From Nemertoderma westbladi (Eukaryota > Animalia > Xenacoelomorpha): 64,000 nucleotides of DNA. The position numbers and the translations under genes were made by a program. The DNA lies in assembly GCA_032718475.1 (NCBI GenBank), contig JAUCBJ010007129.1, positions 12,028-76,027 of the forward strand, in the 5' to 3' direction. Within the stretch, counting starts at the first letter, position 1, and each line of letters opens with the position of its first letter. The notes beneath the pieces are model-generated. The model searched no databases and was not told where the DNA came from. It saw nothing but the letters and a program-made list of their open reading frames with translations. Positions 1 through 64,000 of the stretch are shown here, piece by piece.

Positions 1-2573
1 GAATATCCCAATGGAGACGAACAACCGTCGATACCTAAAGAGGTGAGGTCTCTATAGGGGTGTCGACAGCAGGCGGCGGTGGACTCGTGAGGGTCTGGGG
101 GCACGTTAAATTGTTGTTATAGTGCAAGGGAGTCACTGAAGGCCCTCGTGTCTAACGAACCATGAATTGCCATGGTGCCGTGGTACCGTCTAGTCGGCCT
201 GTTGCCGTACTGCCAGTCCTGTACACAGTAGGGGTGGTGGCATGGCGTGATTTGTGGCTCATGTGGCGTGAACTATGTTTTGTATGTGGGCGATCAGTGG
301 CAGTTTGCTTGGGGCTTGGATGGTTCCATTGGCCGTCAGCTGTTCCGTTTTTTTGATACTATATGTTATTGTCTCCATGTTCAGCTGATTGGTCTTTGGT
401 GGCATTGGAAAAACCGTCGGGTCTTGAGCTTTCTGTTACTGTGGGTACGTGAGTACACGTGATTGTATGTGTGGCCACTGCGAGTGGGTATGGGAACCCT
501 TGCCAGTTGGACAAGACGCCGCTGGTATTAGTAGGACCATACTTTACTGCACCCCAGCATACTTTGTGCACACAAAGTTATTTTACCCTGTCGGTAAAAT
601 AAAGTACTCTCGACTCTTTTCGAGTTTCAGTCGATACAATTTTGTCCCCTCTGAATTTGTCCCTTCCGATTTTGACCCCGATTTTGTCTTTACCCGATTA
701 TGTCCTCTGTGTGTGCATGGTATGTGTCAGATTTTGTGTTTACCGTAGTGTACTTGATTTCGTGAACATCTGTTGAAGTACACGTGTACAGGACGGGTAA
801 GTGGTTACTTGTTTCTAGCTTTCGAGCTAGTCAGTATTGTTGAGGAACGGTGTCCCCTCAATACTGCCGGCGAGGCAGGTGAAAACGAGTCAAAATTCCA
901 TGTTGGGTAGCGCAAGCCCACGTGGGACAAGACCGTCGGTTAGGCCCAAGGGCGACCTTGGTGCTCGATCGCTATCGACTGGTCCACCTGCCGGTTGACT
1001 CTTTGTTATACTTTGAGTTGGCTCAATGTACAGTCAGGCCACAGTAAGTTGACAGTAGCCGCCCATCTGGCTACACGTTCGACGAGCTGTGCTGGTGTGA
1101 TCGGGGGACCGAAAACAGAACCCGGGAAGCATCAGGCCACCCTCCGGCCCGGTCTGATAATAACATCTGTCGGACTGGCCCCAGGGGTGGTGGAAAGGTG
1201 TTCGCCTCATGGGTGCGCCTCGGAGTCATCAGAGAGGAGCCCAGAAGGACACAAGCGCGCGCTCCTGACCACTGACCAACTGAAGGGATTCAGTGTAATC
1301 CCGATTAAGATCACTGGCACAAAGGGGAGTAAGAGGATCTACGCGATTCTAGATTCAGCCTCATCTCACAGTTACGTGGATGAAAAGATAGCTGACGTCG
1401 TGACGGATCTCAGACAAGGTAAACACGTCAGTTATACAGTAAGTAGTATGCACGGACAGCGTGCAATACCAGTGACACGAGTTAAGTTGGACTTAGACTC
1501 TCTTCTTCCAAAATCGCAACACAGCGAGAGGGAGAGGTCTTTGTTACCCTTTAGAGATCTAACCTTTGCGGCCACGAAGGACTTTAGTAACCTACTAGGT
1601 CCAGTGCCGGAACAATCTCTGGAGGACCGTAAGTATTTCAGACACCTTGGTGTACCCGAATGTCCTGTCAATTATAGATCGGTAGCAATGCTGATCGGGA
1701 CGGACCAATTCAACCTACATCAGGTGTGGGAAACCAGACCATCGGCAGTTGTAGCAGGAAACGCATACGCCTGCAGAACGCCGATAGGGTGGTATACACG
1801 AGCGCCTGTGCGCACACTAGACGTAAGTGACGAGGAAGACGATGTACAGAGTACATGCAGTTTATTAACTACAAACTCAATTCATTCCTTTTCACACGAC
1901 GTGAACCATACTACACTACAGTCGACAAAACATCACAGACGTGTAACTAGTATGATAAGTCACAAGGAGCAGCTAACCCACAAGGTGAGTTTAGGACTTG
2001 GGGGGAAGACGAGTCAGCTAGAGATTCCATCGACGACAGATGATAGGCTTGCGAGTCTACCTACCCCAATAACCTCAACAGTGCCCGTCGATATCGATGA
2101 TGACGCGTTGAAAATTCATCAGTTGGAACAAGCCGCCTTGGACAAAGAATTAACGGAGAAGACTATCAGGTGGTTAGAACAAGATACAGCTGAACCTGGT
2201 AGCTACGAACCTTGTATGTCGGAACAGGAGAAACAATCCCTAAAGATCATGGAGGATACTATCCGACAGACGGAGGACGGACATTACGAGGTGGGGATGT
2301 TATGGCGTAGCCAAAGTCCTAAACTTATAAATAACTACCCACTGGCTTTAAGACGTCTACACTCAATACGACAACGTCTATTAAAGGACGAGAAAGCCCA
2401 TCTGCAGTACAACACTCAGATGGAGACGTATTTGACTGAAGGATACGCTATCCGAATGACTAACCCGGAGCGAGTGACCGACCAGACATACTACCTGCCA
2501 CATCACTATGTGAGACACCCCGACAAACCAGATAAAGTACGCGTAGTCAATGATTGTGCGGCTCTATTTGAGG
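1..2573 (+). repeat. Partial upstream copy of element A pol (protease to start of RT), interrupted by a 1225-bp insert
   Basis: 1-32 is identical to 5102-5133. 1258-2573 matches 5134-6449 (offset 3876) with only a few substitutions, then the sequence jumps into gag at 2574. Confidence 0.95.
33..1257 (+). mobile_element. Foreign insert without TSD; probable LTR-retrotransposon fragment (candidate LTR 61-768)
   Basis: Splits the sequence GAT|CGC that is contiguous at 5131-5136. Purine run AGGGG then TG at 61, AATAAA at 598-603, and a GTGAACA end at 768 like the other LTR ends in this window. Confidence 0.5.
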
Positions 2574-5500
2574 TTAGAGTTGGACATTGCACAACAAGCG
2601 GCAGCGGCCGAGTTAGCGCAACGAACAGCAGCGGCCGAGTTAGAGCGACAAGCGGCAGCGGCCGAGTTAGAGCGGCAGCGGCAGCGGCCGAGTCAGCGGC
2701 AGCGGCAGCGGCAGCGTCCGAGTTGGAGCGACAGAGGTTAGCTTCAGAAGCGAGAACCGAAATGAAAAAACGGCAAATAAAGGCTCAATCAGCTATACGA
2801 CAAGCGGAGTTCGAGGCGCAACAACAACAAACGGAACAACGCGAGAAAGAAGTTAAACTTCGTTTCGAACTCGAGAAGAAGGCGAGAGAATTAGCCAACG
2901 CCAAGGAAGACCTGGATCTACAAGCCCGCGATCGATCGATGAGATCTCGAGACGGACATGACTTGGACCAGATAGAGGTAAGACATCGCCAAATTCAGGA
3001 ACGGAAGAAGGAAGGAAGCGTGGGAGCACCCGGACGGGAACGACAATTAGTAAAGGACTTGTGTCAACGATTCCCACAGGTAACTCATATGTTTGCACCG
3101 GTTACGACTAAGGAACCTGTTTCGATTGCGGGTAGTAGCGATATTTCTCCTATCCATGGTGCGACGGAACACAGGTTTGTTATTCCGGGCGAGTTTACAC
3201 CGCCAAGAGCAACGTCGTCGCCTATTCCGAAAGTCAAGGTAAGTAACCCACCGATTACGGATCGTAGTAGTTTATTGACCGGACCTGCGCTACTGACGAC
3301 AAAACAGGTGAGTCCACCGTCGACACCTAAACCCGTTACACACTACGCTTACCCAATGACGTTTCGACCAACAAGGCCTTTGGATTCAAATGCTGTCATT
3401 CGCCCACCGTTCAACCAATTTACATCGCAATCTACGACTTCGAGGAAGACTTGTGAGCCTACCGAACAACGAAAGCGAGACGATGTTCCGAAACGAACCG
3501 TTAGAATTAGTACGACGCAACGGACGCGAGCACGTCGACCACCATATCCAGATGATAGTAGTACTTCGAGCGAATCGGATTACCCGAAACGCGAGGTATT
3601 TAGAACGGGGGCGGCCGATGAATATAAACGCGAGCGTTCAGACAACTCTTTTGCAGATAATCCTCCACAGAATACACCAACACAGAAGGCGTTACAACCA
3701 ACGGACGCAATTAGTACACAACAGTTCGCCGACATTCTGCGACCAGTTGTCAATAAGTTGGCTCAGATCGAGGAGCGTCTGGAGGAAGTTCAAACCGACA
3801 GTTCGAGAAATTCCGAATTCGAACACAATAGACACCCGAAGGAACCACAAAGACCGGTACCTTCAAACCCCATATCGTATCAGGGAAAAGCGCCAAGAAG
3901 GGATATCAACCAGTGTACCAACCAAGGACGCGAAACTCTGAACGTTGCTGAGGAGATAGCAAAATTCGCAGCCAGACAGGGATTGCCGGTACAACAACCA
4001 CCGAAGTTTTCCGGTAGCTCAAAACACTGGCATACCTTCGTAGACTATATCGAATCCCAGATCGCCGTGTGCGCCTTTACATCACGGGAGAAGTTCAATT
4101 ACTTGCTCCAAACGTTGTCAGGAGAACCTAAACGTTTGGCGGAGACTTTCGTCGGTGTACCGGACGCTTTCGAACTAGCGTACGATCGTTTAACTTCGAT
4201 ATACGGAGGTACAGTGAGCATGGCCAGGTCAGTAATAGAGGAACTCTGTAAGGGAGGGGCTATCACTAAACCCGTCGACTTACTAAAACTAGCTGACGAA
4301 ATCAAGAACGCTATCACTACCTTAAGATCAATTGGACAACTTGATTACGGGAATACCCCTACAGTCCTATTAAAGATAATAGGACGACTCCACCATCGAC
4401 TTCGTCGGGAGTGGAGGAAGGTCGAATACCAGCGAGAGGAGCGGGGAGGATTCTTAAAATTAGAAGATGTGTACCTTTTAATATCCAGGGAGGCGGTAGT
4501 AGAAACTCGATCTAACTATACCGACCAGCACATCGTGGCAGAAGGGATCACACTGCCATCCTCCAACCGACAAAAACCCCAGACAACATCCACTAAGACG
4601 GCCACTTACGCAACACCGACGGAATCACGACAATTCTCAGACGGTAATAGAGTATCTGCGCCCATTGGGACGAAACAGACGAGACAGCAACTCAGCATCG
4701 ACTTCAACGGCTGCCAATACTGCGAGCATCTAGGTAAGCGGTATATCGGTCACAAGTTACGAGGTTGTCGACAATTTCGCGAGTTGAACTCGGAAGAACG
4801 ACGGCTGCAAATACGGCCACTGGACTCTTGTTGGCGATGTACACGACACGGACACGTGCGTAAGGATTGCCCAAATACTGACACTTGTCCATCCTGTGGA
4901 CGCAACCACGACGGTCTGCTCCACACAGACAGCCACACGCCGACGAAACGCTTCGCCAGGGAACACCCGGAAGCAGCAGCGAGATGTGATGCGGCCTACC
5001 GAAAACGAGAATCGAAAACGACTCCGACCTTCGTGACACATATTGAGGATTGCTTCTCAGAACAATCCGGATCGTCGGACGAAGAATCAGAAGACGACGA
5101 CGAATATCCCAATGGAGACGAACAACCGTCGATCGCGCTCCTGACTACTGATCAACTGAAGGGATTCAGTGTAATCCCGATTAAAGTTACTGGCACAAAG
5201 GGGAGCAAGAGGATCTACGCGATTCTAGATTCAGCCTCATCTCATAGCTACGTGGATGAAAAGATAGCTGACGTCGTGACGGATCTCAGACAAGGTAAAC
5301 ACGTCAGTTATACAGTAAGTAGTATGCACGGACAGCGTGCAATACCAGTGACACGAGTTAAGTTGGACTTAGACTCTCTTCTTCCAAAATCGCAGCATAG
5401 CGAGAGGGAGAGGTCTTTGTTGCCCTTTAGAGATCTAACCTTTGCGGCCACGAAGGACTTTAGTAACCTACTAGGTCCAGTGCCGGAACAATCTCTGGAG

Positions 5501-7930
5501 GACCGTAAGTATTTCAGACACCTTGGTGTACCCGAATGTCCTGTCAATTATAGATCGGTAGCAATGCTGATCGGGACGGACCAATTCAACCTACATCAGG
5601 TGTGGGAAACCAGACCATCGGCAGTTGTAGCAGGAAACGCATACGCCTGCAGAACGCCGATAGGGTGGTATACACGAGCGCCTGTGCGCACACTAGACGT
5701 AAGTGACGAGGAAGACGATGTACAGAGTACATGCAGTTTATTAACTACAAACTCAATTCATTCCTTTTCACACGACGTGAACCATACTACACTACAGTCG
5801 ACAAAACATCACAGACGTGTAACTAGTATGATAAGTCACAAGGAGCAGCTAACCCACAAGGTGAGTTTAGAACTTGGGGAGAAGACGAATCAGCTAGAGA
5901 TTCCATCGACGACAGATGATAGGCTTGCGAGTCTACCTACCCCAATAACCTCAACAGTGCCCGTCGATATCGATGATGACGCGTTGAAAATTCATCAGTT
6001 GGAACAAGCCGCCTTGGACAAAGAATTAACGGAGAAGACTATCAGGTGGTTAGAACAAGATACAGCTGAACCTGGTAGCTACGAACCTTGTATGTCGGAA
6101 CAGGAGAAACAATCCCTAAAGATCATGGAGGATACTATCCGACAGACGGAGGACGGACATTACGAGGTGGGGATGTTATGGCGTAGCCAAAGTCCTAAAC
6201 TTATAAATAACTACCCACTGGCTTTAAGACGTCTACACTCAATACGACAACGTCTATTAAAGGACGAGAAAGCCCATCTGCAGTACAACACTCAGATGGA
6301 GACGTATTTGACTGAAGGATACGCTATCCGAATGACTAACCCGGAGCGAGTGACCGACCAGACATACTACCTGCCACATCACTATGTGAGACACCCCGAC
6401 AAACCAGATAAAGTACGCGTAGTCAATGATTGTGCGGCTCTATTTGAGGGAATGTCCCTCAATAGTGAGTTGATGGATGGACCGAACATGAATAATTATC
6501 TTATGGGGGTGATTATGCGCTTCCGTCAGCGCCAAGTAGCCTTTACTTGCGACGTTGAAGCGATGTTTCACCAAGTAAAAGCGTTAGAGCGAGACAGAGA
6601 CAGTTTGCGGTTTCTCTGGTATCCGGAAGGGGACTTAAGTCTACCACCAGCGACTTACCAAATGCAAGTTCGCGTTTTCGGTGCCAGAGACAGCCCAAAT
6701 TGTACGATGTACGCCTTGAAGCAAGCCGCTAGAGATCAGAAACATCTGTATGACCCAGAGATAATTAGAATTGTAGAACGTGACTTTTACGTTGATGACG
6801 GATTACAGAGTTGCGACACAGTAGAACGTGCTACAACAGTAGCACATCAATTACGGGACTGCTTGGCGGGCGGAGGTTTTAACCTCACCAAATTCGCCTC
6901 AAACAGTGCCGAATTAGTTGACTCATTCGGAACTACTGAGCGTGGAGGTGGTGACATAGACCTAGAGTTCGAACCACTACCGACGACTAAGGTGTTGGGG
7001 CTCTTTTGGGACCCAAACACAGACAACTTTCGAGTGAAGGTGAGACTGGACAGTCAAGGAAACACACTGACCAAGAGATCATGCTTGTCAAAATTGAGCC
7101 GATTGTTCGATCCGTTAGGATTCATCAGTCCAGTGATACTGCAAGCCCGCATTTATATGCGCAGTATATGGAAGGATGGACTAACATGGGACGAGCCGAT
7201 CTCATCAGACCAAGTGGACTTATGGAAAACCTGGGAGGCGGAATTATCTTCACTAGAGGATTATTTCATACCCAGGGTTTACTTTCCATTACAGAGTACA
7301 TTTCCTGACAACTTGGAACTACACTGTTTTTCTGACGCCAGTGACAACGGTTTTGGTGTGGCAGCGTATTTGCGCAGACAAGTAGAATCGGACGAGTTCG
7401 ATGTTTCGCTCATTACTTCTAAGGCTAAGACCATGCCTACTAAGTATATGACGACACCACGAGCCGAGCTACAAGCCGCGACCCTGTCAACCACCATCGT
7501 GAACCTCATACAGACAGAACTACAGTCGAGTTTACAGATATTTTATTGGACTGACGCGACGTTAGTTTTATTTTACATAAACAACGACACACTCGAATTC
7601 AAGACATTCGTAGCTAACCGTCGCGCGGAAATTCTAGACCGTTCAATAAAAGAGGATTGGCGACATTGTCCCGGACCACAAAACCCAGCTGATATTGCGT
7701 CGCGAGGAATGATGCCTGAGGAATTCTGTAAACCGGAGAACAAAGAGTTTTGGCAACACGGACCCCAGTTCTTGCAGAAATCGACACAAGATTGGCCTCC
7801 GTTGTACGACAACAAGTCCAACACCATTCCTAAGGACGCCGAAATCAAGAAACCAAAAAAGGGGAAGACAAAGAAAAAGACGACGGCGGCAAAACTCAAG
7901 AAAAACCGAAGGCGAAATGGAAAGATATAA
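995..7930 (+). CDS. BEL/Pao Gag-Pol (Gag, aspartic protease, RT, RNase H); portion before 2574 is a chimeric product of duplication and insertion
   Basis: Gag PPKFSG..W..F; knuckles CQYC..H..C, CWRCTRHGHVRKDC, CPSCGRNH; protease ILDSAS; RT YLPHH, KVRVVNDC, DVEAMFHQ, FYVDD; RNase H LHCFSDAS, PRAELQAA, WTDA, NPADIASRG. Confidence 0.93.
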   Translation: MTLCYTLSWLNVQSGHSKLTVAAHLATRSTSCAGVIGGPKTEPGKHQATLRPGLIITSVGLAPGVVERCSPHGCASESSERSPEGHKRALLTTDQLKGFSVIPIKITGTKGSKRIYAILDSASSHSYVDEKIADVVTDLRQGKHVSYTVSSMHGQRAIPVTRVKLDLDSLLPKSQHSERERSLLPFRDLTFAATKDFSNLLGPVPEQSLEDRKYFRHLGVPECPVNYRSVAMLIGTDQFNLHQVWETRPSAVVAGNAYACRTPIGWYTRAPVRTLDVSDEEDDVQSTCSLLTTNSIHSFSHDVNHTTLQSTKHHRRVTSMISHKEQLTHKVSLGLGGKTSQLEIPSTTDDRLASLPTPITSTVPVDIDDDALKIHQLEQAALDKELTEKTIRWLEQDTAEPGSYEPCMSEQEKQSLKIMEDTIRQTEDGHYEVGMLWRSQSPKLINNYPLALRRLHSIRQRLLKDEKAHLQYNTQMETYLTEGYAIRMTNPERVTDQTYYLPHHYVRHPDKPDKVRVVNDCAALFEVRVGHCTTSGSGRVSATNSSGRVRATSGSGRVRAAAAAAESAAAAAAASELERQRLASEARTEMKKRQIKAQSAIRQAEFEAQQQQTEQREKEVKLRFELEKKARELANAKEDLDLQARDRSMRSRDGHDLDQIEVRHRQIQERKKEGSVGAPGRERQLVKDLCQRFPQVTHMFAPVTTKEPVSIAGSSDISPIHGATEHRFVIPGEFTPPRATSSPIPKVKVSNPPITDRSSLLTGPALLTTKQVSPPSTPKPVTHYAYPMTFRPTRPLDSNAVIRPPFNQFTSQSTTSRKTCEPTEQRKRDDVPKRTVRISTTQRTRARRPPYPDDSSTSSESDYPKREVFRTGAADEYKRERSDNSFADNPPQNTPTQKALQPTDAISTQQFADILRPVVNKLAQIEERLEEVQTDSSRNSEFEHNRHPKEPQRPVPSNPISYQGKAPRRDINQCTNQGRETLNVAEEIAKFAARQGLPVQQPPKFSGSSKHWHTFVDYIESQIAVCAFTSREKFNYLLQTLSGEPKRLAETFVGVPDAFELAYDRLTSIYGGTVSMARSVIEELCKGGAITKPVDLLKLADEIKNAITTLRSIGQLDYGNTPTVLLKIIGRLHHRLRREWRKVEYQREERGGFLKLEDVYLLISREAVVETRSNYTDQHIVAEGITLPSSNRQKPQTTSTKTATYATPTESRQFSDGNRVSAPIGTKQTRQQLSIDFNGCQYCEHLGKRYIGHKLRGCRQFRELNSEERRLQIRPLDSCWRCTRHGHVRKDCPNTDTCPSCGRNHDGLLHTDSHTPTKRFAREHPEAAARCDAAYRKRESKTTPTFVTHIEDCFSEQSGSSDEESEDDDEYPNGDEQPSIALLTTDQLKGFSVIPIKVTGTKGSKRIYAILDSASSHSYVDEKIADVVTDLRQGKHVSYTVSSMHGQRAIPVTRVKLDLDSLLPKSQHSERERSLLPFRDLTFAATKDFSNLLGPVPEQSLEDRKYFRHLGVPECPVNYRSVAMLIGTDQFNLHQVWETRPSAVVAGNAYACRTPIGWYTRAPVRTLDVSDEEDDVQSTCSLLTTNSIHSFSHDVNHTTLQSTKHHRRVTSMISHKEQLTHKVSLELGEKTNQLEIPSTTDDRLASLPTPITSTVPVDIDDDALKIHQLEQAALDKELTEKTIRWLEQDTAEPGSYEPCMSEQEKQSLKIMEDTIRQTEDGHYEVGMLWRSQSPKLINNYPLALRRLHSIRQRLLKDEKAHLQYNTQMETYLTEGYAIRMTNPERVTDQTYYLPHHYVRHPDKPDKVRVVNDCAALFEGMSLNSELMDGPNMNNYLMGVIMRFRQRQVAFTCDVEAMFHQVKALERDRDSLRFLWYPEGDLSLPPATYQMQVRVFGARDSPNCTMYALKQAARDQKHLYDPEIIRIVERDFYVDDGLQSCDTVERATTVAHQLRDCLAGGGFNLTKFASNSAELVDSFGTTERGGGDIDLEFEPLPTTKVLGLFWDPNTDNFRVKVRLDSQGNTLTKRSCLSKLSRLFDPLGFISPVILQARIYMRSIWKDGLTWDEPISSDQVDLWKTWEAELSSLEDYFIPRVYFPLQSTFPDNLELHCFSDASDNGFGVAAYLRRQVESDEFDVSLITSKAKTMPTKYMTTPRAELQAATLSTTIVNLIQTELQSSLQIFYWTDATLVLFYINNDTLEFKTFVANRRAEILDRSIKEDWRHCPGPQNPADIASRGMMPEEFCKPENKEFWQHGPQFLQKSTQDWPPLYDNKSNTIPKDAEIKKPKKGKTKKKTTAAKLKKNRRRNGKI

Positions 7931-9603
7931 CTTCAAAGGTCAAGAGAGGAAGACTTGCGAGCCTTTCTACACCAGACATATCGCCAGACGGTCAACCAGA
8001 CACGTTACCAGACGGTCAACCAGACACGTTACCAGACGGTCAACCAGACATTCTACCAGACGCTAGTAACGTACTGACAAACAGTAAAGCCGCAGTTTCC
8101 CTATTGGAGCGGCATTCTATTGACAAACAACCAGATACGTTACCAGACGTATCGCCAGACACATTACTAGACAGTCGACTAGACATTTTGTCAGAAACAT
8201 CACAAAATGTTCTACCGGACATTAGTAATGTACCGACTAACAATAAAGCCGCAGTTTCCCTATTGGAGCGGCCTTGTATTGACAAACTACCAATTTTGAC
8301 ACACTTGAGCGACCATAAGCACGGTGAAACCTCATGTATTACAGATGTGGGTAGTACCTACGCTAATGTAAATACAGGTGTTACTTTGCGCTCAAGAGAC
8401 ATACCGAACTTGCAACCTATGATGAGACCTGGGATTAATGTCGGCAGGAAAATAAGTTTACCGAAACCTGCTGACCCCATAGAGTTCAAACCACCATTAA
8501 CGATCGACTTACAAAGTACCGACAATCAAGGTAAGAGGACAAAAGGGGACAAATTACTTGTAGACCCGGACGGATCAACAGTCAACAAGGGAATACTTAC
8601 CGGCGGACCCGTGGGCCCTTCTAGTAATTCAAAACCTTCCAAGTTCTCCATTGACTTACCTGATGACGTCACAAATACTTACGTCGACCGTATCGTAAAC
8701 TTAACAGATTCTTGGTCAAACGCTTGCCGAAAATTAGCGTGGATTGTACGTTTTGTACAATACGTTAAAGGCAAACGCGACTTTACACGTCGACTTACAT
8801 TGGCTGAGATTGACAGGTGTGAAATTAAATTAATTCGCCATTACCAACTGCGATATTTCGCGCGCGAATTCACATCTATAAATCAAGGTCAACCAATCAA
8901 GTCGTCACCGATACTGAGTTGGAGTCCGATTATTTATAATGGCTTGATTTGTCATAAATCTCGGCTTCAAAACATTGACTTTAACACAAACTTTAGATAC
9001 CCAATAATAATACCGCAACATCACGAACTACAACGTGCAATGATACTGGACGCACATTTACATCTGAAACACGCTGGAAGACACCACTGTCTTTCCTACT
9101 TACGTACTAGATTTGTATTAATTAGACCCAGTAAAGCATTAAGTTCAGTGACACGTACGTGTATTATTTGTAAAAAGGTACATTCTAGAATAGGTACCCA
9201 AGAAATGAGTGAACTACCACAAGCACGACTTCAAGCATTCAGACCACCTTTTACAGAGACTGGAATTGATTGCTTTGGTCCCATACATACGAAACGTGGA
9301 CGTATACTAGTAAAACGCTGGGGACTGATTTTCACATGTATGTCCAGTAGGGCAGTTCACATTGAACGTGTGATGGATCTTTCCACCAACGCGTTTATAC
9401 TAGCACTGCGGCGATTTATCGCTAGACGCGGACTAGTAAAATGCTTGTACTCAGACCAAGGGACAAACTTTGTTGGTGCTCGGAATGAGATTGCTAGAGC
9501 CTTTAAGAAATTAGATCATGATCAAATCTCGAACGAACTACAACCTCACAAGATTGTTTGGAAGTTTAATCCTCCAGATAGTCCTTGGAGAGTCCGGCTT
9601 TAA
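7834..9603 (+). pseudogene. Linker plus integrase (HHCC zinc finger, D,D core) in the -1 frame relative to pol; internal deletion near 9590
   Basis: Frame is open from 7834 through ORF 8104-9603. Motifs H..H..CIIC, GIDCFGP, RAVHIE, YSDQGTNF, FNPPDSPW. The expected GG.WER segment with the catalytic E is missing and the sequence resumes at LTPAHL. Confidence 0.9.
7972..8290 (+). repeat. Coding tandem repeats (24-bp PDGQPDTL units and a ~160-bp duplication) in the RH-IN linker
   Basis: ccagacggtcaaccagacacgtta is repeated; taaagccgcagtttccctattggagcggc occurs near 8085 and 8244. Confidence 0.85.
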
Positions 9604-9746
9604 CACCGGCACACCTGCTTATGCAGGCACCGACGACATGAACGCCGATTTCTATTCCAATAGAAAGCGACAGTTACGGTAGAAAAGCGTGGAAAATCAC
9701 GCAACTACTGGCTAACAAATTCTGGGAAATATGGCAAAACCATTAT

Positions 9747-10025
9747 TTGCCCTCTATTTCTGCCAGAACAAACTGGTACAATAACACCCGCGCATTAAAG
9801 CCGGGAGATCACGTGCTGTTGGCAGAAGTGAATCTAAAAAGACGCTTCTGGATAACAGGTGTCATTTTAGCCACACATCCATCTATGGATGGAGTGACAA
9901 GAACTGTGACGGTACGAACAATTGACGGTCGTACAGTAGACAGACCGACTCAACGTCTCGTACTTCTTGAAGAGACTCGTAACGAGTCTGGAGACTACAA
10001 ATCTCCACCTAATACTAGTAAATAA
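9747..10025 (+). CDS. BEL integrase C-terminal tail (DUF5641-like) fragment
   Basis: YLP....RTNW...LKPGDHVLL......W..G.I....PS.DG..R.V.V.....RP...L..L pattern. Confidence 0.85.
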   Translation: MPSISARTNWYNNTRALKPGDHVLLAEVNLKRRFWITGVILATHPSMDGVTRTVTVRTIDGRTVDRPTQRLVLLEETRNESGDYKSPPNTSK

Positions 10026-10684
10026 TTAGGAGTTTACAAATAGATTTCCACGTACCTGTACACCGTAGTAAGGACAGCGGTAGAATTCCATTGTCTTTAT
10101 ATGTGAACATTGAGGGTAGTACCCTTATGTGTCACATAGGAGCGGGATTTGTAGGTATAAGAAATGGAATTCTACTTGGAACTCACAATATTGAGACATT
10201 TTCGAAATTTTAGACAATCCATTTGGATTTGAAAAATTTTTAAAATTTTCTCCAGTGAATAGATTTCAGGGTACAGTCGGGTGGAACTTAAAATTAGAGA
10301 AACAAGAGAGGAAGACTTGCGAGCCTTTCTTAAAATTTTAATTAAATTTTACACGGTCTTGTTTCAATAAGTTACGACAAAATAGACTCCCCTATATTTA
10401 TTACTAATTCTTGACTGCTTATTTTCTGATAATAGTTTGGGATCAAAAAGTGAGTATTTTAGACTCACGGCCAGTTTAGCCCAAATTCGTTTTTATTTCG
10501 GCAAAAAATTTTAGATAAGAAGCAGCGTGTCATTAAAGAAACCCTAGATCTTAGGCTATGGGTAGGAGGTTAGAGCGTTGTCGAGCCCAAAGGGCAGACG
10601 AAACTCTCACGTCTCCTCACAACTAACTACAAACTCTGTTGTATTCCCTCTAGTAGTAATGATTATGTAACTACACCTCTAATT

Positions 10685-13600
10685 ATGGAGAAAGGGACAC
10701 AAGGAGAGCCGAGATGGGGATATGATATCCAAGAGGAGGCAGCAGCGCCATTCGAAAGATTTGGAGCCAAGGATTATACTATATTTGGTATAAAAGAATT
10801 ATCGGAAAGTACAGCGAAACTCGCGAGAACTAAATATGACTCGAATGTATTAAAGAGAAGGCAAAACGCATTAAACGAAAGAATCGAAAGTTTGCGCCAA
10901 ACCTTCAACGAACTTTACCCGTACGATGCTTTGTGTGATACGGGAGACATTAGCGAAGACCCCGATACTGAAATTAGTCGTTTGTATCATACCATGCAAT
11001 ACCTAAAGGCGCACGAACCTATGCCCGCGGTACGCGATGAATTCGATGGAATGCATCTTTACAGACGAACTCGAGGGGACGATAGAGAAACCAAGGAAGC
11101 ATTTTCAGTTTATAAACTTTATTATCAATGCGGTTCTTGTATGCGCGAACAACGAAATGCGATTCCGATGCGTTTGAATAAGGAAAATCCCGAACCGATA
11201 TTGGCGAGGTGTTCGAATCATCAACAACTACGCTACCAGGAAGGAGGGTATCCTTTATCGAATCCATATCATTCATTTGCTATGACCGGACCAAAGGCGG
11301 GAGAAACTGTCATTTACCCACCTAAGGTTGTTGAACCCGATGTATTTGAACTTACGCTGGACGAGGCGAATCAGTCAACCCGCGAAAAGAAAGAAGCTCT
11401 TAGCCTATACAGGGCCTACAAGGCTTTCGAGAAAGGTGAGATGGAAGAATGGGGTGGAAGACTCGCGAGCCTACCTTGCCATTGGACGTCACACGATCAA
11501 ACTTCAGCTAAGGAGATGACACCGGAAGTTTTCGAGAGCATAAACTTTGCTCAAAACGTTATTCAGAGACTACAGATTGCATCCCCGGAGAGGCCAAGAG
11601 AAATGCAACCGTATAGTACTTCAGCTACGAAACCATTGAGTACGACACTCAATTTCCCTATTAGTATACCAGTCCGACAGGATACGACGTACGAAATACC
11701 CATCGTGGATCATCCAGAAATCATTTCAAACTTGGAGTTTCTTCCTGCAGTTGTTTTCAGCGATATGAGTAAGATATATGATTTACGTAGACATATTACT
11801 CAAAAGGTCGTGAACAACGTTCCACCTCATATCCAAGATTTTAAGGAACTGGATAGAGCTGGTGCCGACATAGCTCCGAGTAATCTGAAAGGATACCTAA
11901 CCAAGACGATTCGTTTATGGATTGGAATCGGAACCTTCGAGTCGGATACAGATATTGCCGCAGATTGGCGAGGTAAGGTTATTCGTTTCGATGAGGATAA
12001 GGATATAGAGAAGATTTGGCAACCTTCGGAAGAATTGTTGGATGAATGGACTAGGACGTTTAGATCGTTTCAGGAAAACGGTTATATGTTTTACGATAAC
12101 GAGGGCGGCAGTCATCAGCAGAGTTTGACTTCTAAGACTATACAGATTAGAGCGGCGGACGGAGTCCTGCACGTTTTCAGTAGACAGAGGAGCGACAAAC
12201 GAATGCCGATACCTCCAGCGAATACAAAGCGACACCATCTTATCACCGATATAGTAAAGAAGATGGACCAAGCTTGTAATATTGACGCTAGAATGCTACC
12301 AAAGATGGTAAGAAACATGATTTTAGATAAAACTGTTGTAAAGGTTGGATCAGGAGTAAGGGAGGATTTAATTAGCGACTTCGCCGGCATGACGGACAGC
12401 GATGACCGACTACCGACACCATACGTCGACACTCGACCTCTTATTCTGTGGTCTATAGAACAGGGATATTTTCGTGAGTATAATACTCAGAAGACTGGAA
12501 CTGGATACATTTCCTACCTGTTATTCAATTGGGATTATAAGGAAGGTAAAAGAAACAAGTATATTGAAACTTATGGAGAAGGTGATACTCCAGATATGAG
12601 TGAGTTTGAATCACAGCTTAAATGGAGAGGATGCGTGTATTGGGCTATTACGTCACCTCCAAGAGCGGTCTTACAATATTATTTAGCAATAGAGTCGTCA
12701 GTGAATGTTTGCCTAATCGCCGACATTGTGTCTCGGACTCTCAAAGGACATCCACTTTGTCTCGGAGAAGATCATACGTTCTACATGGAAGGGAGAATTC
12801 GTACCGACGTGTTTAGACGATTCCTTGAACCCTTCTACAACTCCGACGCTCAGTGTAATGCCTTTACTCGAGCAGGATTTAGTATATTTCGAGACGTGTA
12901 TCTTCGCTGTGCGGGATCTCTTATCGAAAGACCATCTATGTTTACATTGTTACCCTATGAAGGAGAACGTATCGTGGAAATTACGGATGAATCACGGCAG
13001 ACGCGCGCGCCTATCGGTCACCTTGGTGATGAATTCGAAGTAACTACTACGATCGCCGACGATCCTTTAGAGGAACTTCTTGAGATTGAAAGGAACCTCA
13101 GGCTGCCCCACGACAGCGGATTCCGAGTGGTGCGCGAGTATCTGTTACAGATTCACCCAGATAACAAAAACACGTGGAATTTTCAGAAAGTCGTTAATCG
13201 GATTACGTATGGTGAATTCGATCGTTTCCGAACTGAAAAGCGGAACAAGGGAGCTTGGTTAACCGTCGCATGGGCGTACCGAGCCGCGTTTTACCACAAA
13301 CGTATACGAGCGAGCGTATTCGAGGAAGAGGAGGTCCTAGAGGCGACGAATATATCAGCCACTCCGGTTGCGCCGTCTGCACGTCACCCTCGGGAGGACG
13401 GACAGGGTAGGATCATACGGGTCCAGAAGGTGGGCCAACAATTGAAGAAAATTATTAATGTAGAAGAACGCAAGGGAGTTGAGCCGACTATTCGAGTTAC
13501 TCGGGATACGGTATCACTTCCAAGAGAACCGGTAGGAGGATCGGGACATACACCAGCTGATCAACAGGGGGCGCAAGCTACTCTTGGGTCTGCGTCGTCC

Positions 13601-13831
13601 GCCTTTCGCGAGTTCCCAGACGTTCTACCAACTGTAGCGACAACTGATCGGTCACGAGGAATTGGTCGAGGTTTTGGGATGCCAAATAGACGAATTTGCG
13701 AGGAAATAGTCGCACCGTCCCTCAACGTCCCAAGTAAACCAGTGACTCGCCCCATTAGTCCCATATCGCGAGCAAAGTCACCTGTGCGCAGTTTTCGAGG
13801 ACGCGGCAGGGCTCGATCTACTAAGCGATAA
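10685..13831 (+). CDS. ORF2: 1048-aa accessory protein with N-terminal CxxC..CxxH module, DEDDy-like 3'-5' exonuclease domain (~12070-12720) and RG/basic tail
   Basis: Intact ATG-TAA ORF. ExoI YDNEG (12092-12106); IQI..ADG..HVF; LP......D..VVKVGSGVRED (ExoII); YVDT; ExoIII-like YLAIE. Collinear homology with the family B ORF2. Confidence 0.85.
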   Translation: MEKGTQGEPRWGYDIQEEAAAPFERFGAKDYTIFGIKELSESTAKLARTKYDSNVLKRRQNALNERIESLRQTFNELYPYDALCDTGDISEDPDTEISRLYHTMQYLKAHEPMPAVRDEFDGMHLYRRTRGDDRETKEAFSVYKLYYQCGSCMREQRNAIPMRLNKENPEPILARCSNHQQLRYQEGGYPLSNPYHSFAMTGPKAGETVIYPPKVVEPDVFELTLDEANQSTREKKEALSLYRAYKAFEKGEMEEWGGRLASLPCHWTSHDQTSAKEMTPEVFESINFAQNVIQRLQIASPERPREMQPYSTSATKPLSTTLNFPISIPVRQDTTYEIPIVDHPEIISNLEFLPAVVFSDMSKIYDLRRHITQKVVNNVPPHIQDFKELDRAGADIAPSNLKGYLTKTIRLWIGIGTFESDTDIAADWRGKVIRFDEDKDIEKIWQPSEELLDEWTRTFRSFQENGYMFYDNEGGSHQQSLTSKTIQIRAADGVLHVFSRQRSDKRMPIPPANTKRHHLITDIVKKMDQACNIDARMLPKMVRNMILDKTVVKVGSGVREDLISDFAGMTDSDDRLPTPYVDTRPLILWSIEQGYFREYNTQKTGTGYISYLLFNWDYKEGKRNKYIETYGEGDTPDMSEFESQLKWRGCVYWAITSPPRAVLQYYLAIESSVNVCLIADIVSRTLKGHPLCLGEDHTFYMEGRIRTDVFRRFLEPFYNSDAQCNAFTRAGFSIFRDVYLRCAGSLIERPSMFTLLPYEGERIVEITDESRQTRAPIGHLGDEFEVTTTIADDPLEELLEIERNLRLPHDSGFRVVREYLLQIHPDNKNTWNFQKVVNRITYGEFDRFRTEKRNKGAWLTVAWAYRAAFYHKRIRASVFEEEEVLEATNISATPVAPSARHPREDGQGRIIRVQKVGQQLKKIINVEERKGVEPTIRVTRDTVSLPREPVGGSGHTPADQQGAQATLGSASSAFREFPDVLPTVATTDRSRGIGRGFGMPNRRICEEIVAPSLNVPSKPVTRPISPISRAKSPVRSFRGRGRARSTKR

Positions 13832-13874
13832 AAGGGAGGGCAAGGGTGGACGGAAGACTCGTGGGCCTTTCTTA

Positions 13875-14700
13875 TGATTTGTGATTTATTTTGAATTATA
13901 TGTTTTATATTTAGAAAATTTAGTAAACTTATATTTTATATTTGTGTTTATTTCGAACTTATGCAATTTGTATTGTTCCGAATTTATGAAATTTAGAAAG
14001 TTTATATTTAGAAGGAACTTATATTTGAAAGATTTATGTTTCATATTTGAGATGCAAAGGTTTATATTATTCTAAACTTATGCAGTTTATATTTATATTT
14101 AAGTAAAGACTTATATTTAGTAAGATTTATATTTAGTAAGAATTTATATTTTATATTTGTAATTATTCCGAACTTATACAATTTATATTATTCCAAACTT
14201 ATGCAATTTGTATTGTTCCGAATATTATGCAATTTATATTTTATAAGTAGTATTTGTACCTAAAGAGAAAGTTTTATAGACAGAAAATTTGTGCTCAGAA
14301 AGACTCATATTTGTAATTATTCCAAACTTATGCAATCTACATTTAGGTACGAAAGTATTTGTAATTACTTGAATTTATGCAATATTTGGGATGCAATAGT
14401 AGATGGAAGACTTGCGAGCCTTTCTTATTGTTTTCATTTATTTGTATTTGTAATTGTTTGAATTTATGCAATATTTGAGATGCAATAGATTTATATTGGT
14501 GAATTTAATTTAGATTTATATTGTACTTACTTAGTAAAGCCTTAAATACGTAAAGTTTGAATTTGTAATTATTTTGTATCGAATCATTACGTAGAAAGGA
14601 AGTATTGTTTGAAACTTAATTGTAAATATGTAAGTACGCCCTAAGTATTCTATAGTTTGATTGATTATTGGTGAAAACCGTATATTTTATGCACGATAAT
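13875..14700 (+). repeat. AT-rich 3' UTR of element A with degenerate tandem repeats
   Basis: Recurrent aacttatgcaattt(a/g)tatt(a/g)ttcc and atttgtaattatt units. Confidence 0.7.
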
Positions 14701-14720
14701 ATCCTGTTTTCATGGAGCGG

Positions 14721-15339
14721 TATAGAATTATATTCCCTAAATGCCGTGGATTTTCAAAATTTTATTTTATTCGAATTAACTTTGTAAAGATTGCTTTGAG
14801 TTCTCATTAGTATTGGTTCTATCTATTGTGTATCTATCGGTCAAGTGGTTCAGTAGCTCAGTTGGTAGAGCGTTGGAAATTATATGTGTAGTAGGTATCG
14901 AGTTCGAATCCTAGTAAGTGCGAATTATTTTTTGTGCAGAATTTCAACTCATTTAAATTAACCGCTACAAATTAATTGCATTTGTCTGTACCAATAAGGC
15001 TGTAGTTATTTGATTGTAACCAATGTCGTGCAAGTTATATATTAGCTGGACCAATAAGCTATCTTTAAAACCTTGTTAGAACCCATAGAACAATCGAGAA
15101 TTTTCTCGATTGATTGCAGCACAAATTTAGTATATAAAGGTGCGATTCGTTCATTAGTTATCACTCACACTACCTTATACTTCAATCTTATATCTCAATC
15201 TTTCTCAGATTATCTTATCAATATTCTGTCGTGCTTAGTTTATTCTCAGATTACATTGTATTATAATTGTGTCTTCTGTAATAAAGTCAGAATATTCTCT
15301 CAGCTTTTCTGTTTTACTATGAATTCACTACGGTGAACA
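14721..15339 (+). repeat. Putative 3' LTR of element A
   Basis: Follows GGAGCGG (14714-14720, same motif as the family B PPT). TATATAAA ~15132, AATAAA ~15280, ends GGTGAACA. Starts TA rather than TG, and no second copy is in the window. Confidence 0.65.
14847..14922 (+). pseudogene. tRNA-like / Pol III A-box-B-box cassette inside the LTR of A
   Basis: TAGCTCAGTTGGTAGAGC (A box, intact D arm) at 14854-14871, GAGTTCGAATCC (B box) at 14900-14911, T-run at 14928-14933. Anticodon, T and acceptor stems pair poorly. Confidence 0.7.
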
Positions 15340-16798
15340 AACTCAGGGACAGGATGGCCGGCTAGAGATCGGGCCGCAGCAATGAACGGGAACATCACGG
15401 GAATGTAGACGAGAGACAACCCGCAATACCATTTAAAGTTATTCGCCCATCGCCTGAAAGGTTAGACAGCGTTCGATCCTTGCTACCTAAGTATAAGACC
15501 AAAAGATCAAAAGGTAGAAGTAGTGACACGCTGCAAGCCTAAAATTACATCATAGGGACTGTACTGTCTTGATTCAGGAAAACCCACAGTAGACCTTCAC
15601 ATTCCTACGGGGGGGGGAGGGAGAGAGAGCAGATACTAGTACGCAGATAGGACGTAGGCACACCGGTACAAGGCATACACATTGGTTAGGGTGCAGCAAA
15701 CTGTACGCTTAACTCTTTGCTAAGTACAGGTGTGTGTGCGACTATTTGCCGTACAACAGTGTCCATTACATCAGAACTTGTAGGCTAGGGGGTTGCTGTG
15801 TTTTCACCTGAATTGGGATTGTACCGTTCAGGCGGTAGGGCAGTTTACGCTAGGCGCAAATAAATTGAGGCTATCAGGGATATACTAACATCTACCGTGT
15901 CCCCGCCAACGCCCTAATAGGAAGTTACCCGGACTACCTGGGTGACTAAAATTCTAGATAGGAGCCAGGATAGCTATTAGTACCTGTACGCCTACAGTAG
16001 TAAACTAACACATCTCTTCTTAGTATCAGGGACCTGGTACCTAAAATTGCCGAATTCTGGGCGTAGTATTAACCTTATGCCTGAATTTGAGTCCTGGAAA
16101 TACGCAAGAGGGGAAGGAACCTTACCATTCGTGAGTATTGGACCTACAAGTTACAAAATTAGAATATTCGTAAAATGCACACCGTACCCAGTAATTATAT
16201 ATGTGAAGGAGCAAAACTGTTTTGACCGTTCAGAATTAACACACGCGCGTTAGAAATTATTTACACCTCGAAATATATAAAATTAACTTTGTCCGTACTG
16301 TGCTTTGCCCGCTAGTTAGACATCTCCAAATCTGCTCTATACCTAGCTAGCGTCCCTTTGCCTAACCATATAAATCACACCGCGGCAAAGTATACGAGCC
16401 CCTTAGTCCGTCAGTGAGTCAGCCTGATTTTAGGATTCGCTGCGCGGGATTTGTTTTATCGAAGTTTGCCTGCTCGTAGACTGTTTTCTGCCTCACCGGT
16501 TATAAGAGATCGATACTGCAATATATTCGCTTACTTAGGGTTTACTGTTTTGGTGAGGAGGTCGGATTTATGATTTGACTTACAAACTTTACAGTAGGAT
16601 ATTGCAGGTATTGTTACCGTCTCTTCCGATAGTAGGAATAGGCGTATCTCTTCAATTACATAAAGTACAAATGAATAATTAATATAAAATAAAGTACAAA
16701 TGAATAAATAAAGTAAAATAAAGTACAATTAATTAAAATTAAATATAAATAAATAAGTATTAATGAATAAAAGAGCCGCGGTGTCACTTATGACACCC

Positions 16799-17093
16799 TC
16801 TTGGGCCTCTCGGCGACAGTTGGACAACACTGATGACCCATTGTGTGTCAGGGCGCTAATCAGTCTGATTAATTAGGATAATCAATTAAACCCTAATTAG
16901 GAGTCATATGACATCTGTTAGGGTTTAATTGTACTAATTAATTGATGACACCTGTCAATTAGCCTAATTGGGAGGTGTCACCCAGACAGTCTGGCGCCAA
17001 TGACACCCAATGACACCCATAGGGTGATAATTGGGTGTCATATGACACCCAATGGGTGTCAGTGAGGTCCAACTGTCGCCGAGCCGGCCAAGA
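16799..17093. mobile_element. MITE-like element with ~50-bp imperfect terminal inverted repeats
   Basis: tcttgggcctctcggcgacagttggac... versus ...gtccaactgtcgccgagccggccaaga; many internal TGACAC/GTGTCA motifs. Confidence 0.7.
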
Positions 17094-17911
17094 CCCTACT
17101 ACTGTCGTTTCAGCCTATTTTAACATATTATTAACTTAATTTCGCGAATATTTAATGTCGATATGATTTCACCATTTAAGCAAGATTGTATTGAATTCCC
17201 AAATTATTAAAACTATTACATAGAAACTGAGCAGATTTATATATATCAATAACACATTAATTATAAAAAAGTGAATATAAAACTGCACCAAATTCCCACC
17301 ACCTATCAGAACAATAAAATTATTTAATATTTATTTTAAAGGAAAGTAGCAGCATAATAGCAGGCTTTTCTAACCAAAACAATAAACTAAATTTTGGAGT
17401 ACAATTTACAGTACAATTTTTACATCTAGGCACTAAGTTTTCAATATTAATTAAACATTAACCCTATGGGAAGAATGAAACGACATCCCAATTGGCAATT
17501 TAGGACCGGGATACCAAACTAGTATGAATTTTGATCTACCCACCCGCACTGCGTCCGAACTCCTTAAATGATATACTATCAGCTTAAAAACTAATATAGA
17601 GAATTGGTAATAACTGTAAATTAATTCCTTCAAAGCAATTCAACTAATTCAAAGCAAGCAAACAGTCGGCCGAAGCCGCAGGTGACCCGAAGGCTCCTCT
17701 TTCGATAGCTGCTACCCGATGGTAGGGGTGGGCGCTACTCCTATCCCAAGATTTGCTCCCAGTAATTTAACTGATACTCATTTAACTGGTAACTAATTAC
17801 AAATATTTATGGCAATTAGTGTTAATTAAGGTAATTAGGGGATACCCCATTTTGCAATAAGTTTTATTTCAGATATCCTACTGTATTTTGCAATGAAACA
17901 ATGTGGGGTTA

Positions 17912-18085
17912 TGTGAGCGGATTCAATTCCGTCTCATTACCCCCATAAGTGGCGCCCTTTTCAGCAATATTGGGGATACGAGGTTAATCACAATTAATCT
18001 CGTATCACACCCAATAACGGGGACAACACACGGCCCCGAAGGCCACACACAAAAGAGGTTAGAGGTCAAACTACCTCGAGAGGGG
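17912..18085 (+). repeat. 5' LTR of C, left part (split by B1)
   Basis: Matches 60426-60608. Confidence 0.95.
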
Positions 18086-19359
18086 TGTTCGCGCTTTTAG
18101 ACCTTTAGCAGTTTAACCTGCCAATTTTAATTGTCTTTTTTGTATATCAATTATTTAATGTACTGAAGTTACATCAGCCGAAGCCAGCCTGTGCGCGACC
18201 ATTCACCCACAGTTAAGGGAGACTGGATTCGGATGCTTTGATAGTGATTGCAGTGTAGACCTACTGTATTATTCGATTGATCGTTAATATATAATCTCTG
18301 ACAATATATTTACTTTCGGGGAAATATTAACAGTTCCTTTAGGACGTGGCGCTTTAAGTATAAAACAGAGTTATGACTTATACTAATCACAACTGGATGG
18401 CTACTGAGTTTCGTAAAAAGCGCATTCTTTAGGAGATGCTTTATTAACCTTCACACTACTTCACACGACTTCACACTAGTTCACACTACTGCGCACTGAT
18501 CTGCCGACCGTCACTGAATTTGATCATATATAAGGAGGATAGCAACTGACACATGTAGGGATTATGAAATAACATTTAATTCACACAAAAACCACTATAA
18601 TGTAAGTCGCAGTTGCTACCGGTAAACCTGTTCCTCTAACCTTTAGTAATCAAGAAGATTGGGGGTTTTATGATTATTCATCGGTATTCTCCAAATATAT
18701 CAGCAATATACACCAACATAACACCAATTAATAACAGAATCAAATAATGCGGTGAACAGTCAGTATGTGTTACTTATGCAGTGTTCCATGTGCAGCAATG
18801 CATGAATTGCGGTGTGATGCGGTAGTTGAATCGCGTTGCGCTTCAGTGATTCAGATATGAAGTATGATTCAGTTAATAGTTTTACGTTCTTGAAATCAAA
18901 GCCATCTGATGTTTCTGATGTTTAGGTCAAAGTCTGAAACTTCCAACACAGAAGTACAGAAGAATTTCCAAGCAGTTCTCTCGCTCAGAAAGGTAAACAA
19001 AGACCATAATGCATTGCGCGGTTTTACGTAGGCCTCTGTACAAGATAAAATGAAAATCGCTCTGATTGGCTGAGCTGAGCGAGCTGAACAAAGAGATGTT
19101 CCACGTTTACAGTAAATCAGCTGACAGATTTCGTCATCTGAGTTCCAGTCTTTTAGAGTATTAAGCGCATTGCGGTAAAAATGGCTTGTTATGTCCGCTA
19201 AAGCACCTATACTGCGCATTGTGGGGAAAATGGCTTGTTATGTCCGCTAAAACACCTTCACGGTACATTGCGGAGAAAATGGCTTGTTATGTCCGCTAAA
19301 ACACCTACACAGGATATTGTGGCGAAAAATGACCTGTTATATCCGCAAAAGCTTTTACA
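18086..19359 (-). repeat. 3' LTR of B1
   Basis: TGTAAAAGC...GCGCGAACA on the minus strand; AATAAA (minus) at 18440-18445; ~47-bp tandem repeats at the U3 end. Confidence 0.96.
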
Positions 19360-19442
19360 CCGCTCCCAGAAAATGGGATTTAATTCTATAAAATATAATA
19401 AGTCACAGTCACAAGTCTAAAATATAAAAATACTCTAAACAG

Positions 19443-20993
19443 TTAGTCCTTCTTACGCGAACGGCGTTTACGCAGTTTTTTGAGGCTAGCAAGAGTCCTT
19501 TTCTCTTTGGGGCGAGCCACTTTACTAGGAGGGCACAACTCCTGGGTGAAGGGTGCAATACAATTGCATCGGAAGGTTTAGGATTACGGTCGGTGTAGAC
19601 GCTGGTCGAGGTACTCGGTTGATCAGTATTAACCTCAGTGGAACGAGGTCGAACAACCTTCAGAGCGTGTTTCAAGACAGCAGCTCTTACTGGTCCCTGA
19701 TGATTCGTCTGCACGAGAGCGGTAGGTGGACCGTGTGTAGTGAGAAATTTCCTCGGTTTGATGGTTCTTTCCGACTCGCGTTCTTGGGCTCTGTCGAAAT
19801 TGATATGCTTCTCTTCGAGCTGATTTTCCTCCGCTTGTCATTGGAAGCATTCGTCCAAAACTCTTTCAGAGAGTAGGGTCGTCCAAGTTCGATATCTTCT
19901 TAGAGATTCTGGATTTCCCGATCGAACTGGGGTAAACCTAATTCTTTTACCGCTTGGACTTGCCGCTGCAATTTACGTTTATCTAAACAATCGTAAGTTC
20001 CTTTTCCAATCTTTTGTCGAATAGCGTCTAGCGCGTTTCATACAACGCTCTCCTCCACCTTGGTGACAGGTTGTATCGGGGTTAGACCGGGACGATTATA
20101 CGGGTTGAACGGCGATATTAGGTGTCCGCGTCCCAATCCGGCTAGGTAAGATGGGCGAATATCTAGGGAGCCCACAACCGGAGTGCCACCGACTAATTGT
20201 TCGGGTAATACTAGATCTTTGAACAATGAGTGCAGTTCAGGAGGATCCGTCATACTATTAGGATCAAGAGTCTGACATCTCACCAGGGAATGGGGATGCA
20301 TGACCGAGTTTTCCGGAACTCTGATCATCGGTTTATTTAAGGATCGTTTGAGTTGAGCGAGCGTAGGTGATACGTCGAACAAGTTTCGCTCGAAACTCCA
20401 GTAAATATAGCGAGTAAAACTGTGTTTAGCGCAACGTCTCCGCAGATGTTTATGTCTTTCCGTGTGTTGGTTGGGTCTAGGGCATTCATCGTAATAATAC
20501 CAAAGTCGCACGTCTTGTAGGGGAAACACGGGTGATCTTTCTCCAGTTTTACTGTCTCTCTTAAGAATTCCAAATATACGTTGAAGTCACTGCGTTTATC
20601 CGGTTCTTTAACGTCTTCTCTTTCGAGTTGGTTTCGAATAGAATTTTCGTGTTCGATTCTCAGTTTGTCGTTCCGACTCCGCTGGGTATGATATTAAAAT
20701 AGGATCATTTCCCTTTCGGTGTCTACATCGTCCATATCGTGTAAATCGATAGGATGGCCAGTAGTTAAGAAGTCCATATATGTACCATTACGATGCGTAT
20801 AGCGAGCGATGAATTTTCTATAGTCTAATTCACGCGTGAGCTGTTCCTTTGACATTGGCGGTTCGATATAACGGCCATCGTCTTCCGTAGTGGGTGGACT
20901 AGCTTCGCCACGTATTAAACTATCAACAAACGCTTGCAATGGTAGGGTATATCGCTCCCTGATACCAAGATCATCTTCTATCAACTCAGTCAT
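19443..20993 (-). pseudogene. ORF2 of B1, internally deleted
   Basis: Homologous to B2 39778-35482. A junction near 19790-19800 removes ~2.6 kb (B2 ~35833-38418), and there is a smaller deletion near 20555. Confidence 0.9.
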
Positions 20994-22721
20994 AGCTGCT
21001 ATATGAGTTAATCGATATTATAATTAATTATAATTAGGCTAGCGGTCATCGCTGCCTACCCCTCAATGCCCCCGGACAGCGCAAGCTCCTCAGCGATAAT
21101 GTACTGTTGCCGCTGTGTCTTTCGCCAACGTAGTAGCTACACAACGATAACAATAACCAGCGCGAGTCACTCCACTGTCCGTCCCAAGGGCTCAGAATTA
21201 CTTCAGGTTCTTGCTACAGAAGTAGGGCTACTTTCACAACTGCGACTCGCTACTGCAAACACACTTTAGTAGTAACATTCACCTATAAACGCACAAATTC
21301 CACACAACTGTCACAAATTGTACACATTCGGGCCATTTGTCAGTTAGTCAAGTGCCTTCCAGAATGCCACGTTATTATTATGTATCCCTGGATACTAGCA
21401 GTGTGCTATTTATTCCGTATGCTATTCAATGGGGCAAGCTTTTTATTGTTCTTTTAACTCACTTCTAATTCTAGCGTGGTTGTTGCCATGGTGACATTAT
21501 GGAAAGCTAGCAGTAGAATTAGGGTAATTCTCATGCATACAGATCTGGGATGCTATTTAATAGTAATTCTTTAATTGTCAATATTCCCCTTTATACATGA
21601 TTTTATGAATTTTATCGGCCATTGACTATATATTGGAGATTCTCTCACGCTAATATACTTAATAGGGTGAATCTCCGCTCCCATGATCTATTAATTGATG
21701 GAATTTTGGGAATGTTATAAATTGTATAAAATGACAATTTATCAAATTCATGAGAGGATGTGAATTTAAATTTATTCCCATAAAATTTTATTATTTAATA
21801 TTAAAATAGACAATTTTATTCCAGAACATGTCTGGGGACTGAGATCCTTGATTCTAGGAAATTTGTCCTTTTAAGAGTATCGGTAAGTGCTACGATATCT
21901 TAATCGACTAGAATTTTTAAAGGATCTTTTTTTTAACAGATTTTGATTTATAGATTTTCTTGGTTTACAAACTCCTTAGAGTTTATTTGTATGCATTTAC
22001 TCTATTATAACATTTGTTTTAATAGATTTTTATAAATATTAACTATTTAATATTTAAGATGGGCACCGATTTATTCCAGAACATGTCTGGGGACGTTAAC
22101 CACTGATTCTAGAATTTTGTCTTTCAAGTATATCGGTGGGTGCCGCGATATCTTAATCGACTAGAATTACAGATGGTCAAAGGGTTTAACAGATTTATTT
22201 TGCGTTTTACGCTACTGTTAAAGGGACATCACGCTACTATATGTATTATTTAATATACGGTATGAGAGCAATATTGCAAGAAGCAAAGTCAGTGAGAAGA
22301 GGCAAGTCGTATCCAAGGTCTACCCAGAGCTTGGTTTAGCCGAGACATGAGGATCTGAACTTTGCCTTCCTAATACTCTACTTACCAATAATACTTGAGT
22401 ATAGTAGGAGCTTTATTGTACTTTAATAAGTACGGACATTTCATCTTACTGTAGTCATGTATTTATAATATGATATGGACAGTAAGGAAAGAGAAAAAGA
22501 ATTATTTCTCGCCGTTGCACTAAATATATAATATAGGTAATTAAGTAATAAACACGAATATATATTGCACTAATCTACTAAACAATCGCTAAAATAACAT
22601 CCTACTAAATAAAATTAAAGAAAACGATTATAATAATAAAATTACGTAATAATACATACATAAATATAAAAATAATAAAAATATATAAAATAATGTAGTC
22701 ACACACCCACTCCAGACGCTG

Positions 22722-25700
22722 TTACGTTGGGGAGTCCCTAGATGTTTGTTGGATTAGGGAGGTGGTCGTGGGAAGAGTATCTTGCCTCCCACAGTCTACG
22801 GACAGTTCTCGGTCTCTTTCCAGTAAACATAAACGACTGGGTGATTGAGTTGTTGTGTTTCGAATACAATTCCAGATTTCTTCTTCGTCCTGGAATAGTG
22901 ACGATAGAAACACCAAGTTTGGTTATCGGTGAGGAGATCAGTTGTATTTTCCTCATCGTATTGGTTAATATCGTCATTATCTGAGGAGTATGGTGTTCCC
23001 TCAGTTGTGGTCTCTCCCTCACTGATTTATTCTTCCCATTCACTCACCTGATGTACTTGTTCGTTAGGTAATCTTTCCATGAGTGTTCTACAGGAAGGTC
23101 CAGTGAAGTACCAACCTACTCTCGTTCTTCCCGCATATGTTTGTAATGGTTGCGGTCGAGCAGGCCGTTTTTCTAATGTTTCAAGTGCCTCATGCGCATT
23201 TTGGCCGAACAATATCTGCACCCCTGGGTAGTCGGTATTGAATCTAGGGATATCATGCTGCTGGGTAAAATGGTCTTCATCCCAGTTGTAAGGTTCTACT
23301 TGGCTGGTAGCAAAGTTCTTTATCGCCACCATTTTTACTGACCTTATGCTATGTTCTCCTAGTTCATCCTGGGGAGTGGACAACGCGCCTACATAGTAGT
23401 CTGTAGCTACTGTGGATTTCCAAACCTGCATAATTCCTGAAAGGTTCAACTTAGTTCGGAACTTGGGTTGTCCAGCAAAGATGTCTTCGGCTAGTTCTTT
23501 GTCGATGAATGTTCTTGTGCTGCCGGAGTCAAGGAGGGCGTTTACTATAAAACTCTTACCTTTCCCATGGACTCTCAGCTGCACTACTGGGAATTCCCGG
23601 ATTCCGACGTTGGAAGTTGGCGCTTTCCAAGATGGTTGTTGGTCCGGAATCGTCAGTTTTGCTTCGTTATCGGTTTCAGTCTCATACGTAAGCGCTCGAT
23701 ACACTGCGGTGTTTATCATATAACAGGATTCGTTTTCATCGGAGAATTCGTCCATGTAAAATCCTTCCATCTCAGAGCTGTGGTCAGTGTCGTTCTCATC
23801 ACTGAATTGGACATGTAGTTCGGGCTTACTTACCTGACTCGTGCGGGTTCTGTCAAATTCTGTGTGCAGTAAGACATGATGTTTCGCGCCGCACTTAGCG
23901 CACCTAGCATCTGAGTAACAGGTCTGCCGTTGGTGTCCTCGTCTGAGGCAATTATAACACAACCGCTTATCCGACATGACATCACGTCTATCTTTAAGAG
24001 ATTTCTTTAAGAATTCATCACAACCACTCAAGCGATGGGGCCCGTCGCACAATACACATTTGGGCTTGATGTTACTTACTTTAACCTGTGCTGTGTGGTG
24101 CACACTTGTTCTTTCCTCGGGCTTTCTTCCATGAATTCTCTTAGGAGACGTGGGAGGAGTTGTTGTTACCTGTTCTCTCCTGTCACTGATTCGAAACTTA
24201 TATTTACTTACGTTTTTTTGTGTTTTGTTGACATAGTAAGATCTTTCGGTGTCTTTCCCGCTGTTCTCCTCGTGGGAGGTTTGGCTTTCGCCGTCGTCTG
24301 TATAACACACTGGTGTTACCTTTCTCCTAGAAACGGGTTTTTCACTTACCTCACTTTCAGGAGTCTTCTCTCTAGACTGTTTTAGGAGTTGTAATCTTAC
24401 CTCTCGGTTTAAGAATGACAGAAGGTCCATCATGGTTGGATCTCTATGTTGTTGGTCCATCAAATAGAGAACCTTTTTGTCCCAGCGAGTACCTACTCCA
24501 CCCTTTGGCAAAGCTGATGCTAGGGCTCCTACAACCATAGAATTCTGGTATTCATGAGACTTACCCAACCAGTCTAATTGTCTACAGATCTCCTGAATCT
24601 CATCGGAAAACTCTATAATCCCTCTGCTAATACCTAGCTATGTTAGTCCTATTACCATACCTGATGTTTAGTGTATCCCAAACTTGTCTTAATCCATCTG
24701 GATGTCCAATAAACTTTAACGCCATTAACTTGGGAGGTCCTTCTAAGCACTCGATGAGGAGTCTAAGTTTCTCTCCGTTAGATAGTACAGAGTTCTGTAT
24801 GTTATCTTTATAATATTCATTAAAAGGTAACCATTTCATCTCATCTCCATTGAACTTGACGATCTCTCCCACCTTTACCGCTTGACGGGCTTTGGTTCTA
24901 GCCATTTGACGCGTAAAACTTTCTTGGGCCATCGTATTATTTAATATCGAGTTATCGGTATATAAATTTATCGGATTAGGATCAGGTCTATCTGGAATAT
25001 CATTATCAACAGGTTTATAATTATCCTTAATAGGGTTTACTATAGGAGTTTCTACTTCACTAGCAGTATAGATGCGTGGAGGCTCCACACCTTGCGCATG
25101 AAATACTTCAGACCTAACAGGTTGACACATTGTTACAGGGGATGGTGGTATACCCCTTTGTATATTTACCAATTTATTGCGTTCTAATGCGATACTCTGC
25201 TGCACTTCTTGCAACTCTAACCTACCCTCTCTTACTGTTCCCTTTAACTGCTGAACAGTCCCTTCCAACGCCCGGACTTGCTGGGAGGAACACACACGGT
25301 GTTCCCTCAGCTGACCGAGCAGGAGACCCATCTCCCGCCATCCCTCATCCACCCACTCTACCGCCGAAGCGGGAGCCGCCAACATAGTAGCGGGTAGACG
25401 AGGGACGACGGGCGACAAATCGACAAACCGGAACTGATTCAGGAACTGTCCTACTGGGCACAGGTAGTTTAGTACTGTGCAAAGGGAATTTAGAGTTAGG
25501 TTCTGGAAGTACAGGTGTCTCTATCACAGAGGGGGTGGCTTCGAGAACAGGCCCAATTATTTCAGGCTCATCTACTATAGTAGGGAGTCTTTCTACTCTA
25601 ATAATTTGGTCTGTGTGTTCTGTACTACCTAAGTCTACACTAGCTAGTTGCCTTCTCACAGCTGGGGGCAAATTAGGCAATTTCTGACGGTGGGGCGTTC

Positions 25701-27080
25701 TTCTACATCTGCTGGAACGAGATCTATTTCCTCCGCCTTCAGGATCTGTTGTATCGCCTTCATCAGATGATGTAAATCCCTGTCTCTTGGGAGTAGATCG
25801 ACTTATTATCTGCATCTGACTAGCTGTTATCTGGTTATTTAAGTAGTCTTGCTTCTCTTGAAGATTTTCCAACTCTAGTTGGGTTGTCTCTTCAGATGCC
25901 CTCCGTTCTGCTTTTGCCACTGCCTCTGCCGCCTTTCTTTCAACTTCTGCAGCTGCCGCTGTCGCTTTTCTTTCCGCTTCTACCGCCGCCGCTGCCGCTT
26001 TTCTTTCCGCTTCTACCGCCGCCGCTGCCTCTTTTCTTTCAGCTTCTGCCGCTGCCGATGCCGCTGCCTTTCTGTCTTCTATCTGCTTTTTCTTTAGTTG
26101 CACTTCTTGGACCCTAGCGATGCGGATTCTTTCATCAAATTTAGCTCACTCCGTGGCTAACATTTCCGCATCTAACGAGTCTAACACAAATTTGGCTCCC
26201 TCACTATTAGGGTGAAATCCAGCTAGCCGTCTCCTTAACTCTTTGTCACCTATAAATCGTTGATAGTCCGACAGATAGATGTCAATAGCGTCTTTCTTCT
26301 GAGGTTTCTCTGATGTCGCTTCGCTTTCCACCTGAGAAAAGGTAGCATCTGTTGACTCTCCGTGGGTCGCGCGCTCAGTTAGGGGGTTGTTGAAACAGTT
26401 GTTCCTCTAATCGCTCCAAAGAGCTGAAGAATCCCTGTACATATCCTGCTGCCGACCTCTTCCACACAGCTGGATCTCTAGTGTCCTTTACCACTCCCAT
26501 CCTGTATAAGTCCTCCCAGGCAACTTCCGATAAGTTAAATGGGAGTCCGGGTCCGGGGAAGTTCCATTGCGTCTCGACAATAGACCTTAATTCCTCCATC
26601 GTATATCCCACATAACTGTCCTTGGTCGATCGCTTACTTCTCGCCCAATCGATTTGATGTTCTTCCACCGCAATCAATACTCTAGTGAGTACAGCTCCCA
26701 GAAGAATTAGAAGTGGATCTGGATAAACCGCTTCTGCCATCTTTGCTCCGATCTCGGGTGTCAACTCTACAGTGTCTGAACTACTGGAGTTATCGGGCCG
26801 TTGAGAAATAAGTTCCCGGTTCGGGTGCTGCTGCTGCTGCCTCTTGGTCCCGCTTGACTTGAGCCCTAGTGCCTATGATAGACCAATGGTGCTCTACTAG
26901 CCTAGGGTCTGACACTACTACTGTAGGGATGACCTTTCTTACAGTAGGAGGGGACTTGGACTTTGGTCTCAGACGTTCTATACTCTTAGCTGAGTCCCAG
27001 ATCTTTTTAAGACCCTGTCTAACACTCATTCTAACACTTTCTAAGAGACTATCTGACAGTGTTTGTTTTGTGTCAGACAT
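22722..27080 (-). pseudogene. Gag-protease of B1, fragmented and fused to the last codons of integrase
   Basis: ORFs 26790-27080, 26375-26764, 25345-26103, 24627-25418, 23027-24568. Knuckles CVLCDGPH, CYNCLRRGH, CAKCGAKHH; protease LLDSGS; tail RLCLLERD. Confidence 0.92.
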
Positions 27081-27235
27081 GTTTGATTGTACAGTTGAAT
27101 GCCTACTACTATAACGACAGTTAAAGCAAGTCTAGTAATTCAGTATCAACTGCAAGCCTAGTAATTAATTACCGATACTGTTACTCAGTGTAACGTGATA
27201 TATATACAGATATATAATATGTTAGAATACCGGTA

Positions 27236-27603
27236 TACACTTATAGTATATATAAGAATTATTACAGACTAGAATTAGTCACAGAATACCGGTATATAAT
27301 TTCAGCATAAATTTATATAAATATATATAATAAGCCTACCGTAAATACCAGTATACAGCATACACTTATAGTATATATAAGAATTATTACAGACTAGAAT
27401 TAGTCACAGAATACCGGTATATAATTTCAGCATAAATTTATATAAATATATATAATAAGCCTACCGTAAATACCGGTATACAGCATACACTTATAGTATA
27501 TATAAGTATTTATACAGACTAGGATTAGTCACAGAATACCGGTATATAATTTCAGCATAAATTTATAGAAATAAATATAATAAGCCTATCGTAAATACCG
27601 GTA
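27236..27603. repeat. 125-bp tandem repeat x3 in the 5' leader of B1
   Basis: tacacttatagtatatataag starts at 27236, 27361 and 27486; B2 has a single copy (~49779). Confidence 0.9.
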
Positions 27604-29181
27604 ATGTCAATTATTTTAGAATAACTGAATTTCTGAATTTTAGGGTTACTTTCCTTTACTTTATTACTGTTATTAAGCAGTAGCCCAACTGATATTAAGA
27701 CCTAATTAATGTATAACAGGCCTACTATTTTATAAATCGGTTTGAGTTGATTTATAATATATATATACCCGTATAATGGGTTTTTGTCAATGTTTGAAAT
27801 AAATGTTATTATTTCTGGTGAGGAGTCACTACACAGAAGCTGAACGCTCTCAGTGGAGTGCTTCCTGTTAGACACTAAAACAAATAATTCTACTTTACTA
27901 AGTTACTTATTACTACAAATTACATACAATTACTGTGTTGTGTGAGATTACAATCTCTAAATAAACACCAAAAATTACACATACAAATTTTAGGATAATT
28001 TTACAGGAAATCTACAAACCAGCCTAACAAGGAGTTAGAATTTCTGGTTCTTACAAACGGACAGGAAACTACGGTATTTGATAATAATTAAGCAGTAGTA
28101 AATATATTGCTTTGTCCAGATAAGAAAATACAACCGTCTGATGACTTATAGTCTTTAGCTCTACAGCTCTATAAGTACTACGTTATGTACCCGGAGTGTC
28201 CTTACCTAGAAGTTAATTACCGCAGCCAACCAGAGCTAACGTGCCTATTAACCACTTTACAACACAAATATACTGCCTATACACTAATTACCTTCGGAAA
28301 GTACTGTACACTAAACCCTAAATTAGGTACAAGTACTTATACAACAAATAACCAGCAGTTAAATATACTTATACAGCTAAAAGAACCACGGTATCTGCTG
28401 GAATAACTAGAGCATAAAATCACCAGTCTTTACCTACGCCAAGCAGCCCTGATGTAGTACCGGGGTTAATTTAACTATAACGGTATGTATAACAAGCACA
28501 ATTACTGTAGCAATAAACTTGGGGAGTTATGTAGGTTGCGAATACTCGCATAGACTCGTGAATAATAAATATTACGCTACCCGTGCAGACTACACAAACA
28601 AAATACAGACCAAACGCTGGCAGACTACTATCAAGCCTTAATAAACTACAGTATATGCAGACTCCGAAATGGTTAGTTAGTAGGCGTTCTAACCGAGTAG
28701 TACGACTTATTCTTTTGGGAGGGATTTACCTTACAGCACTGGATGCCCCCACCTTCCTAACTAGTACTTTATCAGACATACACTCTATACACACTGCAAT
28801 CTCTTCAGACCCAACAACAGTCAGACAACAATCCAGCCTACAAATTATTTATACAATCTGAGCAGGCTTACACGCCTTCTGCTCAATATTACTTACAGAT
28901 AAATAAAACTGACAGAAATAAGTAAAATCCCAATAAAAAACCAGGGCTGCAGTCCCTGATTAAATATCAAGACCTACCGGTATATAATTATCAAAATCGA
29001 ATAATACCTGTTCGTACCTGTAAGTACCGGTTCAGGTAGTTGGGCAGTTAGGCCTACAGCTTACCGTTCGACCGGTACCTTCGACTTTATTGCCTACGTT
29101 TAAAACTTTAGCGAACTTTATAGCGAGTTTAAAACTATTAATGTTCTTACAAGAACATTAGACAATTTGTAAAACTATTAA

Positions 29182-30414
29182 TGTTCGCGCTTTTAGACCT
29201 TTAGCAGTTTAACCTGCCAATTTTAATTGTCTTTTTTGTATATCAATTATTTAATGTACTGAAGTTACATCAGCTGAAGCCAGCCTGTGCGCGACCATTC
29301 ACCCACAGTTAAGGGAGACTGGATTCGGATGCTTTGATAGTGATTGCAGTGTAGACCTACTGTATTATTCAATTGATCGTTAATATATAATCTCTGACAA
29401 TATATTTACTTTCGGGGAAATATTAACAGTTCCTTTAGGACGTGGCACTTTAAGTATAAAACAGAGTTATGACTTATACTAATCACAACTGGATGGCTAC
29501 TGAGTTTCGTAAAAAGTGCATTCTTTAGGAGATGCTTTATTAACCTTCACACTACTTCACACGACTTCACACTAGTTCACACTACTGCGCACTGATCTGC
29601 CGACCGTCACTGAATTTGATCATATATAAGGAGGATCGCAACTGACACATGTAGGGATTATGAAATAACATTTAATTCACACAAAAACCACTATAATGTA
29701 AGTCGCAGTTGCTACCGGTAAACCTGTTCCTCTAACCTTTAGTAATCAAGAAGATTGGGGGTTTTATGATTATTCATCGGTATTCTCCAAATATATCAGC
29801 AATATACACCAACATAACACCAATTAATAACAGAATCAAATAATGCGGTGAACAGTCAGTATGTGTTACTTATGCAGTGTTCCATGTGCGGCAATGTTGA
29901 CTTGCGGTGTGATGCGGTGTGTTGCGTAGTTGAATTGTGTTGCTTTTCAGTGATTCAGATATGAAGTATGATTCAGTTAATAGTTTTACTTTCTTGTAAT
30001 AAAAGCCATCTGATGTTTCTGATGTTTAGGTCAAAGTCTGAAACTTCCAACACAGAAGTACAGAAGAATTTCCAAGCAGTTCTCTCGCTCAGAAAGGTAA
30101 ACTAAGACCGTAATGCATTGCGCGGTTTTCCGTAGGCCTCTGTACAAGATAAAATGAAAATCGCTCTGATTAGCTGAGCTGAGCGAGCTGAACAAAGAGA
30201 TGTTCCACGTTTACAGTAAATCAGCTGACAGATTTCGTCATCTGAGTTCCAGTCTTTTAGAGTATTAAGCGCATTGCGGCAGAAAATGGCTTGTTATGTC
30301 CGCTAAAACACCCACACGGTACATTGCGGAGAAAATGGCTTGTTATGTCCGCTAAAACACCTACACGGTATATTGCGGAGAAAATGACTGGTTATATCCG
30401 CAAAAGCTTTTACA
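29182..30414 (-). repeat. 5' LTR of B1
   Basis: Near-identical to 18086-19359, with one fewer 47-bp repeat. Confidence 0.96.
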
Positions 30415-30419
30415 AGGGG

Positions 30420-30784
30420 AAGTAACAGCAGCGGGCGAAGCACTCCCACAGAGGTTGGAGCCGAGAATTAGTATATTAGCCAATGAGGGCGAAGAAAGCA
30501 TCCGCTAGATAGAGAGGCCAAGGTAGTGTAGGAATAACCAATATATATTATATTGGTCAGTTCAGTCATCTCAGTCATCTAGTGCAGATCGGTGACAATT
30601 TCGTACCGTCACCGCCATCATATATATTATATTTACCGGTCAGCATACTATACTGCATATATTACCTGTCAACTGTGCTATCACATTTTATATACTATAT
30701 GAATTAACCGATAACAACTAATATCTTTCACAACGACACGGTGATGCGTGACCTAATACACCGGGATCCCCTTATCCCGTCACA
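30420..30784 (+). repeat. 5' LTR of C, right part
   Basis: Matches 60609-60996 and ends GTCACA. Confidence 0.95.
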
Positions 30785-30811
30785 GTACGAAATTCCCAAC
30801 ACTGCTAAACT

Positions 30812-32026
30812 GTGACTGCCAGCCACCGAGAAAGAAAGCTAAAGATGAGCACAGAGGCCCGAGACCTAGAGGGAGAGAGGACACCGCCGCGGACCCCGGA
30901 CGATACCAACAACCTAACGATCCGCGAGGCCGCGACGAGACGGTATCGACCTACGTTGCCGGATTCGCCGACGAGAGACGATCCGGCAGTCCAAGCAGAG
31001 GGCGGCCGTCTACCAGGGGGAAGGGACGAGTCGACGCACGACGGCGGTCAAAGTACTGAAGTCGCCGGCCAGCCACAGGCCGAGGGCGATGGACGGCCCA
31101 CCGGAACGGCGACGGTGGGGCCGCCGGTACGACGCCGAACCAGGAGAGGAGGAGGAGATGTCGGCGATGAGGACGTCGGAACCAGCGATCGGCTTCGACG
31201 GGCCTACAACGCCACAAAGAAACAGCTCAAGGAGGCCAGAGAGGGAGCAAAGGTAGACCAGGGGAAGTTGAGACAGCGACTAGGTGAGTCGAATAAACAT
31301 TTCAGATACCTAGTTCGTTTCGGGCAGGGAGAACTGGCGAGTGAGAGAGCAAGGGGGGTTGCCACCAAACTATTCGAACTGTGGCGATCCGGGATTATGG
31401 AGCCCCAAATAGTGTACATAGGGCCGTATTTAGTGGATGCTAGGGGAATTAAGTTAGTGGGTTGGGCAGACCCGCACGAGGGCGAACCCGAGGTTAACTC
31501 CGAGGATTCAGTCTCGTCGGTTAGCGAGAACCCCGGAAAGCGGGGGAAAGTTGGTAGGACAGAGAGACGACGGGATTCCGTCGCGACCGACAAGTCTGCT
31601 ACATCCTCCGCAAAAGCAAGAAGGGTGTTAGAGATAGATCTGGCGTGTCAATTAGACATTGCGGCGCTAGACCAGAAAGAATTAGAGAGGCAGTTGAATG
31701 AGGGAACTGCGTTGCTAGAGAAAGAGAGAGAGTTAGAGACGGAGACGAGAGTAGAGAACGAGCATAGAGAGCGGGTTGCGAGAGAGACAGAGATAGCGGA
31801 GCAAAGTTTACGAGAGGATAGAGAGAAAGAGAGAGCAGGAAAGCGTATGCGGGATGATATGCATGCCCGGCTAAGGGGGCTTATGCAGTATCAGGCCAAG
31901 CAGAAGCGCCGACTAGAACTGGCGCAGTTGGGATTATCAGAGAGTGAGGCTGGCTCGGGTAGTGTTTACGAGGAGCCAGAAGTAATGGAAACGTTTGTTA
32001 ATATCCCACTTACAGGCCCCGGATGA
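30812..32026 (+). pseudogene. Gag N-terminal (coiled-coil) part of element C
   Basis: Starts just after the C 5' LTR; E/R-rich coiled coil; continues in broken frames at 33375-34228 and after 54922. Confidence 0.7.
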
Positions 32027-32291
32027 CAGAACCAGAACTGGTGTAACCGTAAGGGCGGGGGGGGGGGGGGGGATAATAATACATTAGAAGGTATTAATAT
32101 TAATGGTAACGTAGTAGACAGCCCTAATCAAACTTTTATTGCAGGAAATAATATTTTATCCGGTAATTCTAATTTAAATTCAAATATTCAAAATAATCTA
32201 AATAATAATTCTAATTCAAATATTCAAAAAATAATTCGAATAATAATTTAAATTTAAATAATTAATAATTGAATGCTTGAGTTAATACAAT

Positions 32292-33339
32292 TATTTTATT
32301 CTTTAATTGTCAAGCTGAAGTAAAAAACCTTACCGGTAGGTATGCCAGTACAGTACGATACAAATACTAAAATAAAATGCAATTGACCATTAGACGTTGC
32401 ATGCAATCAGTGATCAGCTGACGGCTGTCAGCTGATCAGTAGGTTTCGATCCAATGGGGGCTTTCTCAAGTAGCTAGTGCTAGAAAGGAGACAATAGATA
32501 GTAGTTCCCAAGGGAGACGGGACAGTAATGTGAAACAAGGTAGAAGTGTATCCGTCTAACCACTGGGAAGCAGCACCTCAAACTTGCGCCAATCACGTTT
32601 CTGCTTGTTAATAGCTGGCTGGCGAGTGCGTATATAAAACATTTCTAGTTTTTAGAGCCAATCACTGCGCCAATTGGCCAATTGGCCAACTGCGCCAATC
32701 ACTGCCATCATTGAAACATCCAGTTCCAGATATTCTGGCTTCTAACGTCGTGTATTCATTTGCTTGTCCCTCTTGTAAGGGGGAATATGTTGGACATACC
32801 ATCCAACACTTATTTGAACGCGTTAGACAGCATCAAGACGGGTCGGCCAATGATGGTACGAACAAGGCAAGACAGTTCACAACCATATCATGACGCACCG
32901 CGGGGAGCCCAACACACATTGGTTGACCGACTGGCGAGAGTTGTTCAAACACTTCAAGGTTATTGCACGGCACCCTTTGCGTCCTGTCCTGCAAAAACTA
33001 GAAATGTTTTATATACGCACTCGCCAGCCAGCTATTAACAAGCAGAAACGTGATTGGCGCAATTTTGAGGTGCTGCTTCCCAGTGGTTAGACGGATACAC
33101 TTCTACCTTGTTTCACTTTTTGGGAACTTCTATCTATTGTCTCCTTTCTAGCACTAGCTAATTGAGAAAGCCCCCATTGGGGCGAAACCTACTGATCAGC
33201 TGACAGCCGTCAGCTGATCACTGATTGCATGCAACGTCTAATGGTCAGTTGCTTTATATTTTAGTATTTGTATCGTACTGTACTGGCATACCTACCGGTA
33301 AGGTTTTTTACTTCAGCTTGACAATTAAAGAATAAAATA
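32292..33339 (+). mobile_element. 5'-truncated Penelope-like element with inverted pseudo-LTR and GIY-YIG endonuclease remnant
   Basis: ~350-bp inverted repeat, 32292-32653 versus 32993-33339. SNVVYSFACPSCKGEYVGHT....ERVRQH and F.VI.......LEMFYIR...P.IN motifs at 32711-33090. Confidence 0.88.
33154..33216 (+). ncRNA. Candidate minimal type I hammerhead ribozyme variant (inverted copy ~32418-32476)
   Basis: TTGAGAAA-GCCCC(CATT)GGGGC-GAAAC core followed by palindromic CTGATCAG and GTC|AGCTG, which can pair with the upstream TAGCT. The core deviates from CUGANGA. Confidence 0.4.
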
Positions 33340-33654
33340 TATTAAATTTAAATATACAGAATAATTCAAATAATTTGAATAATTTAGAAAATAATAATAT
33401 TGATAATGGGGCTATTAATATTAATATAGGAGACACAGGTGGTCCAGCCAACGGGAGCCTGCAAGGCCACATAGTTAGTACGCAGGGAGTAGCAGGGGTG
33501 AGTGACCCCGATGGGAGCCTGCAATGCCACGTAGTTAGGCAGGGAGTAGCGGGGGTGAGTCAACCCGACGGGAGCCTGCCAGGCCACGCAGTTGCACAGG
33601 GATAGGCGGGGGCGAACAGACCCAGCCGCAGTAGAGACAGTGCGTCGACCAGAG

Positions 33655-34050
33655 AGGGGTGTAGAAGCGAAGTGAGAGGTAGCGAAGTAAGATGTGGCGA
33701 GAGGGGGGGGGGGGGGGGGGCTACGGGCGCCCCACCACGGAAGATTAGTGGCGAGAGAAGGGGGGCAGAGAATGCCCCACAAGGGGGGCATAGAAGCGAA
33801 GTAAGAGGTAGTGAAGTAAGAAGTGGCGAGTGGGGGGGGGGGGGGGGGGGTTTAAGGGCGCCCCACCACTGGAGATTAATGGCAAGAGGGGGGCAGAGAA
33901 TGTCCCACAAGAGGGGCGTAGAAGCGAAGTAAGAGATAGTGAAGTAAGAAGTAGTAGGTGGGGGGGGGGGGGGGGGGGCTATGGGCGCCCCACCACGAGA
34001 GATTAGTGGCGAGAGGGGGGGGGGGGGGGGGAGGAGCAGAGAATGTCCCA
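33655..34050 (+). repeat. ~120-bp tandem repeat x3 with long G runs within C gag
   Basis: gaagcgaagt(a/g)agag...G-run...ggcgccc(c)accac..agatta repeated three times. Confidence 0.8.
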
Positions 34051-34228
34051 CAGGCGTTGGCGGATAATGCGCGGGGCGAGATAGGTGAACCGTGGCACCT
34101 GACGACGGAGAATAGTAGGGGGATGACGAGTATCCCCAGGAGCGTCCAGGCGGACAGAGAGAGAGAGATGTTAGCGCCGAGAGCAGGCGAGCGACGAGAC
34201 GTCGAGCCCAGTCAGAAGAGAGAAGAAG

Positions 34229-35403
34229 TGTTCGCGCTTTTAGACCTTTAGCAGTTTAACCTGCCAATTTTAGTTGTCTTCTTGTTTATAAATCGACTTT
34301 AGCCTAGACCAATTATTTTATGTACTGAAGTTATATCTGCCGAAGCCAGTCTGTGCGCGATCATTCACCCACGGTTAAGGGAGACTGGATTCGGGTGCTT
34401 TGACGTTATTGCGGTGTAGACCTACTGTATTATTCGATTGATCGTTACTATATAATCTCTGACAAATATATTTACTTTCGGGGAAATATTAACAGTTCCT
34501 TTAGGACGTGGCGCTTTAAGTATAAAAACAGAGTTATGACTTATACTAATCACAACTAGATGGCTAATGAGTTTTGTAAATAGCGCATTCTTTAGGAGAT
34601 GCTTTATTATCTGTCACACTACTGCACACGACTTTACACTACTGCACACTGATCTGCCGACCGTCACTGAATTTGATCATATATAAAGAAGATCGCAACT
34701 GACACTTGTAGGGATTATGAAATAGCATTTAATTCACACAAAAACCACTATAATTTAAGTCGCAGTTGCTAGCGGTAAACTGTCCTCTTACCTTCAGTAA
34801 TCAAGAAGATTGGGGGTTTTATGATTATTTATCGGTATTCTCCAAATATAACAACATATCCAACAATATACAACAATTAATAACAGACAGTAAGCAGAAG
34901 TAAATAATGCAGTGAAAAGTCACTGCATTTATTTATTGGTTTAGTATGATATGCAGTGTCCAGCAGGTTCATCAGGTTGATATGACAATATGAGAATAGA
35001 TTTACGTTCCGTAATCAAAGCCATCAGATCTTTAGGCAAAGTCTGAAACTTCCACCACAGAAGTAACAGAAGATTTCCAAGCAGTTCTCTTCGCTCAGAA
35101 AGGTAAACAAAGACCGTAATGCATTGCGCGGTTTTACATAGGCCCTTGTCCAACATAAAATGAAAATCGCTCTGATTGGTTGAGCCGAACAAAGAGAGGT
35201 TCCACGTTTACAGTAAATCAGCTGACAGATTTCGTCATCTGAGTTCCAGTCTTTTAGAGTATTAGGCGCATTGTTGGCTTGTTATGTCCGCTAAAGCACC
35301 TACACGGTACATTGCGGAGAAAATGGCTTGTTATGTCCGCTAAAGCACCTACACGGTATATTGCGGAGAAAAATGACTTGTTATGTCCGCAAAAGCTTTT
35401 ACA
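34229..35403 (-). repeat. 3' LTR of B2
   Basis: Near-identical to 53747-54921; PPT GGGAGCGG on the minus strand at 35404-35411. Confidence 0.96.
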
Positions 35404-35481
35404 CCGCTCCCAGAAAATGGGATTTAATTCTATAAAATATAAAAAATCACAGTTTCTAAAATATAAAAATACTCTAAACAG

Positions 35482-38400
35482 TTAGTCCGTCTTACGCGAA
35501 CGGCGTTTACGCAGTTTTTTGAGGCTAGCAAGAGTCCTTTTCTCTTTGGGGCAAGCCACTTTACTAGGAGGGCTATAACTCCTGGGTGAAGGGTGCAATA
35601 CAATTGCATCGGAAGGTTTAGGGTTACGGTCGGTGTATCCGCCGGTCGAGGTACCCGGTTGATTGATATCAACCTCAGCGGAGCGAGGTTGAACAACCCC
35701 CAGAGCGCGTTTCAAGACAGCAGCTCTTACTGGTCCCTGACGAGTCGTCTGCACGAGAGCGGTAGGTGGACCGTGAGTAGTGAGAAATTTCCTCAGTTTG
35801 ATGGTTCTTTCTAACTCGCGTTCTCGGGCTCTATATTCATAGGGTCGTCTATGAACTTCCTGTAGTTCTGGATGCGAGTTGATGAACAAGTCACCATATT
35901 CAGGATCTTGATGGATGAAGTTGATCAAGTTATAGGAATTAAGATCATTGGGATTAATGTTCCTGAGATATTTACGAACAAATTTGGTCGAAATATTCTC
36001 GCCAACACGCTTCATTAGTTCGTAACTCGGTGTGCGAGATTTTTGTTCAACGGACGCGAATAGATACGGGTGAAACGCATAAACTCACTCATAAGCATGT
36101 CCAGGGTAATATCCAGACGTGACTCACAATGTAGATCCGCGTTCGCTTCCCAGGCTCGAATATAGTGTAAGGTAATCATTTCATCTACGCTTTCCAGATC
36201 TCGGTTGAAAGGGCAATCAAAACTTGCATGTCCTTTAAACTGACAATGATGGCATTGAGTCATAAATTGGGGGCAGACTGCAAAAATGTGCAAGTTATTG
36301 AGTCTACAATATGCACAATAGATCTCCATCGTAGGTTGTTCATGGAAGTAGGAACAGGGTACGTTGGAGTCCACCGGGGTGAAATGGTCTCGAGATGCAC
36401 ACAATCGACAACGTTTCCTAGAAACATAATTGGCATGCCGATAATCGTAAGCGGTGAGGCATTGTGGACCTTGATACCATTCCAGGACGTAGTCATTGTC
36501 ACTGCTCCGGGGCGCTGTGGGCTGGATCTCCTCGGATTCTAAGCATATTGGTTCGTCTTCCAATCGCATAGCTGAGGTAGGTGTAGCTGTCTCCTCAAGC
36601 GAACCCAGTGTCTGAACTTCCACGATAGAATAACCCGTGGGGATTCGGGGTCTTTGTATAACAGAGGAATGTAAGTTCTGTATACCAACGTCCTTGAAAA
36701 TGGCGAATCCAGCGCTGTCTAACTTCTCAGCAGCTGAGTCTCTTAGGCTGAGCTTGGTCAGAGCGCGGTCCTTGAACTGACTATCAACGTTACGGAACGG
36801 AGTCAGAAAGCGCCTAAAGCATTCGAAGCGGATGAATTTATTGTGTTCATCTAGCTTGGCGAGTTTGGTTCCAAGTATCAAGGGATGGGTGCGTATAGTA
36901 CGACTGCACACATCGGCTAGCCAACCGGCAAGTGTGGCGTTCTCGAAGATAGTGTATATAGCTAATGAGGGACAAAGGGGAACACTCATGAAGCTATACA
37001 CGACGCCAGGTGTGGTCAATGGTCCATCGAAGTATAATAGAGAATAATGATCTCCATATACTTGTTGATAGTTGATAGGGTTTCCGACTTTGAAATTCCA
37101 TCTGTATTCTTGGAAGGCAAGATGTCCGATGGATGTTCGTTGTACTTTATTGATGCCGCTGGGTGTATTGGCATACATAGTTCGGAAGAAACCTCGGCCT
37201 TCTGCCCAGGGAGCAATCAGCTGGGTGTCTACGAAAGGATATGGGATATTCTCCATATTCCTGAAGTCGTTTTGGAGATCTCCATAAACAGCTGAGCCGA
37301 ATTTAAAGGATTCTTTCGTTAAACAACATCTCGAGCACTGGCTGGGGTAACATCGATCCATCTATACCCATGGCCAGTTTACGCTCAGTATCGGTGACGT
37401 AACGCTGTGCGAGTTCGAATTGTCCATGTCGGAGTTTCTTTTGTATCTCGGTGAGAGTCTCAAAGGAATAATCAATCACATCGGAACACGCTCGAGTAAA
37501 CACGTGAGTAGAACCAGCTAGCCCTCGTATATGTATCATGCGCGACGCGCATGATACATATACGAGGGCTAGCTGGTTCTACCCACGTAGTTCCCAGTTC
37601 TCCAACAGGAATGCTACCTTCGTTATCGTAAGTGACAACTCCATACATTTCGATAACGTTAAGAGTTTCGTTCCACTCTTTAGTGGCGTTTTCTAGGGTC
37701 ATCCCCACCGGATGCCACAAGGTGGCACATTCGCTAGCGTTAGGTAGATCCCTATACTTCAGATATTGTGTAGTATACGTCTCTACATCTCCATATCGTT
37801 GTATTCTCTCTTCCTCGAATAATACGTCGAGATTCCAGTGGACTAATCGAGTTTCAATAAATCCATCGAGATTATACGGAGGCATTATATCCTTCTCTAT
37901 TCTGGAAACATTGTAGGGCTTTCTGAATGAGTTTACTTTCACTAACTGATCCAGATGTTTCTGCAGTTGTTCAAGTTCGACAAGATCGAGGGGATTTATT
38001 AGTGGTAGAAACCTTAGACTATGTGTAGGATCTTCCGGTATTACCATATAATATTGAGTTAGATTGACATAATAAGGGTGGTCTTTGATCCCATAAAACG
38101 AGTTCGGTAAAGGTCTAGCGCGTATGTTGACCTCGCGTACCATACGACGGACAAGATCTGCTCGATTGTCCGGAGGTTCAACGAGTATACCGTCGATACG
38201 AGCGGCCTCGATTGGCGGACGTTGCAACATAGGAGCGTCAGCGATAAGATCACGAGATCTTAGGTTGATATCAACCGGTTGGGGTTGTACCGTGGCGAAG
38301 AGTTTGTCTCCGAAATGGGGAACCATCGAGGGATGACGGATGGTTTTGGAATAGAGATCAGTCATAAGGATTTGAGCTTCAGGTTGGGCTAAAGCTGCTT

Positions 38401-39778
38401 CTTCTCTCTCACCCATTTCGATGTGTTTCTCCTCGAGCTGATTTTCCTCCGCTTGTCATTGGAAGCGTTCATCTAAAAACTCTTGTAGAGAATAGGTTCG
38501 TCCAAGTTCGATGTCTTCCTCGAGGTTTTGGATTTCTCGATCGAACTGGGGTAAGGCCAATTCCTTTACTGCTTGGACTTGCTGCTGCAACTTACGTTTC
38601 TCCAAACAATCATAAGTTCCTTTTCCGATCTTCTGTTGAATAGCGTCTAACGCGTTTCGTACAACGCTCTTCTCGACTTCGGTGACGGGTTGTATCGGGG
38701 TCAAACCGGGACGATTATACGGGTTGAACGGCGAGATTAGATGTCCGCGTCCTAATCCGGCTAGGTAGGATGGGCGAATATCTAGAGAGCCCACTACCGG
38801 AGTGCCACCGATTAATTGTTCGGGTAACACGAGATCTTTGAACAGCGAGTACAGTTCAGGAGGATCCGTTATACTATTACGATCAAGAGTTTGAGGTCTC
38901 ACTAAGGAATGAGGAGGTCTGACTGAGTATTCTGGAACTCTGATCATCGGTTTATTTAAGGATCGTTTGAGTCGAGCGAGCGTAGGTGATACGTCGAACA
39001 AGTTTCGCTCGAAACTCCCGTAAGTATAGCGAGTAAAACTGTGTTTAGCGCAACGTCTCCGCGGATGTTTATGTCTTTCCATTTGCTGGTTGGGTCTAGG
39101 GCATTCATCGCAATAATACCAAAGACGCACGTCCTGTAGGGGAAACGCGGGTGATCATTCTCCAGTTTTACAATATTCCTCCATTTGTTCGAAGCTTTCC
39201 GGGACAACAGGTAGCAGTCGATCGGCGGTAAGATAAATCATAGTGAAATAGAGCCGTTTGAGTTCCATCATAGGGTCATGATGTATACCTTGAGGATATC
39301 GAATTTCTAGATTTTGTTGACTGGCTATATTGAGATATGTTTCTCTCAAGAATTCCAGATATTCGTTGAAGTTACTGCGTTTATCTGGCTCTTCAACGTC
39401 TTCTCTTTCGAGTTGGTTGTGAATAGAATTTTCGTGTTCTATTCTCGGTTTATCGTTCCGACTCCGCTGGGTATGATATTTAAATATAACCATGTCCCTT
39501 TCGGTGTCTACATCGTCCGTATCGTGTAAATCGATAGGATGACCAGTAGTTAAAAAGTCCATATACGTACCATTACAATGCGTATAGCGAGCGATGAATT
39601 TTCTATAGTCTAATTCACGCGTGAGCTGTTACTTTGACATTGGCGGTTCGATATAACGGCCATCGTCTTCCGTAGTGGGTGGACTAGCGTCGCCGCGTAT
39701 TAAACTATCAACAAACGCTTGCAATGGTAGGGTATATCGCTCCCTGATACCAAGATCATCTTCTATCAACTCAGTCAT
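35482..39778 (-). pseudogene. ORF2 of B2 (~1430 codons, disrupted): CxxC..CxxH module, DEDDy-like exonuclease, Cys/His knuckle cluster, basic tail
   Basis: Fragments 39155-39562, 38456-39130 and 37472-38416 share one frame from the ATG at 39778; then 37303-37539, 36015-37361 and 35482-36015. Motifs YDNEG, KFGSAVYGD, FVDT, YTIFE, CRLC..H, CAYC..H..C, CHHCQFKGHASFDC. Confidence 0.88.
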
Positions 39779-41489
39779 AGCTGCTATATGAGTTAATCGA
39801 TATTATAATTAATTATAATTAGGCTAGCGGTCGTCGCTGCCTACCCCTCAATGCCCCCGGACAGCGCAAGCTCCTCAGCGCTAATGTACTGTCGCCGCTG
39901 TGTCTTTCGCCAACGTAGTAGCTACACAACGACAACAATAACCAGCGCGAGTCACTCCACTGTCCGTCCCAAGGGCTCAGAATTACTTCAGGTTCTTGCT
40001 ATAGAGGTAGGGCTACTTTCACAACTGCGACTCGCTACTGCAAACACACTTTAGTAGTAACATTCACCTATAAACGCACAAATTCCACACAACTGTCACA
40101 AATTGTACACATTCGGGCCATTTGTCAGTTAGTCAAGTGCCTTCCAGAATGCCACGTTATTATTATGTATCCCTGGATACTAGCAGTGTGCTATTTATTC
40201 CGTATGCTATTCAATGGGGCAAGCTTTTTATTGTTCTTTTAACTCACTTCTAATTCTAGCGTGGTTGTTGCCATGGTGACATTATGGAAAGCTAGCAGTA
40301 GAATTAGGGTAATTCTCATGCATACAGATCTGGGATGCTATTTAATAGTAATTCTTTAATTGTCAATATTCCCCTTTATACATGATTTTATGAATTTTAT
40401 CGGCCATTGACTATATTATTGGAGATTCTCGCACATTAATATACTTATAGGGTGAATCTCCGCTCCCATGATATATAAATTAATGGAATTTTGGGAATGT
40501 TATAAATTGTATAAAATGACAATTTATCAAATTCATGAGAGGAGATGAATTTAAAATTTATTCCCGTAAATTTTATTATTTAATATTAAAATAGACACAA
40601 TTTTATTCCAGAACATGTCTGGGGACTAGGATCCTTAATTCTAGAAAATTTGTCTTTTTAAGAGTATCGGTAAGTGCTACAAATATCTTAATCGACTAGA
40701 ATTTTAAAGGATCTAAATTTTAACAGATTTTGATTTATAGATTTTCTAGAGTTAACTTGTAAGCATTTACTCTATTATATTTGTTTTAATAGATTTTTAT
40801 AAATATTAAATATTTAATATTTAAGATGGGCACCGATTTATTCCAGAACATGTCTGGGGACGTTAACGACTGATTCTAGAATTTTGTCTTTCAAGTATAT
40901 CGGTGGGTGCCGCGATATCTTAATCGACTAGAATGGCAGATGGTCAAAGGGTTTAACAGATTTATTTTGCGTTTTATGCTACTGTTAAAGGGACATCACG
41001 CTACTATATGTATTATTTAATATACTGTATGAGAGCAATATTGCAAGAAGCAATGTCAGTGAGAAGAGGCAAGTCGTTTCCCAGGTCTACCCAGATCTTG
41101 GTTTAGCCGAGACACGAGGATCTGAACTTTGCATTCCTAATACTCTACTTACCAATAATACTTGAGTATAGTAGGAGCTTTATTGTACTTTAATAAGTAC
41201 GGATATTTCATCTTACTGTAGTCACGTATTTATAATATGATACGGACAGTAAGGAAAGAGAAAAATAATTATTTCTCGCCGTTGCACTAAATATATAATG
41301 TTAAGTAATTAAGTAATAAACACGAATATATATTGCACTAATCTACTGAATAATCGCTAAAATAACATTCCACTAAATAAAATTAAAGAAAACGATTATA
41401 ATAATAAAATTACGTAATAATACATACATAAATATAAAAATAATAAAAATATATAAAATAATATAGTCACACACCCACTCCAGACGCGG

Positions 41490-42650
41490 TTACGTTGGGG
41501 AGTCCCTAGATGTTTGTTGGATTAGGGAGGTGGTCGTGGGAAGAGTGTTTTGTCTTCCATAGTTTCCGGATAGTTCTCTGTCTCTTTCCAGTAAACATAA
41601 ACGACCAACTGGGCGATTGAGTTGCTGTGTTTCGAATACAATTCCAGGTTTCTTAAAGTTACGTCGCATGACGACGAGTTCTACCGATCGCACTAAACCA
41701 TCATCGGATATATGAGTCTCGATGATACGACCTGTCTGCCACCGCTTACGTAGAAGATCTGATTCCACAATAAGGACCATGTCTCCGGCGCTGACGTTTT
41801 CTTGCTGCGCAAACCACTTGGTTCGAAGTTGTAGCGTAGGCAGATAATGTTTTTCGAAATGGTCAGCGAAACGACGGGATAATAACTGCATAAGTTGCCA
41901 AGTTTGTCGGCAGTATTCGTCTCCGTCCATGATTTCCGATCGTGGGAGCATGGCTACAGGTTTCTTCAGTAGGAAATGCGTGGGTGTTAGCGCTTCTAGG
42001 GAGTCGGGACTCGATGAGACTGGCATAAGCGGTCTCTCGTTAAGATAGGCGGCAATTTCTTCCATTAACGTCCGCAAAAGTTCGTCGGTGAGATACGCGC
42101 GGCACGGCACTATAAAGTGAAATGCGGTCTTCACGCTCCTTATTAATCTCTCCCAACTTCCTCCCCACCAAGGGACGTCGGCGGCGTTGAAGGTCCAGCT
42201 AGATGCTGTTACCCTTAGCTGATCGTCCACCTGTCTTTGGTTCCAATCTTTAATGTAAGCCTTGATCTCATTATTGGTGCCAATGAAGTTCGTTCCCTTA
42301 TCAGATCTCATCGTGTTGCTAGTTCCAAAGCGAGCGATCTGTCGGCGTAAACTCAGTATGAAGCTGTTGGTAGATAGATCATTCACCATATCTAGATGGA
42401 TCGCTCTACAAGTCAAACAGACAAAGATGACACACCATTGCTTGACTATAGTCCTAGCACGATAGACTTCAATAGGGCCAAATAAATCCACACCGGTATT
42501 AGTAAAGGGTGGTTCATAGAAGCTTACTCGTTCCCTAGGTAATTCTGCCTCTCGCTGTGTTAAAGGCCTACTGAATGCTTTCCTACAGGGTATACAGTTC
42601 CTAAGAACTTGGTTCAGAGCTCTACGGGGTTTATGGAAATAATAGCGAGT
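41490..42650 (-). CDS. Integrase of B2 (DDE core and C-terminal tail)
   Basis: GVDLFGP, RAIHLD, SDKGTNF, WGGSWERLI, LTPTHFL, YLPTLQ.R.KW. Confidence 0.95.
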   Translation of the reverse strand, partial: TRYYFHKPRRALNQVLRNCIPCRKAFSRPLTQREAELPRERVSFYEPPFTNTGVDLFGPIEVYRARTIVKQWCVIFVCLTCRAIHLDMVNDLSTNSFILSLRRQIARFGTSNTMRSDKGTNFIGTNNEIKAYIKDWNQRQVDDQLRVTASSWTFNAADVPWWGGSWERLIRSVKTAFHFIVPCRAYLTDELLRTLMEEIAAYLNERPLMPVSSSPDSLEALTPTHFLLKKPVAMLPRSEIMDGDEYCRQTWQLMQLLSRRFADHFEKHYLPTLQLRTKWFAQQENVSAGDMVLIVESDLLRKRWQTGRIIETHISDDGLVRSVELVVMRRNFKKPGIVFETQQLNRPVGRLCLLERDRELSGNYGRQNTLPTTTSLIQQTSRDSPT

Positions 42651-44965
42651 TCAAATTTCGCTAAGAACTCGTTCTCTACCAGCATGGTAAAGCCTACTGT
42701 GAACATCTACAATCATCATGATTTGTATTTCAAGATTTCTAATGAGTATGGGAAACTTAATGTCAAAGGATAGTGGAGCATTAGTTAGTCTCCCTCCAAC
42801 ACGTATTAAACCATCTATCATTGTGCTAGAGAAACGATCCCTTAAGCGCGTCTGTGGATTTCTCAACAACAGGAAATACTTATCGGAATCTTCATAGCAT
42901 TGCAGGAGTCTCAGTATCTGCTTATTGGTTTCTTCATGCTCCTGGTAACTGATCTTCTCCTTCAGAAACCTATCCGATACTTTGTATTTGGGAAGATCTT
43001 TAATAGCAAGGACCTGCTCGGATGTCAGTGGAGCGGTATCACTAGCGATCTTCGTCCTGGAGTAGTGATGATGGAAGCATCGCTTCAAATACACGACGGC
43101 CTTACAATGCCGATTCCAGGAGCTATAGTGATTTATCGCTCTCTGCAGGAGAGGTGAGAGTCCCTGCGAGACGTCTGGTGTTCCAGATTTCCAGTCTCTT
43201 TCTCTAATTTCCACAACAGACTTATTTGTGGCGGGGGAGTTTAGATCCACAGCGTTATCCCCGGAAATGTGTAGTACAGACAGATCTATCACGGGTTTAA
43301 ATAACTTTGATTTACTCGTCCGGGTTTTGGGTTTGACTTTCTCCGCTCCCTTGGCTTGTCTAATCTCAGCCGTGGTGAGATGAGGAGGCCATTCATCCTC
43401 TTCTTTACTTAGGAAGTCGGGTCCACCTAACCAGTCTGGAGTATCTATCAGTTCTTGAGGAGTTGCTCCTCTGCAGGCGATGTCGGCTGGATTAATCGTC
43501 CCAGGGCAATGTCTCCATTGATCTACATTAGTGCGACTATGTATAATGGCTACTCTGTTGGTAACGAAGATGCTGAACTGACAGACTTCATTGGTTATAT
43601 ACTCCAAAACGAGTAAAGCATCAGTCCAATAGACAGTTTTCTCCAGTGGATAGTCGATCTGTTCTGTTACATTCCGGCCGATGGCTGTAGCGTATAGAGC
43701 CGCCTTTAACTCCGCTCGAGGAACTCGTAGTTTGTTGTTTATCAAGGCCTTAGAGGTAACCAAGGCAACTTTAATTCCATCCGGAGTTTCAACCCTCAGG
43801 TAGGCTACTATACCTATTCCCATATCGCTGGCGTCTCCAAACACATGGAGTTGATAGGAATACGTGGGGAGAACGTGACCAAAATATGAATGGGAAATCG
43901 TAAAGTTCTCGATGGATGGTAGATAATCTTCCCATTTCATCCACTTCTTTAGTAGTTCTCCCTTAAGTGAATCGTCCCACGAGTGGTTTTCAAGCCACAT
44001 TTGTTGCACTAAACTCCGGGCAACCAATATAACTGGGCTAATAAATCCCAACGGATCGAAATAAGTGCTCAGGATACTTAGACAAATCCGTTTAGTTCTA
44101 ACTGGATTATCTCGCTTTTTTAGCTGGAAAAACAAGATATCTCTCTCCGTGTCCCATTTTAAACCAAGTGTTTTGGTTTCCGGAAGATCATCCTTGATGA
44201 GGTCAAGATCTTTAACACCTCGGTCTTCTACCGGGATCGATTCCAGAAACTCACGGGAGTTACTAGTGAATTTGGTTAGCCGAAATCCACCACGTTGCAA
44301 GCACTCCACCATTCCCTTGGCAACATCAGTGGCTTCTTCCACCGATGGGAGGGACTTTAAATTGTCGTCCATGTATATATCCCCTTTGATGTTGTCGATA
44401 ACTGCTTTAGAGAAGGCATCTCGGTTGTCATCAGCAGTGGTACGCACTACTGAACAAGCGTTCGAGGGGCTCGAGATGACTGGATGGGATGGACTGGACT
44501 GGATGGTCATCCAGTACTCCACCAGTTTTAGGTTGAGATCTCCTTCAGGCCACCACAGAAATCGTAGGCTGTCTCGATCCCTATCCAGCGCCTTAACTTG
44601 TAAGAACATGCCTTCTATATCCGAAGCAAAAGCGATAGAATATTGCCGTAATCTTAAGAGTATTCCCAACAAGGATTGGAGTAAGTTGGGTCCCGGCAAC
44701 AACTCAGAGTTAAGGGATTGGCCCATGTAAAGGGCGGAGCCGTCAAATACTACCCGGACTTCGTTGGGTTTACCGGGTTTGGGAACATAATGATGTGTTA
44801 GATAATACGTTCTCTCAGTTATGGGTGTTTCTTCCAGTACTCGCTCCGCATATCCCTTATCGATGAATTTCTTCAGCTGGGTCTTATACATCTCTTTAGC
44901 TGAAGCATTGGCCGTAAGACGCCGATGTAGTTGTGCGATTCTCTTCTCCGCTAAGGGTCGATTAT
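42651..44965 (-). pseudogene. RT and RNase H of B2
   Basis: VRVVFDGS, DIEGMFLQ, IYMDD, LHVFGDAS, PRAELKAA, WTDA, NPADIACRG; stops and a frameshift at the borders. Confidence 0.95.
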
Positions 44966-47900
44966 TTATAAAGTTGGGTTCTCGCCGTTGGAACGGAAGA
45001 CCAATCTCATATCTACCTTGATCTTTAAGAAAACGGGTAGTCGTTTCCTGAATCTGCTTGGCTCTTTCCTCCTCGACAGATAGGCCTTATCGTAGGAGTT
45101 AGGGTCTACGGCATCTTGAGTAAATAATCTTACGGCGTGTTCATCACGAATCTTATCGTGGTATCGATCTATCACCTCATTTATTTCGTCGTTGTAGTCG
45201 AATTGTCCGCCATGATTGATGAGATGGCACAGGTTCACTTGGTTTCGCCAAGTTTCATTTTGGGTGAGGAGGTCGATTGTATTTTCCTCATCAAACAATT
45301 GGTTAATATCGTCATTATCTGAGGAGTAGGGTGTTCCCTCAGTTGTGGTCTCTCCCTCACTGATTTCTTCTCCCCATTCACTCACCTGATGTACTTGGTC
45401 GTTAGGTAATCTTTCCATGAGTGTTCTACGGGAAGGTCCAGTGAAGTACCAACCTAATCTCGTTTTTCCCACATAGGTTTGTAATGGTTGTGGTCGAGCA
45501 GGCCGTTTTTCCAATTTCTCTAGTGCCTCATGCGCATTTTGGCCGATCAATATCTGTACCCCTGGGTAGTCGGTGTTGAATCTAGGGATATCATGCTGCT
45601 GGGTAAAATCGTCTTCATCCCAGTTGTAAGATTCTACTTGGCTGGTAGCAAAGTTCTTTATCGCCACCATTTTTACTGACCTTATGCTATGTTCTCCTAG
45701 TTCATCCTGGGGAGTGGACAACGCGCCAACATAGTAGTCTGTAGCTACTGTGGATTTCCAAACCTGCATAATTCCTGAAAGGTTCAACTTAGTTTGGAAC
45801 TTGGGTTGTCCAGCAAAGATGTCTTTGGCTAGTTCTTTGTTGATAAATGTTCCTGTGCTGCCGGAGTCCAGGAGGGCGTTTACTATAAAACTCTTACCTG
45901 GCCCATGGACTCTCAGCTGAACTACTGGGAATTCCCGAATTCTGACGTTGGAAGTTGGCGCTGTCCAAGATGATTGTCGGTCCGGAATAGTCGATTGGAC
46001 TTCATTATCGGTTTCAGTCTCATACGTAAGCGCTCGATACACTGCGGTGTTTATCATATAACAGGATTCGTTTTCGTCGGAGAATTCGTCCGTGTAAAAT
46101 CCTTCCATCTCAGAGCTGTGGTCAGTGTCGTTCACATCACTGAATTGGACATGTAGTTCGGACTCACTTACCTGATTCGTGCTGGTTCTTTCAAATTCTG
46201 TGTGCAGCAAGATATGATGTTTCGCGCCGCACTTAGCACACCTCGCGTCGGAGAAACAGGTTCGCCGTTGGTGTCCTTGTCTGAGACAATTATAACACAA
46301 CCGCTTATCCCACATGACATCACGTCTATCCTTTAGGGATTTCTTCAAGAATTCATCACATCCACTTAAACGATGGGGCCCGTCGCACAATGCACATTTG
46401 GGTTTGATGTTACTTACTTTAACTTGTGTGGTGTTCTGCACACTTGTTCTTTCCTCGGGCTTTCTTCCATGAATTCTCTTAGGAGACGTAGGAGGAGTTT
46501 TTGTTACCTGTTCTCTCCTGTCACTGTTTCGAGACTTAGATTTACTTACGTCTTTCGGTGTTTTGTTGACATAGTAAGATCTTTCGGTGTCTTTCCCGCT
46601 GTTCTCCTCGTGGGAGGTTTGGCTTTCGCCGTCGTCTGTACAACACACTGGTGTTACCTTTCTCCTAGAAACGGGTTTTTCACTCACCTTATTTTCCGGT
46701 GTCTTCTCTCGGGACTGCTTTAGGAGCTGTAATCTTACCTCTCCATTTAAGAATGATATGAGATCAGCCATGGTAGGGTCTCTTTGTTGCTGGTCCATCA
46801 TATAGAGCCCTCTTTTGTCCCAACGCGTACCTACTCCACCCTTCGGCAAAGTAGATGCCACAGCTCCAACAACCATAGAACTCTGATGTTCATGAGACTT
46901 ACCTAGCCAATCTAACTGTCTACAGATCTCCTGGATCTCATCGGAAAATTCTATAATCCCATTCTAAAATCCATCTGGATGTCCAATAAACTTTAACGCC
47001 ATTAACTTGGGAGGTCCTTCCAAGCACTCGATGAGGAATCTAAGTTTCTCTCCGTGGGATAGTACGGAACTCTGTATGTTATCTTTATAATATTCATTAA
47101 AAGGTAACCATTTCATCTCATCTCTGTTGAACTTAACGATCTCTCCCACCTTTACCGCTTGACGGGCTTCGGTTCTAGCCATTTGACGTGTAAAACTTTC
47201 TTGGGCCATTGTATTATTTAATATCGAGTTATCGGTATATAAATTTCTCGGATTATGATCAGGTCTATATGGAATATCATTATCAACGGGTTTATAATTA
47301 TCCTTAACAGGGTTTACTATAGGAGTTTCTACTTCACTAGCAGTATAGATGCGCGTAGTCTCCACACCTTGCGCATGAAATACTTCCAAACCACACCTTG
47401 AAACCACAGCATGAAATACTTCAGACCTAACAGGTTGACACATTGTTACAGGGGGTGGTGGTATACCCTTTCGTATATTTACTAACTTATCGCGTTCTAA
47501 CGCGATGCTCTGCTGTACTTCTTGTAACTCTAACCTACCCTCTCTTACTGTTCCCTTTAACTGCTGAACAGTCCCTTCCATCTCTCGGACCTGCTGGGAG
47601 GAACGCAAGCGCTGTTCCTCCAATTGTCCGAGCAGGAGATCCATCCCCCGCCGTCCCTCATCCACCCACTCTACCGCCGAAGCGGGAGCCGCCAACATTG
47701 TAGCGGGTAGACAAGAGATGACGGGCGACAAATCATTGATGTCTCGCTCGGCGTCCAGGACTGGGACTGATTCAGGGGCTATTCTACTGGGCACAGGTAG
47801 TTTAGTACTGTGCAAAGGGAATTTAGAGTTAGGTTCTGGAAGTACAGGGGTCTCTATCACAGAGGGGGTGGCTTCGAGAACAGGCCTAATTATTTCCTGC

Positions 47901-49632
47901 TCATATACTATAGTAGGGAGTCTTTCTACTCTATTAATTTGGTCTGTGGGTTCTATACTACCTAAGTCTACACTAGCTAGTTGCCTTCTCACAGCTGGGG
48001 GCAAATTAAGCAATTTCTGCCAGTGCAGCACCCTTCTACATCTGCTGGAACGAGATTTATTTCCTCTACCTTCCGGATCTGTTGTATCGCCTTCATCAGA
48101 GGATGTAAATCCATGTCTCTTGGGAGTAGATCGACTTATCATCTGCATCTGAGAAGCTGTTCTCTGTTTATTTAAGTAGTCTTGCTTCTCTTGAAGATTT
48201 TCCAACTCTAGTTGGTCTGTCTCTTCAGATGCCCTCTGTTCTGCTGCTGCCACTGCCTCTGCCGCCTTTCATTAAAACTTCTGCAGCTGCCGCTGTCGCT
48301 TTTCTTTCTGCTTCTGCAGCTGTGGCTGTCGCTTTTCTTTCCGCTTCTGCCGCCTTTCTTTCCACTTCTGCAGCTGTCGCTGTCGCTTTTCTTTCCGCTT
48401 CTACCGTCGCTGCTGCCGCCTTTCTTTCAGCTTCTGCAGCTGCCGATGCCGCTGCCTTTCTGTTTTCTATCTGTTTTTTCTTTAGCTGCTCTTCTTGGAC
48501 TCTAGCGATGAGGATGCTTTCATCAAATTTAGCGTGCTCCGTGGCTAACATTTCCGCATCTAATGAGTCTTACACAAATTTGGCACCCTCACTATTAGGG
48601 TGAAGTCCAGCTAGCCTTCTCCTTAACTCTTTGTCACCTATAAATCGTTGATAGTCCGACAGATAGATGTCATTGGCGTCCTTCTTCTGAGGTTTCTCTG
48701 ATGTAACTTCGCTTTCCACCTGAGACAAGGTAGCGTCTGTTGATTCTCCGTGGGTCGCGCGCTCAGTTAGCTGAATTTTCCATTGTGTCGTTCCTTGGAC
48801 TTTAAGACTCACCTGTTGGAACCAAGTCTTTATGGCAACTTGCAACGACGTGTCTTGGCTTCTCTTCGAGGCTTCCTCAAAGGCGGAAAGGATTTGTCTG
48901 ATCCTTAAGATTCGTTCTCGAACTTGATAAAGCAGCTATCCCTGCTCTTGAGGTCCTTGACGTTGTTGACACAGGTGTTCCTCTAAGCGCTCCAAAGAGC
49001 TGAAGAATCCCTGTACATATCCTGCTGCCGACCTCTTCCACACAGCTGGATCTCGAGTATCCTTTACTACTCCCATCCTGTATAAGTCCTCCCAGGCAGC
49101 TTCCGATAAGTTAAACGGGAGTCCGGGTCCGGGGAAGTTCCATTGCGTCTCGACAATAGACTTCAGTTCCTCCATTGTGTATCCCGCATAACTATCCTTG
49201 GTCGATCGCTTACTTCTCGCCCAATCGATTTGATGCTCCTCCACCACGATCAATACTCTAGTGAGTACGGCTTCAGGAAGAATTAGAAGTGGATCCGAAT
49301 AAACCGCTTCTGCCATCCTTGCTCCGATTTCGGGTGTCAACTCTAGTGTCTGAACTACTGGAGTTATCTGGCTGTTGAGAAATAAGTTCTCGGTTCGGGT
49401 GTTGCTGCTGTTTACCAGCTGCCTCTTGGTCCCGCTTGACTTGAGCCCTAGTGCCTATGGTAGACCTTTGGTGCTTTACTAGCCTAGGGTCTGATACTAC
49501 TACTGTAGGGATGACCTTTCTTACATTAGGAGCGGACTTGGACTTTTGTCTCAGATGTTCTGCACTCCTGTCTGAGTCGCTGACTGTTCTTTCTAGGAGA
49601 CTATCTGACAGAGTTTGCTTTGTGTCAGCCAT
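44966..49632 (-). pseudogene. Gag-protease of B2, fragmented
   Basis: Same motifs as B1 gag (three knuckles, LLDSGS, AAEAERKA repeats), spread over several ORFs. Confidence 0.93.
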
Positions 49633-50522
49633 GTTTGACTGTACAGTTGAATGCCTACTACTATAATGACAGTTAAAGCAAGTCTAGTAATTCAGTATCC
49701 ACTGTAAGCCTAGTAATTAATTACCGATACCGTTACTCAGTGTAACGTGATATATATACAATATATTAAAATACCGGTATACACTTATGGTATATATAAG
49801 TATTATTATAGACCAGGATTAGTTACAAAATACCGGTATATAATTTCAGCTTAAATTTATCGAAATAAATATAATAAGCCTATCGTAAATACCGGTAATG
49901 TCAATTATTTTATAATGACTGAATTTCTGAATTTTAGGGTTACTTTCCTTTACTTTATTACTGTTATCAAGCAGTAGTCCAACTGATATTAACCCATTAA
50001 GTCCTAAGGTCTACATTTGTAGACCCATGCAATATGGTGCTCTCAATTAAAAGCTGTACCAATTTATTTAGTATTTTCACTATAAATCAGACTTAGAGGC
50101 ATGGGAGTACTATTTAAAGTAAATTTTAGCCCTCATGTTCGCAATACTAACATCTGACAAAAGCTCAATTTTAGTGAATTTATGCAAAAAGAGTACGAGT
50201 CAATTCAACTCTAATTTTAGGACGAAAGTTGCCTCATGTGACTTGGAGATGCAAATATTATCATCCCTGATAATTTCTGAACATATAAATGAATTATGAA
50301 GCTCCCAACAACATGTAATTAGAATTCGTGATGTCCTGAATGAGCAAGTCTACAAATGTAGACCTTAGGACTTAAGGGGTACAAATATCACTGAAATTAC
50401 TGTAGTACAGTATATACTGTAATTTCAGAAGACATTTCATACAGGAATATGGATACAGGATACAGGGGCTCATAATTTCACCCGACATAGAGTAGGTACT
50501 GTACAGTGTACAGTCGGGCACT

Positions 50523-50776
50523 TTGTCAATATTGACATGTTGTCAATATTGACATGTTCCATGTCAAAATTGACATGATGTCAATATTGACATGTTTTGA
50601 TCATAAATTTTTTAAATATTGTGATTTGAAAAGTAGAAAATGTTTTTTTGTAAAGAGAATATCTATTTTAATTAAAATATTGTTGAATCCAACCAATGTA
50701 TATTGTTGTTTGTAATAATTTTAATGATATGTTTTATTGCATGTCAATATTGACATCTAATGTCAATATTGACATG
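50523..50776. repeat. Cluster of TGTCAATATTGACA palindromes
   Basis: Six near-perfect copies: four at 50524-50592 and two at 50742-50774. Confidence 0.8.
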
Positions 50777-50839
50777 AACGCTGGGTTCTTATGTTCATTT
50801 CAACCCCACCAAATCTATTTAGAGGCCTTCAAGCAGTCA

Positions 50840-51642
50840 AATAGCATCACAAATACTGAAACGAGCTGTCAAAACGCTTTAGTTAGAGACATTCTGGCTG
50901 CATTTTAAATACTGAAAAGAGCTTTTGAAACTATTCAGGCCTTTGCGCAGCATATTAAATACTAGAAAAGAGCCACTAAAACTGTTCAGAGTCCTTTGTG
51001 CAGCATGATAAATGCTGAAAAGTGCTGTTGAAATTGTTCAGAGGGTATCATGTATCATGAGAAAAACTGAAAAGAACTGATAAAACTGCCCAGGGGCCTT
51101 CGCACAGTTTGAAAAATACATAAAAGATCTCTCAAAGCTGCTCAGAGACCTTTGTGCAGCATGATAAACGCTGAAAAAAGATTTTGAAATGAAACTATTC
51201 AGAACTTTGTGCAGCATGATAAAAGCTGAAAAGAGCTGTTGAAACTGTTCAGGGGTCTTCGAGCAGCTTGAGAAAGACTGAAAATAACTTTTGAAACTTT
51301 CAGGCCTTCGCAGAGAAGGTGAAATACTGAAAAGAGTTGATAAAACTGTTCACAGAGTTCTTCATGCAGCATGATAAATGCTGAAAATAAACAGTTGAAA
51401 TTGTTCACATGGCTTTGTGCAACATGAGAAAAGCTGAAAATTGCTGTTGAAAGTTATAAAACTGTTCAAAGTCCTTCATGCAGCATAAATGCTAAAAAAT
51501 AATATTTGAAGTTGTTCAGAGGGCTTTGTGCAATATGAGAATGCTGAAAATAGCTGTTGAAACTGTTCGGATGCCTTCGTGCAGCATGATAAATGCTGAA
51601 AAGGGCTGTTGAAACTGCTAAAAGGCCTTCATGCAGCATGAT
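50840..51642. repeat. Degenerate ~49-bp minisatellite
   Basis: aaatgctgaaaagagctgttgaaactgttcagaggcctttgtgcagcatgat-like units. Confidence 0.85.
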
Positions 51643-51647
51643 GCATG

Positions 51648-52150
51648 TGTCTGCACCACTGTCTGCACCACTGTCTGCACCAGTGTCTGCACCACTGTCT
51701 GCACCAGGTGTCTGCACCACTGTCTGCACCAGTGTCCGCACCACTGTCTGCACCACTGTTTGCACCACTGTCTGCACCAATGTCTGCACCCGTGTCTGCA
51801 CCACTGTCTACACCAGTGTCTGCACCAGGTGTCTGCATCACTGTCTGCATCACTGTCTGCACCACTGCCTGCACCACTGTCTGCACCAGGTGTCTGCACC
51901 ACTGTCTGCACCATTGTCTGCACCAGTGTCCGCACCACTGTCTGCACCAGTGTCTGCACCAGTGTCTGCACCAGTGTCTGCACAACTGTCTGCACCAAAG
52001 TCTGCACCAGTGTCTGCACCACTGTCTGCACCAGGTGTCTGCACCATTGTCTGCACCAGTGTCTGCACCAGTATCTGCACCACTGTCTGCACCACTGTCT
52101 GCACCAGCTGTCTGCACCACTGTCTGCACCAGTGTCCGCACCACTGTCTG
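51648..52150. repeat. 12-bp minisatellite TGTCTGCACCA(C/G)
   Basis: About 40 tandem units. Confidence 0.95.
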
Positions 52151-53746
52151 CGCATATTTTTGCACAAAATAAGTGTATTTTTGTACTCTTGAAGTCCTAA
52201 CGTCTACATTTGTAGACCCTATGTAAAATCTATCTTCCCATATATGTACGTTAACCAAAGTTTGGAATTTTCTTAATAGGTCCACTTTATGCTCACAATA
52301 AAAATTTCAAGAAATTTCATTGAAGCATTCATGGTCCGGGACTTGCTGGGTTAAGACCTAATTGATGTATAACAGGCCTACTAGTTTATAAATCGGTTTG
52401 AGTTGATTTATAATATATTATGTACCCGTACAAGGGGTTTTTGACAATATTTGAAATAAATGTTATTATTTCTGGGTAAGGAGTCACTACAGAGAAGCTG
52501 AACGCTCTCAGTGGAGTGCTACTTGTTGGAAACTAATACAAATTATTCTACTTTACTAAGTTACTTATTACTACTAATTACATACAATTACTGTGTGAGA
52601 TTACAATCTCTAAATAAACACCAAAAGTTACACGTACAAATTTTAGGGTAATTTTACAAGAAATCTACAAACCAGCCTAACAAGGGGTTAGAATTTCTGG
52701 TTATTACAAACAGACAGGATACTACGGTATTTGAAAACAATAAAGTGGTAGTAAGTAAATTGCGTTGTCTAGATAAGAAAATACCACCATCTGACGACTT
52801 ATAGTCTTAAACTATAAGTACTACGTTATGTACCCGGAGTGTCCTTACCTAGAAGTTAATTACCGCAGCCAACCAGAGCTAGCGTGCCTATTAACCACTT
52901 TACAATACAAATATACTGCCTACACACTAATTACTTTCGGAAAGCACTGTACACTAAACCCTAAATTAGGTACAAGTACTTATATAACAAATAATCAGCA
53001 GTTAAATATACTTGTACAGCTAAAAGAACCACGGTATCTGCTGGAGTGACCAGAGCATAAAATCACCAGTCTTTACCTACGCCTAGCAGCCCTGATGTAG
53101 TACCGGGGTTAATTTAACTATAACGGTATGTATAACAAGCATAATTACTGTAGGAATAAACTTGGGGTTATGTAGGTTGCGAATACTCGCATAGACTCTG
53201 AATAATAAATATTACGCTACCCGGCAGACTATACAAACAAAATACAGACCAAATGCTGGCAGACCACTGTCAAGCCTAAATAAACTACAGTATATGCAGA
53301 CTCCGAAATGGTTAGTTAGTATGCGTTCTAACCAAGTAGTACGACTTATTCTTTCGGGGGGGGGGGATTTACCTTACAACACTGGATGCCCCCACCTTCC
53401 TAACTAGTACTTTATCGGACATACACTCTACACACACTGCAATCGCTTCAGACTTAACAACAGTCAGACAACAATCCAGCCTACAAATTATTTGTTCAAT
53501 TTGAGCGGGCTTACACGCCTTCTGCTCAATATTACACTTACAGATAAATAAAACTGACAGAAATAAATAAGCTCTAAAAGAAACAAGCCTCTTAAACAGC
53601 CTACCCATATACAATATCACAATCGAAATAATACTAGTACCGGTAAGTACCGGTTCGGGTGGTTGGGCAGTTAGGCCTACAGGTTACCGTCCGACCGGTA
53701 CATTCGAATTTATTGCCTACATGCAATCAAAACAAAAATCTATTAT

Positions 53747-54921
53747 TGTTCGCGCTTTTAGACCTTTAGCAGTTTAACCTGCCAATTTTAGTTGTCTTCT
53801 TGTTTATAAATCGACTTTAGCCTAGACCAATTATTTAATGTACTGAAGTTATATCTGCCGAAGCCAGTCTGTGCGTGATCATTCACCCACGGTTAAGGGA
53901 GACTGGATTCGGGTGCTTTGACGTTATTGCGGTGTAGACCTACTGTATTATTCGATTGATCGTTACTATATAATCTCTGACAAATATATTTACTTTCGGG
54001 GAAATATTAACAGTTCCTTTAGGACGTGGCGCTTTAAGTATAAAAACAGAGTTATGACTTATACTAATCACAACTAGATGGCTAATGAGTTTCGTAAATA
54101 GCGCATTCTTTAGGAGATGCTTTATTATCTGTCACACTACTGCACACGACTTTACACTACTGCACACTCTTCTGCTGTCCGTCACTGAATTTGATCATAT
54201 ATAAAGAAGATCGCAACTGACACTTGTAGGGATTATGAAATATCATTTAATTCACACAAAAACCACTATAATTTAAGTCACAGTTGCTACCGTTAAACTG
54301 TCCTCTTACCTTCAGTAATCAAGAAGATTGGGGGTTTTATGATTATTTATCGGCATTCTCCAAATATAACAACATATCCAACAATATACAACAATTAATA
54401 ACAGACAGTAAGCAGAAGTAAATAATGCGGTGAAAAGTCAGTTTATTGGTTTAGTATGATATGCAGTGTCCAGCAGGTTCATCAGGTTGATATGACAATA
54501 TGATAATAGATTTACGTTCCGTAATCAAAGCCATCAGATCTTTAGGCAAAGTCTGAAACTTCCACAACAGAAGTAACAGAAGATTTCCAAGCAGTTCTCT
54601 CGCTCAGAAAGGTAAACAAAGACCGTAATGCATTGCGCGGTTTTACATAGGCCCTTGTCCAACATAAAATGAAAATCGCTCTGATTGGTTGAGCCGAACA
54701 AAGAGATGTTCCACGTTTACAGTAAATCAGCTAACAGATTTCGTCATCTGAGTTGCAGTCTTTTAGAGTATTAGGCGCATTGCGGCAGAAAATGGCTTGT
54801 TATGTCCGCTAAAGCACCTATACGGTACATTGCGGAGAAAATGGCTTGTTATGTCCGCTAAAGCACCTACATGGTATATTGCGGAGAAAAATGACTTGTT
54901 ATGTAAGCAAAAGCTTTTACA
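53747..54921 (-). repeat. 5' LTR of B2
   Basis: Direct repeat of 34229-35403. Confidence 0.96.
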
Positions 54922-57900
54922 AGAAGATTAGTAGAGTTTAACCGGGAGGTCGAAGAGAGAAGAAGTGAAGAGAGTAGAAGAAGCATTGCTACGAGCAACC
55001 GGAGAGCAAGGACGGATAGCGAGCCGTCAGTAGTAGAGATGGAGTTAGGGAGTCAGTGGGGTCGAACTCCGGGAGATTGCCGTCGCCCCGGAGAGACGCA
55101 CCGCACACCAAGAGAGGGGTACAGGACGTACCGGTACGAGGACAAGAACAGGAGAGGGGATCGAAGGGAAACTTCCCGAAGGGATATAGCTGCCAATCGA
55201 GAGTACGATAGTCACGGGGAGGACTTCTTGAATTATTTGAGAAGGTTAAACTTCGGTTCGGAAGGGCACATACAGACTGCAGGACATACTGTAGGCCTTA
55301 CTGCACATACTATAGGCCATGCTGGGAGAGATAGTGTAGGCGATAGGGTAGTGCGAATGATGGGATTAAATCCGGAAGTCGCGGAGTACATACCAGTGAG
55401 TAGGCAAGAAGTGGATAGGCCTATATCGGTACCAGCACAGCAGCATGACTATAATATGCAGGGACATAACATATATCCAGGGGAGGGGAGAGTTATTGCA
55501 GATAGATGTATGGGCCCCAATATATTAACATCAACCCCAGTGCCAAATATAATACCGGTAGGGAGGGGACAGGGTGACATTCCCCCATTACAATATCAAC
55601 AATACACTCAAACAGGAATAAGAACATCGAACCCCCTGGACGAGAACAGGTCGTGCGACATGGAAATATGGAGGGGGCCGTTACCCCCAATGATATATCT
55701 GATGCAACAGTCAACAGGCCCGACGGGCGGACCACACCCAACAGGAGAATCTGTACAGCATCCTTCGAACCCATTGGAAGCACAGGCAATGGGAATGGCT
55801 ACACTAAACGATGCACTGAAGACCAGGATCGAGTTACCACCAGTCGAGACATTTAAATTCGCCGAAGAATATTCTTTCTATATTCTAGAGAACTATTCGC
55901 TCTAAATAGGCCGGAAGAATACCTGCAATTTCGGCGCATGTACAGCAACGAGATATTGACCAAGAACCTGATGCAGGCGGAGTGCCTAAAATATCTACAG
56001 GTATATACAGGAGGCCCAGCGTACGACATCGTGAGGCAGTATCAGGGCATCGAGGGCGGCTTCACGACTGCATGACGGGCCCTAGACAGACCTTAAGGGG
56101 TATAACATCGGGTGGCCTACAGGATAACTCTGTTAGCATAAAGACCTTCACGAACAAGGTCGAGAAGGCGTTAATCGTGCTGAAGATGCTAGACGCGCCA
56201 TACGAACTCAACGCATCTAATAACATCACCACGATAGCGCAGGCACTGCCGATCTGGCTGCGGAGCAAGTGGAGGAAGGTCGCCTTCTCCACTCCGGAGA
56301 AGAAAGGTGCGGAGCCAGGGCTAGAGGAAATGTCAAACTTCCTCAACTACGAAGCAGAGTTGGTTACAGACCCAGTCTATCGTGAGGATAGTTTGGGGAA
56401 GGCGCCGAAGACCGAATACAACAGGCATAAACCCGAACACAATCCTGCAGATCCATTCCCGAGAGTAAGACAGTCGCTACCACACGCGGCCACACAGGGG
56501 GCTACAAGCCCACAGTTAGCTGGGAGTAGGGCCACACCGTGGCAGGGACAGAAATAAATAACAACACAAATAAATATAACCCCAATATACCCAGTAGGCC
56601 GAGTCCAGATAACCAAAACACTAAATCGGTAGATATACACCTACGCGCGATACGTGAGGGACTATACAGGGAATGCTACAATCCAGGATTCGAATGCCAG
56701 TTACATAGGGATGGAACCCATAAGGCCATGAGTTGTAAGCACTGGAAAGCGTTGCCCAAACAAGATCGTGTAGCCTACACAGACGCAAACGGACTATGTC
56801 ATCGTTGTGTGGTAGAAGGACACAGATCCGGAGAGTGTAGAGAAACAGCAGTAGGAGACAATGAGACTGGAGGCCAAACGATGGCTACAAGCATGACAGG
56901 AGCAAGAATAAAGAGGAAAGTACTACTCGGGGTAGTACCAGTGAAGATAACAGGAAGGGGCGGCCGATCAGTCACAACATTAATGCTGGTCGACAGCGCA
57001 GGAGCCTTCACGCTGGTGGAGAATTGGGTGGCCGAAGAGATAGGGCCAAAGACGAGGCCGAGTAGGATCACGGTAACGACCGTCTCGAGTAAAGATGAGG
57101 TCCTGGAGATGAGGACGGGACGGTGCAAGATATCAGCGATTGCACCGGGATGTGACTATGGGGCGACCATCGACCCCATTCAGATTATAGAATCGATAAA
57201 TATAAATGCCAGGAGACCAACTAACATCGAGGTCGAGCAGTACCGGTTCCTGGACGATATAGATTTTTCAATACCGGAGGTGGAAGTCTCGAAGGTATCC
57301 ATCATAGTGGGTCTGGACTGCCCGACGGCCCACGAAAGAGTACAGACGATCTTCAGGGAAGACAGACAGCGGGATCCGACGGCGATTCTCACGCCGTTCG
57401 GATGGATGCTTAGCGGCCCAATTGAAACCAAGATTCCACACAGGGTGTCGGAAACATCAGGGTGCATGCTACCAGGCACCATTAAGGACATAGAGAAGAA
57501 ACCAGAGACGGTAGATAAGCTAAAAGGAGAAGTAACAGTAAGAGAGTGGGCAGAGGAGAATGGATTTGACGCGAAAGACTTAGAGACAATGGGATGGAAC
57601 AAGGATGTTCCCAGCAGGTATTGGTATGGGGATGGAGAGGAGTGGACGGCGAGATGTCCGGAGGACAACAGTCCGGAGGAGTGTCCGGAGGGGTGTCCGG
57701 AGGACAACAGTCCGAAGGAGTGTCTGGAGGAGTGTCCAGAGGAGAGTCTGGAAGAGATGCCGGTCCGGTTGAGAGGCATACCGACAAGGGGGAGGTCGAG
57801 TAAGAAGACAGGATGGATTACTATTGTTCGTTCTGTTTTTTCTGTTCTTTCAGTTTCTATCCATTCTGCCGCCGGGAGACAACCAGATGAAGGGTGGCAT

Positions 57901-57927
57901 TTTGCTGCCAGAAGATCAGGGAATTAA
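54922..57927 (+). pseudogene. Remainder of element C Gag and Pao-type protease
   Basis: LP.WLRSKW; CQLH....H....C; CHRCVVEGHRSGEC; LLGVVPVKITG...LVDSAG; IIVG.D; TPFGW.LSGP. Confidence 0.8.
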
Positions 57928-58214
57928 GAAGGCGGCGGAGAGACCCGATTTTAAGGTGGCAGAAGAGGGGGAACCAATTGCTGGTGAGTTGGAATTGGCG
58001 AGGATAGTGGGTCGAAAGAAAAGAGGACGTATAGGGGGGCAGCGGGAGAATGTCTCCTAGAAGGACCGATGGAAGATCAAGGGGGACCTTAGAGTTTAGT
58101 CGTCCAATATTTTGGACTGAGGGGGGTGGTTATGAGGGCGAGACGCCCTTCCCACACGCAATAAGAAATATAAAATAATATAAATAAATAAATAATTAAA
58201 AATAATAAAAATAA

Positions 58215-59960
58215 GTAGAAGTTAGTAAGAAGTAATAGTTAGTAGAAGTCAGATGGTAGGTAAGTAAGAAAGTTAGTAGAAGTTAGATAGTAAGTAGAAG
58301 TCAGTAGAAGTTAGTAAAAAAGTTAGTAAGTAGTTAGAAGTTAGTAAGAAGTTAGAAGTCGGTGGGTATAGGGAGTGTGGTATATAGACATACCATGGGA
58401 GTAGAGGGTACGTGGTACCATTACGTTAGAAGTCGGTGGGTATAGGGAGTGTGGTATATAGACATACCACGGGAGTAGAGGGGTTTTGGGCACCGTAAGC
58501 GCCACGTAGAAAGTAGTAGTAGAGGGGTTGTAGGCTCCGTAATAGGGTAGATCAAAAAAAAATTTTGGAAAAGTAACTTTTCCCTATGTTAGTAATGTGT
58601 GAAATGTCCCAAAACCACCAAAAAATGTGACTTTTCCAATTTTTGGCAATGCAAGACCCCCGCACAATTAGTGCAAACAAACAACATTTTTAAAAAAACT
58701 ATGTAGAATTAAAACATCTCGACAAATTTTTGTTTTTTGAAAAGTGACTTTTCCCTATGCAATAAAAGTGTGAAATGGCCTAAAAGTACAAAAAACGATT
58801 ACTTTCCAATTTTTGACAATGCAAGACCCCCGCACAATTAGTGCAAAAAAAGAATATTTATTGCATAAACATGTCAAATTTAAACATTTCAACAAAAAAT
58901 GTATTTTCGAAAAGTGGGTTTTCCTTGTATTAGAAATGCACAATTAGTGCAAACAAACAACAATATTTGAAACATTAAGTTGAGCTATAATTTTTAACTG
59001 TTAGACTACCAACTGACGGGCTATAATTGAAAATTTCAATTCACAAAAGTTTAACTTTTAATTTGAAATCTTTTCTTGATCCAAATTTCGGCATTTCCCT
59101 TCTGCTTGAAAGCATAGAACGAATGTAGCCATCCCGACGTTTCTGGCCTATGACATGTTTGGATGAGTTTGTTACACAACAGACGAGTCTCTCAACAGCC
59201 TGGGAGTGACATGGAATAGATTTTTTGTTGAAATGTTTAAATTTGACATGTTTATGCAATAAATATTCTTTTTTTGCACTAATTGTGCGGGGGTATTGCA
59301 TTGTCAAAAATTGGAAAATAATCGTTTTTTTGTACTTTTAGGCCATTTCACACTTTTATTGCATAGGGAAAAGTCACTTTTCAAAAAACAAAAATTTGTC
59401 GAGATGTTTTAATTCTACATAGTTTTTTTAAAAATGTTGTTTGTTTGCACTAATTGTGCGGGGGTCTTGCATTGCCAAAAATTGGAAAAGTCACATTTTT
59501 TGGTGGTTTTGGGACATTTCACACATTACTAACATAGGGAAAAGTTACTTTTCCAAAATTTTTTTTTTTGATCTACCCTACTCCGTAAGCGCCACGTAGA
59601 AAGTAGTAGTAGAGGGGTTGTGGGCACCGAAAGCGCCACGTAGAAAGAGAGTAAGAGGGTACGTAGAAAGGTTAGTAGAGTTAAGAGAGTTAGTTAGAAG
59701 AGTCAGTAGAGTTAGAGAGTTAGTAGAGGTAGAGAGTTAGTAGAATTAGAGAGTTAGTAGAGGCAGAGAGTTAGTAGAGGTAGAGAGTTAGTAGACTTAG
59801 TAGAGTTAGGAGTTAGTAGAGTTAAGAGAGTTAGTAAGAAGATTTAGTAGAGTTTGAGAGCTAGTTAGAGTTAGAGAGTTAGTAGAATTAGAGAGTTAGT
59901 AGTAAGTAGTAAGTAAGTAGTAAGAGAGTTAGATAGTAAGTAAGTAGTAAGAAGTAAGTA
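58215..59960 (+). repeat. Purine-rich AG(A)GTTAGT simple repeats in the C 3' region, interrupted by the hAT-like element
   Basis: agaagttagt / agagttagt arrays at 58215-58360 and 59670-59960. Confidence 0.85.
58543..59580 (-). mobile_element. hAT-like DNA transposon deletion derivative with ~360-bp inverted repeats and a transposase C-terminal remnant
   Basis: TAGGG...CCCTA ends, 8-bp TSD CTCCGTAA (58535-58542, 59581-59588), remnant PCHSQAVERLV..VT..S..V.G...RDG.I at 59041-59220. Confidence 0.88.
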
Positions 59961-60425
59961 GCAAGGTAGGTAGAATGATAGCACAGGGGTAACATAAGAG
60001 ATTTAGCGCCTTTGGGAGTGGTAGAGAGTATGAGAGCAGTCCCGAGAGGAGTACGGAGAGGAGCTGTTGGCGAGAGAGAGTGCAGACGAGTGCGATTCAG
60101 GTGTGGGGAGAGAGCAGAGTGGAGTTAGAGTGAAGTAAGATAGAGTAGAGTGTGAAGTTAGAGTTTAGAGAGTGAGAGAGCTTTTTAAAATTGTGTGAGA
60201 ATCCACAATTGTCTCGAACAGAGACGCCAGATGTCTTGGTGCAACATAGGTTGCGGTTGCACCAAGAAGGGGTAGTAATATCATACCCAGAGGGAGCGGC
60301 CTGGAAAGCCGACTCCAAGTAAGAGAACTCCACCCCACACCCGATAGTAGATCGGGTTCCAGCGGAATTGAAGCGCACTCAGAGGTTGATGCTATCTACT
60401 CAACGGGAAGAAAGTATGGGGGGAG

Positions 60426-60996
60426 TGTGAGCGGATTCACTTCCGCCTCATTACCCCCATAAAGTTGGGAAGTGGCGCCCTTTTCAGCAATATTGGGGAT
60501 ACGAGGTTAATCACAATTAATCTCGTATCACACCCAATAACGGGGACAACACACGGCCCTGAAGGCTACACACAAAAGAGGTTAGAGGTCAAACTACCTC
60601 GAGAGGGGAAGTAACAGCAGCGGGGGGGAAGCACTCCCACAGAGGTGGGAGCCGAGAATTAGTATATTAGCCAATAAGGGCGAAGAAAGCATCCGCTAGA
60701 TAGAGAGGCCAAGGTAGTGTAGGAATAACCAATATATATTATATTGCACACTACCGGTCAGTTCAGTCATCTCAGTCATCTAGTGCAGATTGGTGACAAT
60801 TTCGTACCATCACCGCCATCATATATATTATATTTACCGGTCAGCATACTATACTGCATATATTACCTGTCAACTGTGCTATCACATTTCATATACTATA
60901 TGAATTAACCGATAACAACAACAAACTATTATCTTTCACAACGACGCGGTGACGCGTGACCTAATACACCGGTCGGGATCCCCTGATCCTGTCACA
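60426..60996 (+). repeat. 3' LTR of C (intact; shows the empty site for B1)
   Basis: TGTGAGCGG...GTCACA with uninterrupted cctcgagAGGGGaagtaacagc. Confidence 0.95.
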
Positions 60997-62363
60997 GGTT
61001 ATCCAAATTTATTTTTTGATCTCTAGGGTAAAAATGGGATATCATGTAGAAGTAATAGTAAAATGTTTCATGATAACATAATATTATCTGGGGGGGGGGG
61101 GGGGTATTCGGTCGTACCTCAACACTGGGGAAGGGTGCTTAGTTGGATATACCTCGGGATCCCCGAGTTGGCGAGGGAATCCCGACCGATGTGTTTGCTT
61201 TTGGTTAATACGCGTCGCCGCGTCCGCCGGCTGCTGAAGGGCTTATAGTACCTGAGTCTGAAAGGCAGGAGGCCGATAAAATAATGGAGTTTTTAGTGGC
61301 AGTTGTTCGTAATGTCAGAATACAATAATAGCACAATCAGGATATAATAATAGCAAGGTTACTGTCGACGACGGTTGAAACCGTCTTGCTTCCACAGCTC
61401 TACACAAACCAAATGAACAACAGATAATAAATGCAACGTTTATATTACTAACACATTTGGAACATTGGAACTTGCTGTGTGGCCTGGCCAATGGATGCAT
61501 CCCAATTAGATGGTGTTCTGCCCCACCATTGGCTGACCTATCCCTTCTTCGATTGGCACTCCCTGTTCCCTCATGCCCACGTGCTAGCCCCTTTGTCCCC
61601 CTGAGATGGCTTGTAGCCTCTTATCTCTACTTGTGGCTGGCAATGTGTATCGCCTTCGTTGGTTATTAGGTGACATTATATTGCTAATGTCACCTAGCCA
61701 ACTATAACTGGTAAAAGCCACTTTCCCCATTTTCCGCTGGGTAGTCCAGGGAATTGGATTCGCTTACAAATAACGTAAGTAGCATTTTTCCAAAATCCAC
61801 TTTTTCTGGGTCAAAAAATGCGCTCTATCTAATGGTATAAACGAGAACACCGTATATACTCTAGTTATCGAGATATTCAATGTAAAAAGGCCGTAAGTCA
61901 CACATATGTATAGGGCCTGCCTAGTGTTACAAAGGAAAAAGAGCCTAAGTGCAATACAAAAGACATAAAATAGAGGATTTCAAATCTGAAAATTGATTGG
62001 GCGAGATCTGTTTGTATGCATTTTTATTAATTACCCGAAGAAGCCCTGATGGGAGAAAGCTTTTAATTTAACTGTTGTTATAAATTCCATTAGTCACCTG
62101 AGGTCAACCCACCCTACCCTAACTGTTTAATATGAGAATGCCTTCTTAGGTGGCAGGTGCTTTAAGCGAGTTCGTTTTTAGTTTTCGAGTTATCACTGTC
62201 TACCGTTCTGACCGTCAAGATGTAAGTTTAAACTGATTGCCAGGGCGGCCAGACCAATAGTCAGCTAGATAAGATAATAGCAATTGTCTGGAATATGTCA
62301 TTATTTGTTAACGTTTAATTAACTTTAACATTAATTAAGCGTTAATCATTACAGTTGTTTTTA

Positions 62364-62644
62364 CCCTGCAAACAATTTAACGTTCAAATGGCGTTGAAAA
62401 ACGAAAAATTTATAACAAATAAACGCTAGAATCTGACGTTAGTAAAAGTAGATCGAACGTTCGTTTGGCCGCTTTTGTGACGTTAAAATTGCCCCCAAAT
62501 CAACGTTGAATTTTACGTCAAATATATATATTCCATCGTTATCTTTAACCGTTGAATTTGCAGTATATTAATCGTTAAACCAACTTCAGTTAATCAACAA
62601 AACTAACGTTAGATATCCATATTCCAACGTTTATTTAATCAGGG
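62364..62644. mobile_element. Possible small MITE rich in AACGTT/ACGTT
   Basis: CCCTG...CAGGG ends with subterminal AACGTT and many internal ACGTT motifs. Confidence 0.4.
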
Positions 62645-62922
62645 ATTTTCAGTTTTTCAGGCCACTAGGTAAATTTCACGTTACCTTACGTTGTACATTG
62701 CACATTATAATTATCTCATCAGCATTATTAATACAACATATAGGCCTATAATATGTTATGCGAATTATAAATGAATGGAAACTTGATGTTTGAAACTGGA
62801 AACTTATTCATTTATTTATTTACATTATAAATGAAATTATTACAAAATAATCAGATAGTTAGTTGACAGCACAGATACAGTCTATAGTTCGCATTGGCAA
62901 AAATAAGTCTTACTGAAACAAA

Positions 62923-63028
62923 TTACAAGTCCACATCCGCATCGTCACCATCATCGTCCTCATTATCGCTAATTGTCGATCCCGCGTCGTCTTTGCTGCA
63001 TCGTTCTTTCGGTATTCCGCGAGCCACA
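62923..63028 (-). other. Possible terminal coding exon encoding an acidic tail
   Basis: Minus-strand TTGTTTTTTTAG acceptor, VARGIPKERCSKDDAGSTISDNEDDDGDDADVDL*, and a downstream AATAAA near 62811-62820. Confidence 0.35.
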
Positions 63029-63208
63029 CTAAAAAAACAAAATAATTAATTAATCAACTAATTTACTGTAAACGAATTCCTGTATAATAATAATGTAATA
63101 ACGTAAGTAAGTACTGTATGTATATTGTATGTACTCAGCACCGCAAATTTATTAATTACTTGCAATTTAATGCAATGGCGATAAACAGTTTCAGAGCGTA
63201 ATATTGTA

Positions 63209-63834
63209 GCAGAATGGATGCCATAATGTAGGCCTACAGTACTAACCCAATCCTAACACATCTCAACCCTGCAGAATGGATGCCATAATGTAGACCTACA
63301 GTACTAACCCAATCCTCCCATAATGTAGACCTACAGTACTAACCCAATCCCCCATAATGTAGGCCTACAGTACTAACCCAATCCTCCCATCATCTCAGAC
63401 CCTGCAGTACTGGCCCAATCCCCCATAATGTAGGCCTACAGTACTAACCCAATCCTAACACATCTCAACCCTGCAGAATGGATGCCATAATATAGGCCTA
63501 CAGTACTAACACAATCCTAACACATCTCAACCCTGCAGAATGGATGCCATAATGTAGACCTACAGTACTAACCCAATCCCCCATAATGTAGGCCTACAGT
63601 ACTAACACAATCCTAACACATCTCAACCCTGCAGAATGGATGCCATAATGTAGACCTACAGTACTAACCCAATCCCCCATAATGTAGACCTACAGTACTA
63701 ACCCAATCCCCCATAATGTAGGCCTACAGTACTAACCAAATCCCCCATAGTGTAGGCCTACAGTACTAACCCAATCCTAACACATCTCAACCCTGAAGAA
63801 TGGATGCCATAATGTAGACCTACAGTACTAACCC
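63209..63834. repeat. Composite minisatellite (~35-bp core with optional ~27-bp block)
   Basis: cataatgtag(g/a)cctacagtactaacccaatcc repeated ~13 times, with or without taacacatctcaaccctgcagaatggatgc. Confidence 0.93.
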
Positions 63835-64000
63835 GGGTTGAGATTCTTAGTATATTTCCTAAGTTCTAAACAAGTCTGCTTAGAAAGGCTTAGAACGCTT
63901 AGCAACGCTGGTGCAAAGGGTGAGTAAAGTACTTAACAAATTTTCCAATTTCATAAAAAGGACATTGCAAGTTTATAATGTTTAGCAAGTTGTTGCTATG

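Follow-up and report, generated by a model that had tools for sequence, protein, structure and literature searches.

The window analysed here, 64,000 nucleotides of Nemertoderma westbladi DNA, raises the question of what a long third gene does behind the pol gene of a BEL/Pao retrotransposon, a group described as having at most an env-like third gene. A first-pass annotation had read this gene as a large DEDDy 3'-5' exonuclease, and the sections below examine the element, the predicted domain, the priming of the element and the possible functions of the protein.

The elements and their third gene

The copy with the intact third gene (ORF3), here called family A, comprises the following features.

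2574..10018, plus strand: BEL/Pao gag-pol of family A, with a rearranged 5' end and pol broken into three frames around 7830-7930 and 9600
10623..10656, plus strand: candidate splice acceptor upstream of the ORF3 start, suggested by a branch-like motif, a pyrimidine tract and a tandem AG
10685..13831, plus strand: ORF3 of family A (P0001), a single uninterrupted frame of 1048 aa
11129..11221, plus strand: putative zinc-binding motif CxxC...CxxH (C149, C152, C176, H179), kept in family B (N-terminal match of A to B, E 3e-12)
13067..13324, plus strand: predicted helical domain 3' of the nuclease, its helices taken from a low-confidence model, with a short family B match (E 7e-4, 20 aa)
13325..13828, plus strand: Pro/Ser/Gly- and Arg/Lys-rich tail with a terminal basic cluster; the family B ORF3 likewise ends basic
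14707..14720, plus strand: polypurine tract-like motif, identical at 12 of 14 nt to the motif preceding the B2 3' LTR
14721..15339, plus strand: putative 3' LTR, with a TATA box, AATAAA and the last five bases of the B LTR, and with no partner LTR in the window

ORF3 is intact, as the first-pass annotation had stated: when the region was shuffled 200 times, no stop-free frame exceeded 169 aa. The integrase C-terminal frame ends 667 nt before the ORF3 start, which confirms its placing behind a BEL/Pao integrase; its placing before a 3' LTR is less firm, since no family A 5' LTR lies in the window and the 3' LTR assigned to this copy is recognised only by its likeness to the family B ends. Two further candidates in this region were rejected, namely a self-complementary primer site after the putative LTR (56 of 100 shuffles were as good) and a tRNA-like stretch within it, called by neither ARAGORN nor Rfam.

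ORF3 has none of the features of an envelope or fusion glycoprotein, i.e., membrane anchor, furin site or hydrophobic N-terminus. The hydropathy scan agreed with the earlier reading that no signal peptide or transmembrane segment is visible: no transmembrane stretch was found (the top 19-residue window, at aa 661, scored 1.38), and no N-terminal window was among the eight most hydrophobic. A furin-type site (R-x-K/R-R) was not found in ORF3 of family A, which contains 2 N-glycosylation sequons.

A second family with a homologous gene had also been claimed, and it is indeed present on the minus strand, where the homologue runs from 39778 to 35482.

34229..54921, minus strand: element B2, a full BEL/Pao copy of 20,693 bp including a 2.4-kb insertion, with 1175-bp LTRs (97.9% identical) and a 5-bp target-site duplication
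35482..39778, minus strand: ORF3 of B2, ~4.3 kb, broken by stops, frameshifts and an inverted duplication (37502-37588), and ending 79 nt before the 3' LTR
18086..30405, minus strand: element B1, a copy whose internal deletion removes RT and the nuclease segment of ORF3, with LTRs 97.2% identical and a 5-bp target-site duplication

Both B1 and B2 have paired TG...CA LTRs, a target-site duplication and a polypurine tract; B2 without its insertion is ~18.3 kb long, and its ORF3 has extra zinc knuckles (PF13917, E 5e-4). The linkage of ORF3 to a BEL pol inside LTRs, proposed in the first-pass annotation, is thus directly visible in B2, whereas in copy A it depends on the putative 3' LTR.

A and B are members of BEL/Pao (Belpaoviridae), as judged from their Pao-type RT/RNase H, DUF1759 gag and protease-RT-RNase H-integrase order. 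Domain matches include the Pao peptidase A17 (PF05380, E 8e-42), DUF1759 (PF03564) and the integrase zinc finger (PF17921) in family A, and PF05380 (E 8e-35) and PF18701 in family B. There are 2431 Pao-type relatives (top identity 44%), and among the best 60 database relatives the RT-RNase H regions of A and B are sisters (FastTree support 1.0). In the ORF3 core, 131 of 393 aligned residues are identical between A and B (33%).

A predicted DEDD-type nuclease domain

12017..12784, plus strand: predicted 3'-5' exonuclease domain of DEDD type (aa 445-700), suggested by Atlas neighbours, hhalign, NCBIfam and A/B conservation
12095..12103, plus strand: ExoI, D471-x-E473, identical in family B and aligned to ExoI in extended hhalign alignments
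12341..12430, plus strand: ExoII region, K553...D561 together with D582, the segment carrying the hhalign profile match
12572..12586, plus strand: ExoIII candidate 1, Y630-x3-D634, at the canonical distance from ExoII; B keeps the D, not the Y spacing
12680..12694, plus strand: ExoIII candidate 2, Y666-x3-E670, the choice of the first-pass annotation, gapless between A and B

It is likely, on the sequence comparisons that follow, that aa 445-700 adopt a DEDD fold in which metal would be bound by D471, E473, D561 and one of the two residues D634 and E670. In the ESM Atlas, a language-model resource, 24 of 30 matches over two windows, all from this one source, were PF01612-bearing clusters (0.91-0.92), with feature counts of 159-167, slightly below the 170 typical of true members, and with scores of 0.9 occurring by chance in 4-10 of 100; the closest clusters are WRN-like exonucleases. 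An hhalign comparison of the A+B pair with 52 bacterial PF01612 domains scored 35.8 (P 6.5e-5), against a mean of 13.4 (sd 2.6, maximum 23.4) in 162 column shuffles and 10.9 for the reversed control; the hhalign probability is 64%, and the confident portion consists of 46 columns at ExoII. The sole NCBIfam match to the domain, DnaQ (PRK06309, E 0.026), covers ExoI. Scores of single-sequence HMMs are marginal (family A, 1.8 bits, equalled by 3 of 1000 shuffles; family B, missed by one of three profiles). No subfamily was assigned, in that a profile of 11 EXD2-like bacterial domains scored 23.8, below the mixed set of 52.

That the motifs resemble those of DEDD nucleases by chance, and that the domain has some other fold, is in our opinion very improbable. 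Such a reading would draw on the lack of a significant match at library level: no Pfam model matched ORF3, the PF01612 cut-off was not reached, and PDB sequences and PHROGs gave no nuclease match. It would draw equally on the two competing ExoIII candidates and on the low-confidence AlphaFold2 models, with pLDDT of 31.5 for the whole protein and 32.0 for the domain with a two-row alignment. Against it, Atlas, hhalign and NCBIfam agree on the superfamily from different parts of the domain, and that superfamily had been predicted beforehand. The earlier assignment to an RNase D/WRN-like DEDDy domain is accordingly backed by three weak, concordant computational lines and by conservation in two families, and structural modelling did not confirm it: Foldseek returned no match with a model (pLDDT ~32) too poor to be meaningful.

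The motifs YDNEG (aa 470), KVGSGVRED (aa 553), YVDT (aa 580) and YLAIE (aa 666) do follow the order of ExoI, II and III, as previously described. Their spacing, said to be canonical, is not: D471 and D561 are 90 aa apart and D561 and Y666 105 aa, compared with 57-69 between ExoI and ExoII (45 of the 52 bacterial PF01612 domains, those with readable motifs) and 65-73 between D and Y. Nor was the proposed replacement of the ExoIII Asp by Glu in both families established, because Y630/D634, which keeps the Asp, fits as well or better; it tops the 397 windows in A, with Y666/E670 scoring lower and neither being significant. The ExoI D-x-E typical of PF01612 is present in both families (D471/E473), and D561 supplies the ExoII Asp in a K-x-x-x...D context, within the match that exceeded every shuffle. 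All candidate ligands of A are identical in family B; it should be noted that 13 of 34 acidic residues of the domain are identical in B, so that the retention of these five is unremarkable when taken alone.

Primer-binding sites

29169..29181, minus strand: B1 primer-binding position, 13 nt abutting the 5' LTR that pair without mismatch with LTR positions 417-429 (29977-29989)
53736..53746, minus strand: B2 primer-binding position, 11 nt abutting the 5' LTR, fully complementary to 54503-54513 within that LTR

The B elements have no TGG-type tRNA primer site; instead, the site pairs with their own LTR, an observation that is new here. No TGG occurs within 80 nt 3' of either B 5' LTR, and an 18-nt site for tRNA-Arg or tRNA-Gly is lacking there. 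At the primer position, own-LTR pairing is complete in B1 (13/13), B2 (11/11), element C (10/10) and fragment D (11/11), and was equalled in 0, 17, 5 and 2 of 5000 Markov controls, respectively. All four LTR-leader junctions in the window have such sites (10-13 nt), compared with 5-6 nt in the four flanks after 3' LTRs, and in family B the pairing of site and LTR is preserved via two compensatory changes. In element C the pairing LTR segment begins past the predicted initiator, ~25-40 nt further downstream, and is predicted to form the loop of a hairpin. A by-eye likeness between the leader of fragment D and the upstream small ORF of B was not recovered by tblastn and was dropped.

The window does not include the primer site of family A, whose ORF3 is intact. 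BEL elements lacking ORF3 have a TGG-type primer site in 0 of 14 cases, so that non-tRNA priming does not require ORF3.

Selection and distribution

The 5' part of ORF3 is under purifying selection. Between B1 and B2, dN/dS is 0.19 in one 5' segment of ORF3 (98 codons, p 1e-4) and 0.15 in another (243 codons, p 3e-14), similar to the 0.22 of gag-protease; the nuclease part falls outside this comparison since B1 lacks it. The 3' tail of ORF3 has a dN/dS of 1.07.

The general wording of the first-pass annotation, that BEL/Pao retrotransposons carry this gene, applies to the single A/B lineage and not to the group at large, for 0 of 80 other BEL loci had an ORF3 homologue. Word-seeded protein searches (aa 60-880, and the domain alone at E up to 10) gave no homologue, a HMMER search with aa 346-772 over 1.84 billion representatives gave 0 matches, and viral, metagenome and prokaryote contigs gave none. 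Against phages and plasmids, tblastn found nothing beyond one chance ABC-permease match, and the rows of a PDB sequence search (HIV RT and MAD2 at E 0.3-1.1, a repeat protein at 0.004) were all taken as chance. Since the collections searched are poor in animal repeat proteins, these blanks do not set the range of ORF3. In the openly accessible literature, no report of a BEL/Pao exonuclease ORF was found, the rotifer work being the only relevant one; the word "exonuclease" does not occur in the main text of two BEL/Pao surveys, one of which limited elements to 15 kb in part of its pipeline.

Comparison with known systems

The precedent cited in the first-pass annotation, DEDDy ORFs in bdelloid rotifer retroelements, is real. 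These ORF3s occur in Juno and Vesta LTR (gypsy) retrotransposons and in Athena/Terminon elements (PMC5408684, PMC6431247), the latter Penelope-like, and not in BEL/Pao, the host group here. Common to both is an ORF of its own behind pol, where env would lie, with no membrane segment and with a predicted RNase D-like DEDDy domain. Unlike the rotifer proteins, those of A and B, at 1048 to ~1430 aa, include putative zinc-binding, predicted helical and basic modules. The rotifer motif is DEED, and the ExoII residue of the A and B ORF3 is Asp, as far as a comparison by description goes.

Belpaoviridae (Semotivirus) are characterised by a genome of 4.2-10 kb, an 18-nt primer site complementary to tRNA-Arg/Gly and at most an env-like third ORF (ICTV profile, PMC8742986). 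Families A and B share with them the set and order of gag-pol domains, LTRs, a polypurine tract and a third gene after pol, but differ in that this gene is not env-like, the genome is ~18 kb and the tRNA-Arg/Gly site is missing.

With host DEDDy proteins (RNase D, WRN-like, EXD2, Nibbler/MUT-7, EXD1, Egalitarian; PF01612), ORF3 shares the ExoI D-x-E, the ExoII K-x-G...D and the following DT motif; in contrast to them, it lies below library detection, has ~30 extra residues between ExoI and ExoII and has an uncertain ExoIII. Egalitarian, a protein of 1004 aa, consists of a long N-terminal region, an EXO domain, a linker helix, a small helical domain and an unstructured tail, and the overall layout of the family A ORF3 is similar, although this is a comparison of layout only.

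Self-priming is known in the Tf1/sushi group (Tf1, Tj1), where Tf1 uses the first 11 nt of its RNA, cut by the RT RNase H (PMC7175516, PMC4600332). Here, too, the primer position lies directly next to the 5' LTR, and 10-13 nt of it are complementary to a stretch within the LTR of the same element. The position of that segment in element C, past the RNA start as predicted, differs from that in Tf1.

Possible functions of ORF3

We favour, at a probability of roughly 0.4, the reading that ORF3 is a lineage-specific accessory gene of a BEL/Pao clade, kept under selection in the env position, and that its product is a metal-dependent 3'-5' exonuclease of DEDD type, which would remove unpaired 3' ends from the RNA of the element itself. 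The protein would be translated from an env-style spliced message, its zinc-binding and basic modules may deliver the nuclease to element RNA, and the nuclease would nibble single-stranded tails back to duplex, as RNase D does on tRNA. It may act in trans, because copies that lost it exist. 3'-end processing of element RNA has been proposed for the rotifer ORFs (Rodriguez et al.). One candidate substrate is the primer, in that elements with no tRNA site would have to obtain a 3' end from RNA of their own. The more specific version, in which LTR RNA anneals beside the 5' LTR and its unpaired 3' tail is degraded by the DEDDy exonuclease as far as the duplex, giving a 3' end for reverse transcription, seems to us improbable; if true, a captured RNase D would mature a self-primer much as RNase D matures tRNA.

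Other activities of the same fold have to be weighed against RNA trimming. An unlikely, though credible, role is that of a counter-silencing factor, which would shorten piRNA/siRNA precursors too far, destroy them, or serve as a decoy of Nibbler/MUT-7/EXD1-type host proteins. Host DEDDy proteins do work in piRNA maturation (Nibbler trimming; EXD1), a separate gene is able to act in trans, the basic C-terminal clusters could be nuclear signals, and the family is represented by numerous diverged contigs across three DNA runs; against the idea, rotifer families bearing DEDDy genes are still covered by piRNAs and have no clear copy-number advantage. Rather unlikely, in our view, is an Egalitarian/EXD1-like adaptor, in which the nuclease fold and the following helices would grip an RNA stem-loop of the element for transport or particle assembly, with catalysis incidental. 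Egalitarian binds the I-factor retrotransposon signal and keeps all five catalytic residues yet does not need them, so that kept residues are no proof that catalysis is the job of ORF3. The parallel layout and the distortion of canonical motif spacing by large insertions agree with an adaptor; against it, likeness of layout is not homology, the ORF3 sequence did not match the Egalitarian chain when compared with the PDB, and the sole QT motif in its C-terminal third (aa 768-774), which we take not to be a typical dynein-light-chain site, has no positional partner in B.

A DNA-directed 3'-5' exonuclease, proofreading or trimming the cDNA ends of an unusually long (16-18 kb) genome, is a doubtful prospect. 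WRN-like clusters, nearest in the Atlas, represent a DNA-active branch of exonucleases, and B2, at ~18 kb, exceeds the range given for Belpaoviridae. The Tf1 self primer is reportedly not removed, and an unremoved primer of this type could leave 3' extensions. Against this, ORF3 and RT are not fused, and ORF3 with its spacers accounts for much of the extra length.

Implications

Two sister families of unusually long BEL/Pao elements carry a large conserved ORF3 in the env position that likely encodes a DEDDy nuclease with nucleic-acid-binding parts, so that the rotifer arrangement would extend to a further group. If the third gene of these elements is of enzyme type, DEDD nucleases have been taken up by a third retroelement group, pointing to a recurring advantage. 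The intact 1048-aa copy provides a testable protein for the question posed in 2017, namely whether a nuclease of a retroelement processes the RNA of that element, counteracts small-RNA silencing or does no more than bind RNA, and the co-varying self-complementary primer site provides a defined candidate substrate.

ORF3 and its element

ORF3, the gene that follows the integrase in family A, is a real, selected, multi-domain accessory gene of one giant BEL/Pao lineage. It is a single open frame of 1048 aa (longest frame in 200 shuffled controls, 169 aa), which starts 667 nt past the end of the integrase C-terminus, 3′ of BEL/Pao gag-pol remnants (PF05380, PF03564, PF17921). ORF3 is intact in this copy, and pol is broken into three frames. 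Sampled ORF3 words are present at 67–79% in four DNA runs (three studies, one organism); because one contig of one such run spans 10744–12630 without a gap and with 8 differences, the gene is not an assembly artefact. The 64-kb window holds no 5′ LTR of family A. The 3′ LTR was placed by a purine tract identical to that of family B at 12 of 14 positions, by five terminal bases shared with family B, and by the presence of AATAAA and a TATA box. Within this inferred LTR, a tRNA-like stretch at 14846–14920 (+) has A-box and B-box motifs; neither ARAGORN nor Rfam calls it.

Elements and ORF3 genes in the window
10685–13831, plus: ORF3 of family A
14721–15339: inferred 3′ LTR of family A
54921–34229, minus: B2, a family B copy flanked by a 5-bp target-site duplication, its TG...CA LTRs 1175 bp long (97.9% identity)
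39778–35482, minus: broken ORF3 homologue of B2; the 3′ LTR begins 79 nt beyond its end
30405–18086, minus: B1, an internally deleted family B copy
17912–60996, plus: element C, BEL-like, with gag and protease remnants
17912–18085 plus 30411–30784, and 60426–60996, plus: LTRs of element C, the first in two pieces
within 33–2573, plus: fragment D (purine tract, LTR at 61–782, primer site, leader)

The ORF3 of B2, translated with X at its breaks, shares 131 identical residues with that of family A among 393 aligned (aa 343–768). Further matches cover the CxxC...CxxH-bearing N-terminal part (E 3e-12) and a small portion of the helical domain; family B has additional zinc knuckles. The RT-RNase H regions are 44–46% identical, and a tree with the best 60 of 120 relatives groups A and B with support 1.0, to which attraction may contribute, both branches being long and the relatives picked with A. 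The simplest reading is one old capture followed by descent.

Between B1 and B2, dN/dS is 0.22 in gag-protease, 0.46 at the gag N-terminus and 0.30 in integrase (52 codons). The comparison of copies proposed in the first-pass annotation shows purifying selection on two 5′ segments of ORF3 (0.19 and 0.15) but not on its 3′ tail (1.07). Deletions removing the nuclease part occur in both families, in B1 at 19792–19802 and in public contigs with joints at 10824–12857 (runs X1 and X3) and 10844–12969 (X2). A small ORF lies 5′ of the B gag (26375–26872 and 48936–49454, minus; about 120 aa from the first Met). It is 80% identical between B1 and B2, has no Pfam match, and could represent either the N-terminus of gag or a gene of its own. 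Tandem-repeat arrays lie at 50843–52200, inserted in the B2 leader, and at 63187–63834.

Both B copies inserted into element C, as did two inverted-repeat elements (32292–33339, 58543–59580); neither pol nor ORF3 was found in C. Fragment D is nested in a second piece of family A protease-RT: 1–32 and 1258–2573 match 5102–6449 of family A at 98.9%, and this rearrangement also created the 2328-aa frame at 944.

Distribution

No ORF3 homologue was found in the protein, viral, metagenome, prokaryote, phage and plasmid collections searched, and none of 80 metagenomic BEL loci matched (best E 0.13), although 66 reach the integrase end. A terminal repeat pair is present in 36, and in 33 of these the repeat begins at most 920 nt from the integrase, leaving no space for such a gene. 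ORF3 is thus a trait of the A/B lineage; the initial attribution to BEL/Pao retrotransposons holds for this lineage and fails for the group at large. The best RT relatives are 39–44% identical, the named ones mainly from marine invertebrates. Three loci carry ORFs of 256–297 aa 3′ of integrase (L126:9371–10261, L093:8000–8767, L132:10858–11625), without Pfam matches and unrelated to ORF3 by tblastn.

Nature of the domain

Scans of Pfam, PDB sequences and PHROG gave no significant match to ORF3, and single-sequence HMM scores for its domain are marginal. Three weak, concordant lines nevertheless predict a DEDD-type exonuclease fold, which we consider highly probable; another fold is very improbable. 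In the ESM Atlas, 24 of 30 matches are PF01612-bearing, WRN-like clusters scoring 0.91–0.92 (PF01612 is in 11–38% of their members, and such scores arise by chance in 4–10%). With hhalign, the A+B pair matches 52 bacterial PF01612 domains over 46 columns at ExoII (score 35.8, P 6.5e-5, probability 64%; 162 column shuffles, 13.4 ± 2.6, maximum 23.4); on extension, the alignment brings D471-N-E473 into register with ExoI. Among NCBIfam models only DnaQ matches, and it does so over ExoI (E 0.026).

The four motifs first read by eye are positioned as described, with an ExoI–ExoII spacing about 30 residues longer than usual. The reported absence of a transmembrane segment also stands, and there is no furin site. 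The proposed ExoIII Asp-to-Glu change, and with it an altered active site, is unproven. Of two ExoIII candidates, neither of which reaches significance, Y630-x3-D634 keeps the Asp, and its distance from D561, 69 residues, falls in the bacterial range (65–73); hhalign selects it, and among 397 windows in A it has the top rank. Family B retains the Asp, with the Tyr two residues nearer. The other candidate, Y666-x3-E670, is gapless in A and B and has a Pro where one is usual, but its score is lower and it requires 35 more inserted residues. A complete catalytic tetrad is therefore at least as likely as an altered site.

Primer sites

Primer sites at LTR-leader junctions
29169–29181, minus: B1, first 13 nt after the LTR, all complementary to a segment of both B1 LTRs (Markov controls reaching this, 0/5000)
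53736–53746, minus: B2, first 11 nt, complementary to the corresponding segment of the B2 5′ LTR (17/5000); 9 nt pair with its 3′ LTR
30785–30794, plus: C, 10 nt paired with its own LTR (5/5000)
784–794, plus: D, 11 nt paired with its own LTR (2/5000)

None of these four junctions has a tRNA-type primer site, and B1 and B2 lack TGG in the 80 nt that follow the 5′ LTR; the window holds no family A primer site. Two compensatory changes between B1 and B2 are matched on both sides, cross-pairing reaches only 6 nt either way, and for the flanks after 3′ LTRs (n = 4) the pairing covers only 5–6 nt. Just past the paired segment, similarity between the LTRs of B1 and B2 drops abruptly; in C, the paired segment of the 5′ LTR occupies the loop of a hairpin predicted to have 6 bp. 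Tf1 and Tj1, in the sections consulted, have the same signature (PMC7175516, PMC4600332).

Proposed role and alternatives

We favor, at a probability of roughly 40%, a trans-acting 3′–5′ nuclease trimming unpaired 3′ ends of element RNA. Translation of ORF3 would use a message spliced in the manner of env, with the acceptor-like motifs found ahead of both start codons; its zinc-binding and basic modules would carry it to element RNA, and it would trim 3′ ends left unpaired. Action in trans fits the copies that lost the nuclease part, B1 and those with the public-contig joints. A counter-silencing role is less likely, and an Egalitarian-like RNA adaptor slightly less likely still. In the descriptions consulted, Egalitarian has a layout resembling that of ORF3 and keeps all five catalytic residues, yet these are dispensable. 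RNase D acts on tRNA and the WRN exonuclease on DNA; trimming or proofreading of cDNA by ORF3 is improbable.

It is equally doubtful that ORF3 matures the primer of this tRNA-independent BEL/Pao lineage. No TGG site occurs in the 14 ORF3-less metagenomic loci whose LTR end is defined (they comprise 10 distinct sites; 36 less 20 whose repeat ran to the contig end and 2 with no ACA end), namely L093, L098, L110, L132, L133, L146, L151, L153, L154, L159 and duplicates. Non-tRNA priming is thus independent of ORF3, which makes a link less likely. Contiguous self-complementarity in the LTRs of these loci, themselves partly assembled, is at most 9 nt.

Relation to published elements

BEL/Pao elements are described as 4.2–10 kb long, with a tRNA-Arg/Gly primer site and only env-like third genes (PMC8742986). 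Literature searches found no exonuclease ORF for them, and the consulted portions of published surveys mention none. Rotifer Juno, Vesta and Athena elements carry DEDDy ORF3s with a DEED motif, their activity untested according to the sections consulted (Rodriguez et al. 2017, PMC5408684), an account that two reviews repeat. DEDDy ORF3s in retroelements are therefore already known; in the present gene, likely a DEDDy nuclease judging by its sequence, the novelty lies in the host group, the size and the architecture.

Follow-up and report, generated by a model that had tools for sequence, protein, structure and literature searches.

Two divergent BEL/Pao retrotransposon families of Nemertoderma westbladi share a second open reading frame with a predicted DEDDy-like exonuclease domain

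Two families of BEL/Pao LTR retrotransposons, A and B, lying in one 64,000-nucleotide stretch of Nemertoderma westbladi DNA (the window, to which all positions refer), carry homologous and collinear second open reading frames (ORF2) as separate ORFs behind pol. The N-terminal part of ORF2 is under purifying selection in family B. We tentatively propose that the two families share a captured exonuclease of the WRN/Mut-7 type, whose predicted activity is directed in trans at the 3' ends of RNA, with host silencing small RNAs as the likeliest targets.

LTR retrotransposons seldom carry additional enzyme genes, and a study of rotifer elements could not decide whether extra ORFs help the element (PMC5408684). 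Here, ORF2 has lasted across two families whose divergence equals that between unrelated BEL elements from separate animal phyla, with part of it under purifying selection. The intact natural copy in family A suits direct assay.

RESULTS

Layout of the window

Several LTR retrotransposons lie nested in the window: family A on the forward strand, two copies of family B (B1 and B2) on the reverse strand and a third element on the forward strand.

944..10025 (+), gag-pol of A (BEL/Pao), rearranged at its 5' end, where 1258-2573 repeats at 5134-6449, with a frame change near 7834-7930 and a stop gap at 9603-9642
10685..13831 (+), ORF2 of A, intact, 1,048 aa counted from the first ATG
14721..15339 (+), putative LTR of A, present once in the window, limits inferred
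17912-60997 (+), third LTR element, in which gag- and protease-like frames were made out by eye, but neither pol nor ORF2
18086..30414 (-), B1, with two LTRs (K2P 0.029) and a 5-bp target duplication
34229-54921 (-), B2, 20.7 kb
34229..35403 (-), 3' LTR of B2, TG...CA, with a 5-bp target duplication, K2P 0.020 against the 5' LTR
35482..39778 (-), ORF2 of B2, ~1,400 codons, with three stops and three frame changes
41490..49683 (-), gag-pol of B2 (BEL/Pao), broken
53747..54921 (-), 5' LTR of B2, pairing with the 3' LTR at 34229..35403

B1 lacks pol and the middle of ORF2 (equivalent to 35833-38419 in B2) and retains the start and end of ORF2. Both B copies are inserted into the third element, one of them in its 5' LTR and the other ~3.8 kb further on, which may point to a preferred target or to local hopping. 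At up to 20.7 kb, B elements exceed the 4.2-10 kb given as usual for BEL/Pao elements in a survey (PMC3118150). The 4-kb leader of B2 contains tandem repeats of 52 and 12 nt (50843-52167), and two MITE-like long inverted-repeat elements of ~1 kb each lie at 32292-33339 and 58543-59580. The region separating RNase H from integrase in A includes ~300 aa of repeat-rich, low-complexity sequence (7834-8900, +); in B this stretch is much shorter. A motif of ~21 nt occurs four times in A (+), at 7948 (the RNase H-integrase junction), 10310 (before ORF2), 13850 (just after ORF2; found by eye) and 14405 (3' region), the copies at 7948 and 14405 being identical at 21/21 positions.

Both families have the Gag-protease-RT-RNase H-integrase order of BEL/Pao, and Pfam domains of BEL type were found in each (Peptidase_A17 in both families, DUF1759 in A, DUF5641 in B). 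By their nearest relatives, too, both families belong to BEL/Pao, in a tree built without a non-BEL outgroup, and PF05380 is present in all 120 listed homologs. RT/RNase H and integrase are 43% and 44% identical between A and B. Gag and protease regions are 21-30% identical, in line with the high divergence of the Gags described in an earlier note made from the sequence. Paired TG...CA LTRs with a target duplication are present in B1 and B2, and a single putative LTR in A, which was placed by the 7-nt purine-rich run that also precedes the B2 3' LTR and by a depth peak in one run over public contigs. The earlier note saw no similarity between the LTRs of A and B, and none was detected (local score 29, shuffle median 30, with the A LTR inferred from one copy). 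At the 3' LTR junction the two are alike in a purine-rich run and the first LTR bases (14714-14726 in A, 35404-35410 in B2), the LTRs being otherwise unrelated.

No TGG-type primer site was seen by eye directly after the LTR in B1 (29181, -), B2 (53746, -), the putative LTR of A (15340, +) or the third element (30786, +); an offset or decayed site would escape such inspection. A tRNA-like stretch, with D-arm and T-arm boxes by eye, lies inside the putative A LTR (14838-14926, +) and has no copy in B. It was called by neither ARAGORN nor Rfam at standard thresholds, and its folding z was -0.5. No tRNA or Rfam family at all was found at standard thresholds, and relaxing ARAGORN gave 224 calls, that is, noise.

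Homology of ORF2 between families A and B

A tblastn search of the window with A ORF2 gave three collinear matches, all within 39382-36615 (-) of B2. With A numbered from 10574, these cover residues 573-803 (31% identity, E 7e-25), 96-226 (30%, E 1e-8) and 371-511 (25%, E 2e-4). Their bit scores were 103, 50.8 and 36.6, compared with a maximum of 31.6 among 30 shuffled queries. The pairwise alignment of A and B that the earlier note had proposed as a check is thus significant, and the nine pairs of collinear blocks it had read from the translations are all present and in order, seven of them inside the tblastn matches. The fourth pair lies in a separate B frame at 37306-37542; the ninth, though weak, keeps its place in the order (26% identity in 34 aa, pairwise E 7e-4).

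The B2 copy of ORF2 is dead, a state that the earlier note did not mention. Stops are found at 39631, 39157 and 38458 and frame changes near 37500-37590, 37305 and 36015-36084, with a short inverted duplication (37502..37588) at one of the frame changes. A 1-base indel at 10678, common in other A copies, is upstream of the ORF2 ATG.

A predicted DEDDy-like exonuclease domain

12014..12778 (+), likely DEDDy/WRN-type 3'-5' exonuclease domain of A, with D471/E473 in motif I, D561 in motif II and Y666-x3-E670 as likely motif III
36870..37720 (-), exonuclease-like domain of B, in three frames, with motif I around 37627-37619, the Asp of motif II at 37280, Tyr at 36956 and Glu at 36944

The word exonuclease in the earlier note is an interpretation rather than an observation. 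Three weak signals agree in pointing to the DnaQ/DEDD superfamily. Firstly, an Atlas feature search with residues 330-780 of A returned 24 of 30 matches in the PF01612 set, the best named one being 'Werner syndrome-like exonuclease' at 0.91 (the top three were unnamed). A score of 0.9 is reached in this search by 4-10% of shuffled proteins, and the piece from B had no match in it. Secondly, a DnaQ model matched the motif I region of A at E 0.038. Thirdly, the A/B profile scored 26.6 against 13 bacterial RNase D/PolA domains, while 150 column shuffles scored no higher than 17.7; this score used alignment A1, in which, as in A3, MAFFT misplaced one B piece, and the register alignment was hand-windowed.

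The candidate residues D471, E473, D561, Y666, E670 and D680 of A are all conserved in B. In the core of the hhalign alignment the motif II Asp falls in register with RNase D (pairwise p 8e-4), and the motif I D-x-E is kept in both families, its register with RNase D being seen in the extended, low-confidence part of the hhalign alignment. The hhalign probability was 11-24%, and the extended alignment sets another Tyr, without an acid, at motif III; global hhalign was without success. The order of conserved blocks follows the published WRN/Dada alignment by eye (PMC3706591 Figure S1, from the available part of that paper). Motif III reads Y-x3-E in A and B, against the canonical Y-x3-D, and ORF2 is therefore filed as DEDDy-like, not as a canonical DEDDy member.

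Against this assignment, Pfam PF01612 had no match in ORF2 at E<=1 and an HMM of 14 bacterial RNase D/PolA domains found neither ORF2. AlphaFold models of ORF2 had a pLDDT of 32, with uninformative fold searches from them. The ORF2 domain very probably has a DEDDy fold, and the predicted enzyme may well be catalytically active despite the Glu in motif III.

Zinc fingers and knuckles

11129..11221 (+), N-terminal C-x2-C...C-x2-H finger of A, shared with B
39041..39112 (-), N-terminal C-x2-C...C-x2-H finger of B, shared with A
36213..36410 (-), three Cys/His knuckles of B, with spacings 2-4-9, 2-5-4 and 2-4-4

The N-terminal Cys/His finger common to A and B had been missed in the earlier note, which described a knuckle cluster added by B after the exonuclease. 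The cluster exists, with three units in B and none at that place in A, but loss in A would explain this as well as gain by B. Only the last unit has canonical CCHC spacing (C-x2-C-x4-H-x4-C), and the Pfam zf-CCHC_3 match (E 0.004) is below cut-off.

ORF2 was also considered as an envelope gene, and this was rejected: it has no membrane segment, the peak 19-residue hydropathy being 1.38 in A and 1.54 in B.

Selection on ORF2

dN/dS was calculated from B1 against B2. Since B1 lacks the exonuclease and knuckles, the comparison covers the N-terminal 390 codons and the last 115 codons of ORF2. Over the N-terminal 390 codons dN/dS was 0.17 (dS 0.25, dN 0.043; Fisher p 2e-16), and the two wrong frames over this region gave 1.4 and 1.7. 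Elsewhere in the two copies, dN/dS was 0.24 for Gag-protease and 0.48 for the Gag N-terminus. The last 115 codons of ORF2 were neutral (1.11). Purifying selection thus acts on the N-terminal part of B ORF2. The earlier note claimed retention of ORF2 by purifying selection and named dN/dS near 1 among B subfamilies as a refutation; the claim withstands this check over the 390 codons, the tail being neutral.

Public DNA contigs lend indirect support, through gap-free pieces and the positions of variants. Contigs ~81% alike cross B ORF2 without gaps (802 nt at 38150-38951, 151 differences, 0 gaps), and a piece over B motif III is also gap-free (243 nt at 36812-37049, 44 differences), the B pieces being the 32 best of many thousands. 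ORF2 indels numbered 0 among the best 12 of 34 in the A contig comparison and 0 among the best 12 of 174 in that of B. Among the best-supported variant places listed, third positions make up 9/13 in A ORF2. On the other side, they make up only 6/12 in the B exonuclease-knuckle frame, and two divergent contig pieces over the A exonuclease have 4 and 5 gaps.

Joints that delete the exonuclease occur in DNA contigs of both families, two in A (10824-12857 and 10844-12969) and five in B (that of B1 included), so that not every copy keeps the exonuclease. Four B joints share nearly the same breakpoint (38413-38418) and differ at their other ends; the ends do not read GT-AG.

Descent of ORF2

Trees were built from 120 related polyproteins gathered with A as query, none of them known to be from this host. 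FastTree joined A and B with support of 1.0 for RT/RNase H (122 rows) and 0.997 for integrase (103 rows), and an IQ-TREE mixture model of A, B and 40 of the 120 made them sisters at 100/99. The end branches of A and B, the only rows from this host, are the two longest (1.17 and 1.36, against a median of 0.4). The sister grouping in both trees fits one old capture on the stem of A and B, and we consider it probable that both inherited ORF2 from a single capture. Of the old capture described in the earlier note, homology and age are supported and a single event is probable; the 'conserved lineage trait' of that note would apply to two families only, in one genome and on two long branches.

It is unlikely that each family acquired the ORF on its own, or that the two exchanged it, out of a pool common to the elements of the host. 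At least two independent gains of DEDDy ORFs, and their sharing between element classes, are described for rotifers in the available text of PMC5408684, and host sampling or long branches may lie behind the A+B clade. However, the divergence of ORF2 (25-31%) resembles that of Gag (21-30%), its position behind integrase is the same in A and B, and their sister grouping persists under the mixture model.

No similarity to ORF2 was found in the 120 related polyproteins or in 79 metagenome loci with related integrases, 15 of which reach at least 3 kb past the integrase. Of 16 long downstream ORFs, the scan covered 11, which were BEL gag or pol in ten cases and DUF3504 in one. Searches of 5.8 billion proteins (near lengths only) and 1.84 billion representatives gave no ORF2 homologs, nor did solved structures (PDB sequences), viral contigs or metagenome contigs, and a plasmid search gave one match at E 4; transposon ORFs of animals are poorly represented in all these collections. 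PHROGs gave weak unknown families only.

DISCUSSION

Possible roles of the ORF2 protein

Since ORF2 forms a frame of its own, at a distance of 0.66 kb from the end of pol in A and 1.7 kb in B, it is likely made from its own RNA, presumably a subgenomic one. We envisage a WRN/Mut-7-type 3'-5' exonuclease with zinc fingers, in which the fingers and the B knuckles would hold single-stranded RNA for the nuclease; working in trans on RNA 3' ends, most likely those of host silencing small RNAs, it would blunt the small-RNA defence. The joints that remove the exonuclease in both families are as expected of a product supplied in trans, or of a dispensable one. In cells, the closest relatives of the DEDDy/WRN fold include Mut-7 and Nibbler, which trim small RNAs, as well as EXD1, which is inactive, and zinc knuckles bind single-stranded RNA; this kinship and the knuckles favour a counter-silencing nuclease. 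Mut-7 and EXD1 are also named in the available text of PMC5408684. Small RNAs have about an even chance of being the substrate if the enzyme is active, and a nuclease with such targets would represent retrotransposon-encoded counter-defence in an animal.

The main rivals are an enzyme that trims RNA or primer of the element itself and a dead scaffold. In the former, which is possible though doubtful, an enzyme of the same fold and origin would work inside the replication particle on nucleic acid of the element, trimming its cDNA ends, a primer or the 3' end of the genomic RNA, and this would point to a new step in LTR replication. Such trimming is proposed, in the available text of the respective papers, for rotifer DEDDy ORF3s (PMC5408684) and Dada transposons (PMC3706591), and the missing TGG-type site directly after the LTR in B1, B2 and the putative LTR of A suggests that priming may be unusual. 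However, the third LTR element also lacks a primer site and yet has no ORF2, a convincing self-priming partner was not found, ORF2 is unfused to Gag-Pol, and related elements from other animals show no ORF2 in the 79 loci searched.

A weak or dead RNA-binding scaffold of exonuclease fold, like Maelstrom or EXD1, that helps to export or package RNA or lures silencing factors away as a decoy is an unlikely reading. The Glu for Asp in motif III (or no acid at all), the share of the domain in the protein (about a quarter of 1,048 aa) and the extra knuckles in B would suit it, whereas the motif I and II acids and Tyr-x3-Glu are kept across ~30% identity, and rotifer ORFs that also swap Asp for Glu are considered possibly active in the available text of PMC5408684. 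Least likely of all is a chance motif match in an ORF2 that is not an exonuclease. The sequence-profile and fold searches, all blank or weak, would suit it; against it, three weak signals converge on one superfamily and the conserved blocks keep the published WRN/Dada order by eye.

The counter-silencing nuclease could be extended to a broader scheme, which we regard as improbable as a whole: an entire envelope-less BEL/Pao clade would long have possessed a 3'-5' exoribonuclease of modular build, guided by zinc fingers and variant in its active site, that suppresses piRNA/siRNA silencing in trans, and this would allow both families to attain high copy numbers and would shelter deleted derivatives.

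Comparison with known systems

BEL/Pao elements of cnidarians, echinoderms and molluscs have the same domain order as A, with RT/RNase H 38-43% identical to it, and show no ORF2-like sequence among the 120 proteins and 79 loci (15 extending at least 3 kb past the integrase). In a literature search, largely without subscription papers, no BEL/Pao element was found described with an exonuclease ORF. In C. elegans, some Cer elements reportedly carry an RNase D-like domain and a tRNA-like RNA; if true, this lowers the novelty of ORF2. The term exonuclease is absent from the main text, as available, of the BEL/Pao survey PMC3118150.

Extra DEDDy ORFs have been described in LTR elements of rotifers and in Terminons (PMC5408684, PMC6431247, PMC5718144, PMC6338049, all cited from their available text). 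As described there, the ORF3 of the bdelloid LTR retrotransposons Juno and Vesta and of Terminons is likewise a separate, DEDDy-like ORF behind pol, with no transmembrane part and one Asp replaced by Glu (PMC5408684, PMC6431247); the likeness to A/B ORF2 is one of description. The rotifer elements, unlike A and B, are not BEL/Pao, and their motif reads DEED, whereas the Glu of A and B sits in motif III. Their extra ORFs show no significant departure from neutrality in the text available (PMC5408684), in contrast to the dN/dS of 0.17 in the N-terminal part of B ORF2.

The DEDDy domain of Dada DNA transposons, WRN-exo and Mut-7 share the block order of ORF2 by eye, most clearly around motif II (PMC3706591, available part). 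In Dada the domain lies inside the transposase and keeps all four acids, whereas A and B have a separate multi-domain ORF of 1,050-1,400 aa. The nematode belpaoviruses Cer13 and Atlas are likewise BEL/Pao elements with extra coding capacity behind integrase, but the available text describes this as a phlebovirus-like envelope within the polyprotein (PMC9094657), and ORF2 has no membrane segment. What is distinct in A/B ORF2 is its size, the shared finger, the knuckle module, the motif III Glu, the measured selection and its survival across a deep split.
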